Source: Mytilus trossulus | Taxonomy: Eukaryota | Length of the DNA: 64,000 nt | Direction: 5' to 3' | Assembly (NCBI RefSeq): GCF_036588685.1 | Contig: NC_086382.1 | Span: forward strand, 73,718,001 to 73,782,000 | In this document: positions 1 to 64,000 of the stretch, one piece after another | Layout of the letters: each line of letters opens with the position of its first letter | How positions within the stretch are numbered: the stretch's first letter is position 1 | The notes under the pieces: generated by a model | What the model saw: the letters and a program-made list of their open reading frames with translations, nothing else | The model's database searches: none | Told to the model about the DNA's origin: nothing | Translations under genes and position numbers: made by a program

Positions 1-2448
1 TTTTATTGTATATTTATAAATATTAAATTTGTTAGTTTATTTCTTTTATGTTTCTGTTCAACCAAAATCTGATATTAGAATCCTGAAACAACGATATGCT
101 ATAATACTAGCCACTACACGTATAAGAAGATGTCGACAACGACCCTCTCCTGTTACACTTGCATGTCGAAATCTCCTCATTCAAATTTTGGTGACAATTA
201 CGCCGACACGGTACCATAGCTTTTCTGCATTTCCACGTCTTGGTTGTTCGTGATCCTTTACAGTTACATCTTTAGTTTGGATAGAAAATCGGTTATGAAC
301 ATATGTATGAACTATGTTTACTATACTTTTCACCAGTGAGTAAAATTATCTGGGTGAAACTGCGTTTCTTTTTTTAATTTATCTTCTAATGATTATAATA
401 TAATCAAATGTCATTTGATAGCGTAATTTTAATGACGTGACAACTATAATTAAATGGTATTATGGTATGAAGAGTAAACTATTAGGAGAAAACGTGTTAA
501 TTACAACGATCATGACATAGGCCAAAAAATATGCACAATAAAGTAAAAAATAAATTGTATCGCAAGAGATAGGAATATGTAACTGCGATCAATGCATCAT
601 ATTATTGTGCTTATTTCGTTAATATCCAATTGAATTTAGAGTAGAAATAAGTAAAAATCGGAGATAGATTAATAATTATTAAACAAATACTTTATAAAGA
701 CGGGAGATGTGGTATGATTGCCAACTAGAAAACTATTCGCTAAAATTTAAATAAAGTTGGACATGAAAAATATGAAACAATTCAATAAAGAAAAAAAATA
801 GCAACCTAGTTTCAAACATAATAATAAACGAAAAATATGACATACATGACCCAATGAAAACCACTTAGCTACAGCTGTGTTTGTTACGTTGCTCCAGAAA
901 AAGACAATGAATGGAAATTGCTGTAAGCAGCATTTGGTTAACTAAATAAATTGTAATACAATTTCTTATATCCGTATATTATGATCAGTCGGTAAATGCT
1001 ACCTTATTTTCATAGTTGTGTTTAAGGTCATGTTATTATATTTCACATGTTTGTTCATGAAAAATAAAACAAGTTTACAAAACATATCGTTTGAAGATAA
1101 TGCCTACACTCAAAGATAAATACCAATGACCAGATCTCAAAATGAGTTTTTTGTTGATTTATTGTGTGTGATTGATTCGTTCGCACATTGGTGTCAATAT
1201 AATGGATTTATATGTAAGTGGCATACAAGTGAGACGTTTAGCTACTTTATATAAAACCTGGTTGATATTTCCATTTACAACATACTAAAATGTATGTACT
1301 AAGCCAGGATTATGCCTGTTGTTTTCCATTCGTTTGTGAGCTTGTACTTTTGATATTTCCAATGGATAAGAAATTTTCGTATTTGAATTTTCCATGGAGT
1401 TTGCGGTTTTTTTGTTATTTTATTTTTCATTTTAGATGATGATGACTGAATTGGTGTAATCAACCGACCCTCGAAAAGCTCTTCCGATCTTTTAAATTTT
1501 GACCTTTAGCGATCTTGATGAAGCTTAACCCTGAGTGATTAACACCTAGTATGATTAGAATTTATAAAGCGGCATTTTCAGTCTTTTAATCAAGTTTTTT
1601 TGTAATTTATTTTTATTTCATCTGAAAATACACCAAGTATATATTGTGATATATAGTTATATAGTTATTTCATAATACATATATTGATATTAAATTTTCC
1701 AATAGCAGTCTAAAATTAAAAAGTTAGTTATGCTATGCTAATTAGTCTAAATTTTCTACCAGATCATACACATCTTTTATCACTCTGGATTAGAATACCG
1801 GAATATGTTGATAAGGTAAATGATGGCATCAGCCTTCTCCTCTAGCCACATGCATCACTCCCTATACAATGATGTTGAACATGAGAGGTACCAGGAGAGG
1901 CCACCAGAGATCATTAACAAATAACATATTGGACAACATGTTGGACAGAGTCACATAAATAAATGTCAACCTAAGTCAAGGGGAGATAATTCAAATACAA
2001 TCAAACAAAAATTAGTATATCAATATATATAATCAAGTTATTTGAAGTAAATTAAATCCAGCTCATCTCAAATGCTCAGATTACAATTCAGTCGTACAAT
2101 ATCATTTAGGTGTAATTAGAGTATGAATGCGGAAGTTTGAAATAGAGAAACCCGTTAAAAGGTTCCTCAATAAAATGCAAGTTGGGTATACATTTTATAC
2201 ACAAGGAAGAATACAATTACCTTGAACAATAAAACAAGGTATGCCCATTGGTAGTATTTTACAAAGAAATTTACATAATAAATAATACACAGTGTTTTTT
2301 TTTATGTTTGTTGTTGTTTGTTTTTGAAGCAAGGCAGTATTTCTGTTGCTCCATTGATTTCCTTTTATCGTTCTTTCGGATTTGGTTTCTGACCCAGATT
2401 TCTTTCATTAAAATTAATTTATGACTTTTGAACATCGACACACTATTA

Positions 2449-2656
2449 CTGTAAACCAACTTATTTTCGCGAGCGATTTATTTTCGCGATTTTCGCGAGT
2501 AGGAAAATAACGCGAATATGAATCGTCGCGAATATGTAATCCTTTGATCTTTTCTTATTAAAATTCATCAAGTAAATCAGAAAATCGCGAAATTAAGTAG
2601 CCGCGAAGAAAGGGTAAAAATGAAATAAAGTATTCGCGAAATAAGTTGGTTTACAG
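2449..2656. mobile_element. Small MITE (TA-CTGT...ACAG termini, Tc1/mariner-pogo-like non-autonomous element)
   Basis: Terminal inverted repeats ctgtaaaccaacttattt(t)cgcg / cgcgaaataagttggtttacag; TA on the left, degenerate TT on the right; internal CGCGAA motif repeats. Confidence 0.75.
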
Positions 2657-3636
2657 TTTTTATTTATGACAAATTTGAGAGTTATTCCAATGGCCATTTC
2701 TATATATTATCTTTCTTATCATGCTTGTCACTTCTAATCTTTGACAAATATGTTAAAACATTTGCTATCCTCCAAGATCTGTTAAGTACCATGTGGGAAC
2801 AAAAGGTCTTGAGAAATGCCATCTTGTTTACATTGGTTACGGAAAGAAGTTCGGTCAACGTCGTCTATCGAAAAATAACCAACGTTTAGATCAACGACCA
2901 ATTATATCAACCTTTTCTCTAATATGCAAATCATATAAGAATTATCAAAATATAATATTTTATTTTTATTCATTCAGCGTATGTTCGCTTGTTAATATGT
3001 CTTTGGTATGAGTAAAGCCATTTCGATTGAAATGTTTAAGTTATTCTTATAATATTACACTATTGTTTCAGGTTAGGGTGAATGTTAACGCTTATTCAAA
3101 CGTTTAAACCCTTTACATTTGTTTTCACCTGTCCAAAGTCAGGAACCTGATGTTCAGTGGTTGTCGCTTGTTCATGTGGTTCATAATTTTTCTAGTTTCT
3201 CGATTGTTGTAAAGATGAGACCGTAGGTTTTCCTGTTTAAATAGTTTACCACTTATCTTTTTTGGGCTCGTTTATAATAGCTTGCTGCATGATGTGAGCC
3301 AAGGTTCCTCGTTGAAAAGAGTATAACCTTTAATGGTTTACTTTTAAAAATTATAGAGTGTTACGGTAATACCTTGGAGCTATGATAATACACGTGTGGT
3401 CATGTATCTTTGGCTTACATTCTCCTTCATTCTGCAGAGAAGGACTAGAGACCATAGAACATTTATTTTGGAGCTGTCCGATGGTTGCAATCTCTGGCAT
3501 GCACTAACCATCTAGATTTTTGAAATGACAAAAATTGAGCTGCCTTTGAATATTATGATTATTCTATTTGGTATCTACGAAAATGTTAATTGAATTTTGT
3601 TAAAAATAAGATTATTCTGCTTTCCCAATACTAAAA

Positions 3637-4081
3637 GTACCCGGCCACGTCCACTTGTATTTTTGTCCATCTGATGAGTTAAGCCTTTTTCAACTGATTT
3701 TTATAGTTCGTTCTTATGTTGTACTGTTATACCACTGTCCCAGGTTAGGGGAGCGTTGGGATCTCGCTTACATGTTTAACCCCGCCACATTATTTTTGTA
3801 TGTGCCTGTCCCAAGTCTAGAGCCTGTAAATTCAGTGGTTGTCGTTTGTGTATGTGTTACATATTTGTTTTTCGTTCATTTTTTTGACATAAATAAGGCC
3901 GTTAGTTTTCTCGTTTGAATTGTTTAACATTGTCTTATCGGGGCCTTTCATAGCTGACTATGCGGTATGGGCTTTGCTCTTTGTTGAAGGCCGTACGGTG
4001 ACCTATAGTTGTTAATGTCTGTGTTATTTAAGTCGTTTGTGGATAGTCGTCTCATTGGCAATCATACCACATCTTCTTTTT
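3637..4081. repeat. Abundant short interspersed repeat (family with terminus aagaagatgtggtatgattgccaatgagacaac)
   Basis: Same sequence recurs in opposite orientation at ~54304-54500, 59962-60075, 61672-61870 and 63478-63757, with further fragments elsewhere. Confidence 0.75.
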
Positions 4082-6075
4082 TATAATATATTTTCCGAAC
4101 AAAATTACAAGTAGTTTTGTCAAATTCAAATGCTTTAAAAAAACTATTAAAAGGAACATCTCTGTAGAGGAATATAACAAATACTGGAGTCCCTGGACCA
4201 TTATAGTATAGAATAAATAATAAATGTCGATTTTTGATTGAAGCACCACTAACAAATATTACAAGAACAAATAAGATTCCAATGTTAAAAGATTATTTAC
4301 TTTAAACCTAGTGTTGCACCATGATATATTCAATGGTTGTATTATTATTTAATACTACCTTTGTATATATATGCTATTATGTGTACCTTTGTTCATACAT
4401 GTTGTGCTAGTTTATTTGTTACAATAAAGAAAATCCATTATAAAACAAAAAACTCATACCACATCTTTCATATCCATACAGTGCTACATTGATACCTTGG
4501 AGCTATAATAATACACGTGAATTTATGTATCTTTGGCATTGACATGTTCAGTTTTAATCTAATTAATAAAGGTGGTTCCGGAAATGTGATTTGGACGCGT
4601 AAAACGTTTAGATAGTTAATTTCGTTCTTCCAAGTCTGAGACGAATTATCACAGATCGGTCAGACATGATAAAAAGAGTTCCATCTGATTGGCTGAAAAT
4701 TATTAAAATCTCTGCTACGCAAGTCCTTGTATTGATGCATTGCTTTAACTGGTGATTGTATTTGTCTTTGATATCAATCTTTGTCATTTTACTTTTTTCT
4801 AAATCTCAGGTGTATATCTTCCTGTATAATGAAAGCAATCGGATTCATGTAACTAAATTATCTTTCGTCTTTTGATACCACGATACACGCAACGTAATTA
4901 GATTTGACAAATCATAATTTTCAGTATTTTCAAGCCTTCAGAATAAAATCCAAACTGTAATACAAATATATATATATATATATGCCATTAAGTAGAAAAA
5001 TCAATTATAAATAAAGATAATTTATGAACAGTGTTTATTCGCCGGACTGCATATTATAGTGTAGAAATGATTTATTATGAAATCCACGACAATTGGTAAC
5101 AATTTGATAATGAATACATAATAATGGGTACAAATATCGTTACTAGTAACGTGGCCGAGTTCTTATACATTCAACAACAAAAAACATAAAGTACAGATCT
5201 CAGAGTACTTGCAATTAGTGAGAGATAGTTCACAGCCAGTAACAACTAATAAGAAAACATGCATCCAAGACTAAATTACCAATTAGTACACATACACCAT
5301 CCAATGGATTTAGTGTAAAGACAGAGAAAAACATGACCTTATACAATGCCAAAATACAGGTATAGACAGATTGTAGATCCATGAATGTGTATATGTAAAT
5401 AACATTTTTCTGAGCGCGTTTCCCTCACCTCAAACAAAAGTGTTACAGCATAACATACTGCAAAGTCAGTTACAAATGGCTTAAAGTAGTTTATCAGTAC
5501 AAAACATAAATAAACTAATTGATGAACAAACAATCGACTCAAAGCACCAATATAGGTTTACTCGCAATTACTGACAGTTATAATAAAGCCAATGACATTT
5601 TAGTTTAGTTTAAACAATATTGTATTTCAAGAAGTGCACAAAATATATTTATCCAATATGAAATACAGGGATTCGGAAACAAGAAAAACTTATATAAATC
5701 TGTCTCCCTTTAAAAAAAAAATGACAAAATTAGAAACATAGTATTAGAAACTTTTATATGTATATTATATTTTCTAAAGTATCAATAAATACATACCCAA
5801 TGAATTTATTGTAGGACGCGAAACATTCTGATCACCTGGCCAACACATACGTAACCAGTATCGACAGAATGTGGGACCTCGAGTGCTTATACATGTACAA
5901 TATAACAATTTGTTATAAAAAATATAACTAGTTTGTGTTAATCCATCTGAAACAGAATTAATGTTAGTACAGTTGACTAACTGACATCACAATATATATA
6001 AGTTTTTATTTATGTCATAGGTTATATGCTCCTCAACTTTGTATTTGTTTTGGCTTTTTAACTATTTTGATCTGA

Positions 6076-6119
6076 GCGTAACTGATGAGTCTTATGTAGA
6101 CGAAACGCGCGTCTGTCGT
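6076..6119 (+). ncRNA. Type I hammerhead ribozyme motif in a retrozyme fragment (weak stem I)
   Basis: CTGATGA-GTCT-tatgt-AGAC-GAAA-CGCGCG-TC core; stem I has two mismatches. Confidence 0.7.
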
Positions 6120-6719
6120 ATAAAATTATAATCCTGATACTTTTGATAACTAATTATAGCAGTAGGGCTTCAAATGATTGATAGAAATAACTACTTATAA
6201 CAGCACACTAGCATCAGATTTTGATTTATTCTAAAAACCGATTTATCATATAATTGCCTGAATAGACAACACAAAATCATAACTTGGTAACACGCTCAAT
6301 AGATTTTAGTGTTTGTATGATATATAATACACATAATATCAACTTCCTGGCGTGTTATGTCTACCCAATGAAAAATTATGATCTAAGGCGTTACACTCTC
6401 AAACATTTAATGTTTATCAAAAAGAAAACGTTTAACTATAACTAAGTTGAAAGCGTACCACAGATTAAAAGAAAACATTAAAATTTAAAAATTCCTTTAG
6501 TTTCAATAGTATTCTACTGCTAAAGGTGATAAGATCATTCTGGTTTAAAATTTGTCAAAAGTCTGATCTAGATCCTGCTTTTTGAGGCAAGGAACTGAAA
6601 TTAATCGTAAAATCATTTATTTGATATTTAAAGGCAACAGTAGTATACCGCTGTTCAAAACTCCTAAATCCATGGACAAAAAACAAAATCGGGTTAACAA
6701 ACTAAAACAGTTCTGATTA

Positions 6720-7960
6720 GGCCGTTTCTTGTCAAATTTGTCTCAATTGTCACATCCGCAATCCTGCAAATTTCTCCAGATCATGCCAATTTCTCTAAGA
6801 CACCGTTAATATAGCGTTCACACACTTAGGGAAGAAAAAGACATTCTGTTTATGAATTATTATTTCAACCGAAGGGCTCTGCGATCAGGAAGGAATAGAA
6901 TATACTTGAATATATATTAGGGAGCAGCTTGGCAAGTATGACACATTGATGGGAGATCTGAGAAAAGAATGCCCAGAAGCTTTCATTAACTACAATAGGC
7001 TGCACAAATCACTGTACAATGAGTCCTGTCTATATAGTCAAGCTCCGCATCACCAAATGAAAACTTGTTGGAGGCCAGATTCTTATCCAGAACTGAAATT
7101 TGCCTGAACCATGAGATATCTGGCATCCGACGACAGTTTCATTGCATAAAGTTGGACAACTGGGTTCCCCGAGGTCTGACCGTCAATCATTAATGAGTAT
7201 GCTGCAGAGTACTTCCATGCCCTGCCAGAGGAGTAGGAGAAAATCGTAAATGATATTTGTCCACAGATGTATCTTCACACATGTGTGCGGTAGATTGGAT
7301 TGAGTTCATGTTGTGTATAAGTAACCATCAAATATCAGATCATTTTTATCATAAAAATTTGGGCTTTTTCTCCATATTTCAGATGACCCTCGTATATGCA
7401 AACTACGTGTAGTATTAATCTGGCTTGTATTTTGGCCAGATGGAGAAGGTTCATACGCATAAATGTACAACGGAGTTTAAGCTGAAAGAACTACAGCAGT
7501 GTCTTTTCTGATTCTTAATCACTTCACGGAGTTGACCGAAATATGTCATATTTATCTTTCCTGACAATGACTTTCAACTGGGAACTGAGAAACGTAACAT
7601 GGCAGAAGAAGAAAGAATCTCCAATGCATGATGTTAAGAGCACGCAGGGTTAGGGAAAATGCCTTCGACATATAGGCTTAAATATTTCAAATACTGCTAT
7701 CTAGCATGGATCAGACTGTGAGTATGTGAAATCATTGCAAGGACTTATTTCTGCCTCCACAACTTCAAGGGAATACGATACCCAATATATAACAACAACT
7801 AAGTTGATCGTAAAAATGTCGAGAACGCAAGGATCATACCCAGAAGATCGAGAGCAAACGAAATTGTTTCAATGGGTTAATAACGGTACCAACGATTCTG
7901 AACAAATAAATTTTCATTTCGAAAAATTATTTAGTGACGCTTTAAAACATTTGAACAGAC
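6720..7960 (+). mobile_element. Degenerate PIF/Harbinger (HARBI1-like DDE) transposase remnant
   Basis: Fragments translate to EQLGKYDTLMGDLRKECPEAFINYNRL (~6921), MRYLASDDSF (~7111) and RARRVRENAF (~7637); many stops and frameshifts; boundaries approximate. Confidence 0.65.
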
Positions 7961-7989
7961 AAATACTAATACAAACATAAATCGCAAAA

Positions 7990-9980
7990 TCTTAGTTTCT
8001 TACTGCTATATACGTCTCTAAATTATAAAGATCTTTTAATATTTTCTTCACAGCATGAATTGATAAAACTTTCTGGAAATATCTTGTATTATAAATATAT
8101 TATTTCAGACACAGAAAAATCAGATAATTTCACCCTTGTATATCTCTACTGTAAGTTTTACTTCCAATCTATACTACTTGAGTTTTGGGAAGGTTAATCC
8201 TTATACCATAAAGTTTTGCATACAAATCTAGATCTAATGAAGCTTCTTCCATAGATTCTTCACTTCCATCCAAAATCAGTGAAGTTATATCTGTAAACTG
8301 AGATAGTTTATGTTCAACTTGAGAGATTTCTATACCCTGTATTTTCGATTTACCTATAACCTTTAGTGCCAAAATCTCTGAACAAAATTGTGATAGTGTG
8401 TCCCCCTTCTGCCTCGTCCAATACCAAAGAACTCTGATAAAGTTCCATCCTTAATGACTGCAGAGCTAGTATTATCGTAAAGTACTTTTATCCAATTGAT
8501 TATGGAATTCCCAAAATTGAAAAAAATCAGAACTGCTAAAAGAAAATCCCAGGATACTGTATCAAAAGATTTTTCAAAGTCTATCACCAGTAATTATAAA
8601 CCAGGTATATATTTTCTTCAGTTAACTGCAAGATATCATATATAAGTCGGGAAATATTTCCCATAAAACGCCCACTTATGATGCCAGTTCGATCTAAAAT
8701 AATCAGTTTATCTTATCAAAAAATTAAATCTATTTGCGATCATCCCTGATCAAATTCTATAAACTGTATTTAATAATGAAATGGAGCTCCAGTTCTTCAG
8801 CAAATGGCGTGGCTTGTTATCCTTTGGTAAACATGTGATAAAGCATTATTTTTGAGTGACTAATAATGATCCAATGAGACCATAATTTAGAGATTCTACA
8901 ATGAAATATTTTAAATCGTTCCCAAACAATTTGAAAAACTCAGTCGAAAAACCGTCAGATCCAGGAGATTTATAATTTTTCATTTTTTGTAATGTTAAAC
9001 CTGCCTCAGCTATAGTTATATCCCCTTCTTAACTATATTTGTCATCCTCTGTCATTTTTTTAAATTTAAACTTTCTAAAACATTTTCTAACTGTTCAATT
9101 TTACAGCCATTTAAACTACAACCCCTATTTTTATTACTTTTTTTTCTTTTAAAATATCATATTGCTTTGTTATAATCCTTCCATCCTCTGTTTCAACTTT
9201 TGGTATAATTTTACTCGTAAAATGTTTTGACTGGAGACCACAAAAATATTTAGTCGGCTTTTCTCCTCCTTCAATCCATTTGACCTAAAACGTATTAATT
9301 TACCCTTCATCTTTTCTTTGCATATATCCTCCAGTTCTTGTTTCTTTATCTTTTAAAATATTATATGTAAAAAGAAAACAATCCAACCTAGAGTGTTTAA
9401 AGGGCTTCTTTTTTCTCCATGTATAGTCTGGAAAAAGTTCCCTGGAAGGATCTATAAGGCTTCATTTATCTATGATTTCGAAAATATTATCTCTAGCAGT
9501 AGGGTTATTAATATGTAGATAGTTACAATAGTCTATATAGGAATACAATACAAGATTATAATCACCACATATTATGAAGTTTTCAATTTCCATATCTTCT
9601 ATAATACACATAATAAGATGGAAAAAATAGGATTATCTGCATTAGGACCATACAATGATAAAAGTTTTACTCTCTCCTTCCTTGTCTATAACAGTATCTA
9701 ATGATAGATAATTACAATTTACATCTTTCTTGTCTTTTAATACTCTAAATTAAAAATTATTAGAAAACATTACAGCAACTCCTCTAGAGTTTAAGAAGAA
9801 CGATGAAAAATGACACTCATAGCCCCTCATGGTCTTGATATTCATTTCACTTTCATTTGTGATATGTGTATCTTGAATACAATAGATGTTACATTGTGTA
9901 GACTTAATGAAATTAAATACTGATAATATCTTGTGTCTCCGATAACTTAACATTTTAACATTTGATATTATGTTCATATT
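7990..9980 (-). mobile_element. Degenerate L1/Tx1-clade LINE ORF2 (APE endonuclease + RT), internally deleted
   Basis: Endonuclease motifs YCIQDTH and NSRGVAVMF (9750-9998); RT motifs IDFEKSFDTVSWDFL, FFGIGRG and KLSQFTDITSL (8169-8587); frameshifted. Confidence 0.85.
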
Positions 9981-12900
9981 AATACAGACAGCACGCATTT
10001 ACATTGAGTAACAATAAGTTTTATAATACACCAGGAAGCGGAGTCTCATATTACATGTCTTGAGATGTATAACAATAAACGATTAAATATCTAGTCTTTG
10101 TGACATTCTTACGAAAGTATTAGAAAGTGTTAACAGAAAAACGAACATTATGAAATTTCTGATTCTTTATCTATTGATGACCGTACACGAGGGTAAGTCA
10201 GACTTCTCTTTTTTTATATTTATTTTTGTATCGATGTATATATTATTACGCGTTAATTTCGTCATCTCTACTATCAAATACTTCATATATGGTATTTTGT
10301 GTTTACTGGAGAACAGCAAATTGGTTTGTAACACTGAGCGTGAATCGAGCTTGTTAGAAAGACCATTTTAAAAATTTGTCGTAAATCTACGACTTGGCGT
10401 AGATCAAGCATAAGAAAACATAAAGATTATATAAACTAATATTAAGGTATATACCTTTGCATATTAACATCCTTTCAAAAAGATTGTTTCTGTTTGTTTT
10501 GAATGAGATTGAACATAAAATTAAAACACTAGACGACTTGTTCCTAGAAAACTTATATAAGTGATAAATCAAAAAACTTAGCTTGATACAAAACGTGTTC
10601 TGTTTTCTGCTGCAAATGCATAAATTGTCAAGATATAAAACACTAATCGTGACTTTTCCACAGTCTAATTATAATGAAATATACGTATCAAAATATACAA
10701 GTCATTATAGTGTGAAAATGATCCAATGTAAAGGTTTTATTTGAGATATATAAACATTAAACGATTGAAAAAAAGGTAAGGTAATGTTATCAAAAGGTAA
10801 GTATATAATTGCTAAGTTCAAATCATGAATTTAGTCACAGGTTCCAGTCATTCATATGTTGCCACATTCAGGAAACTACCAAAATGTACCAGAGACATTA
10901 TTGTATGTATATGGCAGCAACCTGGATCTCTGAGTCTTTAGATAAAAGAGATATAACTTTGAAATGAAAAGGTTTTGTCTTATTTTTATAGAAAAAGTCA
11001 AGCCGGCAGGTGGTGTGGCACACAAAGAATATTCCTCCGAAAACTGCTTATCAGTTCCAATATCAATCCACTTGCTCCCGATCAAAAGTTCAACCAATTT
11101 GAATGATATCAACTCGGTGTATTTGTTATTGGAATTAGTTTTTTCTTGACGAAAAGTGATATAAGTTGCTACAATTGCCATGTTTTAAAGAAGAAAAAAA
11201 CCCTAGCAATATTGTCGTTATTAAAATACATGGGTTATAGAAATGTATAGCTTGGATAAATTAACAAAAAATGATATAACTGCTTAACGTAAAACATTAT
11301 CTCCCTACTTGATTTACACTGCTGAATAAATATGTTGGTCATCTGAGATTGAGATTGAGATTTAAATACACAAAGAGAGAAAACTCAAGGATATATTTGT
11401 ATCATATGAAATAATGTGGCGGTGTAAGCTAGATTTTTACTCTCGCTTTGGATTTCTGGTGCCTTCGTTATACATTGTAAATTAATATGTGTTCTCTTAT
11501 AAGTATATCATGCTATGTCTTATAGGGCAACAACATGTTTTTGTGACACTTATTTTTCATATGAAATGATTTTCCTGTACTTGCTTGGTACGATTTCTTT
11601 ATAAAAAGATAAAGGGGGTACATTTGAAACAGGTTTAGAATCGTGTATTACCTGGGTTAAAACAATGTAACAGTATGTACACAACTGGTGAGTATCAGAA
11701 AATTGTAAAAAGTCATTTGACATAATTATGTTTTAGCTCTGCTATTTTATTTGTTTTGGCTGTTGTTATTATGACCGAGAGATCAAGGAACAATAGAAAG
11801 GAATAAATATAAAAGTAGATGGAAAAAGTCATTGAAATAAGATTTCGATCACAATAAGCGTACGACATAACACTATTTTGGATATAAACGATGTGGTAAA
11901 TACATGCAATGAACGAGATAGAATGTTTTGGTTCTAATCATTTCTTCTTTTAGAAAGCAGGATGATTGATTGGGAAATTGTAATCATGTAAAGTTAACAT
12001 TGTCGGGATTAAGTGGACAGATAAACCTTTTAAAGCTTAAAGGGTGTTTTTAGAACATGATAATCAGGAATGGTAAAATAAAAAAAAAAACATGAATAAA
12101 TTATTTGTGATATGGAAAAATAAAGAAATCTTTCAATTGTAGGAATAATCCTAATATTACGGACTTAAATATTGCCTGTTTTAGGTAGCATGTGTTTAAC
12201 TTTACAAAATTATCTATAACAAATATGAAACAGTAGATATAAATTTATAGTGGGAACCCTGACAATGTTTAAAAGAAACATGACGGTACATGTAGCTCCA
12301 TATAAAAAGGAGGTAAAAAAATTGTTTTGTTTTATTGCTTTAAATGCATCATTGTTATATTCATTCTAGTAATTGGTAAACTTGCATTTTCTTATCTTAG
12401 CTTTTATCACTATATAATACTGAAATGTTTCAAAAAGAAAAATATGTGGTATGAGTTTTACTAATATAAAACCTCTAAAATGTTTTAGAGATATTCCTGA
12501 TTTAAAATAAACAAACAAATCTTGAAATTTGACGGGGGAATGGAGATTATTTCAACTAATTGTTCCAACGAAAGAAACTATTATTCCAGTGGAAGATGCT
12601 TAGATCAATAAGTGCATTTTTGTAACGAATAAGAAGAAGATTATGCCCACTATATTCTGAAATGCACACATTTAAAAGAAGTAAAATATATTTTGTTATT
12701 AAATTGCAACATCTTATATTTTGATATAAAATCACAGATAGTAAGTATAACTTTTTAAATTATCTTAAACTTAGATTTTCTATTTATAAGTCATATTATG
12801 TGTCCGAGCAAAGAACAAAAATTGTTGATGTCCTTAGCATTTTGAAAATGAATTAAATAAAAGAGTAAACACCTACGTATACAGATGTCCAATGTTATTG

Positions 12901-13566
12901 TCAATTAAAAAGAATTATAAGATGCACTTTGTAAATACAACTGTTTCTCAAACCACGCCTCCTCTTTTGGGGAGTTTTAGAATATTCATAGAAAATTAAT
13001 TTTGGTTACATACTGGTTCCGATTTATGATATCTGTGAACCATCTCATAGAGACCTAACTTGGGAATGTTACCAGTAAATATACACGAGCAATTTGTTTC
13101 TATTGAAATCCATGGTAACCTTTTATTCGAGGTAGGGTTAGTTAAGAAAAGAAGAGAGGTTCAGAGCATAAACGTTGAAAATATGCCGCACCGCCCTATA
13201 TTTTGAGTTGTAGTGCATATGAACTTTCAATTCTAGGATAAGATTTTATTCAAAACTTCATAGTAAAAGTGGTAAAGTTTAAGCCTTAAAGGGAAAATTG
13301 CATCGTCAATATTTACAGAAATGCAACCTTTAGCATAACATCTGACGAAGCTGAACTTCTAAATTTTATAAATCGTACTTTCCGGAAATTTTATCAGGTG
13401 TCCAACACAATGCAAAGTTACCAATTGGACAACAAACATATCATTTCATTGATACACACCCTATTAATAAGTATGATTACGTATGTTGTAACACTATAAG
13501 AAATCAGGGTAGTAGAATTAAGAATTACTGTAAAGTCTGCTTTTGATTGTTGAAATTACACCTTAA

Positions 13567-14458
13567 CAAACTGTGCCCCTCTACTTGCCGACTTGTGTCT
13601 TTATTATTATGAGGCTGATCTCATGCAGGAACTTCTTAGGAAGAAAGATAAGAACCAATATCCTTTAACTCTACTTTCCGCTATATAGATGACGTTCTTT
13701 CACTAAACAATTCAAAATTTGGTGATTATGTGGACGGCATATATTCCATCGAATTGGAGATAAAGGATACTACAGATACAGTTAAGTCGGCTTCATATCT
13801 TCACTTACATCTAGAAATTAACAATGAGGGTCGGTTGAAAACAAAACTTTACGACAAAAGAGATGATTTCAGCTTTCCAATTGTGAACTTTCCATTTCTA
13901 AGTAGCAACATTCCAGCAGCACCTGCATACGGAGTATTTATCTCCCAATTGATGCGATATCCTCATGCTTGCATTTCCTATCATGATTTTCTTGATAAAG
14001 GGTTACTGCTCACAAATCAGCTATTAAACCAAGAGTTCCAAACGGTGAAGTTGAAATCATCCCTTCGTAAATTTTACGGACGACATCACAAGTTGGTTGA
14101 CCGTTATGGAATAACCGTTTCACAAATGATATCGTATATGTTCCTTACGTCGTAACTACAATCCCCTTCCCTTTCATGAATGTGACCTACCGAATTAGAC
14201 TATTTACCGGTTTTGTAATCACATAAGCAACACGACGGGTGCCACATGTAGAGCAGAATCTGCTTACCCTTCCGGAGCACCCGAGATCACCCCTAGTTTT
14301 TGGTGGGGTCCGTGTTGTTTATTCTTTAGTTTTCTATGTTGTGTCATGTGTACTATTGTTTTTTGTCTTTTTTCTTTTTCATTTTTAGCCTTGGCGTTGT
14401 CAGATTGATTTATATTTATGAGTTTGATTGTCCCTTTGGTATCTTTCGTCTCTCTTTT
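13567..14458 (+). mobile_element. 5'-truncated Penelope-like (probably Naiad-type) retroelement, family 1
   Basis: NCAPLLADL, FRYIDDVLSLNN and KLYDKRDDFSFPIVNFPFLSSNIP; 3' UTR ending gtc(c/t)ctctttt shared with the copies at 23328, 43405 and 59178. Confidence 0.8.
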
Positions 14459-15361
14459 GATAACATTGTTTTGTGAATTCTTTTGCACAAACAACAGTTT
14501 AACTTTGTTTACTAGTTAATTATTTGTAGGTAAGAATTAGATATTGTTTGTTATCAACTAGAAATAATAAGTTTTAATCTATTGATATCAAATACCATTC
14601 AGATTAAAAATAAAAGTTGTTATCAAGTTATATCGATATCTCATGAGATGTTTAAACTATTTCTCTAATGACCAGCCGTTGAACTGATCTTTTGCACAAT
14701 CAACATAATTGTGCGATTCAGAATGTAAATAGAATTTGAAAACAAGTGATAAGTATAATTTTGTAAAATATTGAAGACATCGCAAATACGCGTTGCAATA
14801 AGAATGTGGCCTTCTTTAGTCTTGTATTATTCTAATTTTAGTTTCTTGTGTGCAATTTGGAAATTAGTGTGGCGTTCATTATCACTTAACTAATATATAT
14901 TTGTTAAGGGGTCAGCTGAAGGTCGCCTACGGGTGCGGGAATTTCTCGCTACATTGAAGACCTGTTGGTGACCTTATGCTGTTGTTTTTTTCTATGGTTG
15001 TTATCTCTTTGACACATTTCCTATTTAGATTCTCAATTTAACCTTTAACAATCATCAATGACTTAATGAATAGATCATGCAAATATTGTAATATAGAGTG
15101 GTCAGTGTTTTGTTATATATCTGCCTGTAAGAAATAACCAACAAGTCACAACTATAAGAGAATATAATAAATGTATCACAAAGAGTGAAGGATGTTGTTA
15201 ATTGTTCGTTCAAAAATCCAAGAAATATAACACAAGCCTTTGATGGTTGACTTGAGTCAATTTATATTTGTACATATACAAGTGGTTTTTATATGTATCT
15301 TAAACATACTAATATATCTCACCATTTAGTTTGGGTTATTCTTATTGTTGAAGGCCGTACG

Positions 15362-16010
15362 ATAGTAGAGGGGCATTGAGTTTTCTGGTCTGTGCGTCCG
15401 ATCGTCCGTTCGTTCGTCCGTCCGGCTGTTCCGCTTCAGGTTAAAGTTTTTAAAGCACTTCGGTGTTGACATAATTATAATTACATGATCATTTTTTATA
15501 AATTTTCTTTTACAAAACTTGGAAAAACTAAAGATGATCTTATTCCAGGAATAGATTACCTAAGCCTTATTTGGTACAATATTTTGGAATTTTGGTTCCT
15601 CAATGCTCTTCAACTTTGTACTTGTTTGGCTTTATAACTTTTTTTATTAGAGCGTCACTGATGAGTCTTATGAAGACGAAACGCGCGTCCGGCGTATTAA
15701 ATTATAATCCTGGTACAATTGATAACTATTTTGTCAACTTGAAGGTGGTTTTTGATGAAGATGAATACGAATCAACTCAAAACCTAGGACGCAATCATGT
15801 TCCTTTTGATATGATCTATCTAATTTTATAGCAAAATTAGACTATTGACCCCAATTTCACGATCCAGTGCACATAGAAAATGAAAGTGCGAGCTTCAGGT
15901 TAAAGTTTTTGTTCAAGGTAGTTTTTGGTGGAGTTGAAGTCCAATTTCCTTGAAGCTTCGTTCATATGTTCCCTATGGTATGATCTGTCTTATTTGAATG
16001 CCAAATTAGA
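15362..16010 (+). mobile_element. Helentron/HINE (pearl-like) non-autonomous element interrupted by a retrozyme fragment (~15453-15731)
   Basis: ggggcattgag...tgcgtccg start, (GTCC/TTCG)n microsatellite, repeated gcttcaggttaaagttttt core at 15433 and 15892. Confidence 0.5.
15652..15695 (+). ncRNA. Type I hammerhead ribozyme motif ~415 nt upstream of the TLR-A coding exon
   Basis: gcgtca-CTGATGA-GTCTT-atg-AAGAC-GAAA-CGCGCG-TC-cggcgt; the stem I pair next to the core is an A.C mismatch. Confidence 0.7.
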
Positions 16011-16110
16011 TTGGTTTGTTTAAAGGATTTTGATTAACTGTGGTTTGTGTAGATCTTTTATTCGACTAGTATTTACATTTAGAATTATATTCATATGTAT
16101 TTTCTTGCAG

Positions 16111-19020
16111 CTACAAGTTATACAGAAGAAACGAAATGCAGCGTTCAAAATGATAATATTGATTGCAGCCATTTAGATTTGACAACAATACCCAGGCATC
16201 TTCCAGTAAACGCGACCAGTCTGAACTTAATTTGGAACAGTATCAAAATAGTCAAAAGCTTTTCTTTTAAGTCTTTGCGATACATTACATACCTTGATTT
16301 GGGAAGAAATGTTATAGAGTTAATCGAGATAAATGCTTTCCATGGCCTACATCGTCTACGAACTCTACATCTTCACGACAATGTTATCAATGTTTTTCCT
16401 GACGGCATGTTCGAAAGACTAAATGGTTTACAAGTTTTGTCAATTGATGGCAATAAACTAAAATATTTCCAAGATGATAAAATAACAAAAGTATCAAAGA
16501 TCGTGTCACTGACCACACTTTCGTTTGACGTTTATCCAGATTTCAAATTTCCCAGGCAATGGGGTACGTTAAGTAAGTTGACAGATTTGAGGATATTTGC
16601 TATGTCAGCAAAAGTAAAATTCAACAAGGCAATGTTCGTTCATGTTAATATGATGCAAACTACTGCTCTCTCCATAAACGTTGTGCCGTTCATTTCGGAA
16701 GATTTTTTCGAACATTTTCCTAAATTAGAGTCAATAACACTATCGATAGGTAGTGATTTACCGAACAATCCAATAGACCAAGTATTCAAATCTTTTGGAA
16801 TTTTTAGGGGAAAGAACATTTCAAACCTTGAAATAAGGTCTGGCAGATTTGATAATTGGTTTATTTTAAATTACAAGAGAATGAGGTATTTATGGTCAAT
16901 TTGTTTGAAACGACTGACATTGAATAATCTTTACATTAAAGATATACCTATATATGCGATGCAAGTATTTTGTATCAAAAGCACATGTCTCGAGTACCTG
17001 GAATTTTCTGACAATATCATGTTTGACCGAGGAGCTGCTGTAGTTGCAGTTATGAATAATTTAAAAAATTTGAAAGTTTTGAAAATTACAAGAAATTGGC
17101 GTAATTCGAGAAGAAAACGCTCACAACCATCAAAATTATATAATTTTGTACTTCCAAAAACTCTTGAAGAATTGTATATAGAACATAACATGGATGGTGA
17201 TATGGCCGATGTTGAAGTTGTAAACGGTTTCAATCTACGTGTGCTAAGCTTGAAGGACAATGAAATGTGGTCATGCATTGGAACTTTTACAGGAATTATA
17301 AATGTGGAGTATACCTCAATCTCTTGGAATTTTTAGGGGAAAGAACATTTCAAACCTTGAAATAAGGTCTGGCAGATTTGATAATGGGTTTATTTTAAAT
17401 TACAAGAGAATGAGGTATTTATGGTCAATTTGTTTGAAACGACTGACATTGAATAATCTCTACATTAAAGACATACTTATGTATGCGATGCAAGTATTTT
17501 CTATCAAAAGTACATGTCTCGAGTACTTGGAAATTTCTGAAAATACCCTCTTCGACAAAGGAAGTTCCGCTGTATTTTTTGAAGTGAAGAACTTAGAAAA
17601 TTTGAAAGTTTTAAAAATTATTAGAAATTGGCGTACTTCGAGATGTAAACGCTCGCAACCATCAAACTTATATAGTTTTGTGTTTCCAAAAACTCTTGAA
17701 GAATTGCACATAGAACATAACATGGCTGGTGATATGGCCAATGCCAAATTTAAACACAATGAAAATCTTCGTGTGTTGAGCTTAAAAGACAATGAAATGT
17801 GGTCATGCATTGGTAGTTTTACAGGAATTATAAATGTAGAGTATTTTGATATGTCTGGATGGAGATGCGAAAAGCTTTCTATTAACTTGCTTTATGGTTT
17901 CCCAAATTTGAAAACATTGAAAGCAAGTGGGTCACATTTAGGAAAAGGATTTGTAAACCTTACGGGAGCTGGGTCTTTCTTGAGTAAGAATCTGAAATTG
18001 CAAGATATTAATCTTTCGTCTAATAGGATAAGCAGTATACCAGATGGATTATTTTTGCGCCCGTTTGAGAAGTTATCATCAGTTAACATGTCGTATAACA
18101 ATCTCACAATATTTCCTAAGTTTCATGCAAGTATCAAAACATTGAAAATAATTGATTTAACCTTTAACAGTATTACACACTTCAATAATGAAAATATTAA
18201 ACGAATAAAAAAGCTTGGAGAAGTTAATTTACTGTTGAGAGGTAATCCCTTTCAATGTTCCTGTAAAACAATACAGTTTTTAAAATGGCTTAGTGAGACA
18301 AACCGAGTGCAAGATATATTAGATCTGACCTGTGAAACTGAAAAGGCTTCCAGAAGGTTTATGTCTGATGTTATTTCTAATCTAAAGACATTTGAGATGT
18401 CATGCCAAACTAAATTCTGGTTGCCGTTTGCTGTGTCTTTAACCTCCATTATCATATTTTCTATGATATTAACCGTCGTATTCTTTCGATATAAATATGC
18501 TGTTGAGTACTTATTATTGCGATTAAAAATGAAAATGAGAAACTACAAGGAACTGACACAGGACTATTATTATGATGCTTTTATATCATATAGTCATACA
18601 GATTTGGAGTGGATTAAACAGTTCCATGACAAGATAAGCAATATGGGCTTCGAATTATGTCTGGACGCTAAGAATTTTATTGGCGGTAAACCTATAGCAG
18701 AAAACGTGCTCAATGCCATCGATTCCAGTAGAAAGGTTATATTCGTTGTGACTCACAATTTCTTAAAGAGTGAATGGGGCTCTTATGAAATGGAAATGAC
18801 CCGTATGCATGCTTTTCAGAAGGGGAGAGAAGATATGGTGATTGTTGTCGTAAAAGATAATATTAAGATAACCGATATGCCGGATGTGATGAAGAATATG
18901 TGGTTTAAAATAACATGTATTCAATGGCCAGATGATGACAACCTGCCATACAATACGGAGGAAATATTTTATGAAAAGATGAAAATGTCTCTGAAAATGA
19001 AGGAAGAAACTACTATATAA
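16111..19020 (+). pseudogene. TLR-A: single-cysteine-cluster Toll-like receptor, chimeric with an out-of-frame internal ~530-bp repeat (ORFs 16095-17336 and 17302-19020)
   Basis: Phase-1 acceptor ttttcttgcag|16111; LRRNT, LRRs, LRRCT NPFQCSC, TM FWLPFAVSLTSIIIFSMILTVVFF and TIR YDAFISYS; frame breaks at ~17315; signal-peptide exon not identified. Confidence 0.85.
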
Positions 19021-20289
19021 TATTCCAGAAGTTCAGCATAAAAAGTTTGCCATCATTTCAGAATAATTATCAAATTTGGGTAAAAAAACGTTGGTTAGTA
19101 GACATTTTATGTTTTTATAGATGTGCTATGAACCCTGACACAAGAAAGAGAAGAAGTAGAACGTATCTCCAGTCTATGATTCGTATATAAATGTGGTCAT
19201 ATTCTTAACTTTGTTGCTCTTGTATTCTCGTAAGTGTATCACATACTTGTTTTCATTTTGATTGTGTTATAAATCATTTTTTAAATTTTTTGCACGGTCA
19301 AACTTTTGGTTATGATTTTTCTTGTGATTGATATAACAGAAACACGTGTTGTACTCATAGAATATATTTGTTTTATTGTTGTTTGTTAGAAATATATATC
19401 AGAATCAGATATGTATCTAATAGGTTATTATGGATAAGAACATTATCAGTAGGAACAACATAATATTTACGCAATACTTGTTTTAGATTGATTGTGTTTA
19501 ACGTATTGTTTAGCTTATTGCAAATTTAGTGTCAGTCAGTTTCTGTTTGTGAAGGAAACCAAAGTACACAGAGAGAACAATCGAGTTTGTATTCTGTTTT
19601 AAGTGTGTTAACTTCTTATGCAAATTAGCTAACCCATCCGCGACGCATATAAGATAAACATTCCTATCGATTATCGAAACCTGGTGTGCTGTTGTTAATT
19701 CATTGAATGTGTCCGCTGTAATTCTGCAGTACAGTGTAATAAGTACTGTTATGTTTTTTCAGTTATGTACTTCTCTGTGCTAAGTTCTGTTGTTTGTACC
19801 GCATTCCTGTTACGTAGTGTGTCAATTAACCGATATGTTAAACATTGATATATACGCAAGAGTTAACAAAACAACCAGGTGCAACCAACTTTGTATCTGT
19901 AAAATGTAAAACATGGCAGTTGTTATCTAAAGTCTGTTTCTACGTATTTTAGCGCTTATTTTGTAGCTCAATGGTTTAGTTGTTCCGTTTTTGTTCCCCC
20001 GCTTTTATTTAACGTGTTTCCCTCGGTTTTAGCTTTTGACCCGAAAATGTGTTTGCGTGTAAGACTATGTTATGTGATTTCACATGTTATATCATAAAAA
20101 ATAAAACTATCTAAAACAATTTTCATTTGGAAATAATGCATCAAGTTACATCTAAATACTTATTTTTAAATCTAAAACAAAAATGCTATTGTTGGCTGTT
20201 TTTGCAATTTAGCATTTTAATGCAAGAAGTTTGAATATATTCAGTTAATTTGTTTACACCATTCAGAAGTATTTAACCAAGGAAAAATG

Positions 20290-21600
20290 GACGAAAGATT
20301 ACGATATGACATTAAACCTCATAAATCAAAAATGCACTACGCCATAGTTAAAAATTAATAAGACCTATAGACAAACATTAGTAAAGAAAACAAAACGTAG
20401 AAAACTAAAGACTCAAAAACACGAGCCCACAAACAACTGGGATTGATCTCATGTGCTTTGAAAGGGTATGCACTGCTAATCTGTAGGAGGAACCATACGT
20501 GTTGATCATGGAAACAGGCTTGTAGTGACTACATTAAGAACATATCCGCTAGTATCTGCGGAAAGGATATTCCACAACAGTGTTTCAAATCTTCCCAAAA
20601 CTTAATGATTTTAACTTTATCCCTTGCAACTGTTTATACATACACAAATACCAGATGTACATGTTAGTCAAGACATGGGGCATATTTAACTGTATCTGCG
20701 GTATTCTTTATATCAAGTTTGATGGCATAGATGCGTTCAACGTAGTCAACCATTTAGTAAAGCATAAAGTAAGGTGAATGATTCTTCCTTCCGAACCAGA
20801 ACCTGAATGAAGACAGTCGCATACAAAGAAAAAGTCAGCAAGAATAGGGGAACAGTTTATGTCTATTCGAATGACAATTGTGTGTTTAAAAAAACTTGCT
20901 CCAAACGTAACAAATATGTTGTTACTCAAGAAATGAATCATCTGTTTTATTACAGATTTAGAGAATTTTTTTTTTGAATTAGAGTGATGATTTACAATTT
21001 AGAACAAAACACGATAGTTGTTTATATTTAGGCCATTGTTTTTTTATAAAACAAAGCAGAACCAACTCGTTCATGTTTACATAAGTGTTGAATGGGAAAT
21101 ACTTGCAAAGTGTATAAACGTCAAATGTTTTAATACTTTTGCCAGATGAAAGAGCATTCTGAGGATGTATGTACTCTAAAAGATTTTTAAAATATTTGAG
21201 TATCCTCATCTGGTGCACATCACCTAATTTAATTAATTACACAATGTATTTTAATACCCGCTTTACTTGCTGATAAATATGACGTTGCTAATTTAGAAAG
21301 AGGTTTCGTGAAAAACTCAGCAATATACTGTTGATTGTAAGGACACTTTACAGTTTAGGTATCCACTACAGAGATTGAAGATCTAGTTGAAATTCTAACG
21401 AAAGAAAGAACATGATATTTATAAAGGGGTTTTACCGTTCTTTAAATCAAGCATGATGAAAATAAAATCGAATTCATGTTAAATGTTTCGCTTTTAATCC
21501 AGTCATACGATACAAAATAAATGTAATTACAACTTCGTATGAATACGGCAGATTAGAGAAAAAACTCATTGTAATGTGCATCAATTAAATGCAAGTGGGG
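20290..21600 (-). mobile_element. Highly decayed Penelope-like RT element
   Basis: IKTFDVYTL and FLSNNIFVTFG...NCSPILADFF in the short minus-strand ORFs; 3' tail resembles family 1. Confidence 0.55.
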
Positions 21601-22825
21601 TAAACAGTATATATACAAGGAAGGCCACAATTATACTCCCTAAATTTCGCAATTGAACTTTTTCATGATGTAATATCGGAGTTTATAAAGACAAATCACA
21701 AAGCCATTGAACTAAAAAAAAAAGGAAACGTCAAATCGGTGGGTCCCTTATCAAATGACAATGAGTCAAAAGAGCAAACACATCAAACGAATGGACATTA
21801 ACTGTCATATTCCGGACTTGCATTTTTATTAAATGAATTTTTGCATGTAGAAATGGTTGAATTAACCTGGTTTCATGGCTAGGTTAACATGACATTTGTA
21901 TGTTACAGCCGACTTTAAGACATGGTTTTTTCTCTAATTGTTGAAGGCTGTACGGATGCCTTAAATTTTTGACTTCCACATTATTTGAATTTTGATGGAT
22001 AGTTGTTTCATTGAAAATCATACAAAATGTATTTTGATCAACGCTTCAACACCCACATAAAATTATAAAAACCACAATTTAATTTTTATGTAAAGCAAAA
22101 CGGATTGAACAGACTTAACTGGTAATTGCCTTTTCTTTTCCTTTAAATATAAAACAAATGATAAAAATTGCTCACATTCACTTTATGTGATCTTTGGCTG
22201 ACAGCTGTGTCATTGGCAATAGTACTACATCTCCTATCTATTTCGTATATATCATTTGTTTGGCAGGGTTTTTGTTTTGATTTTTTTTTTGGGGGGGGAA
22301 GGGGTACTTTCATCTTTAAGAACAAAATACATAATTTTGATTTCTACTTATTCCTATTTTTTGTTGTCCGGTTGATATTTTTCTACGGTTTCAGTATTTT
22401 ACAGACACACATTCGGAGTAAGTGTTTTTGACTTCGTCAAATGTTTCTCATCATCTTAGCTTTCATAAGCAGGACGACAAATACGCAATGTATAAACAGA
22501 GTTGTTTGTCTGTTAAAAAGGAAGAGTTTGGTATGAGGAAACGATCGAATTACTGTGCTACAACTTTTTAACATTTAACATGTACAATGAAATATCAAAA
22601 AAACCAACATTATTGAACGTAATACTTTGAATGACGATTAAAAATGCATTCATGGTGTGTCCTTTTGACTTTAAAAAATCTAGGTAAGCACTGCCTACTT
22701 ATATTAAAATAGTACTATACACAGGGAAATTGATAGATATGTGACATGATTTGGTCTGCATACAAAACACTGATATTAGTATAAGTTCACTTAAATTTTC
22801 TCTCAATCATTTAGATTAAAGAATC

Positions 22826-25800
22826 ATGAACATTCTTAAGATTATACTTCTTTGGATCTTAACAGCCTTAAAAGAAGGTAAATTAATTCATTTATTTTAA
22901 TTATTACTATATTTCCAGTGGATATTCAGTTGACCATTGATGACTGTTTAAGGTTACGACCATGAACATTTGATGTATACGATGTCTTGAATAGTTTACA
23001 AAACACTTACACTTACACTTTTATCTTCATGCTTGATGATCAAAACAACACAATGTGTCTGTGTTTGGTATTGTCTTTGCATTTTGTACGGTTAAATATA
23101 TTTGTATTATTTAAGCGGTTTTTATATGTGACTTACACACAGGAGCTAGAAGTTTTTGCTTTACGATATATACTAGTATAGATTAAAAATTTACAAATAT
23201 GTTATGTTCTACATTGGTCAATATTATAGGTTTTGAATTCTTAAAGGGACACTAGCTACTAGAAATGTAAGAGAAAAATTAAGAATGATTGTATTGGTTC
23301 AATCATTTATAAAATACTTCAGATATGAACTTCTTTGGAAGAATGATAAGAAGTTAGCAATATCCTCTTACTCTACATTCCGCTATATAGATGATGTTCT
23401 TTCACTAAATAATTTAAAGATAAAGGATACTACAGATACAGTTATATTGGCCTCATATATTGACTTACATCTAGAAATTGACAATGAGAGTCTGTTGAAA
23501 ATAAAACTTTACGACAAAAGAGATGATTTCAGCTTTCCAATTGTGAACATTCCAGCAGCACTTGCAAACGGGATATATATCTCCCAATTTATACAATATT
23601 CCCGTGCTTGCATTTCCTATCATGATCAGGATCTGCCTACCCTTCCGGAGCACATGAGATCACCCCTAGTTTTGATGGGGTTCGTGTTGCTTATTCTTTA
23701 GTTTTATATGTTGTGTCATGTGTACTATTGTTTTTCTGTTTTTTTTTTTAATTTAAGCCATGGCGTTTTCAGTTTATTTTAGATTTATGAGTTTGACTGT
23801 CCTTTTGGTATCTTTCTCGTCCCTCTTTTGTACCATTTTGTTTCTTTTTTCAAATTAAGCAAAACATTCAGGATGATTTATTTACTTCTGACCGAATAAT
23901 TCGACCTCATTGAATCCATATTCATGTGAACTAAAATTTATAACCCCTTAGCTAAAGATTGTTAACTCAATCATTAGTCATGCTAGGTTATTTATAGGGA
24001 AGGATGTCAACATTGAAATGGGAAACAAAGGTAAGTCATTTTATTGACTGAATCGATCCACAAAAGATCATTCTTATACAGGTAATAGCGATGATTACGA
24101 CATATTTGTAATCTATAATAAGAAATTAAACAGACCAACGCCGTCGCGATTAAATAACACACAAAGCGAAGCTACGCATTAGCGAGCCTTTGCCCTACAA
24201 ATTGTTTATTTAAAGGATTTTATAACTTGAATTATCGGATTATGAATCAAATATGAGATTTTGAATCAAATCAATGAGCAAGTATTTGACAGGTAATGCC
24301 GCGTTAACCAATACGAAAAGAGTTGTTACAAATTTTCTTTTTGGTTTATCTGAAGGATTTTGATTTACTGTTATTAGAATAAGTTTTGTAAAGATCTTTT
24401 ATTTGACTAGTATTTACATAAAAAAATATATCAATACTTATATTCTTTCAGCTAAAGGTAATAGCAATGTAACGAAATGCAGCGTTCAAAACACCATTGT
24501 TGATTGTTGCAATTTAGCTTTCAACACAATACCCAGGCACCTACCAGTAAACGCGACGAATCTGGACTTAAGTAGAAACAGCATCAAAATAGTCAAAGGC
24601 TTTACCTTTCAGTCTTTGCGTTACCTCACCGACCTTAGTTTGGAAAGAAATGGTATACAGTTAATCGAGAAAAATGCTTTCCATGGGTTACATCGTCTAC
24701 AGAGTCTACATCTCAGATCCAATTTTATAAAATTATTTCCCGACGACCTGTTTGACAGACTGAATGGTTTGCAAGAGTTGTTAATTGACGGCAATAAACT
24801 ACAATACTTACAAGATAATGAGATAACAAAAATATTAAACATGTTAAAAATCATGTCATTGAGGAAATTTTCGTTTGACATATATCCAAATTTCAAATTT
24901 CCCAGTCAATGTGGTACGTTAGGTAAGTTGACAGATTTGCGGATTTACGCTAGGTCCAATTCAAAAAGGCAATGTTCGCTCATGTTAACGGGATGTCAAT
25001 AATGTCTATCTCCATAGTTATTGTGCCGTGTATATCGGAAGATTTTTTCGAACATTTTCCTAAATTAGAACCATTAAAACTTTCGATAGGTAGTGATTTA
25101 CCTAAAAATCCAATAGACCAAGTATTCAAATCTTTTGGAGTTTTCCATGGACGAAACATGATAAATATTGAAATAAGGATCGGCAGATTTGATAATGGGT
25201 TTAATTTAAATAACCAGAGAGTGAAGTATTTATGGTCAATTTGTTTGAAACGACTAACTTTGAGTGACTTATATATTAAAGACATATCTATATATGCGCT
25301 GCAAGTATTTTCTCTTCGAAGTACATGTCTTGAGTACCTGGAAATTTCCGAAAATTCTATCATGGACGAAGGAGGTACTTTCATTACACTTATTCAGAAC
25401 TTTAAAAATTTGAAAGTTTTTAAATATATAAGTAATTGGCGTCGTTCGAGAGGTAAACGCTCGCCTCCATTAAGATTATATATATTTATATTCGTATTGC
25501 CAAAAACTCTTCAAGAGCTTTATATAGAAGATAACATTGCGACTAAATTGACCAATGTTGAAATTATAAACGGCCATAATCTTCGTGTGTTCAGCTTGAG
25601 GGACAATGTCATCAGGTCATGTAAAGGTGGCTTTACAGGAACTATACATGTAGAGTATTTTGATATGTCTAGGTGGACATGCAAAAAGCTGTCATTTAAA
25701 TTATTATATGGTTTTCCTAATTTGAAAACGTTGAAAGCAATTGGGTCACTTCTAGGCCCTGGATTTGTCAACACTGCTGGAGCTGGGTCTTTCTTGAGTA

Positions 25801-26879
25801 AGAATCTGAAATTGCAAGATATTAATCTTTCGTCTAATAAGATAAACAGTATACCAGATGGACTTTTTGTGCGGCGGTTTGAACAGTTATTATCAGTTAA
25901 CATGTCGTATAACAACCTAACAATATTTCCTAAATTTCATGCAAGCATCAAAACATTAAAGATAATTGATTTGACATTTAACAGTATAACACATCTCAAT
26001 AACAAAGACATTAAACAAATTGAAAAGCTCGGAGAAGTTGACATATTCCTGAAAGGAAATCCCTTTCAATGTTCCTGTAAGACATTACAGTTTTTAAAGT
26101 TTTTAAGTCAATCCAAACGAGTACCGGATTTCTTAGATCTGACCTGTGTAACTGAAAAGGCTTCCAGAAGGTTTATGTCTGAAGTTATTTCCAACCTTAA
26201 GACATTTGAGATTTCCTGCAAAACGAAATTCTGGTTGCCGTTTGCTGTGTCTATAACTTCCGTTATCGTACTTTCCATAACAATAACTGTCGTATTCTTT
26301 CGATATAAATATGTTGTTGAGTACTTTGTATTGCGATTTAAAATGAAAATGAGAAATTACAAAGAATTGAGGAAGCAGTATGCGTATGATGCTTTTATAT
26401 CATACAGTCATGCAGATTCAGAATGGGTTAAAGATTTCTATGATATGGTAAATAGTATGGGCCTCGAATTATGTCTGGACGCCAAGGACTTTATTGCTGG
26501 TAACAGTATAGCAGAAAATGTGGTCAATGCAATCGATTCCAGCAGAAAGGTTATATTTATTATAACTCATAATTTTCTAAGGAGTACTTGGGGGTCATAT
26601 GAAATGGAAATGACCCGTATGCATGCTTTTCAGAAAGGAAGAGAAGACATGGTGATTGTTGTTGTAAAGGATGAGATAAAGATAACAGATATGCCGGAAA
26701 TATTAAAGATAATGTGGTCTAAAATTACATGTATCCAATGGCCAAACGATGACAATCTGCCATACAATACGGAGGAAATATTCTATGAAAAGATTAAAAT
26801 GTCTCTGAAAAAGAAGGAAGAAAGTACTTTACTGTATCTAGAAATTCAGTTGTATAGAACATTTTTCGTCATTTCCTAA
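22826..26879 (+). CDS. TLR-B: Toll-like receptor with a 10-bp frameshift deletion at 24956/24957 (exon 1 22826-22877, exon 2 from 24452); pseudogene, soluble 200-aa LRR product, or splice-rescued 794-aa receptor
   Basis: Signal exon MNILKIILLWILTALKE-G|gtaaat (phase 1); acceptor tctttcag|24452; ggctaaagta missing relative to TLR-D 41271-41280; full LRRCT-TM-TIR in ORF 24972-26879; 1-nt deletion near the C-terminus. Confidence 0.85.
23245..24196. mobile_element. TTAA-flanked non-autonomous DNA transposon (Kolobok-like) in the TLR-B intron
   Basis: ttaa|agggacactagc ... tgccct; homologous copy at the same intron position in TLR-D (39940-40502). Confidence 0.5.
23328..23830 (+). mobile_element. 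Internally deleted Penelope-like family 1 fragment nested in the intronic DNA transposon
   Basis: FRYIDDVLSLNN, KLYDKRDDF and the shared 3' tail; absent from the homologous TLR-D intron. Confidence 0.8.
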
Positions 26880-27159
26880 CAATACTAATATTAGAATTGC
26901 GAAACATTTCTTTGGTGAGTAGCAATTCTGTGTATATAGCTGTGATAAAAACAATTATACAAGAGAGACTTTAAAGTGGTCAAACGAAGGCTTAAACTTG
27001 TTTAAAGATGTAGTTGTATTCCAAATACTACTTTGCAATTTATCACACGGTTTATATGTTGTCTTACAGTTTACTTGTATACTCTTTAGCGTCTTTCAAT
27101 GTTGTATTTATATTAATTGTGCTATTAATCGTTTCTGTTTTTTGCACGGTCAATTGTTG

Positions 27160-27338
27160 CTTCAGTTTCTAGCGTCTACAAAATAACAATGAAATAAAAA
27201 TTTTACTTATTACCTTATGCTTTTTATTAGAGCAACACATTCGTTATTAAAAATTGTTCAGTTTAAGATTGCTTGTAGGATTCTACCATGTCATTCATTT
27301 TTATTTCATTGTTATTTTGTAGACGCTAGAAACTGAAG
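27160..27338. repeat. Perfect 42-bp inverted repeat with a 95-nt spacer downstream of TLR-B
   Basis: cttcagtttctagcgtctacaaaataacaatgaaataaaaat (27160-27201) and its exact reverse complement (27297-27338). Confidence 0.9.
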
Positions 27339-30300
27339 AACAATGTTCACCATTTTTGGAAATGTTATGTTGTATAAAATTGTTTGTTATTTATTTTATA
27401 TTGATTTTAACCATTTCATTTGTTTGCACCTGTCTGTAGTCAGAAACTTGATGCTCAGTGGTAGTCGAAAATGCCTGTACCAAATGACAGTTGCTTTGTA
27501 TGCATGTGTATGCTTTTGCCTTTGATATTTCCATTTCATAAGGGACTTTCTGATTAGAATTTCAAATGGAGTTCGGTATTTCCTTTTTTAATCTTTTGTT
27601 TGAAATCATGACTTGTGAATTGGTGTCATAAAAATAAAAATTGCAATATTGATGTTTACTTCGCAACTCGGTTTGTAAACTCCCATCAAAACGTTTAAAC
27701 CCGCTGCATGGGTTTGCACCTAGTCTTAGTCAGGAACCTGATGTTCAGTGGTTGTTGTTTGTTGGTTGATGTGTTTCTCTTTTTTCGGTTTTTATAAGAA
27801 TAAAACCGTTGGTTTTCCTGTATGATTGGTTTAACACTTGCAATTTTTGGAGTCCTTTATGGCTTGCTGTACAATGTGAGCCAAAGCTCCGTGTTGAAAA
27901 TCTTACTTTAACCTTTAACGTTTTACTTTCAGAATTGTGACTTGAGTGAGGATGCCTTATTGGAGCTCATAACACATCTTTTAATATCTATATAGTATTA
28001 CGCTCATACCTAGGAGCTTTGACAATACACGTGTAATTATGTATTTTGGCTTTGACATGTTAAGACTTTTTATTGTTCTTGTGAAAAAGGTGGTTTAAGA
28101 AAAGTGCTTCTGACGCTTAAAATTTTCATATATTTAATTTCGTTATTTAAAGTCTTAGAAAATCATTACAGATCGGTGAGAAACAAAAAGAGAGCTTCAT
28201 CTGATTGGCTCCGATTCATGGATTGCTTTAACTGGTAATTGTGTTTGTTTTCATATCGATTTCTATCTATATCTTCATCATTGAAAACGCTTAAAAATAC
28301 CCATTTAATGTTTTTACACACGATAATTTTTTTTAAATTACATACCTATTTTTCTACTTTTACCACAGATAATATACACATTGAAATAGTCTTATCCATT
28401 TCTGGTGAGAATTTTCGTTTTATGTTTAGAATTTTTAATAATCGTGATTTCCTACAATATGATCAATGTTCTAAACACCAGTGTATGACTTAAATAAAAC
28501 ATATGGGTACCGTTGTTTGAAATAGACTGCTATCCTGCTAATCACGTGTTTGTCGCTCATATATTGTTTAATATAATTGAACCAATGCCAGTGATTTTTC
28601 ATAAACGATTTTCGATATTTATAAAAGTTTTAACTGCTGTTTTGGTTAGTCCCAATACTATATACTTCACATAATGTTTCATTCACATTAAAAGTCATAT
28701 TGTTTTAGTGTTTTCCTTTCAACAAGTCTATAGGTTTTTGGCCATCACAACTATATGACGTCATGCGTTGTTTTAGTATAGGTATCGTTTAACTAGATTG
28801 TAATCAAATGAAAGAGCAACTGGGTCAATCTATGTTATTTTCCTTTTTTCTAAATCTCAGATGTATATCTCCTTGTATATGGAAAGAAAGCGGTATCTTG
28901 TAACTAAATTATCTTTCATCTTTTGATACTACGATACACGCAACGCAATTAAATATGAAAATTTATAAAAAAAAAAAAAAATGTTCACGCATTCAGAATC
29001 AAATCCAAGCTGTAGTAAAAACATATATATATACATTTTAAATAAAATAATCAATAATAAATAATGATAACGATATTTTCTCTCATTACTATGTTTTTTT
29101 TTATTACCTTCTTTGATGCTGATAAAGAACACAATTGATTTGTTTTATAGGGTTTTTTTCATTTTATATTTAACAATTGTTTTTTCTATTTCGCCAAAAT
29201 AATTCATTGATGATCATTTATCTTTCAATTTTTTGATTTGCCTTGTTAATATTTCAATATGTTTTTATTACTAAGATTTTTTATGCAAATACCATCTGTT
29301 TAAAGATTTCTAACACTATCCTTAGGTTAATAAGCATACACACAAAAAGATAGACAAAACTTAAAAATACAGCAATGAAAAACAAACAGTTCCTATGAAG
29401 GTTAGACACAAGAGGAACTGATAACTAAGTTTAAAAACGGGGGAATAATCTCATCAGGTACGGATTATAGATCTCTGCACTTAAACACGTGATGGGGTAT
29501 TAAGCAACACTGATTACAACAAAAGATCTAAAATAAGAATATGTAAACATCCCCTCGCATATCTAGCCATGTCATATCGTAAGAGAGAGGTGTTGTATTG
29601 ATAGAATTACATACTGTTACTTTTTTTTCATTCCTTATGTATAGTTTTAGGTCTGTTTCTAATAGAATACTATATTTTAGGGAAATCATAGTTAGTATTT
29701 AAACTTTAAGTTTTAGTTACAATAACACACCAGGAAGTTGGAGTTCGTATTACAAGCATGTGACTGCATACACTGGAATACGTGATTTTGTCACTAAAAG
29801 TAATCTCACAAAAATAATTATGAACATCATAACTGTTGGACTATTTTGGAACTTAATATCCTTAAAAGAAGGTCAGTTTGCAAATTTGTAAAAAGACCAC
29901 TGTTAAAGGCAAGACTTGTGCCTTCCAAAAAAAGGAAAATCACAAGACTATTGAACTCCGAGGAAAATTCCAAACGGATAGTCCATAATCAAATGGCAAA
30001 ATCAATTGATAAAACACATCAAATGTATAGACAACAACTGCCAAATTCCTGACTTGGTACAGGCATTTTTAAATGTAGAAAATGGTGGATTGAACCTGGT
30101 TTTATAGCGCTAAACCTCTCACTTGCATGAATGTTGCATCACATGCTGTTACTTCCCAAGTATTACAAAAGTTGAATCTTAAGATTGTATTGGATAAAAA
30201 TATGTGCAACATCTAACAAACTCTAAAAATAAAAGAAATGTCACCATCTTTATAGATAGTGAGTCATGCTAGCTATTTTCTGATTTCTCATTACTTCCCG

Positions 30301-30795
30301 TATGAACAAGGAGATGTGGTAGGATTGACAATGAGACAACTATCTACAAAACATCAAAGTCACATATAGATTGTATGAAATCAATTAAAATATATAATGG
30401 AACAAGTTGGCAAGATGACGAGTACAGTGTGTTCCTATGATTCCAAATTTGTTGAAATACACGTCCTGCATACGAACACATCTTGTTTCCAGTAAAGAAA
30501 TCATATATATTCGTATACATCTTACAGAGAATGTTCTGTTCAAATCAACAAACAAACGAATCAAACCGTGTAAGGCAAAGTAGAATGACATCCACACCCA
30601 ATATTGTATGTTTAACTTAGAAAAGCTCAAAGTAAATCGATGATTAATTATATACTTTAAAGATGATGACAGATACAAATGTCTCAACTTTAAACCCTCA
30701 ACTCTAGATTGTTTATGATAAACAGTTATCTTACATGTTTTATTCGTCAAATATAAGGCATGTACGTTAAGATCAATATTTATTTACTCTTGCAG

Positions 30796-31508
30796 TTCAA
30801 AGTAAAGGAAATAAGACGGAATGTATCGAGGAAAATGCACATGTTAATTGCAGATTTGTGAATTCCTGCAAAACAAAGTTTTGGTTACCGTTTGCCGTGT
30901 CTATAACCTCAATTATCATGTTTGCCATATTATTAACCGTCGTATTCGTTCGATATAGATATGCTGTTGAGTACTTTTTATTGAAATTCAAAATGAAAAT
31001 AAGAAATTATAAAGAATTAAACCATGAATATACTTATGATGCTTTTATATCATATAGTCATGCAGATACGCAATGGATTAAACAGTTCCATGACAATGTT
31101 ACCGGTATGGGTTTCGATTTATGTCTAGATACCAAGGACTTTACCTGTGGTCCTGGTATTGCAGAAAATATTATAAATGCAATCGAATCCAGCAGAAAGG
31201 TGATATTTATTATAACTCACAATTTCTTAAAGAGTACTTGGGGATCGTATGAAATGGAAATGACCCGCATGCATGCTTTTCAGAAGGGAAGAGAAGACAT
31301 GGTAATTGTTGTTGTAAAGGATGAGATAAAGGTATCCGATATGCCGGAAGTATTAAAGTGTATGTGGTTTAAAATTACATGTATTCAATGGCCGAACGAT
31401 GACAACCTGCCTTACAATACGAAAGAAATATTTTATGAAAAGATAAAAATGTCTCTCCAAAGGAGGGAGGATACTACTTTACTGTATTCTAGAAATTCAG
31501 CTGTATAG
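30796..31508 (+). CDS. TLR-C: LRR-less Toll-like receptor (LRRNT cap fused in frame to end of LRRCT, TM, intact TIR)
   Basis: Phase-1 acceptor ttactcttgcag|30796; reads QSKGNKTECIEENAHVNC-R-FVNSCKTKFWLPFAVS...TIR...YSRNSAV*; 566 codons missing relative to TLR-D; exon 1 uncertain. Confidence 0.8.
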
Positions 31509-31747
31509 AGCCTTTGCCATCATTTCAGAAATATAAACTAATGATAAGTCCTACTTTTATAAGTTGGAGTCAAAAGTACGATTTCCTGCAAAGCTTATTG
31601 ACTACATTAGTTTTGGATTAACAGTGATTAAAATATTCCAATGAGACTAAAAAAGGATTTTTGTTGTTGTGATAAATGATAATTTTACCTGACGTAGACG
31701 TGTGAAAAATTAATTTCGAAATTTTACTTCCAAAAATTACTTGTGTA

Positions 31748-33058
31748 ATGCCCGCGTCACACTGTCCCGATTTTTATATACGATGAACACCCGAATGCGA
31801 TAATTGTAAGTTCGTACGAAGTTGGTCCCGATCTCGTTAAAATACCAAAAAGTGACCGAAGCAAGTACGATGAATAACGAAGTCTATACGATGGTGCCGA
31901 AATTATATACGATAGCAAAAGACGGACATACGAAGGTTAACCGAAGACGAGTATTTAAGCTTCATATCTCAGCCGAATCCTACAAGATGGATCACGAAGG
32001 TTTCACGATGGACCACGAAGGCTACACGATGGATTAAGATGATGGCGCGATGACCATACGTTATTTCTAGTTACTGAATGTTTTGGTCGATTTCTAAAAA
32101 TATAGTTTATGTATCAAATATGCATATTCAATGATATGGGGAAAGCAGTAAATGCGGCAAAATATGACATATCGAAAACAAAATGGTTATGGAGTACACT
32201 TTCGTGTGACAACAACTCAGACGATACATAAAAAATCAGAATAATGAAGAAAACGTTGGTTTCCCAATATACGTGTACCTGCAGTGTTGGTGTACGAGGC
32301 GCGTTTATGATTTTCATTATATTACTTGATATGAAAAATTGACAAAAAAATGATATTTTAATTGAAAAAGTAAATCCTGAGCCTGTAATAGCTGCTCTTC
32401 TTGTTCCATTTGAATTAATAGAAACAACGCTGTCGCCTTTCTTGTTCTCATAGAATTATATGAAATAAGCTCCATGTTTTGTGAATGACTTTCTTATCTT
32501 TCGTATTAGACCGACAAGTGCATATCGAGCATGGCACTTTAAATGCATTTCAGAGCGAAAATTAACTCAAATTTAACTGGATTTATTGACGTCGTAGTTC
32601 CATCTTGTCGCCTTCGTACTTTTATTCGATGGCAACACGACGGGTTTACGAGGTCTTCACGAAGTCGTGTTGCCATTGTAAGACCTTCGGGTATCTTCGT
32701 GATTCATTCATGTAGACATCATAATGTCAAAACTGCCCGGTGGAAACGATGGAAACACGATTGCAATACGATGTTCAAAGATGCATTCCCGGTGACATAA
32801 CGATGGTGAGGATGGTGATACGAACTCAATACTTATCCTCATCGTCGGACGTACCTTCGAGGATTTTTTAACATGTTAAAAAACTTAGAACCCTTCCCGA
32901 AGTTGTCCCCGAAGGCTAGAAAAAGTGGCAGATGGTTCTACGATGGTTAAAGATGGCACTACGAATAGCCTGATCTGGATACGATCAGTCCCGATTTTGA
33001 AAATTTCCATAATCGTGTTGCCATCGGCGTAAAAATCGGGACAGTGTGACGCGGGCAT
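31748..33058. mobile_element. 1.3-kb non-autonomous DNA transposon with 29-bp perfect TIRs and TA target duplication
   Basis: TA|atgcccgcgtcacactgtcccgattttta ... taaaaatcgggacagtgtgacgcgggcat|TA; ACGAT/ACGAA-rich subterminal repeats; no transposase. Confidence 0.9.
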
Positions 33059-36000
33059 TATGAAATATAACGTCTCATTTGTGAACTTTCTCTTTTTTCT
33101 TCGCCATAGGCTTTTAAAAATAATCTATGTACTGTGTATTCGGAAAATTTTGTGAAAAAGAAGAAGTCGCAATTTTCACCTTTCATATGTTTACTTTCAT
33201 TGATAAAAAAAAAAAAAAAAATATCGACTCCTCCAGTGTCCAGTTTGAAGATTATTTAGTTACTGTTCACATTCATCCACGTTCTGATTATTCAATAGTC
33301 ATGTATGACAAGCATAAACATATAATTGTTTAATTTTATAAACTGTGACTTGGATGAAGAGTTGTCTCATTGGCACTCATACAACATCTTCTTATATCTA
33401 TTATCTTTGTCATATTATTATGACTGCATTTTTTTGTTCTGCATTCCTGTCACATAGTTTGTAATTTTAGCTAGTTTAACATTACCATATAAGTGAGAGT
33501 TTGGCTAGCCATACAATCAGATGCAACCCCCCCCCCCCCCCCCCATGTTTCCGTAAAATTTTTAAATGTGGCAGATGTAACCTATAGTTTGTTTCTATAT
33601 ATTTTGCGGTTGCTTTTGATTTAGTTCAGTGTTTCTGTTGTCCGTTGTTTCCATCTTTTTTTATGTGTTTCCCTCGGTTTGATTTTTTATGCGGATTTGT
33701 TTTTGCGTTTAATACATAAACAATGTTATTTAATTTCACATGTTATATCATTCAAAAAAACTGATTAAAAAGAACGTATCATTTGGAGATTATACCTAGC
33801 GTAACATCTTAATAATTTGCTCATATTGGTAGTTTAGCAATTTTTCATCTTTAAAAAGCAAAAGATTTGAATATATTTAGTAAATATGTTTGTGTAAATT
33901 CAGAAATATCAATACTGACCTGATTAATCAAGGATGAAAAATCTAGATAATTGTAAGAGAGATAAATTCAAGGTACAATTAGTGTTCCTGGACATACCTC
34001 TCCTACCTGCGTGTATTGGAAATCATTCTGGTTTATCTCTATTTTTGAATCAATTTAATAAACCTTTTGACCGGTAAATTTAACTTATAGTTGGCATATA
34101 TTTTGGAAACTTATTGGTATTTTATTTTGAGATCATAAAGGGTGATTTTTTCTTATCAAATGGAAAAAATATAAAAATGGTACGAATGCTACCTTAGTGA
34201 CAATCATAGTTAAAAAGATACTGACAACGCCATATTTAAAGTAATAACATCAATAGACAAATGATAGTTAAGAAAACAGAACGTAAAATAATTAAGACTG
34301 AACAACACGAACCCCACAAAAGACTGGGGTGATCTCAGGTTCTCTGAAAGAGTAGGCAAACCTTCTTAAAGGCGGCACCAGAAGTATTACTTCATTGTAC
34401 TTATGTTAGTACAAACCCAGAAATAAATATATATTGGTAGATCACATCCGGGAATAGGGAACTGGATTGTAGTTTCGACATAAAGAATAGTTATCAAAAG
34501 TACCAGAATTATAATTTAGTACGCCAGACGCTAGTATCTGTGAAAGGTAGTTGTGATAAACCAAATGGTTTTTCTAATGTGGGAAAAAATATTTGAGAAA
34601 CATTTAAATTCTAGATTTGTGATTTTACTTTTCCCTTGGTCGGATTAAAAATATGCCTCTTTGAGAAGCGTCAGAACTATGTTATTTTTCTCCAACACGA
34701 TTTTAGAAGATACGACTTATTTTCTATGTTTCCAATGTTTGTTTCCAGGATTTTGTCTTGCTTTATCCAATTATGACTATTGAACAGCGGCATACTTGTT
34801 TTGCCTTTATTTGAGACTTTTTCATTTTTTACGAGAGAGAAAAAACAACATTAACTTTCAACTCAATCATTTCTTCGGTTTCAAAGGTATTTCATATTTT
34901 GTTTTATATTATCAATCCTAAAACATTCGGTTTTATATTTACTGACTTTATTGAATGTGACTGCTTATCTGAGTTTTTGTTTAAATGAATGCAAAAATAA
35001 GCAAAGTAATATACAAACTCCTACTATACAGACAATAAAGAGTAAGGAATAAAACAATAAGTTTTTGGATATGAACGTAATAAAATATAATAATAAAATA
35101 AAGATTATAGAAGCACTGACAACAAGATTTCATATATGGTTCGTGTTTTAATGCGTGCGAAAATGAAATATAAAGTAAAACCTAGCACTCGTGAACATAA
35201 GTCTTAATTTTCTACTTAATCCATTTGAGTGTATTTGTTAAAACAAGATGGTATAGACTCGGTGAGATTAAGTGCTTGACATATTATGTAGACCTCTGTC
35301 ACTGTCGTATCGATATAGTGAAGTTTGTATTATAGTTAGCTGAATATATCCTCAGCCTATACTCAACAATCTCTTCTTTATTGAGGCCTTATTTGGTTAA
35401 GACAAAACATCAGATATATAGTTTGCTAGACAAAAATAATTTAGAAATGTTTCTGTATCCACATTCTATGTTTTACAACCTTAGTAGTCGACGCTTTTTG
35501 AACCATTGTACTGTCGATGCTGCTTAGGACTAATGTAAATCCTAAACAAATTCTAGTATCTAATGAGTCTGAAACAGAAGCAACGCGTGTTCAGTTTTTT
35601 CAAATGAGCTATGGCGTTACCAACTATATAATTGAGAGCCATAAAATGTTCAGAACACGATTAAAATAAATATGTTCTGGTTTTGTCGCTTCTTTTCCTA
35701 TTACTCAATTTTCGTAGAACCGGAAAATGTTGCACTTAAAAACAAAAAAAGGTCAAAGGTTAATGGCGGAGTTTTCCATTAGTGTTAAACAATTTCACAA
35801 GAGGTTATAACGAGTCAGCAGATAATACCTGTTTTGTTCACTTAACAAGACATCATTGATGGAATAAACTGTAACAGTTCATTTTCAACTCAATTTGTTA
35901 ATGATAAAAGCATAAAATGCCCATTTGCAAGGGAATTCTGACTAGAAAGTAAAAAAGAAAGCATCGACAAAACTGATATTCAAGGGAAAAATAACTACAT

Positions 36001-38531
36001 TCTTTACAAAATTAATAAGCAAAAGCTCTTATTGTTTTTTTGTTAAAGTATTTACATTAAGGAAGATGAATTATTCATGTGCATCTTAAACACATCGATT
36101 ACAATAGTACGATACATGTAAAACGTTATATGAATGCGGAAGATACCTGTCCAGTAGTTTTTGAAAACGCATTTAAAGGTACATTAATATTATGCAAGTT
36201 TGGTGTACATCATATTCATCAGGGAGTAAAATAATTTTACTAGCCAATAAAACCAGGAAGATCAGTTGAAGTAATTCAATACAAAATTACATAATATACG
36301 TAGCAAGTTAATTGTAGATTTAAGTAAAGAATATAAGCCTTATATCTTACTATAAAACATTGTTTAACACTTAAAAAAAAACAAAAAAAAACAAATAACA
36401 ATTTTTTTTAAGATTTCTTTCTTCAAGGGAGTAAATTGTTTAATGAATAAACTTTATTTACATTATCCTTCATGCTAGGCTCTTTAAACAGTAGCTCAAC
36501 ATAAACAATAGACAAAATAAAGTACAGTTGAAAGTAAAAAAAAACATTCATTGTTTCATGTACATGAAGACACAGCGTATTGGTATCTGTAATTTTGCGT
36601 TCGCCAGGAAAACTTTATACATTTTACGTTAATACCTTTACATGCGTTTTGTGTCTCAAAATGGAAAAAGACGATGAAATTATATTCTAAATGCAAAAAT
36701 GTCTTTATAAGTTATTCTGTTGTTTCAAACTCTTGATTAAAATCAAATGTGTATTCAGGTAAATTCGATTTCAGTGTGGATAACAAAAAAGATATGGTTA
36801 TAGCAGCTCATAATGACAAGTTGTATAAAATGTAGTCCATTTTTATAACTCCCTTATTTCTGCTGGGATTTATCTCCAATTGGATGATTGACAAACAAGA
36901 TCAGACATTGAGGAAAAATAAAAGCTATACACTATATTTTTTTTTCTCAAATTGAAGGTTGTACGGATGCCTATAATTGCTTTCATCCACTTAATTTAAG
37001 CGTTGGTGGATAGCTGGATAACATATACATTTTATTCAGTGAACATAAGGACATCCAAACTGTTGCCTACAAGTCAAGTGTGCGAACTTTTTCTAAATGG
37101 CTAATTTTCGTTATCAAGCCTATACTTTTGTCTGAACAAAAGTCTTTAATTTGTAGAAATTTAGATGAAATTTACTATTTTTTAATTGTTGGCTTTCAGA
37201 CAACAGTTTGCCAGCATTTTGTCCGTCTGCAGTTACCACAGCGTGACCAATCTCATCAAAGCCGTTGATCGCAATAAGAAAGTGCGGAGAGGAAAACAAA
37301 ATTGGCAGAGAGAGTCAACAAATGCTAACATTGCTAAGTCATCAAAATAAACAATATATTATTGTAATTGTTAAACACATGCTTACCTCAGTATCCACTC
37401 TTCTTTGGTGCTTGTTTAGAGAGTGTACAATCGGTAAACGTCGGCTTCAAAACATGACCTTTAATACGCTAAGCGAGGGAAATATTTGTTTGATGATTAT
37501 ATGATATGAATGCGTAAAAAAAATAAAATCATGCACAGTTATAAGTAGTTGTTATATGCATAAACTGGTTCAAGAATTGGATTAACATTGTTTTCCACCA
37601 GTCACTGATTTCAAATGACTTAAGAACGCATCAGTGTGCTCTGATGACGGTAACGATGACAGATTTTGGATGAATATGTGTTTAAAAGTTATTATTGAAA
37701 GTCTCTTTTGAATAAAACTATTTTGTATACTATTGACCTGCATTGTTGGCACACACAAATATGTTTTTTGTTGGCGCAAATGAAAGATTATTGTGGCTCA
37801 AAGAAAATTCCAATTGGCGCAAAAACATCCCGTATCCATCGTCGTCTGTTGCTTTATATTCCTATTCAAAGCAAAACTATCGGATTTACAACGTCAAATT
37901 ATAAAAACGATTGTAGTCCCCTAGTTTTATCACATTTAACACATTTTGTCTGATGCTTGGTCCGTTTCTGTGTGTGTTGCGTTTCGGTGTGATGTCGTTG
38001 TTCTCCTCTTATATTTAATGCGTTTCCCTCGGTTTAAGTTACCCCGATTTAGTTTTTTGTCCATGGATTTTTGAACAGCGGTATACTACTGTTGCCTTTA
38101 TTCATGAAGCAAGTTCTTGATTTTCATTTTGTACACAGGGCGAGGTTTAGATTATTGATTGTATATTATGTACAAGGAACAATATATGACTTGCACATCA
38201 TCACGTGGTAAAACATCTACTTTAGATAAATGATTTTCTCTTTATTATTATCATACAACTATTTTAGTTGTGGTCATTGTATTTTGGCATGATATATCAG
38301 GCGTTAGAAGCATTATTTTGGTTGTTTTTTTAATTGTAGCTGGAAATGATGTAAGGACGAATAAGAGCAACACCATAGGTCGATTTTGATATCAAAAGAC
38401 GGACTAGGATTTCTCTGTTGAATAAAGAAATACCTAAAAGTTACAAAGACAAAGTAACAACGAGCAACAACCCAAAACATGAGAAAAATGGCTGTAAAAG
38501 AAGTATTGCCAGTGTTAAAATACTATCCAAA

Positions 38532-38581
38532 GCGTCACTGATGAGTCTTACATGTATGTAGACGAAACGCGCGTCTAGCGT
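38532..38581 (+). ncRNA. Type I hammerhead ribozyme motif with expanded loop II, ~0.9 kb upstream of the TLR-D ATG
   Basis: gcgtca-CTGATGA-GTCT-tacatgtatgt-AGAC-GAAA-CGCGCG-TC-tagcgt. Confidence 0.7.
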
Positions 38582-39491
38582 ACAAAATTATAATCATGGT
38601 ACCTTTGATAACTATTATTTGTTTTTCTCAAGTAACTATATTGATGAGTTACAATTATTGAATTGAAGGCGACTGTCAAACAAGTGAGAGATTACGCTAG
38701 CTATCAAACCAGGTTTAAGCCAACATTTTCTACATAAGAAAATGTCTTTACTAAGTCAGGAATATGACAGTTGTTATCAATTCGTTTGATGTGTTTGTCC
38801 AGTATTTTTTTTCTAAAGTTCTAGTATGTTTAAGGTCAAACACAACCAGTGTTAGAGTTTCTGACTCAGTCAAATGTGTCTAACCATCTTAGGTTTTATA
38901 AGCATGAATGCATATAAGCAAAGTTCAAGCAAATAAAACAAACAACAACATTACATACAGACAGAAACAAAACCAAAACGTTTCCAAAAGGTTTTGAACA
39001 ATGAAACGATAGGAGTCTGTTAAAAAGTAAGAGTTTAGTTAGAGAACACGAACATAGATTTTGGATTATAAAACATAAGTGTTATTTACGCCTCTTTACA
39101 GCGCTGTTAGTGGAATTTTAATAACCTGTATCAAGAATACGTAACCGTACACTACAGCTATCACAATTAGTTTGCTTTGTTATTATTCTTTTACGGGGTG
39201 TTGAATGTAGATCAAATTACTGTGCTATAACGTTTTGAATTTAATATGTACAATTGAAAAAAACACAGTATTAATTGTAATTCAATCTTACAAGATGAAC
39301 AATGCATGAATGGTGTCCTTTTGCATTTAGAAAAAAAAACTCAATGATAACACTGTCTACCTATAAAGCACAGGCTCTAAATACACACAAGGAAGCAAAT
39401 TGATATGTAACAGACACCAGTCTGCATACAAAACAGAGATATAAATATCTGTTTACTGAAATAATCTCAAGCACTTGAAGAGGGAAGAACC

Positions 39492-42400
39492 ATGCACATT
39501 ATTAAAATCATATTCCTTTGGATCGTAACAGCCTTACAAGAATGTAAGTTATTTCATTTGTTTTTATTTATTACTATATTTCCAGTGGCTATTCAGTAGG
39601 ACATTGATGACTGTTTAAGGTCAAGACAATACACATTTCCACTGATATATGCGATGTATTCAAAAGTTCACATAACACTCACACTTAAACTCTTCTCATC
39701 ATGCTTGGTGATCAAAATAACACAATTTGTCTATGATTGTTGATTATGCAATGTTTGGTGATTGTCTTCGCATTTTCAAGGTTAAATATATTTGTATTAA
39801 TGTGGTTTTTATATGTGACTAACACACAGGAGCTAGCAGTTATTATTTTTACGATGTATACTCGTATAGATTAAATGGTTACCAGATTGAATGCTCTATG
39901 TTCTACATTGATCCATATCAGGTTTTTTTTTATTTTTAAAGGGGCACTAGCTATGAGATATGTTAAACATTCCAATTACGAGTTTTGTTTTGTTCTATTA
40001 TCAATAAAAGACTTATAGTGAAATAATACTTTGCCTTAGCAGCCAGTATGGTTTATTTTTGTCAAATTAAGCTAAAACATTGATGATGATTTATTTACTT
40101 GCGAGAAAATAATTTGAGCTTATTGAATTCGTATTCATGTCAACTTAAATGTTACCCCTTAGCTAGAGATGGTTAATTAATGCATTGGTCGTGTTAGGTT
40201 ATTTATAGGGAAAGAATGTCAACATTGAAAAGTGAAACAAAGGTAAATCATATGATTGACTGATTTGATCCACAAAAAATCTTTGTTATACAGGTAATAA
40301 CGATGATTAAGACATATTTTTAATCTATAATATGAAATGAAACATCCCTAGAAAAATCCAATGGACGAGTTTGCTTCTATGTATATCTACATTGATGTTC
40401 ATATCGCTTATATGAATCGGAGGTCAATTCTGTAGTTTATTAGAAGCTGTATCATTTGAATTACACACGAAACGAAGCTACGCATTATCGAGGCAATGCC
40501 CTTTAACTTGTTTGTTGTAGACATTTTATAACTTGAATGAATGTATTACCGGGTTAAAAATTCAAATATTATTATTTGAGTCAAATCGGTTAACAAATAT
40601 TTGAAAGTAAATGCCGCTTAAATCAATACGAAAGAGGTGTTTCAAATTTTCTTTTTGGTTTATCTGAAGGATTTTGATAAACTTTTATTTGAATAAGGTT
40701 TGTATAGATCTTTGATTCAACTAGTCTTGACATCAAAAATTATATTAATACTTATATTTTTGCAGCTAAAGGTTATAGTAATGAAACGAAATGCAGCGTT
40801 CAAAGCACCAATGTTAATTGCTGCAATTTAGCCTTGACCACAATACCAAAGCACTTACCAGTAAACGCGACGAATCTGGACTTAAGTAGAAACAGCATCA
40901 AAATAGTCAAAGGCTTTACCTTTCAGTCTTTGCGATATCTCACCGACCTTAATTTATTTAGAAATGGGATACAGGTAATCGAGAAAAATGCTTTCCATGG
41001 ATTACATCGTCTACGGAGTCTACATCTTAGTTCCAATTCTATAGAATTATTTCCCGACGGCATGTTTGACAGACTGAATGGTTTACAAGAGTTGTCAATT
41101 GAATGCAATAAACTACAATACTTACAAGATAATGACATAACAAAAATATTAAACATGTTAAAGATCGTGTCACTGAGGAAATTTTCATTTGACATATATC
41201 CAGATTTCAAATTTCCCAGTCAATTAGGGCCGTTAAGTAAGTTGACAGATTTGGGGATTTTCGCTAGGTCGGCTAAAGTACAATTCAATAAGGCAATGTT
41301 TTCTCATGTTAATTTACTGCAAATACTGTCTCTATCCATAGATGTTGTACCGTTCATATCGGATGATTTTTTCGAACATTTTCCTAAATTAGATTCAATA
41401 ACACTTTCGATAGGTATTGATTTACCTAAAAATCCGATAGACCAAGTATTCAAATCTTTTGGAGTTTTCCGAGGAAGAAACCTGACGAGCATTAATATAA
41501 ATACTGGGAGATTTGATAATGGGTTTATTTTAAATTACAAGAGAATGAGGTATTTATGGTCAATTTGTTTGAAACGACTGACATTGGATAATCTCTACAT
41601 TAAAGACATACTCATTTATGCGATGCAAGTTTTTTCTATCAAAAGCACATGTCTTGAGTACCTGGAAATTTCTGAAAATACCATCTTCGATCGAGGAGGT
41701 TCTTTACTTTCAGTTATGAAAAACTTAAAAAATTTGAAAGTATTGAAACTTAAAAGAAATTCGCGTAGTTCGAGAAGTAAACGCTCACAACAACCAAGCT
41801 TATTTAGTTTCGTGCTTCCAAAATCTCTTGAAGAATTGTATATAGAGCATAACATGGCGGGTGATATGACCGATGTTGAATTTATAAACGGTATCAATCT
41901 TCGTGTGCTAAGCCTGAAGGACAATGAAATGTGGTCATGCATTGGAACTTTTACAGGAATTATAAATGTTGAATATTTTGACATGTCTGGATGGAGATGC
42001 GAAAAGCTGTCAATAAATTTGCTATATGGTTTTCCAAATTTAAAGACATTGAAAGCCAGTGGGTCACATCTAGGAAAAGGATTTGTAAACCTTACTGGAG
42101 GTGGGTCTTTTTTTAGTAAGAATCTGAGATTGCAAGATATTAATCTTTCGTTTAATAGAATAAACAGTATACCAGAAGGACTACTTCTGCGCCGGTTTGA
42201 GCAATTATCATCAGTAAACATGTCATATAACAATCTTACAATATTTCCTAAATTTCATGCAAGCATCAAAACATTGAAAATAATTGATTTGACCTTTAAC
42301 AGTATTACACACTTCAATAACGAAGACATTGAACACATTGAAAAGCTTGGAGAAGTTGATATACTCTTGAGAGGTAATCCCTTTCAATGTTCCTGTAAAA

Positions 42401-43176
42401 CATTACAGTTTTTAAAATGGCTAAGTGAGACAAATCGAGTACAGGATATCTTAGATCTGACATGTGAAACTGAAAAGGCTTCCAAAAGGTTTATGTCTGA
42501 AGTTATTTCTAATCTAAAGACATTTGAGATGTCATGCCAAACTAAATTCTGGTTGCCGTTTGCCGTGTCTATAACCTCCATTATCATACTTGCTATGATA
42601 TTAACCGTCGTATTCTTTCGATATAAATATGCTGTTGAGTACTTTTTACTGAGATTCAAACTGAAAATGAAAAATTACAATGAATTGCAACAGGAATTTA
42701 TTAATGATGCCTTTATATCATATAGTCACACAGATTTGTTATGGGTAAAACAGTTTTATGACAGGGTAAACAGTATGGGCTTCGAATTATGTCTGGACGC
42801 CAAGGACTTTATTGCTGGTGAAAGTATAGCAGTAAATGTAATAAATGCAATCGATTCCAGCAGAAAGGTTATATTTATTATAACTCACGATTTCTTAAAG
42901 AGTAGTTGGGGGTCATATGAAATGGAAATGACCCGTATGCATGCTTTCCAGAAAGGAAGAGAAGATATGGTAATTGTTGTTGTGAAGGATAATATTAAGA
43001 TAGCAGATATGCCGGATGTGATGAAGAATATGTGGTTTAAAATTACATGTATCAAATGGCCGAACGATGACAACTTGCCATACAATACGGAGGAAATATT
43101 TTATGAAAAGATAAAAATGTCTCTCCAAAGGAGGGAGGATACTACTTTACTGTATTCTAGGAATTCAGTTGTATAG
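39492..43176 (+). CDS. TLR-D: intact single-cysteine-cluster Toll-like receptor, 820 aa (exons 39492-39543 and 40766-43176)
   Basis: Signal exon MHIIKIIFLWIVTALQE-T|gtaagt (phase 1); acceptor tttttgcag|40766 in frame with ORF 40834-43176; LRRNT, LRRs, LRRCT, TM and TIR uninterrupted. Confidence 0.95.
39940..40502. mobile_element. TTAA-flanked non-autonomous DNA transposon (Kolobok-like) in the TLR-D intron
   Basis: TTAA|aggggcactagc ... gcaatgccct|TTAA with imperfect TIRs. Confidence 0.55.
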
Positions 43177-43404
43177 AGCCTTTGTCATCATTTCATAAAT
43201 ATAGAATATTAATAAGTATTATGTCTATAAGTTGGAATCAAGAGTACGCTTTTCCTCAAGGCTTTTGTTATGATAAAGCAAAGAAAAATTCAAGCAATGC
43301 TACATTTCGCTATAAGTATTTTCCTTTAATAAAAATAAGGTTCAGAGGGCATGTTCAGAGTATTGATTGAAACAATTGTTACGTTTAATGTAAGATGCTT
43401 TTGA

Positions 43405-44370
43405 TTTCTTGATTGACAACATATTTGTTACGTTCGGAGGACGTGTTTTCAACAGACTGTCGGCATCCCAATGGGAACAAACTTGCCCCTCTACTTGCTG
43501 ACTTGTTTCTTTATTATTATGAGACTGATTTCATGCAGGAACTTCTTAGGAAGAAAGATAAGAAGTTTGCAATATCCTTTAACTCTACTTTCCGCTATAT
43601 AGATGACGTTCTTTCACTAAACAATTCAAAATTTGGTGACTATGTGGATCGCATCTATCCCATCGAATTGGAGATAAAGGATACTACAGATACAGTTAAG
43701 TCGGCTACATATCTTGACTTACATCTAGAAATTGACAATGAGGGTCGGTTGAAGACAAAACTTTACGACAAAAGAGATGATTTCAGCTTTCCAATTGTGA
43801 ACTTTCAATTTCTAAGTAGCAACATTCCAGCAGCACCTGCATACGGGGTATATATCTCCCAATTGATACGATATTACCGTGCTTGCATTTCCTATCATGA
43901 TTTTCTTGATAGAGGGTTACTGCTCACAATGAAGCTATTAAACCAAGAGTTCCAAATGGTGAAGTTGAAATCACCCCTTCGTAAATTTTACGGACGCCAT
44001 CACGAGTTGGTTGACCGTTATGGAATAACCGTTTCACAAATGATATCGGATATGTTCCTAACGTCGTATTTGCAATCCCCTTCCCTTCCATGAATTTGAC
44101 CTACCGAATAAGACTATTTACCGGATTTGTAATCACATAAGCAACACGACGGGTGCCGCATGTGGAGCAGGATCTGCTTACCCTTCCGGAGCACCTGAGA
44201 TCACCCCTAGTTTTTGGTGGGGTTCGTGTTGTTTATTCTTTAGTTTTCTATGTTGTGTCATGTGTACTTTTGTTTTTCTGTTTGTTTTTTTCATTTTTAG
44301 CCATGGCGTTGTCAGTTTGTTTTAGATTTATGAGTTTGACTGTCCCTTTGGTATCTTTCGTCCCTCTTTT
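43405..44370 (+). mobile_element. 5'-truncated Penelope-like family 1 element ~230 nt after the TLR-D stop
   Basis: GIPMGTN/LAPLLADLFL (frameshifted), FRYIDDVLSLNN, YDKRDDF and HHELVDRYG; conserved 3' UTR. Confidence 0.85.
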
Positions 44371-45814
44371 TAACAAGTAGCAACATATGTATTTTTTGCA
44401 AAGAAGAACCAGAGGCGGTCGCAAGTCTTTGTCATGCCCTAAATCACAGGATTTTCAAAATGACAAATATTGAACTGCCTTTGAATATTAAAATTATTCT
44501 GTTTGAAAAACTTCGAAAAAAAGAAATTGCATTTTGATAAAATAATATTGTCTGCTTAAAAATACCATATCCACCGAACAAACTTACAAGAAGTGAGGAA
44601 TACATTTGATTTAAAATCTTCTCTATAGAGTCATATAGCAAACACTGGAGCTCCTGTAATCCTATTATAAAATAAATAAAAAACACACCGGGTTTTGTTT
44701 ACCATTTTTTATTTAAACTGCACAAATAGATATTCCAAAAAACGAATTAGATTTCATTGTTCTAAGCTAATTATTTATGTTCAACCTAATGTTGCACTTT
44801 TTTAAATTCAATTGTTGTTTTTTATTTAAACTTTCCTTAGTGTGAATATGCCATTCAGTATGCTTTTGTTCATAGATTTTGTGCTACATGTAGTCTAATT
44901 GTAACAAAAAAAATTTATTAAAAAACTCAAAAATATCTTTAAGATAATCTGTTTATGCTTCTATATTTACTTTTAAACTCTTAATTTTTTTATTCTGTAT
45001 ATTTATCTGGGTTTTTCCTAATGTCCAAAATAAAACAATATTTAAGTTAAGTGGTAGCTTATTTAGGACTTTTTTATTCATACTTCTATTAAATTATTTC
45101 TAAATGTCAAATATTTTTGGACAAATCAATATTAAATAATATATTTTAGTTTTGCATTGATTTTGTATTGACATTGATTTGTGTCTTAAACTCTGTGTAT
45201 GATTATGAATGGGGCTACTGTAATTTTTAATTTTTGTTTTGTACAATGACATCATAAACACTTTATTTCAGATCATATTTCATATAAAAACAATTAGAAG
45301 ATATGGTATGACCGCAAATGAGGCAACTCTCCACAAGATTTTAACTAGAATATGCATACTTCTTTCTCACAACCACAATACCCGCACTGTAAACTGTAAA
45401 GTACTAGGGTATACACTAAAGACACGAGGTTACATTCTACTGCTTTAACATATCACGAAAAACAAACACTGCCTTAAATATAGATATAGTTTGATTGCAA
45501 ATGAGACAACACTCACCAAGAGAAAAGATGACACATAATGTCTATTAAGATATCAAAACCACTTTTCCTATGATGTGATATTTGTGTTTTGTCGTTAAAA
45601 CATTGTACATTTTTGTTAACGTATTTTAGATTTTTAAAATATTGATAATAATTGGACAATAAAGGCATAACAACCGGGTGCGGGAATTTCTCGCTGCATT
45701 GAAGACCTGTTATTGACCTTCTGTTTTTGTCTGCTTTCTGGTCGGATTGTTGTCTCTTTGATACATTCCACATTTCCATTCACATTTTTTATTCAAATCT
45801 CATTACATTTAATA

Positions 45815-46873
45815 TCTATAAAATTGAGAATGGAAATGGGCAATGTGTCAAAGAGACAACAACCCGACCGTAGAAAAAAACTACAGCAGAAGGTCACCAA
45901 CAGGTCTTCAATGTAGCGAGAAATTCCCGCACCCGGAGCCGTCCTTCAGCTGGCCCCTAAACAAATATATACTACTTCAGTGATAATGAACGCCATACTA
46001 ATTTCCAAATTGTACACAAGAAACTGAAGTTTAAATAATACAAGACTAACAAACACCAGAGGCTCCTGACTTGGCACAGGCGCAAAAATAAAGCGGGGTT
46101 AAACATGTTTGTGAGATCTCAACCCTCCCCTTATACCTCTAGCCAATGTAGAAAAGTAAACGCATAACAATACGCACATTAAAATTCAGTTCAAGAGAAG
46201 TCAGAGTCTGATGTCAGAAGATGTAACCAAAGAAAATAAACAAAATGACAATAATACATAAATAACAACAGACTACTAGCAGTTTACTGACATGCCAGCT
46301 CCAGACTTCAATAAAACTGACTGAAAGATTACGATTTTATCATATGAACATCAGGCACAACCCTTCCCGTTAGGGATTTAGTATCATACCATCATAACAT
46401 ATATGAGAAGAACATAACCCGTGTCAAGCCAACAACTGGTTTTTGAATAAATGTGTTTGGTTCCGACGCAAAGACCCTATAAATGAATCAATATTAACGC
46501 CAAAATATGCAATATTTAATGACCTGACAACAGTATTGTAGCTATATCCCGTCTTAATAAGTCTATTCAAAGGTTTTGTTAGTTTCTGAGGTGAATACTG
46601 ACATCTTTGTGCTTTATAAAGAATATTTCCATAAAAAAATGGATGTGAAATACCTGAACGTATAAGAAGTATGCATGTTGAGCTATATTTACGAATGATG
46701 TCCTTATACCGATGATAAAATTTAGTAAATACATTGACTAGTTTGTGATATCGAAAACCCTGGTGTAATAATTTTTCAGTAAAACGTAAATTTCTCTCAT
46801 TAAAATCTAAAACATTGTAACATATACGAGCGAATCGTACAAGTTGAGATATATAAACATCAAGACTTTTCAT
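45815..46873 (-). mobile_element. 5'-truncated Penelope-like (Naiad-type) element, family 2: RT C-terminus plus 3' UTR
   Basis: ORF 46424-46873 VYISQLVRFARIC...KLLHQGFRYHKL is homologous to the family 1 thumb; long repeat-like 3' tail. Confidence 0.75.
46340..46406 (-). promoter_or_regulatory. Eukaryotic type II SECIS element in the retroelement 3' UTR
   Basis: Minus strand: UCAUAU-auguu-AUGAU-GGUAUGAUACU-AAA-UCCC-uaac-GGGA-AGGGUUGUGCC-UGAU-guuc-AUAUGA, giving helix I, UGAN/NGAN quartet, 11-bp helix II, unpaired AAA and a ministem. Confidence 0.75.
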
Positions 46874-48185
46874 AAAAGAATTAACGGCTGAAACTACACC
46901 CAGGTATATAATTTGGTATCAATATTATGTATTTCAACTACATTGAATGTCCATCGCTATCTATTAAATCATTAATCATTATTTTTTTCAGACTCCTTTA
47001 GCCGTCTATTTTTTGCCCAGAGGGGTTTATTACCAATCCTTAATTTGTTACTTATTCCACATGTAAGATGTGATAAAACCATACTTGTTCCCAACGGCTA
47101 CTTAAGTTTGGATTTCTATTCAAGAATTTGAAAAGAAACTCTAGCTAAAAGAATTTGTTTTAACATGTGGAAACTTTACAGATCAGTTCATTAATTTTTA
47201 TAAATATACGTATATGTATAAAAGAAAACCTGCTACGTCCTTGGGTGAATCCATTTCATAGTTTCTAATGAAGTTAAATCCCGATAAGCGCTTTAGATGG
47301 ATAAAATGTAGTAACATTAGTAATTGTTGTTCTCTTTATTTGAGTCAAGGAAGTAGAACTATCAAAACTTGTCAATTTATTTTAACGGCTCCTATTACAA
47401 TTAAGTCATACAATATCAATTTAATGCAATTTTAACCTAATGTGTATGCGGAAGATCTAAAAGAAGAGGGACGAAAGATACCAAAAGGAACGTAAAATAA
47501 ACCACTAAAAGCAAAGCAAAACATCAAAACGGAAAGTCCCTTATCAAACAAAGAGAAAATCCATTGAAAAGTGCAACAATAAACAGCAAGTGGGATATAC
47601 ATTTAACAGATGAGAAGGTCAAAATAAGACTTCACAATCGTAATAAAATATAAACCACATACTAGTTTGATACAAAATACCAAAATAAACTAACAAAGCT
47701 AGCATGTGGCAACATGAGGCCTTGTGAACGAAAAGGGTGACGGCGGTCACTGTTAATCTGTATTCCTTTTTTTTAAATTGCCAAGAACTTTTGTACTTTT
47801 CAAATAAATGTACTTCCGTTAGTATAATTTCCTTTTTATTTCACATGCCTGTTGTCAATTGAAACTACTCACCAGGTAAAAAAAGGCAACTAAAAAATAG
47901 TAAAATACGCTTGACATGTCAGAAAGAAGTACAGACGCCACCATACCTTTGCATTTAATACGCGTTAACACATAATTATGTACAGTAAATAAAAATTGTT
48001 CCTGGCCTTGTGTTAATATTGTGAGTTAATGTGGTAATTTCTTCATTGCAGCAACATCTTATATTTTTGTTATGTTGTGTACTTTTTTTCCAGATGTATG
48101 TGTATTATATCCCTTCATTGTGTTCTTGGGCTACGGTCATTTTGTGTGTTTTTCTTTTTTGCTTATGTGCTTTGTCTTGATCGCC

Positions 48186-48333
48186 TTCGGTTTTTATTCT
48201 GTAAACATATTAAGATTGTTGATAGCTGTCCCTTTATTTTGACAATTTTATCTATTTTCGTTCGGTTTTTATTCTGTAACCATATTAAGATTGTTGATAG
48301 CTGTCCCTTTATTTTGACAATTTTATCTATTTT
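48186..48333. repeat. 75-bp tandem duplication
   Basis: ttcggtttttattctgtaa...ttttatctatttt at 48186 and 48261. Confidence 0.85.
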
Positions 48334-48608
48334 GTCCGTTTATTTTGTTCAGACATTGTTGTCCATATTATGGAATCGTAGGCGACTGTCATATAAGTTA
48401 GAGTTAGCTTTAACACCAGGTTTTTCGAACTTTAACTATATAACGAAATGCCTGTACGTAGTTTATGATATAACAGTTGTTTTTCGTTTGTTTGAAGTAT
48501 ATTTCTTTCTATAACTTAATATATATATAAAACTTTTTTTCTCATTTGGTAAGGGACTTTTACTTTTCAATGTTCATTGGAGTTCGGTATTTTGGTAAGG
48601 TTCAATTG

Positions 48609-49039
48609 AAATAGTTATCAAAGGTACCAGGATTATAATTTAGTATGCCAGACGCGCGTTTCGTCTACATAAGACTCATCAGTGACGCTCATATCGAATA
48701 AGTTATAAACCAAACAAATACAAAGTTGAAGAGCATTGAGGATCCAAAATTCCAAAAAGTTGTGCCAAATACGGCTAAGGTAATCTATGCCTGGGATAAT
48801 AAAATCCTTAGTTTTTCGAAAAATTCAAAGTTTTGTAAACAGGAAATTTATAAAAATGACCACATAATTGATATTCATGTCAACACCGAAGTGCTGACTA
48901 CTGGGCTGGTGATACCCTCGGGGACGAAACGTCCACCAGCAGAGGCATCGACCCAGTGGTGTAAATAGTTATCAAAGGTACCAGGATTATAATTTAGTAC
49001 GCCAGACGCGCGTTTCGTCTACATAAGACTCATCAGTGA
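48609..49039 (-). mobile_element. Non-LTR retrozyme: 354-nt unit bounded by two type I hammerhead ribozymes
   Basis: Repeat period 354 (48609/48963); hammerhead cores at 48645-48688 and 48999-49039; cUUCGg hairpin gtcagcac-ttcg-gtgttgac inside the unit. Confidence 0.85.
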
Positions 49040-50480
49040 AAGCCTTATCTCGAAATTAAAGAAATATGATGCAAATGTGCACCTTTATTTTTCTGTAAAC
49101 AAATTGTCATTTTATTTCCTTATTCGTCAACCAATATTATTGTTATAACGAATGTTATCATATGTTGTTTTATTTTATAAAAGCGGTATTTTGAATAAAA
49201 GAAGAAAGTATAACAGTGTAACCTGTATCATAAATGCTTACTTTAATAGACAACATAACACCTTAGACGATGTATGACCAAGTGTATTGTTCAAGCTCTA
49301 GTTACAGTCGAATGATACATCAATATCAATAGTTATCAAGGGTATCAGGATTATAATTCAATATGCCAGACGCGCGTTTCGTCTACATTAGTCTCATCAA
49401 ATCTGAAATTGCACATGGTATTAATAATGAAAACAAAGGAAAAATAACCCGGATGACTTACATCTTTTTTTATATTTATAGTATTAAAATTTAAAAAAAA
49501 ATATTCAGGGGTTTTCCCCATTACATGATTGCAACTGATGTTTATACTTTTTTACCAACTAGTAGCCTATTATAATAATAAATGCTTCCTATGAAATTTG
49601 ACTCCATAATTTAACAATTATAACGAAATGAAGGTTTAAGTCTGAAAATTGCAAAAGAAACTAACCAAAAGACCTACAGTTTCTACAACGTTGGTCGTTG
49701 AAATAAAGTTACAGTTTGTGGAATTCGAAGTTACATAATATTGAGAATGGAAATCGAGAATGTGTCAAAGAGACAAACTATGAATGTAGTGATACTAATT
49801 TGTCGTAGGAATATTCCAATAAGTGTATGTATGCATGCAACATTAACGGATAATCAACACTTTGAAAACCATGCATTATATCCACTTCATTTGAACTATA
49901 GTGAATTGTTTCTCAATAGTTATCATCCTACATCTCCTTATTTATATAATATAATGCTGAAGTAAGATGTAAAAAAAGTAAAAGTAAACTTTGCATATTG
50001 CTTTTTATGATGGTCATTAATCTTTTATAAATATGGAAAAATCAAAAATAATTCCATAATGGCCGACAAATTCTAAATGGCCGCCAACAGTCATGAGGCA
50101 GAGTCCCAAAAAATGGTATAATTGATAATTTCAAAATTAAAACACACAACTTTGCATATTGCTTGTTATGCTAATTAATCTTTTCTGAATATAGAAATAT
50201 ATCCGTAATAACAAGAATATGCATTCCATTAATTATAATGAAACTGTTGGTTTTTTTTTTTCATTTACCAAATTAAGCCAACAAGGTTTTATAATGCATA
50301 GCTACTGCGCTAACAATCTCTGTATTTACCTCCATTGTATCATTTGAGTTTTGGAAAGCCCCCAACAATGTGATATATGAATAACTATTCCAGGATCTGC
50401 AGATGTTATTTGACAGTTTATTGAAGAACTATGTCTGTACAGGTCGTCTTATCCTTGAAGGGTATAACGATATGTTTGTC

Positions 50481-51113
50481 TACCAGCCCAGTAGTCAAGA
50501 TGTCGGTGTTGACATGAATATCAATAATGTGGTTATTTTTATAAATATCATGTGTACAAAACTTTATTTTTTTTCCAAAATTTAAGGATTTTTCTCATCC
50601 ATGGCATAGATTATACCATAGCCGTATTTGGCACATTTTTTGGAATTTTGGATCCTCAGCTTTATAAATATTTTGATATGAGCGTCAGTGATAGGTCGTA
50701 TGTAGACGAAACGCGCGTCTGACGTAATAAATTATATTCCTGGTACCTTTGATAACTATTTACACCACTGGGTCGACGGCACTGCTGGTGGACGTTTCGT
50801 CCCCGAGTGTATCATCAGCCCAGTAGTCAACACTTCGGTGTTGACATGAATATCAATAATGTGGTAATTTTTGTAAATTTCCTGTGTACAAAACCTAGAT
50901 TTTTTCGACAAACTAAGGATTTTCTTATCCCAGGCAGATTACTTTAGCCGAATTTGGCACAACTTTTAGAAATTTTGATCCCTCAATGCTCTTCAACTTT
51001 GTACTTGTTTGGCTTTATTAATATTTTGATATGAGCATCACTGATGAGTCTTTTGTAGACGAAACGCACGTCTGGCGTACTAAATAATGATCTTGGTACC
51101 TTTGATAACTATT
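50481..51113 (+). mobile_element. Second retrozyme tandem array (~1.8 units), inverted relative to 48609-49039
   Basis: Period ~353; hammerhead at 51035-51078 has an intact core, the copy at ~50682 is mutated (GTGATAG). Confidence 0.85.
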
Positions 51114-53024
51114 CTTGCACTGAACTAACAGGTTCGGTGGGTTTTTTTCAGTTTGTGTATCCTTTCTTTTTCTGTGCGGTCTCAAAACGTATAGTGTATA
51201 CGAAAGCTTCCGTTTCGTAGAAACACTTGTCCTACCTAGACAATTTGATGTCTGAATGTTATGTCGTTTGTTTGACCGTGCGCGATCTGCATAGGTATTG
51301 ACGATCGTTAAATACAAATTTGTAGTAGTAGTTGTGTTACTATATATTCAATACGCCATATCCCATACGTTGTTGTCTCATTTATACACTGTTAATAACC
51401 AAGGTATTGGCAAACTGAAGGTATTTTTTAAATATTATTTATTTAACATATGTCTCAATATATACATGTAACATTCAAAACTAATATTTAACAATATTTT
51501 AATGTATGTATTGTTTATAATCAATATAATATTTTTTAAGACATAGTGCATGTTAATATAGTAGTTTATGTTAAATATGTGTGTGTCTTAAAAATAAAAT
51601 AAAATCGTACCTGCTTTGGGTTCATAGCAGTTCAAAATCCTTTTACTGCCTTAATGAATAATCGTCAAAGGTAACTTTTTTTAAAATTGTTATTACATGT
51701 ACTTATTTTATTAAGTTAAAATCAAAATATTTGCTAAAGTTAAATCTTAATATTTATATTACGGTACAAAATGTACTGCAATAGGTGCGCATTTTTTATT
51801 TTCAAAAAGCAGGCGTTACTTCCCAGTTACAACGCAGGTGTTTACTGATCATGTCTGCCTGTATATAAAATAACTTTAACAAATTGTGACTTGGATGAAA
51901 AATTATCTGAATGGTACTCGTGCTACTAATATCTTTTGTACAGATAGAGCTGATTTTCAAGCTTTTTCTATTTTCAAAACGTTTTTTTTTTACTTTGTGT
52001 ACAGTAATATACATGTATGTACAGAACAACAAAACCACAAAATTACAAGGCAGTACAGTAGACAATGAAAAGCACTAACAACTGGTTCCTCTTAAAATAA
52101 GGGCGTACAAAGAAAGACAACTGAAAGAATCTTTAAATTATTGCACACCTCTATCACAAATTTATTCAAAATCAACATATGCAGAAACTACTTGACAATG
52201 ATTGTTTGCATCAGATTAATAGTTTTGTTAATTAAGAGTCTATAAGTATTGAGAAGAAATCTGGTAATAATAAACGTGGCTTTATTTAAACAGATTAATG
52301 TATGCATAAATACCATGTTCACATGTACGTCCATTCGTGAAAAGTGGTTAGTTACATAATACTTAAAAATGTATTCACCGAAAAAAGATTAATTAAGTTA
52401 ATTTGCAAGAATTTCGTATAAATACTTTTAAAAGGAAGTAAGATATTAATTGGAATATTACGGGGCTAGCATCAAACAACAGGTTCGTAATATATAACTT
52501 TATCGTTCTTGTCGAGTGAATAAAAACATCGCTATTGTAATAAACTGGAATTAAAAGTTGGCCAACATTATTGTCTTCAATTCTTTGTTTTAAGTTTAAC
52601 TGATTGCTATTACTTTAATTTTCAGTGAACTATTTCATTTGTATTCAAGATGAGATCAATTTAACAAATTTTCCGATTTTCAAAGTACACAAAAAGGAAA
52701 ACATTTGACACGTTAGTATATCTAAAAGCATAACAGAGTACGATTTAATTCAAACGTAAAGATTTATCGTGTCCCTCATCAAATTAAATTGTATATCAAA
52801 TAAATGATGTCTAGAGACAAGAACGTAACCGTTCATATTCATTTGGGTGCTGTCTCCCTCAGAAGATTAACATAAAAACAAATATTCTGAATATAAATAC
52901 TATATATAAAAAGTGCTGTAGTATACATAAAACGTCGTTATATGATATTATTAAAAATTAATTTGATATTTGAACTTAATTGCAAATGAACACAAGGCGG
53001 GTAAGGTATCGTTTACAATGTGGA

Positions 53025-53352
53025 TAGCTAGTGCTATACAACTGCCAGTGTCAACAGCTGGTTATATACAACTTCCGACGTCAACAGCCAGTTCTATACA
53101 ACATCCGACGTCAACATACAGTGTTATACAACTTCCGACGTCAACAGCTAGTGCAATACAACTTCTGACGTCAACAGCCAGTGCATACAACTTCCGGTGT
53201 CAACAGCTAGTGCTATACAACTTCCGGTGTCAACAGATAGTACTATACAATTTCGGTGTCAACAGCCAGTGTTATACAACTTCCGGTGTCAACAGCAAGT
53301 GCTATACAACTTCCGGTGTCAACAGCCAGTGCTATACATCTTCCGGCGTCAA
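53025..53352. repeat. 30-bp minisatellite (~11 units) derived from the kinase stop-codon region
   Basis: Unit acaacttccggtgtcaacagc(c/t)agtgctat; on the - strand it reads LTPEVV*HWL. Confidence 0.9.
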
Positions 53353-56300
53353 CCATTCATGTTCTAAAATATCATTCATTGCTATCCTTCTGACTTCGTC
53401 TACTGTCAGCATCCTTGTCAGCAAATCTCTGCAATCTGAAATATTCATAAGAAATAAATTATACTACATGTAAGTATCGTTGGATTATTTCATTTAGTGC
53501 ATGTATATATGATAAATATTGAGTAACTTACAGCACGGGGCGCTTATTCATACATGCATACAGCTAATAACGTTGAAAGTTGATCCGAACGACCGAATTG
53601 TTCTGCATGTCCGACGATAAATTAAAACCATTTAACCTGTTTACCAAGCCTATCAAGTTCAAACTGGGTCCCTTTTCTTCCATAAAGGAGCTTCTGAATC
53701 ACTCATTTGATATAAAATTGCACTTCTGTGTAACTTTTCGAGTAAATTATAGGATCAAGTAAACGTACCTTCAGAACGTTTTTCTGTTATTTCACAACCT
53801 TGTAAACAGACATTTCAAGTAAGGCAATACGTCATAATAAACTTACGTTCAGAAATTGTGGAGGGAATTTCACAGCCTTGTAAAATACTAAAGTATAGGG
53901 ATACAAAGTTGTTTTTGGATTCCATGGTAAACGGCAAAGTTCCAATCAAAAGGTAAAATAAATTTACTCCTCTGAAAAATAAATATAACCATGTAAAACA
54001 ACTTGTTGGGTATTATACATGAAAAAAACTAACATATACTCAGAAATCGGCAATCGCTTCAGTTAAAGATCGTCCTTTTTTAAACTTCATTATTCACATT
54101 TTTTTACCATATATTACATGTATATATCTCATCTTTACAGAACATTATCTTACTATCTTATTCAAATCTCTATCGATCATATACTATTCAATTTGTATTG
54201 TTTATTGACGGCTCTATCTATAAATGAATAAGCAGAACTTTCAATTATGGGCACTATCTATCAATTGATAACTAGAAGACTAATGATTCTGAATATATAT
54301 ACGAAGATGTGGTATTAGTGCCAATGAGACAACTCTTCATCCAAGTAACAATTTATAAAAGTATACCATTATAGGTCAAAGTATGGTTTTCAACGTGGAG
54401 CCTTCAAGTTGACTCAAAACGAACAGCATACTATAAAGGACCCCCCCCCCAAAAAAAAAAAGAAAAAAACTATGGTAAACCCATTCAAACGGGAAAACCG
54501 ACGAAAAAAACCCGAGAAATTCCTGTTTATTTACGACTCTTTCTGTGATAAAAAAAATCAAAATCGTATTGTGTTATAATAACTCGAGACTATTTGGTAA
54601 AATAATCAGAACAAGATTTAAACAATTTGAATTTTCATTTTTCACTGATTTAAGGGATCAAATATTTATCCTTTTTCAAAATATAAAAGAACAACAAAAA
54701 CATAATCCATGGCCAACTAATTCTTAAATTCACAAACAAACGTCTGATATATTTGATATTTATTTATTACAGCTCATATACAAACGTATATGTACATAGA
54801 ATTTACTTCTTTATACTTTTACTTTTAATAAAAAGGTTAGAATATTTTTTTCCAACTTGAATATCCTATTTTGCTTAAAAAGTCTCCCTCTATTATTCGG
54901 AACATAGTCACTTCGATGGAATTACGCCATCATCTTGTAAAAAGATCCTAGATTTGACCCTTAACTTTAAAAAGGAATAAAGTGATTGAAATATATAATT
55001 TAATGAAAGTGTAAGAATATTCTGACACTTTAACAGATAGGCTTTTAACAGATAGGCTTTTAAAAGATAACTAAGAATAATGATTAACTTAATAATTTTA
55101 CGGTTCGTAGATAAAATTGTTTGTACTTGAAGACACCATATACCCGATGAATAATTAACATGAAAATTAACGGTTTGTAGACAGAATTATTAGTACTTAC
55201 AGACTCCATATATCTAACATAGTACTTACAGACTCCATATATCTGATGCTGTAGTATAGTTCCTTTTACTGAGTACTTCCGGTGCAATAAACGAAGGAGA
55301 ACCACAAAAGTTAAGTTTGTTTTCTATTCCTTCAACACTAGTACTCAATCCAAAGTCTGATCAATGAAAATAAATAGGAAAAAAGTCAAAACACAAAAAT
55401 ACTGAACTCAATAACTGAATAATGAAAAGATAACTATCTAAGTATAATCTATCTTAGAACTATCTATCTATAACAGGGATGCCGATATTGAAATTGTAAG
55501 TTGATTAAGCGAATTGTTGGGCTTTATGTATATATTAGAAACGGATATTACGGTTATTGGTGTATTTGATTCATCTGGTATTCAAATATCTAGACATATT
55601 TGAAGTAAAAAACAAACTAAAGACGATTAAGTCTACGCCTGTAGTTGGAATTGTGTATATATGGAGAACAATCAGAACTCAACATATAAATAACTTATTT
55701 CAATAATGGACTTAGTCAGATTTGACTTACTGTTTGAGGATTTGAACATTGAAAGCAAATAACAGAAAGAGTTTCTAATATCCGACATACTTATGATAAC
55801 AAACTATTACATTACCTGTATATATTAAATATTTAATCAAAGATTACCTGCTATTTTCACTTTTCCTTCTTTTTCTAAAACCATATTATCTAGTTTTAAA
55901 TCCCTGTGAATATAAAATTACCATTGTTAACCATGCACATCTTCTTATCTATATTTATGTATATCATATATCAGGGTTTTAAAGGTTTTATCTATCAATG
56001 TCTTCAAAATGTCTTCAATACTTAATTGCATTCGTAAAGAAACAAAAACGTTTCGTTTATTTGTTATGATAGTGTACCTGCTGCACATTTGAAAGAAACT
56101 GAAAATGCATTTGTTTGTTATCTTTTTACCATAAAATATCTAAATAGGTTGATAATAATAGTAAGAAGCTTAAATCAATATTCTGATTCAAGAAAGAAAA
56201 AACTGTTCCGTTTTGGTCTGAAGAGCTCGGGCTATTTTAAAATGAAGTTGCTGCCTAATTGCCTTATATTGATTCCGGATGGAGAAGCACTTTTATCTTC

Positions 56301-57587
56301 ATATATGAATAAAATATTTTGTTTTGTACGAGTTACCTGTGTAAAATGCCTTCATTGTGCATATAGTCTACAGCTGAACAAATCTGTCTCATTATAGATT
56401 TACCCTCCGTTTCTTCTATATGTTTCCTTGAAGACAAGAACAAATTGATAGATTTTGATAATTAGATAATATATTAACAAAAACAATAAAAATAACTGTA
56501 TAAAACTCCTAGTTCTGTCAAGGTGAAAACAAAGAATGTAACTGAAACATCTTTGAATATTGTTTTTGTTGGTACTAACTTAAAGTTTGATCTTACTTTG
56601 AACGGTTGACATCGAATGTATTACACTCAAACCATATTTGTATTACTACGAAGTACCGGTTTTGATACCTATTATAGTAATGGTTTTAAATAACATTTTT
56701 TTTTTATTAAAAAAAATATTTTTTTCTCCCATTTTTATTAAAGTTAGTTATGGTTCATTATATGCATATACTTGGTTCATATCAGCATTTGAGCAATAGA
56801 AACATATTTACTTTCGTTTTAAATAATCTTTCATATTTTCTCCTTCAACTAGTTCTAAAACCAGATAAAAATTGCGTCCAGTTTCCATCCACTCCAAACA
56901 ACGTACAATATTTGGATGATCTAAACCTTTCTGTACTTTAATTTCACTGCAAAATCGTTTCTTTATTTTCTCCTGTTGCAGGATGGAACTTTTGGGGATT
57001 ATTTTTATTGCAACCTAGTAAAAAAATCAAAGATACGAATTAAAAGAAAACTGTTATTTTCACATGTAAAGTAAAGATGTCATATGTACATGTGTTATGA
57101 TATATAATTCTAAATTACAAGTACGTTGTAACCGATTCCATGTCAGTGTGGTACTATGTAAGTACATACTGGTATTGTGACCATCTTGTCTATTTTTAAA
57201 AACTATTTCCAAATATACAAATTTATAATTAAAACTCGTTACAAGATTAAATCTATGCCAGTCCTGTGTATTACCATTGAAAGTCGGAACTCCAAATTCG
57301 GGTTACAATGTTTAAAGAAAACAATTAATATTTAAAAGTACACAAATGTTAAAACAGTTAATTTCTGTTTATCTGTACATTATTATAAACTTAGCATTTG
57401 ACCTGCATGTGATTTGACCCACCAAATGTCTTACCGTTTGTTCATTCTGCAGATGTTTGCCTTCTCGGACAGTGGAGAACGAGCCTTTTCCCAAAGTTTT
57501 TCCAATCTTATAGTTTCCCACCTGCTTTCTTATATCCAATGGTATAAACTGATCCTGGAAAACATCCTCAAACATCGAGCCGGCCAT
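53332..57587 (-). CDS. HUNK/AMPK-related (CAMK group) Ser/Thr kinase, 285 aa, 7 coding exons: 57587-57435, 57014-56812, 56426-56337, 55903-55848, 55356-55230, 53971-53847, 53435-53332
   Basis: All introns GT-AG with matching phases (0,2,2,1,2,1); motifs LGKGSFSTV, VAIK, HPNIV, HRDLKLDN, DFG, CGSPSFIAPE, DIWSLGV, GTLPF and CRDLLTRML...HEWL; KQVGNYKIG..VREG resembles HUNK. Confidence 0.9.
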
Positions 57588-59177
57588 GGTTAGGGAAACC
57601 AGTCATTTCTGTAAGGCATAGAAAACTTATGAAGACTGACAGAAGGTAAAACAGACATAAGTATATTCAGTTATGCTTATATCAGAAAGCTTACGGATAC
57701 AACCATCAATTTAGGCATACTATGCATTGCTTGCTGAAAACACAAACACCGACCGTGTCGTCATAAGCTAACGTCACGGTACCAAAATTGCACCGAGTAC
57801 CAAAATTGCACCTATTTAGCAAAAATAGCAGCGGAAATCATACAAGATTTTATAAAGGCTAAACAATTTGTGTTTGATACCATGCACGTCTTTTAAATAA
57901 GGTAATTATTATATATTTAGCTATACACAAAAGGTTCACAGAAGTTATCAACATATGAAGTGTTCACTGAAAAAGCAAAATGGGAACGTCGCCATGCGAT
58001 GTCATCATCAAAACGTCATTCTTTCAAAAATTAGCAAATTATACAATATTTTACAGCATTCTTTTTTTTTTAAATGAAGAGTAATCATGGACATATATTC
58101 AATTGTTCAAAATATTTGAAATTAATGATACATCTACAAATTAAACACAAAATGGAAACTGTTGCCTGGAGCCTAAAAAACGTTATGATAATACAGTTAT
58201 GATAAAAGAGAAATTACACATTCTCTATATCTTCCCATTCAGAAAACCAATGCAAATAAACAATAACGTTCAATCAAATCTTTTTAATTTTATACTATAT
58301 AGTTTCATCTACAAAAGACAGAAATTGAAAAAAGTAGATGTACACTTACATTAACTTGTACGACAAATCAAAGATGCCTCAATTAAATCCGTAGAAAATA
58401 TTGCAGCTCATGTGTTGTATTTTTAACTTGTATTTTTCATAAAATTATCACTCCGTGTTCTCACATCATTAATGTCATAAATTCCTATCTGAATACGATA
58501 TATAGACCAAAGTAAACTACAAGTAGCGTGAAGTACGCCCTAAATTACTAAATCCTCATAACTTTATTGTCAATACACAAACATTTATAAAGTTTCAACT
58601 GCGAACTTAAAATCTTGTTTTGAGGTAAGTATCCGGCTTATAATGAAGACCAATGTAATGGACTTACAAATACCGTTTGATATAGTTTGTCAATAAACCC
58701 TCAATTGTATATAAAAGGCGTTTGAACCCATCTATAGTTTATCATTAAATATTTCCATATCATATTTACATGTGTATTTATAATTTAAAATTATTTACAA
58801 AAGGGCATTTAAATTTCTTTAAATGGATCCGACTTTTCACATCAATGTTTTTAAAGTGATGTTTGTTGTAAAATTAGGAATTTAACAAAAACCTTTGATT
58901 AGATGCAGTAAACCTGTTTCATAGCATATTTATGTTAAGTAAAACATGTAGCGGGAATCTGCCAGAATTAACTTTCCTTTAATTGTTGTGACTAAATGTT
59001 TGTATAAAATTCTTATATTTAAAATAAAATATCGACAAGTACGTACACGATTATATACAACATCAACTACTGCCATTTGTTTTGCTTATGTATAATCGTC
59101 AAAAAAAATATTTTGTTCATCTTGTTGGACTAATTAGTCGGCTAGAATACTTTATCCTGCAATTAGCCAACTATTGT

Positions 59178-59580
59178 AATCATCCCTTCGTAAATTTTAC
59201 GGACGCCATCACGAGTTGGTTGACCGTTATGGAATAACCGTTTCACAAATGATATCGGATATGTTCATAACGTCGTAACTACAATCCCCTTCCCTTTCAT
59301 GAATGTGACCTACCGAATTAGACTATTTACCGGATTTGTAATCACATAAGCAACACGACGGGTGCCACATGTGGAGCAGGATCTGCTCACCCTTCCGGAG
59401 CACCTGAGATCACCCCTAGTTTTTGGTGGGGTTCGTGATGTTTATTCTTTAGTTTTCTATGTTGTGTCATGTGTACTATTGTTATTCTGTTTGTCTTTTT
59501 CATTTTTAGCCATTGCGTTGTCAGTTTGTTTTAGATTTTTGAGTTTGACTATCCCTTTGGTATCTTTCGTCCCTCTTTTT
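59178..59580 (+). mobile_element. Short 5'-truncated Penelope-like family 1 copy in the region 5' of the kinase ATG
   Basis: SSLRKFYGRHHELVDRYG plus a 3' UTR nearly identical to 43970-44370. Confidence 0.85.
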
Positions 59581-62500
59581 GTACAAATATCAGGTATACA
59601 AACAATTTTTTTATTTATTTGTACAAATAAAGTCTCCTGTTACCTCACCTCCACGTTGAGCAAGCGCTAATATGAATATATTTGTTTCCTAACCAGTTAA
59701 TTTTGGATCCTCTACGCGGTCCGCGTTTTAACCATTTCGATATTTTTGAGAAATAAAAAACACTGATTTTGATTTAATTACCAAAGTTACAAGTGTAGGG
59801 AGTAATTTCAGGATAAAAACAATATATGTACATTGTTGGAAAATATAAAATGTATGTGTACTCGCTACGAAATAAGAGAAAAGCTCGACAGAGCCTCGCT
59901 TCTTGTCCTGCTTTTAAAGCTCATACAAACTAAATTTTATATTATCCGACAATAGATATAGAAAGATGTGGTGTGAGTGCAAATGAGACAACTCTCCATC
60001 CAAATAACAATTTAAAAAAGTAAACCATTATAGGTCAATGTACGGCCTTCAACACGGAGCCTTGGCTCACACTGTACATACATTGTATATTTATTTTCGT
60101 TCCTTATTACAGAGGGGCTGGACAGGGGTTAAGTTTCTCCCTTCTCCCTCACCTCTCTCCCTTCTCCCGCCCCTCTCTCCTATGCCCCCAATACCCTGTC
60201 CAGGCCTTCATTACATGTACATAAACATTTAACGGGAAGATTGGAAAATTTTCTGGAAAACTGAGACATGTGTATGAATTCACAGCATAAAAGCTTTAAA
60301 AGTAAGCATAAAATGAAAAACAACTACGCTCTGTTTATTGTTCCTTGTTTCAAATTTAGAATGAGGGCTTCAACACGGAGCATAAGCTCATCTCTAAAAG
60401 CAATGTTAAACACGTCTCTGGGACCGGTTTACTTAAGCTGAATCCTTATGATTAAAGGTCGATGAAATTAAACTTTCGTGAGCATTTAAATATAAACAAA
60501 ACAATTAATAATGCGTGTATCAAAGACCACTTGCAGCTAATTTGTTTTTTTAAGCTACAAACTGTATAGGACTATTCCAAATTTAATTATTTACCAAAAA
60601 TTCAGAGAAACAAAAACTGGAATTAAGTTAAGCAAGTATTGAAGCAGTCTCCAGCAATTTAATAAAAATAAGGAAATTATGATTAATTGTTTTTTTCGTC
60701 AACAATTTACCAAATTTACTGTATTAAATGTACTTGTTATGACTTGTAGACAACTCTACGCAGATACAAGGATTGCATATTAGGTAGAATATCACTTTAA
60801 CAGTAGGGTATCTCGGGTAAAATCGACTTTATTGTGTGTAAATAACCTTATTTCTAGTACAGAAGCTTCAAAATTATTGTTTAAAAATGTTAGGTCATCT
60901 GTATTTACGGTACATATCTTTTAGCTAACTATAAGGTATGTATTATTAAAAAAATTTGTTGAAGGCTACGCGGTGACCCATTTGTGCTTCAATTATACCA
61001 TGTTGGATATTTGTACCAAACTACAATATCAAATCTTCTGACTTTATCGATTTCCTTATTTTGAACACATATGACATACATTTATCAACGGAAGAACAGA
61101 TATATAGAAGTTCTTTGTCGTCTAACTTTAAGTAGTTGCTGTTTGGCCTTTACCAAATGTAACACTAGATTTCAACATATTGTCTTTGGGTAGCTGTCTT
61201 ATTGTCGTATATTAAAAAAAAATTTGGCAAAATAAAATTCATATCTTTACATGTAGACTGTAATTTATCATTCATCAAGTAAGATTAAGAGGGCTTTTAG
61301 AAAATCAAAGTACTATGTACAAACATGTAAAAATCATAATACAAACAAAAATGCAGATCGTTAGGTACAATGTACTCGCAATTACTTGTTTAAAGCTAAC
61401 ACATCTGACAAGGTTATAGATCCATGACAAATATATCAATCAGTACACATCTAAATGATTTAATATAAAGAAGTCATAAACAGTTAAGAGAAAAACTTGA
61501 TTTCGTGCAATTTTAAACTATAGATATCGATAGAAAGGATGAACTTAATGTGCATAGCAGTATAGCAGTACTATTTAAAGATGTAACATATACATGTAAA
61601 TTTTCGTGTCATTTGGAGAGTTGTCTCATTTACAATCATATCCCATCATCTTATTAGTATGTCATATAAAAAAAAGAAGATGTGGTATGATTATAAATGA
61701 GACAACTATCCACAAAAGACCAAATTGACACAGACATGAACAACTATAGGTCACCGTACGGCCTTCAACAATTATCAAAGCCCATACCGCATAGTCAGCT
61801 GTAAAAGGCCCCGATAAGACTATGTAAAACAATTCAAACGAGAAAACTAACGACCTTATTTATGTTAAAAAAAATTACTTACATATCTCCGGTCGCCGCG
61901 ATGTGTGAGCTGAGGCTGTGCAAAGCAAACACATATCAATCTATCAACTATATATACTATGAACTGTTAATACAATATTCTCTATCACTTAACTCCACTT
62001 ACACACTACGATCCATGTCAGCATCTTAAAATTCCATTATTTTTCCAATGAGAAGAAGGATTGCTGTTAGAAGCTTTACATAATATCTGAGGTATTAAAA
62101 TGTTTCCAGTTCTTTCTATAATATTATTAATCATGTTTTTAAGACCACCCGCCTGTTCATTAAGTTAAATTATTTACTGTTATATGTTTACACCCGATTA
62201 ATTGATTAGGTATTTAAAAATACTAATAACAGGTGACCAAGAGTTGTTTATGTCTAAATATGTTTGAAAGAAATGGAAAATGTAACAAGTACTTTTAAAG
62301 TATTTGAAATAAAAATATGATTTTACCGGAATTATTCAATATTGACTTGAAAATATTTGTTTCAATTTGATCATGAACTAAGACTTTAGTTAAAAAAAAA
62401 AAAGGTAAAAAGACATGTGGGACGTTTCTTCTTGAAAAAAAAGAATACTTCTTTTTTTTCTTCAATTTATTATGTTATATTTGATAAAGAAAATGGGATT

Positions 62501-62865
62501 AATGTTTTTCCAATTTACCTTTAAGCATAAAAACATCTTAATATTTTGCCATTCCTTTTTAATTCCAAAGTATGTTTGTCTTCAAAAAACAAATGGTCCT
62601 TTAATCAGCTTATATATTTATACTCGAGTGAGTAAAAGTCTTGTATAAGAACACTATTATCATAAAATTAAGCGTGTTATGATAATGCGCTAAGATATTT
62701 TACTGGAATGTACAATCTTATTGTTGATGCATTTTATAAGGACAGACAGTTGCCAGCTTCATGAACACAATACGGTATGATTCACTAGTTGGAATGTTAT
62801 TGCATAACCATCGTCAATTGTAATTCAAATTAGCGTGTGTTTTTCTATATTGTGATGTTATACTA

Positions 62866-63999
62866 TCTATACTATTAAACGAGAAGACCTCATTTTTGGT
62901 GTCGCTTCTCTTCTTTCCACAATTAATTGATCAACACCCCTCTGAGTCCTATAGGTACAGTGCATAGTGCCATTTGTCATCCACTCATATGATTATTCAG
63001 ATTGAGGTATTTTTGGAGAAAAACGAGAAAAAAGGCATCCGGATATTGTCCCGTAATTGGACGAAATTTTAAGTCAGATTAGACTTCCGGTTTGCGTTTT
63101 CTGTATACTTTGAAAATACATATACAAAGAATAAAGTGTATTTTCAGAATACTATCTGCTATCATTTTCAAGTTTACTATCCATGAATGAAGTGTATTTT
63201 CAGAATTCTATCTGCTATCATTTTCAAGTTTACTATCCACGGCAGTCACAGAGTTTATTAAATAGAGAGGGTCTGTATACTATATCAATGACCACAGACT
63301 ATGGATCGATTAGTAAACTTGAAACTTTAGTAGAACTGAAAGTAAATACACTATATTTAAATAGCAATGAATGTTCATAATATACAGATAAGCGCTAAAA
63401 ATATTCATGTGAACTTTTGATACCTTTTCTGAAATTCTCCAGTCATTAAATCTTTTACAAAATTCATTGATTACAAAAAAAGAAGAAGATGTGGTATGAT
63501 TGCCATGTTGAGACAACTCTCCACAAGAGACCAATATGACACAGATATGAACAACTATAGCTTACCGTACGATCTTCAACAACGAGCAAAGCCCATACCG
63601 CATACATGTACTCAGCTTTACAAGGCCCCGAACTGACAATGTAAAACAATTCAAACCAGAAAACTAGCGGCCTTATTTATGTACAAAAAATGAACGAAAA
63701 ACAAATATGGAACACATAAACAAACAATAACTACTGAATTACAGGCTCCTTACTTGAATGTTCATAACATACTAAATGTATGTTCATATTGAAAATAATA
63801 GAAAAACAAAAAAATGGTAATATTGGAAATGAAGGAGGAGGGATAAAAAAAAACATTTTCCTGTCCCCAATAACCTATGACTTATGATACTTTTGCTGAA
63901 ATTCTCCAGTCATTCAATATTTTACAAAATTATTCCAACAACACTTTACATACTTTAAACTACGCTCTGAAGGCCCGCGATTTCGCGGGTGTGTTCTAG
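62866..63999 (+). mobile_element. Non-autonomous Helitron with a nested short repeat insertion
   Basis: A|TCTATAC 5' end; 3' hairpin cccgcga-tt-tcgcggg (63974-63989) followed by CTAG|T. Confidence 0.75.
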
Positions 64000-64000
64000 T

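Follow-up and report, generated by a model that had tools for sequence, protein, structure and literature searches.

The window analysed here, a 64,000-nt stretch of the Mytilus trossulus genome (G000:C10:73718001-73782000), carries a tandem cluster of TLR genes: TLR-A (16.0-19.0 kb), TLR-B (24.4-26.9 kb), a short gene that we call C, and TLR-D (40.7-43.2 kb). An intact 816-aa TLR, designated U, lies directly upstream of the window (G000:C10:73711481-73714799). Gene C consists of two exons (29820-29871 and 30796-31508) whose 765-nt coding sequence is open and, once spliced, specifies a 254-aa protein identical to an automatic model for Mytilus trossulus (XP_063405390.1, 'toll-like receptor 2 type-2', 254 aa). 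The predicted product comprises a signal peptide, a 26-aa stub with three cysteines, a transmembrane (TM) helix and a TIR domain (Table 1).

Table 1. Features of gene C in window coordinates
Feature	Position	Strand	Remarks
5′ UTR, to the limit of the spliced contigs	29739-29819	+	X9 record 23 begins at 29739
Coding exon 1	29820-29871	+	ATG 29820, phase-1 GT donor after 29871; homologous to exon 1 of U
Intron, 924 nt, GT..AG	29872-30795	+	Acceptor AG 30794-30795
Exon 2 start: signal peptide end and LRRNT remnant	30796-30854	+	NKT sequon, Cys27 at 30822, Cys36 at 30849
Deletion junction	30853-30854	+	1689 nt lost vs U, 1698 nt vs TLR-D
Final LRRCT residues	30855-30881	+	Fourth LRRCT Cys = Cys42 at 30867; its three motif partners deleted
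Transmembrane helix, residues 47-70	30882-30953	+	AlphaFold helix 44-70, pLDDT 85-89 for residues 51-70
TIR domain, residues 97-238	31032-31457	+	Pfam, AlphaFold, Foldseek
BB loop of TIR	31128-31154	+	Cys135 aligned with human TLR2 Pro681
C-terminal tail and TAG stop	31458-31508	+	
3′ UTR, as far as RNA-like contigs extend	31509-31775 (about)	+	ATTAAA at 31627

Other members of the subfamily in this genome have irregularities of their own. TLR-A (16011-19063) contains an internal tandem duplication of ~520 nt (16789-17312 vs 17318-17844, 87%), the frame being broken where the two units meet. In TLR-B the frame breaks near 24.95 kb (24930-25005) and the C-terminal tail is shifted, reflecting either an assembly error or a pseudogene. 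Two more TLR copies of the subfamily, each frame-broken, lie ~1 Mb away (L017-L019, G000:C10:72735136-72753244). A repeated element with a short, putatively reverse-transcriptase-like open frame recurs between the TLR genes (13565-14465, 23237-23837, 43413-44375 and 59174-59580); its copies, which resemble one another at up to 93-96%, are possible seeds of unequal crossing-over. A tandem repeat with a period of ~60 nt and a Thr/Ser-rich open frame occupies 53026-53353. On other chromosomal segments we noted a broken TIR copy with three stops inside another TLR cluster (L037, G000:C8:34934073-34934633), with no ectodomain match within 1.5 kb, and three clustered TIR loci (L038:1420-2643(-), L042:1468-2670(-) and L039; G000:C5:44.47-44.50 Mb) whose TIRs are 35-42% identical to P0002. 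The exon that encodes the TIR also encodes ~200 aa upstream of it, a region with no Pfam LRR match in L038 and L042 and no tblastn match to six TLR ectodomains in the group; L039 is frame-broken in appearance. The three form a group of their own, of TM-TIR receptors that are probably non-LRR.

Structure and splicing of the short gene

The sequence-only reading had proposed that exon 2 of C keeps its acceptor and an open TM, TIR and tail, and that an LRRNT cap is joined in frame to the end of an LRRCT. Both proposals hold: an AG precedes the exon, 30796-31508 is stop-free, and TECIEENAHVNC meets FVNSCKTK at 30853/30854. Most of the predicted signal peptide (MNIITVGLFWNLISLKE) is encoded in exon 1; the 5′ UTR contains a single upstream ATG, at 29758, with a stop immediately after it; and pieces of high-copy repeats lie inside the intron near 29929-30130 and 30305-30364.

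Evidence that this gene is intact and spliced comes from sequence runs in the form of assembled contigs of guessed or unspecified kind, none of them on record as RNA, for which the terms RNA-like and DNA-like are guesses. At least half of the sampled words of the locus were present in 20 of the 24 listed runs (10 studies, 3 organism codes). Contigs bridge the junction with at least 31 nt on each side in all seven of those 24 that were examined (X1, X2, X3, X4, X5, X9 and X14; 7 study codes, 3 organism codes), so the junction is not an assembly artefact and a collapse of the assembly is ruled out as its source, although one DNA run among the seven could be the sample behind the assembly itself. 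The joint from exon 1 to 30796, skipping 924 nt with GT..AG borders, was found in contigs of 4/4 runs of one set (4 studies), each with this single joint and no unique cover of the intron; two DNA-like runs cover the intron, and in the run set containing X3 the splice is not among the 15 joints listed out of 62, a list taken up by repeats. Spliced contigs of X5, X9 and X14 carry exon 1 and the junction together, ruling out a truncated gene model. The three points on which the earlier reading had made the gene depend are thus borne out in contigs: exon 1 is usable, with its ATG and donor, and is spliced; transcripts, to the extent that the guessed kind of the contigs is right, enter exon 2; and the junction recurs in independent contigs rather than in raw reads.

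The leader of C is homologous to the signal peptide of U and has a hydropathy peak of 2.67 over 7 residues, with cleavage predicted after VQS; Asn replaces Ile11 in the signal-peptide core in C only. Two LRRNT cysteines are kept, and from the LRRCT only the last of four, which in full-length relatives is the equivalent of Cys42. The stub Cys27, Cys36 and Cys42 and the NKT sequon are common to C and its counterparts in two further species, described below. An ectodomain of ~27 aa with three cysteines had been predicted; the cysteines are as stated, whereas we count the mature stub (K21-F46) as 26 aa. The accompanying prediction of one unpaired cysteine stands as well, since with the partners of Cys42 deleted the number is odd and one cysteine must be free or bonded between chains. 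LRR cap chemistry is the basis for proposing that Cys27 pairs with Cys36, which would make Cys42 the free residue.

We detected no LRR in the product by Pfam at E up to 1; the TIR scores above cut-off with both PF01582 and PF13676. AlphaFold (mean pLDDT 70, pTM 0.57) predicts the TM helix and the TIR fold with confidence and gives the stub and the BB loop a pLDDT under 50. The best Foldseek matches to the TIR are those of TLR1, TLR6, TLR15 and TLR2, with TLR2, TLR1 and TLR6 leading among solved structures, and in a tree of TM-TIR proteins it is nested in a mussel TLR clade.

Origin and age of the deletion

Relative to U, C has lost 1689 nt, or 563 codons, between the LRRNT and the LRRCT end. 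The two genes align over promoter, exon 1, intron and LRRNT (71-75% in blocks), a genome search with exon 1 of C gave no match other than U, and the TM-TIR regions share 87% nucleotide identity. By these sequence comparisons the closest parent is a U-type TLR, for which present-day U serves as a proxy only. TLR-D was considered as the parent and rejected, as exon 1, the intron and the LRRNT are all more similar to those of U. In its 3′ tail and UTR C resembles D more than U, and a grouping of the short clade with U is not recovered in the TM-TIR protein tree, nor does the tree reject it (p-AU 0.27). The sequence-only reading had measured the loss against TLR-D, and its figure of 1698 nt is correct (40822-42519 of TLR-D are absent from C), but it overlooked the true nearest relative, along with the repeat at the breakpoints, the counterparts in M. 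edulis and M. galloprovincialis, the elevated dN/dS of the TIR and the frameshifted variant described below.

At each breakpoint U carries the same 9-nt sequence, an exact direct repeat with a spacing of 1687 nt; only ~0.1% of random breakpoint pairs are expected to lie within 3 nt of such a repeat. Because of this repeat we favour microhomology-mediated repair. A clean join at the repeat would produce a frameshift, and C lacks two further bases there, which puts it in frame. A tandem copy of a U-type TLR has thus lost 1689 nt from LRRNT to LRRCT end, likely through microhomology-mediated end joining that was imprecise or was followed by a later compensating loss, the two extra bases going and the frame being kept open. 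Genome searches, whose counts are lower bounds, revealed no second short copy in this M. trossulus genome. An undeleted allele was likewise absent among 33 longer protein matches, which is weak evidence; the nearest full-length protein to C reaches 83% identity at most.

Two predicted proteins without a name, VDI10787.1 of M. galloprovincialis (251 aa) and CAG2252772.1 of M. edulis (256 aa), have the same junction, the same three cysteines and the NKT sequon. They form the one junction-bearing cluster among 30 matches in a search for proteins of similar length, and a search with the first 80 residues (5 matches) added no further carriers. Protein searches gave no junction-bearing counterpart in M. 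coruscus or M. californianus, where annotation gaps may hide one. The intact M. edulis and M. galloprovincialis copies are protein-database entries, and a broken copy would not show up among these. In the TM-TIR tree, built from 7 genome copies and 23 database proteins (30 rows; the proteins were picked from 63 matches plus the cluster member P0031, and P0057 was left out because no anchor motif could be located in it), the three short proteins group together with support of 99/99, and of 99 when the junction residues are omitted. Since they share a junction and form a single clade, the sequences indicate one deletion that preceded the split of the M. trossulus copy from the M. edulis and M. 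galloprovincialis copies.

If, as is likely, that split coincided with the species split, placed at ~3.5 Myr (PMC5192891), the deletion predates the separation of the species. VDI10787.1 and CAG2252772.1 are likely orthologues of C, because a D-like TLR, P0062, sits on a contig of the same size as that of CAG2252772.1. Alternatively, the two may be paralogous copies or old alleles, since they differ from C at 25-27 of 198 TM-TIR residues, exceeding the 3-23 differences of full-length cross-species pairs.

Selection and variation

We estimated dN/dS with our own codon model over 198 codons of 7 genome copies, four of the background copies being frame-broken elsewhere and the C branch including time before the deletion. 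On that branch TM+TIR dN/dS is 0.42 against a background of 0.22 (p=0.08) and differs from 1 (p=0.019); for the TIR only it is 0.59 against 0.16 (p=0.008), compared with 0.11-0.39 on other terminal branches, and does not differ from 1 (p=0.32). Differences among the three short copies must postdate the deletion, and of these only 2/23 in the TIR fall at columns invariant in 25 relatives, where the neutral share is 0.46 (p=1.4e-4); for TM+TIR the count is 5/30 against 0.405 (p=0.005; 25 relatives). The dN/dS check proposed earlier for the TIR has therefore come out both ways, the invariant-site test rejecting neutrality and the ratio itself being raised.

These data bear on the pseudogene possibility, also raised from the sequence. 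A dead pseudogene is disfavoured because the TIR core is conserved in three species, and in addition the frame is open and the splice is used; the TIR dN/dS of 0.59 speaks for the other side. C shows neither a disabled frame nor a lost splice nor a missing transcript, and the one frameshifted variant is found in X3 (RNA-like; record 17, window 30807-30960). That variant is diverged, carrying 8 substitutions and lacking 1 nt at 30838, has a depth of 7.6 vs 15.3 and would stop early; it is likely a null haplotype or a second copy. Within the splice-showing run set the coding differences are T165S, D199Y and one synonymous change, with L63V in all four runs.

A subtler form of decay is that C is an expressed duplicate without a role, which inherited its promoter and exon 1 and has kept its frame by luck and by weak selection against misfolded protein. 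The TIR ratio, the frameshift variant and the predominance of missense differences between runs are what slow decay would produce, as are the high turnover implied by frame breaks in no fewer than four TLR copies nearby (A, B, E1, E2), the presence/absence variation of ~30% of mussel TLRs (PMC10279657), and the last ~10 residues of P0002, which differ as if frameshifted after the TIR (its 217-nt 3′ tail is not at issue). Set against this, post-split changes avoid invariant TIR sites, and codons 1-240 are stop-free in 3/3 short copies despite 42 amino-acid changes, over which by our arithmetic (0.085 stops per missense) ~3.6 stops are expected, while the intron blocks on its flanks have accumulated 9 non-triplet indels for every 100 substitutions. 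Nor is the conservation explained by gene conversion: no long tracts from paralogues were found, the longest identical runs being 25-38 nt vs 23-87 nt among full-length pairs. We regard such decay as rather unlikely. On the sequence evidence, C is real and spliced, has been retained in evolution as an LRR-less derivative of a TLR, and has an origin that can still be read. The evidence of selection is mixed; a functional role of some kind is probable.

Function and relation to known receptors

Our preferred reading, to which we assign a probability of roughly 0.4, is that C is a retained, ligand-blind membrane TIR that signals tonically, under control of its expression. Targeted to the membrane and devoid of the ectodomain that holds TLRs inactive, the TM and TIR would self-associate; Cys27 and Cys36 would pair as in an LRRNT, and Cys42, left free 5 residues from the membrane, would form an intermolecular disulfide. 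The clustered TIRs would recruit MyD88-type adaptors, and output would depend on the amount of C that a cell makes. We favour this reading because ectodomain-less TLR4 and a Cys-mutant Toll are constitutive and because FIAG, the BB-loop tip of the family, is intact in two of the three short copies (M. edulis and M. galloprovincialis). Human TLR4 with its ectodomain deleted (delta1-563) is described as constitutively active (PMC13753708), and Toll10B as rendered constitutive by a Cys substitution (PMC12979810). In its strongest form, C would be a naturally evolved always-on TLR whose autoinhibitory solenoid went in one deletion, whose signalling dimer is locked by Cys42 and which blue mussels have kept for >3 million years as a transcription-controlled immune switch. 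We hold this form to be doubtful; if true, the TM-TIR architecture of sponges and Hydra would have been re-invented recently in a bilaterian, with breakpoints and parent gene still readable.

TIR changes cluster in residues 106-149 (alphaA-BB loop-alphaB; 22/37 vs 90/277 in other clades, Fisher p=0.002, for a region chosen post hoc), and alphaC and alphaE have few. The short copies share the clade-specific changes N137P, V143I and D148E, and the M. trossulus copy has novel BB-loop residues T134 and C135, residue 135 aligning with Pro681 of TLR2, a site that affects MyD88 recruitment in TLR2 (PMC3634009). These changes may have retuned or damped the output of C, and they are what would be expected of a dominant-negative or decoy, in which the tethered TIR would bind sister TLRs or MyD88 by its conserved faces without passing the assembly on, and so damp signalling of the cluster. 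A damped or inhibitory role is also attractive because a constitutive immune signaller could be costly. However, position 135 is already Ala, Val or Gly, not Pro, throughout the subfamily, Cys being found in C only, FIAG persists in 2/3 short copies, and engineered ectodomain-less TLR4 activates and does not inhibit; an inhibitory C seems unlikely to us.

It is also conceivable that C is a co-receptor or membrane adaptor, silent until a ligand-bound full-length sister TLR or some separate LRR protein recruits it, in the manner of Hydra TRR/LRR pairs. Its architecture matches that of the Hydra TM-TIR proteins, which pair with LRR proteins (PMC3367398 and PMC6043800), it adjoins closely related full-length TLRs, and its juxtamembrane Cys and TM helix are conserved. 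Nearby LRR-without-TIR frames are only pieces of frame-broken TLR copies, though, and a 26-aa stub offers a small binding surface; we consider this arrangement improbable.

When LRR-less TM-TIR proteins turn up in invertebrate genomes, they are usually regarded as fragments. In the largest mussel TLR survey LRR, TM and TIR were all required, so that LRR-less proteins were filtered out (PMC10279657), and another study lists 8 M. edulis contigs with TM+TIR only, of which completeness was not established (PMC3308963). C is undescribed in the literature that we searched, mostly without subscription papers, and the supplements of these two studies might list it; the same literature describes no natural whole-solenoid deletion in a mollusc TLR. 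C is a complete, spliced gene derived from a datable deletion, with a full-length sister adjacent and counterparts in two species, and because sister and counterparts exist it offers a natural before/after comparison in which ectodomain autoinhibition can be examined beyond mammals and flies. It also bears on the route from TLRs to sensor-less TIR receptors; should C prove to be decaying, it would be no more than a tidy example of TLR turnover.

Like a canonical single-cysteine-cluster (scc) TLR, C has a predicted signal peptide, a single TM helix and a TLR-type TIR nested among TLR TIRs, but it lacks the LRR solenoid (563 codons absent vs U) and its caps are incomplete, with two LRRNT cysteines and one of four LRRCT cysteines. 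The scc TLRs of the cluster (U, TLR-D; M. edulis P0042 and P0048) share its two-exon layout, phase-1 intron, leader, LRRNT start, TM and TIR; C is set apart from these by the lack of every LRR and of most of the LRRCT, by its odd count of extracellular cysteines and by faster TIR change on the BB-loop face. Sea-urchin short TLRs also have shortened ectodomains within an expanded invertebrate family (PMC3367398) but keep nine LRRs with intact LRRNT and LRRCT; C has no LRR. Human TLR4 delta1-563 and Drosophila Toll10B resemble C in that the ectodomain is removed or a juxtamembrane Cys unpaired; they are laboratory constructs or mutants, whereas C is natural and common to three species, and its activity is putative. 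Hydra HyTRR-1/2 and the TM-TIR proteins of sponges and cnidarians are, like C, LRR-less membrane TIRs. The parallel with Hydra drawn in the sequence-only reading applies to architecture (TM + TIR, no LRR) and not to descent: C is 87% identical to U in nucleotides, and its TIR matches the fold of the Hydra TRR-2 TIR (E 3.7e-5) with 22% amino-acid identity. Hydra-type TRRs are ancient lineages, whereas C is a recent deletion derivative that bears LRRNT and LRRCT scars within a mussel TLR clade. C thus stands outside the canonical TLRs, having no LRRs, and outside the Hydra-type TRRs, being of other descent, and it resembles both.

Follow-up and report, generated by a model that had tools for sequence, protein, structure and literature searches.

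A predicted proprotein-convertase site in a mid-ectodomain loop of mussel Toll-like receptors

Toll-like receptors (TLRs) of the mussel Mytilus trossulus carry an R-X-K-R↓S motif (the arrow marks the predicted cut) in a loop of LRR12 that, judged from sequence, is a real feature under purifying selection, more widespread than first noticed yet not universal, with a predicted convertase role. A preliminary description of the 64-kb stretch of DNA analysed here in full (the window) had already read the motif as a convertase site, on the grounds that it recurs in four independent genes amid divergent neighbouring residues. Those grounds proved wrong. The reading itself is backed by the retention of P4, P2, P1 and P1', by a predicted flexible loop, by recurrence across Mollusca and by the presence of a furin-like gene. 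The signal in excess of chance comes, as far as the sequences tell, from distant paralogues and other molluscs, not from the window.

The receptor cluster and the TLR-D gene

Pfam matches, translations and a homologue search identify the window as a tandem cluster of mussel TLR genes (Table 1), whose nearest named homologues are Mytilus proteins of 57-89% identity. RRKR, RCKR, RGKR and RSKR were all recovered on the + strand where the preliminary description had placed them, each with Ser next to it and each at an equivalent position of the ectodomain. They had been assigned to four separate TLR ectodomains; instead they represent three Mytilus TLR paralogues, 73-82% identical, since the motifs at 17109 and 17641 belong to one frame-broken gene, gene A, which contributes two of the four by internal tandem duplication. 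The duplicated segments of gene A (16789-17312 and 17318-17844) measure ~530 bp each and are 87% identical, and P0006 and P0017, its M. galloprovincialis homologues, contain the segment once. In P0004, the M. edulis counterpart of gene C, the reading frame is continuous. The gene A duplication and the gene C frame break may be genuine or errors of assembly; contigs of four runs neither clearly bridge nor refute them among the matches listed. A further paralogue, the remnant in Table 1, lacks both the LRRs and the motif; it may be what a deletion left behind, or else a regulator consisting of a membrane-anchored TIR only.

Table 1. Coordinates of the TLR features in the window.
Feature	Position	Strand	Remarks
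TLR gene A coding exon	16110..19020	+	internal tandem duplication, frame break at its junction
RRKR↓S, first duplicated segment of gene A	17109..17123 (RRKR 17109-17120)	+	
RCKR↓S, second duplicated segment of gene A	17641..17655 (RCKR 17641-17652)	+	
Exon-1-like signal-peptide exon, TLR gene C	22826..22877	+	resembles TLR-D exon 1, GT donor after it; splicing putative
TLR gene C coding exon	24418..26879	+	frame break near 24957
RGKR↓S of gene C	25449-25463 (RGKR 25449-25460)	+	
TLR paralogue remnant	30771..31508	+	N-cap-like start fused in frame to LRRCT end, TM, TIR
TLR-D exon 1	39492..39543	+	start codon, hydrophobic N-terminus, likely signal peptide (judged from sequence)
TLR-D exon 2	40766..43176	+	LRRNT, 20 LRR strands, LRRCT, transmembrane helix, TIR
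LRR12 of TLR-D	41731..41823	+	31 residues; convex segment = basic loop
R354-S-K-R357↓S358, predicted proprotein-convertase site, P4 to P1'	41773..41787 (RSKR 41773-41784)	+	

Related repeat-derived frames flank TLR copies (13652-14155, 23237-23701 and 43413-44093), one of them weakly resembling a reverse transcriptase (E 0.059, short of the cut-off), and such frames may have favoured unequal crossing-over here. Another TLR of this cluster, L003 on G000:C10, lies ~3-6 kb upstream of the window and has an open frame of 820 codons with RSKR↓S. Split frames or internal stops are found in many TLR paralogues of the assembly (L006, L007, L011, L016 and several C12 loci), a pattern that either a fast turnover of genes or faulty assembly could produce.

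TLR-D is the sole intact, spliced TLR among the motif-bearing genes of the window. Its exon joint (39543>40766, GT..AG) is present in contigs of three putative RNA runs from three studies and absent from a DNA run, and the spliced coding sequence specifies 820 aa without internal stop. Exon 2 has Pfam matches to LRR_8, TIR and TIR_2. With an LRR ectodomain capped at both its N and C ends, one transmembrane (TM) helix and a TIR domain, the protein has the make-up of a single-cysteine-cluster TLR. The entire protein has no R-X-K/R-R other than RSKR↓S, which is situated 254 residues N-terminal of the TM segment and would thus face the lumen of the secretory pathway. Convertases are specific for R-X-K/R-R, with P3 free and a small P1' residue, and the TLR-D sequence conforms to this furin/convertase substrate consensus.

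Retention of the motif and structure of its loop

All four window copies have identical motif codons, AGA-nnn-AAA-CGC. The preliminary description held that neighbouring LRR residues diverge strongly, which is contradicted by flanks of +/-50 residues that are 56-74% identical pairwise, with 47 of 107 columns invariant. Given such similar flanks and the same codons, agreement of the motif within the window is expected from recent duplication, and conservation within the window only was rejected as evidence for a site because the copies are recent duplicates.

A second TLR clade, on another contig of the same genome and ~35% identical, has such motifs as well: its four open frames read RVKR↓S, RNKR↓F, RLKR↓S and RVKR↓S, while a broken copy reads RLER↓S. 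The alignment comprised 29 sequences of clade A and 21 of clade B, drawn from the genome and from databases; P0014 (gene A of the window) and P0019 (region absent) were excluded. At an ectodomain identity of 30-35% between the clades, the same residue is found in at least 80% of both clades at four of 20 loop columns, and these are P4, P2, P1 and P1', with P3 free. Of 64 R/K columns six are shared, three of the six being those of the motif, which is also the only run of five columns with at least three shared polar residues among the 577 columns scanned. The full consensus is present in 37 of these 50 clade sequences and R-X-X-R or K/R-R in 47. In the codons of 12 own-genome copies, the four motif positions show three replacement and six silent changes against 65 and 21 in the 15 other loop columns (Fisher p 0.014; minimum counts, from related sequences). 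Both P2 replacements fall in broken copies, although an M. galloprovincialis protein that is intact has RLER↓S too.

There are exceptions among intact and closely related sequences. The closest homologue, P0001 from M. edulis (89%), reads KSKR↓S, the intact clade-B protein P0289 reads RLER↓S, P0021 reads RSVH↓S, and the related paralogue L013 is without the site. When each clade is taken separately, the motif columns do not stand out (rank 17-60%). With 25% K+R the loop as a whole is basic, and its alignment can anchor on identical residues, yet the offsets differ by no more than one residue.

The AlphaFold model of the TLR-D ectodomain, obtained with a 90-row alignment, is a solenoid with 20 concave strands (pLDDT 92.4, pTM 0.89). 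It places the motif in coil on the convex segment of LRR12, where the 10-residue block with the motif has a pLDDT of 60, joint lowest with the C-terminal block; model confidence is high on both sides of the loop and the solenoid is continuous. In the model of a scallop homologue, the coil after the twelfth strand (LRR12) forms the lowest block of its ectodomain, with a pLDDT of 65. The earlier term for the stretch, a basic non-LRR insertion, overstates the case. In TLR-D the motif is inside the convex part of a repeat of 31 residues, and LRR4, LRR10 and LRR16 likewise have 30-31; in relatives, on the other hand, the homologous stretch, a mid-ectodomain loop that lophotrochozoan-type TLRs widely share, measures anywhere between 17 and 170 residues.

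Four cysteines (model positions 262, 290, 386 and 406) are conserved, in 86/90, 86/90, 71/89 and 78/89 rows, respectively. Judged from spacing only, they would form two pairs, one to either side of the cut site, with none bridging it. Foldseek gave TLR4 as best fold match of the ectodomain (TM 0.57-0.67, versus 0.39-0.49 for TLR7/8), the matches including ectodomains of TLR4, TLR3 and TLR2, and in VIA-align many LRR proteins tie as fold match.

Occurrence in other molluscs and comparison with known receptors

A survey of relatives for the motif, suggested in the preliminary description, bears the site out for the Mytilus clades (the 37 of 50 above) and for several other molluscs, but not for the wider relatives. 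The profile search covered 1.84 billion representatives with a profile that included the motif, and 127 of 154 rows were kept. Outside the mussel and scallop clades, the loop has canonical sites in 4/99 sequences versus 1.7 by shuffle (p 0.085) and dibasic pairs in 37/99 versus 21.8. Gastropods account for two of these four (RFRR↓S in Bulinus, RLKR↓N in Aplysia) and an oyster for one. A short-loop, scallop-type clade at 23-28% identity, eight of whose nine members are named as scallops, has dibasic loops throughout (9/9) and canonical sites in 4/9, where shuffles give 4.2 and 0.7. Region search with a scallop TLR returned three proteins only.

In the sequence table of PMC10279657, scanned with each entry cut at 400 residues and with placement by eye, 24 Arg-at-P1 pentamers, about one third of which were picked after an example had been seen, gave 28 matches: 16 in the loop, eight just inside the membrane and four N-terminal of the LRRs, with no match at any other LRR position. 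Six Lys-at-P1 control pentamers gave two matches in the same table scan, none of them in the loop. The loop matches derive from two TLRs of the chiton Acanthopleura, from scallops, from the oysters Magallana and Saccostrea, from the clam Cyclina and from the pearl mussel Margaritifera. Rows 1261 and 228 of supplementary file 6 of the same source hold TLRs of Margaritifera and Biomphalaria with a furin-type motif before the LRR N-cap, which suggests an N-terminal propeptide; the Margaritifera TLR has a second furin-type motif in the mid loop.

Trees of the loop-masked central region and TIR group mussel A, B, L013 and P0128 together (100/99). An exclusive clade of mussel A+B plus scallop was rejected (AU p 6e-5), while a mussel and scallop clade to which the site-less L013 and P0128 were added was not (AU p 0.225), these groups having been named after earlier trees had been seen. 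Because the trees place the mussel group ambiguously with respect to the scallop clade, an ancient origin with loss and repeated gain are both possible. The mollusc site is likely independent of that of vertebrate TLR7/8.

The comparison with the vertebrate Z-loop, drawn in the preliminary description, holds only as an analogy. Human TLR8 has a multibasic RKRR↓S in its Z-loop, a mid-ectodomain insertion, and TLR-D likewise has a multibasic stretch followed by Ser. The Z-loop of human TLR7 has no canonical R-X-K/R-R, so that what had been stated for TLR7 and TLR8 together fits TLR8 better. Vertebrate TLR3, with an insertion in LRR12, is processed by cathepsins through ectodomain loop cleavage, and chicken TLR15 senses proteases via ectodomain cleavage; both differ from TLR-D in the proteases involved, and the canonical furin motif was absent from the two TLR3 sequences scanned. 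Where the analogy does not extend is position: TLR-D has 20 LRRs, as strands counted on the model, and its loop in LRR12, whereas the TLR7/8/9 subfamily is described with 26 LRRs and an insertion between LRR14 and LRR15, and with Z-loop cleavage that is required for activation of TLR8 (PMC7336380). Since both LRR number and loop position differ, TLR-D is by its architecture not a TLR7/8/9 member; its matches to these receptors are 22-26% identical, no better than those to unrelated LRR proteins.

Toll5A of Aedes aegypti has a Z-loop that protrudes on the convex side and whose cleavage affects ligand and dimer state (bioRxiv 2021.09.06.459066). This Spaetzle receptor differs from TLR-D in having the loop at LRR14-15. 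The authors of that preprint propose asparagine endopeptidase sites and no furin site, and the loop was not processed spontaneously on expression in insect cells, which counts against a cut in TLR-D. The expansion of single-cysteine-cluster TLRs in bivalves was described by Saco et al. 2023 (PMC10279657), whose table holds close homologues of the window genes and whose V type (over 800 aa) fits the size of TLR-D. In a word search of that source, furin, cleav-, insertion and loop were absent from the main text, and furin and cleavage from the supplement. By title and abstract start, no published report of a furin site in a molluscan TLR was found among the matches listed, in a search whose scope mostly excluded subscription journals.

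Proposed maturation and its alternatives

Convertase maturation of TLRs has been described for vertebrate endosomal receptors. The mussel genome has a furin-like P-domain whose best match is to furin (E 2e-29, P-domain only). The proprotein-convertase P-domain (PF01483) has 40 matches over the cut-off, many of them clustered, on the G000 contigs C2, C3, C10 and others (L077-L082), and this clustering suggests that convertase-like genes have expanded in the species. Going by the sequences, the R-X-K-R↓S loop motif is quite probably a real convertase site that is cut. We also favour, with less assurance, a two-chain maturation in which TLR-D is cut and its halves are retained together. That loop cleavage acts as a Z-loop-like activation gate is a tentative proposal by analogy.

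As proposed, a furin-like convertase would cut TLR-D after R357 late in the secretory pathway, giving an N-piece of ~39 kDa (LRR1-12) and a membrane-anchored C-piece of ~54 kDa (LRR13-20, TM and TIR), both sizes before glycosylation. The halves would be held non-covalently via the continuous LRR sheet; non-covalent holding is proposed because the conserved central cysteines are apparently paired on either side, with none bridging the cut. In the most speculative step, the cut may lift a barrier to dimerisation or to the access of ligand, in the way that cleavage of the TLR8 Z-loop does.

The same sequence evidence for a cut would also serve a different outcome, in which the 12 N-terminal LRRs are shed to leave a truncated receptor and a soluble LRR fragment (a decoy or carrier), or in which the receptor is inactivated. 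No cysteine pair apparently spans the site and the cluster includes an LRR-less copy, the remnant of Table 1, both of which would suit shedding; the model, however, is one continuous solenoid of high confidence on both sides of the loop, and the halves of TLR8 remain associated after cleavage, so that we consider shedding or inactivation unlikely. More improbable still, in our judgement, is that the loop is a bait for extracellular trypsin-like proteases of host or microbes, the receptor sensing proteolysis with no maturation in the secretory pathway. Trypsin-like enzymes need no more than one Arg or Lys, yet P4, P2, P1 and P1' are kept jointly with P3 free; Lys-at-P1 variants, as represented by the six control pentamers, are absent from the loop; and a canonical site in a secreted protein normally meets furin first. 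What speaks for a bait is the flexible, basic nature of the loop and the wide range of its lengths, the enrichment of plain dibasic pairs in the wider relatives by the shuffle comparison above, and the absence of Arg at P4 from several members.

It is also conceivable that the motif is not cut at all, being a conserved basic patch for an anionic ligand or partner, or merely inherited. Such a reading can draw on the recent duplication and identical codons of the window copies, on the richness of the loop in K/R and on the fact that most of the wider family is without the site. Inheritance, however, leaves the contrast of replacement and silent changes and the sharing of four columns unexplained, a charge patch would accept Lys and Arg alike at P1 and would not require Ser at P1', and the low pLDDT speaks against a structural role; we rate an uncut motif as doubtful as shedding. 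Cleavage of TLR-D by a convertase, with retention of both halves, remains our preferred reading.

Extended to molluscs, from chitons to all main bivalve lineages, the LRR12 loop of expanded TLRs may be a convertase-operated maturation switch, independent of the vertebrate Z-loop and gained and lost among paralogues, such that part of the repertoire signals only as cleaved two-chain receptors; we put this forward tentatively, as somewhat short of an even chance. Among the hundreds of orphan receptors of the repertoire, the motif singles out a subset that can be tested and for which fragment sizes are predicted exactly; paralogues that naturally differ in having the site (L013, P0001, P0289) are ready comparisons. 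Overlooking processing could distort the interpretation of antibody, reporter-assay and recombinant-ectodomain experiments on bivalve TLRs. A parallel molluscan site, if true, would mean that proteolytic gating of TLRs arose more than once.

Follow-up and report, generated by a model that had tools for sequence, protein, structure and literature searches.

A hairpin on the minus strand of a 64,000-nucleotide stretch of Mytilus trossulus DNA (hereafter the window) is very probably the selenocysteine-insertion element (SECIS) of a selenoprotein-encoding family of Naiad retrotransposons of Mytilus. A sequence-only reading of the window had proposed a type II SECIS next to the reverse transcriptase (RT) frame of a truncated Penelope-like element, and a full-length family member with in-frame UGA at Cys positions; this interpretation is supported by the analysis reported here. 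New, as far as we found, are a mussel Naiad family with a SECIS, a much wider clade of such elements, and UGA sites that differ between families.

Table 1. Features of the window discussed in the text.
Feature	Position	Strand	Basis or remark
SECIS element, 3' UTR of Naiad copy	46340..46406	-	Rfam SECIS_1 31 bits; pairing kept across two families
5'-truncated Naiad Penelope-like copy, last 1042 nt of ~4.0 kb unit	45818..46859	-	94.5-94.8% identity to L002 and L001
Last 133 codons of endonuclease-RT frame, decaying	46460..46858	-	89% identity to P0001
Site of the family's TAA stop, CAA in window copy	46457..46459	-	alignment to L001
More diverged 3'-end fragment, same Naiad family, without SECIS	45674..45789	+	85% to L001; tail to tail with main copy
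Short 3'-end fragment, same Naiad family, too short for SECIS	14807..15050	+	sequence alignment
Host Toll-like receptor frame	40708..43176	+	LRR and TIR domains; ends in TAG; strand opposite to SECIS

The hairpin has the full canonical anatomy of a SECIS. Read on the minus strand, helix I (46403-46398 with 46346-46341) leads to the 5' core AUGA (46395-46392) and the 3' core UGAU (46353-46350); nine of the ten pairs of helix II are formed (46390-46381 with 46363-46354), and beyond the unpaired AAA (46379-46377) lies an apical minihelix of 3-4 bp (46375-46373 with 46368-46366). The unpaired AA falls within the usual range of 11-13 nt past the core. The AUGA, AAA and GA core, the 10-pair helix II and the apical minihelix are shared with eukaryotic SECIS elements (RF00031); unlike typical members, the element lies on a mobile element and has no Sec codon upstream in the window copy. 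The label "type II" is right by geometry, given the minihelix, but a real difference from the type I of clam elements was rejected, as the published clam SECIS show a small apical helix by eye in the accessible material.

The Rfam model SECIS_1 covers 46341-46405 across the whole model at 31 bits (E-value 0.0012 in 2 kb, 0.038 in the 64 kb window), the only SECIS match in a scan of the whole window. The gathering score of 35 bits is not reached by the window copy, nor by two related contigs, L001 and L002 (32.3 bits each), so that a strict Rfam scan overlooks the window SECIS. The folding energy does not stand out (z -1.69; of 200 shuffles, 18 fold equally well), and a canonical SECIS descriptor, composed after the element had been seen, matched once in the window and once across 30 simulated 64 kb sequences. 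The AUGA...GA non-Watson-Crick core is invariant in all five aligned sequences, and in the three that belong to the family of the window it is identical, as the earlier reading required; between the window SECIS and that of L001 there are two differences in 65 nt and no broken pair. At the level of sequence, the hairpin is confirmed as a genuine SECIS.

The contigs L001 and L002 are public and were found with a SECIS-based pattern; both are about 95% identical to the window copy. In L002 (1-890 and 2024-3837) a Naiad fragment adjoins genes of bacterial appearance, with frames that by eye resemble a thioredoxin and a peptidase, and this contig is probably a metagenome chimera. L001 holds a unit of about 4017 nt and its contig ends overlap by 77 nt, for which reason it is probably an assembler-collapsed path of many copies and not one genomic copy. 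Its single frame of 1002 codons has no TAA, no TAG and no frameshift, but four in-frame TGA; the GIY-YIG endonuclease comes first and the RT last, followed by TAA and, 51 nt on, by the SECIS. The full-length element with in-frame UGA at Cys positions that had been predicted from the truncated copy is therefore found in L001. The UGA codons are the second Cys of a CxxxxCxxC finger (codon 55), the Cys before GIY-YIG (codon 86), the first Cys of CCHH (codon 97) and the residue eight positions after DKA (codon 522; DKA+8), which correspond to 68, 99, 110 and 535 in a second numbering, used below.

Among 146 proteins from a profile-free HMMER search, the relatives that cover these four columns carry Cys in 57 of 58, 73 of 73, 76 of 76 and 132 of 132 cases (98-100%). 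Nine of the 29 Cys-or-UGA columns of L001 are equally conserved and all four UGAs are among these nine, for which simple counting gives a chance of 126 in 23751. The 25 other Cys of L001 use TGT or TGC; with the host sequence being nuclear Mytilus DNA, a variant genetic code was rejected.

L001 carries, in order, the motifs by which Naiads are defined in the accessible text of PMC8557442: a CX2-5CxxC finger, CCHH, a KR-rich block, CxC, GxKY and DKA. The position of the GIY-YIG domain N-terminal to the RT in one frame was read from the translation; Pfam gave no match for the L001 protein, whereas the homologs P0133 and P0142 do carry PF01541 and PF00078. Consistent with a Naiad, the 4017 nt unit lies within 3.4-4.4 kb, 5' truncation is strong, and no hammerhead was matched in L001 in a search at E 0.5. 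The spacing of RT motifs 3 and 4, where the insertion in fingers is expected, resembles that of another Naiad locus (L011) by eye. L001 also has what marks the selenoprotein Naiads of clams: a UGA ahead of GIY-YIG, one at the first Cys of CCHH and one at DKA+8, together with a 3' SECIS.

A pattern scan returned ten further loci (L003-L012), all filed as bacterial genome contigs; these animal retrotransposons are likely to be host contamination. Protein-guided scans of viral contig and genome contig collections yielded no match, and neither did the DNA pattern in viral contigs. L003-L009 overlap one another and come from two contigs, on which one Naiad family, 45% identical to L001, is arrayed in tandem; it has five TGA, at 99, 110, ~298, 398 (first Cys of CxC) and 535, and Cys at 68. 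A SECIS follows every frame at 42-43 bits, above the Rfam cut-off. The third of these UGAs falls outside the conserved Cys columns, and P0095 has W there; a further UGA shortly ahead of the SECIS (L004, 2500-5640, minus strand) is probably the stop, as reported for Naiad_Mmer. The remaining loci have Cys throughout: L011 is an intact full-length element with TGT or TGC at all sites that resembles published Mytilus Naiads, and the fragment L010 and the broken L012 show Cys at every covered site. None of these three, of which only L011 is intact and full-length, gave a SECIS match, while UGA and SECIS co-occur in both UGA families. Covariation, proposed earlier as a check of the hairpin, is seen between the SECIS of these two families, which align nearly gap-free: of 76 cells, 73 are paired, compared with 42-54% in a control with slid partners, and both sides have changed in 11 of the 19 pairs. 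Resting on two families, this is in effect one comparison.

These data bear on the possibility that the UGAs are decoded as Cys, Trp or Arg, or that they act as true stops and divide the product (with, for example, the RT made from a downstream start), the hairpin being a remnant or serving some other purpose. Methionines are present downstream of the fourth UGA, one of which is the start of P0001, and recoding of four UGAs should on general grounds be inefficient. Nevertheless, the joint presence of UGA and SECIS in two of two families and the absence of the SECIS from three of three all-Cys loci argue against it, as does the use of TGT or TGC by the remaining Cys of L001; as stops, the three UGAs within the endonuclease would leave that domain in fragments. 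We consider this explanation very unlikely and favor recoding as selenocysteine.

Relatives of L001 in protein collections suggest that the UGA-type elements are widespread. The UGA sites of L001 are seen again in independent assemblies. Of the 15 listed members of a 54-member cluster of middle pieces, 11 stop precisely ahead of the fourth UGA and the other 4 further upstream, and no listed protein extends over it. In a 9-member cluster, W and never C stands at the site in each of the seven members covering any of the first three sites, which we take as TGA that a gene caller translated with TGA=W, although TGG would give the same residue. The L001 segment from the third UGA to the fourth, used as a query, retrieved 71 clusters. 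In 38 of them (39-98% identity) the protein stops precisely ahead of the DKA+8 Cys, and in 8 precisely ahead of the CxC Cys; of the others, 20 continue across DKA+8, with C in 19 and W in 1, and the remaining 5 fit none of these groups. The stop-split relatives are known as proteins, with a presumed UGA. An all-Cys full-length protein above 40% identity was not found in the profile-free HMMER search, in which clusters at 50% can hide such proteins.

A tree was computed from 46 stop-split proteins, L001, L004, P0095, L011 and the 24 closest all-Cys proteins covering the sites (74 rows). In it, 49 UGA-type rows lie on one side of a branch with SH-aLRT 100 by a quick method, a clustering that is favored by the gathering of rows by likeness to L001. 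The rows with a stop at CxC are scattered inside this side of the tree, and the mussel family belongs to a subclade (16 rows) separate from a clam-like one (30 rows). Five relatives at 59-80% identity carry Cys at the fourth UGA site; C at 535 is seen in P0006, P0008, P0010 and P0136, and in P0125 (59% identity) the arrangement of L001 is inverted, with W at 398 and C at 535. The UGA sites thus differ between families and between near relatives. Separately, a Mytilus edulis sulfotransferase gene model (P0143) contains 55 in-frame residues of the endonuclease of the window's family at 84% identity; this piece is an inserted fragment, exonised or mis-annotated.

The copy in the window retains the 3' part of the element only. 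Its 5' end falls inside the RT, and in accordance with the earlier reading no Sec codon is visible: UGA at Cys positions is found in L001, not in this copy. Compared to L001, the 133-codon remnant has 16 non-synonymous and 4 synonymous codon changes, which together with the change of TAA to CAA indicates that the copy is decaying. The position of this TAA is where P0001 ends, as do most of the members listed for its cluster. The SECIS does lie 3' of the RT frame on the same strand, as that reading stated, but not directly after it: the stop proper to the family is lost here, and the SECIS starts 51 nt past its position. An open frame on the minus strand (46424-46918) begins with about 20 codons of flanking DNA, continues into the Naiad sequence, passes the lost TAA and ends at a UGA (46426-46424). 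This UGA was rejected as a Sec codon, as it lies in the 3' UTR of the family about 30 nt from the core and is in frame only because the stop was lost. A second in-frame TAA of L001 and L002, five codons after the stop, is also missing (46444-46442, minus strand). Five fragments of the family are present in the window, and only the main copy reaches the SECIS. Matches to miRNA families at 45666-45943 were far under the cut-off and were rejected; they are produced by two inverted 3' ends of the element that form a long hairpin. The SECIS in the window is most likely an inert passenger of a dead copy.

Two RNA runs and two contig sets were aligned to L001. RNA depth in the SECIS bin was 13.7x and 8.1x that of the endonuclease bin, and contig depth, which is no copy number, was 12x and 51x. 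The SECIS bin was covered from both strands, as expected when copies are embedded in other transcripts. Over L001 1782-3562, in the 5' half, one RNA run was biased 3.7 to 1, toward sense if the library is of the usual stranded type, and the other run was unbiased. Of 693 variant rows, the 40 considered include none at a UGA or within the SECIS, which says little about conservation of the UGAs or the core.

The host locus is a cluster of Toll-like receptor (TLR) genes, with all TLR frames on the plus strand. Residues 400-822 of the frame in Table 1 are 91% identical to a Mytilus edulis TLR, and at least four tandem paralogs (16011-19149, 24150-26968, 30771-31596 and 40456-43264) share 78-87% DNA identity, some being partial or split into two frames. 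The window also contains truncated copies of a second, different Penelope-like family (43413-44375 on the plus strand, 13565-14465, 59174-59580 and 23327-23829), for which the whole-window scan gave no SECIS match in the 3' region. Six type I hammerhead ribozyme matches lie in a dispersed repeat (48645-48688 on the minus strand, 15652-15695, 38532-38581, 6076-6119, 49002-49039 and 51035-51078); one of the six reaches the Rfam cut-off, and retrozymes or other Penelope-like elements are possible sources.

The sequence-only reading had further suggested that 5'-truncated copies scatter SECIS elements that host 3' UTRs could capture. The scattering fits the depth gradient; capture is unlikely for the window copy, which is antisense to the TLR genes. 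Capture by a host transcript, with recoding of a host UGA, would be in keeping with the intact fold of the window copy and with the plentiful SECIS-bearing RNA of the two runs (reads on L001), and the idea is already in print (PMC8557442, in its accessible text). Yet the nearest TLR frame on the opposite strand ends in TAG 3.2 kb from the SECIS, and 11 upstream minus-strand frames of the 47 listed, when translated across UGA, had no Pfam match over the cut-off. In addition, the divergence of the SECIS from L001 (2/65) is like that of the rest of the UTR (20/454), a comparison of low power. We regard a captured SECIS in the window as exceedingly improbable. That the hairpin arose by chance beside a pseudogene whose stops reflect decay deserves next to no credence: the Rfam score below threshold and the weak folding z-score speak for it, but the same fold occurs with different letters in the second family, the four stops of L001 are all TGA, sit at Cys columns that hardly vary and are seen again in dozens of clusters, and 1002 codons without TAA, TAG or frameshift refute it as far as sequence can.

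Selenoprotein Naiads with 3-4 UGAs and a SECIS were reported from two clams and two spiders (Craig et al., 2021; PMC8557442), and the donation of SECIS elements to host genes by truncated copies was already proposed there. Like L001, Naiad_Mmer (Mercenaria mercenaria) and Naiad_Scon (Sinonovacula constricta) have an N-terminal GIY-YIG and a C-terminal RT, and they share three of its UGA sites, namely the Cys ahead of GIY-YIG, the first Cys of CCHH and DKA+8. The UGA at the second finger Cys is extra in L001, with Cys in both clam elements. In both the Mytilus family and the clams the SECIS lies just after the stop, but its letters differ and the distance is 51 nt compared to 1-21 nt (PMC8557442). 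P0110, a row inside the UGA clade, agrees with the printed Naiad_Mmer at 85 of 100 residues by eye, which places the clam elements in the same UGA clade and makes the mussel family one of the clam type and no new origin.

The spider elements Naiad_Sdum and Naiad_Smim (Stegodyphus) have, as L001, several UGAs at conserved Cys and a 3' SECIS, and Naiad_Sdum shares the UGA at the second finger Cys; unlike in L001, no UGA is reported there at the first CCHH Cys, the IFD is reduced, and an independent origin is reported (PMC8557442). Naiad_Mgal and Naiad_Mcor come from the same host genus and the same Penelope-like clade as the L001 family, but they are listed without UGA or SECIS and have Cys at the endonuclease sites (PMC8557442); they resemble L011 and not L001. 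The 3'-end motifs of the L001 family were absent from the accessible part of the published Naiad consensus file, in which line breaks can hide a match. Later literature on mussel selenoprotein Naiads or on SECIS capture by hosts was not found in a search that left repeat databases and subscription journals outside, and selenium is not mentioned in the accessible parts of a 2026 preprint and of PMC10294476. The comparison with the published Naiad sequences, as far as these were accessible, was made by eye.

For the mussel family we propose that the SECIS on the mRNA of the element would recode all four UGAs as selenocysteine. In eukaryotic recoding, SBP2 binds the SECIS core and eEFSec delivers the Sec-tRNA to the UGA. 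The whole protein would be made only if the selenocysteine machinery of the host succeeds four times and, as all four UGAs are upstream of the RT, transposition would be tied to the selenium supply. Because reverse transcription begins at the 3' end and in most cases breaks off early, as Naiad biology and the depth gradient suggest, many copies are expected to keep the SECIS and lose the UGAs; the window copy would be one of these.

A broader picture can be drawn, of one large invertebrate clade of selenocysteine Naiads, with 46 or more clusters at 90% identity. Thanks to an inherited SECIS, Cys and Sec would swap among several metal-binding and conserved sites of these elements, transposition would depend on selenium, and intact SECIS elements would be seeded in mussel genomes, some to be captured by host 3' UTRs and to give rise to new selenoproteins. 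Taken as a whole this is unlikely, but the breadth of the clade and the turnover of UGA sites have support. Selenoprotein-encoding transposons were previously described from four families, to which a very abundant mussel family is now added, one that gene callers break up at the UGAs, and the clade of selenoprotein Naiads is far wider than published. As mussel genomes would then hold many truncated copies with an intact SECIS, genome assemblies and long-read transcriptomes that already exist make the question of how genes gain a SECIS testable.
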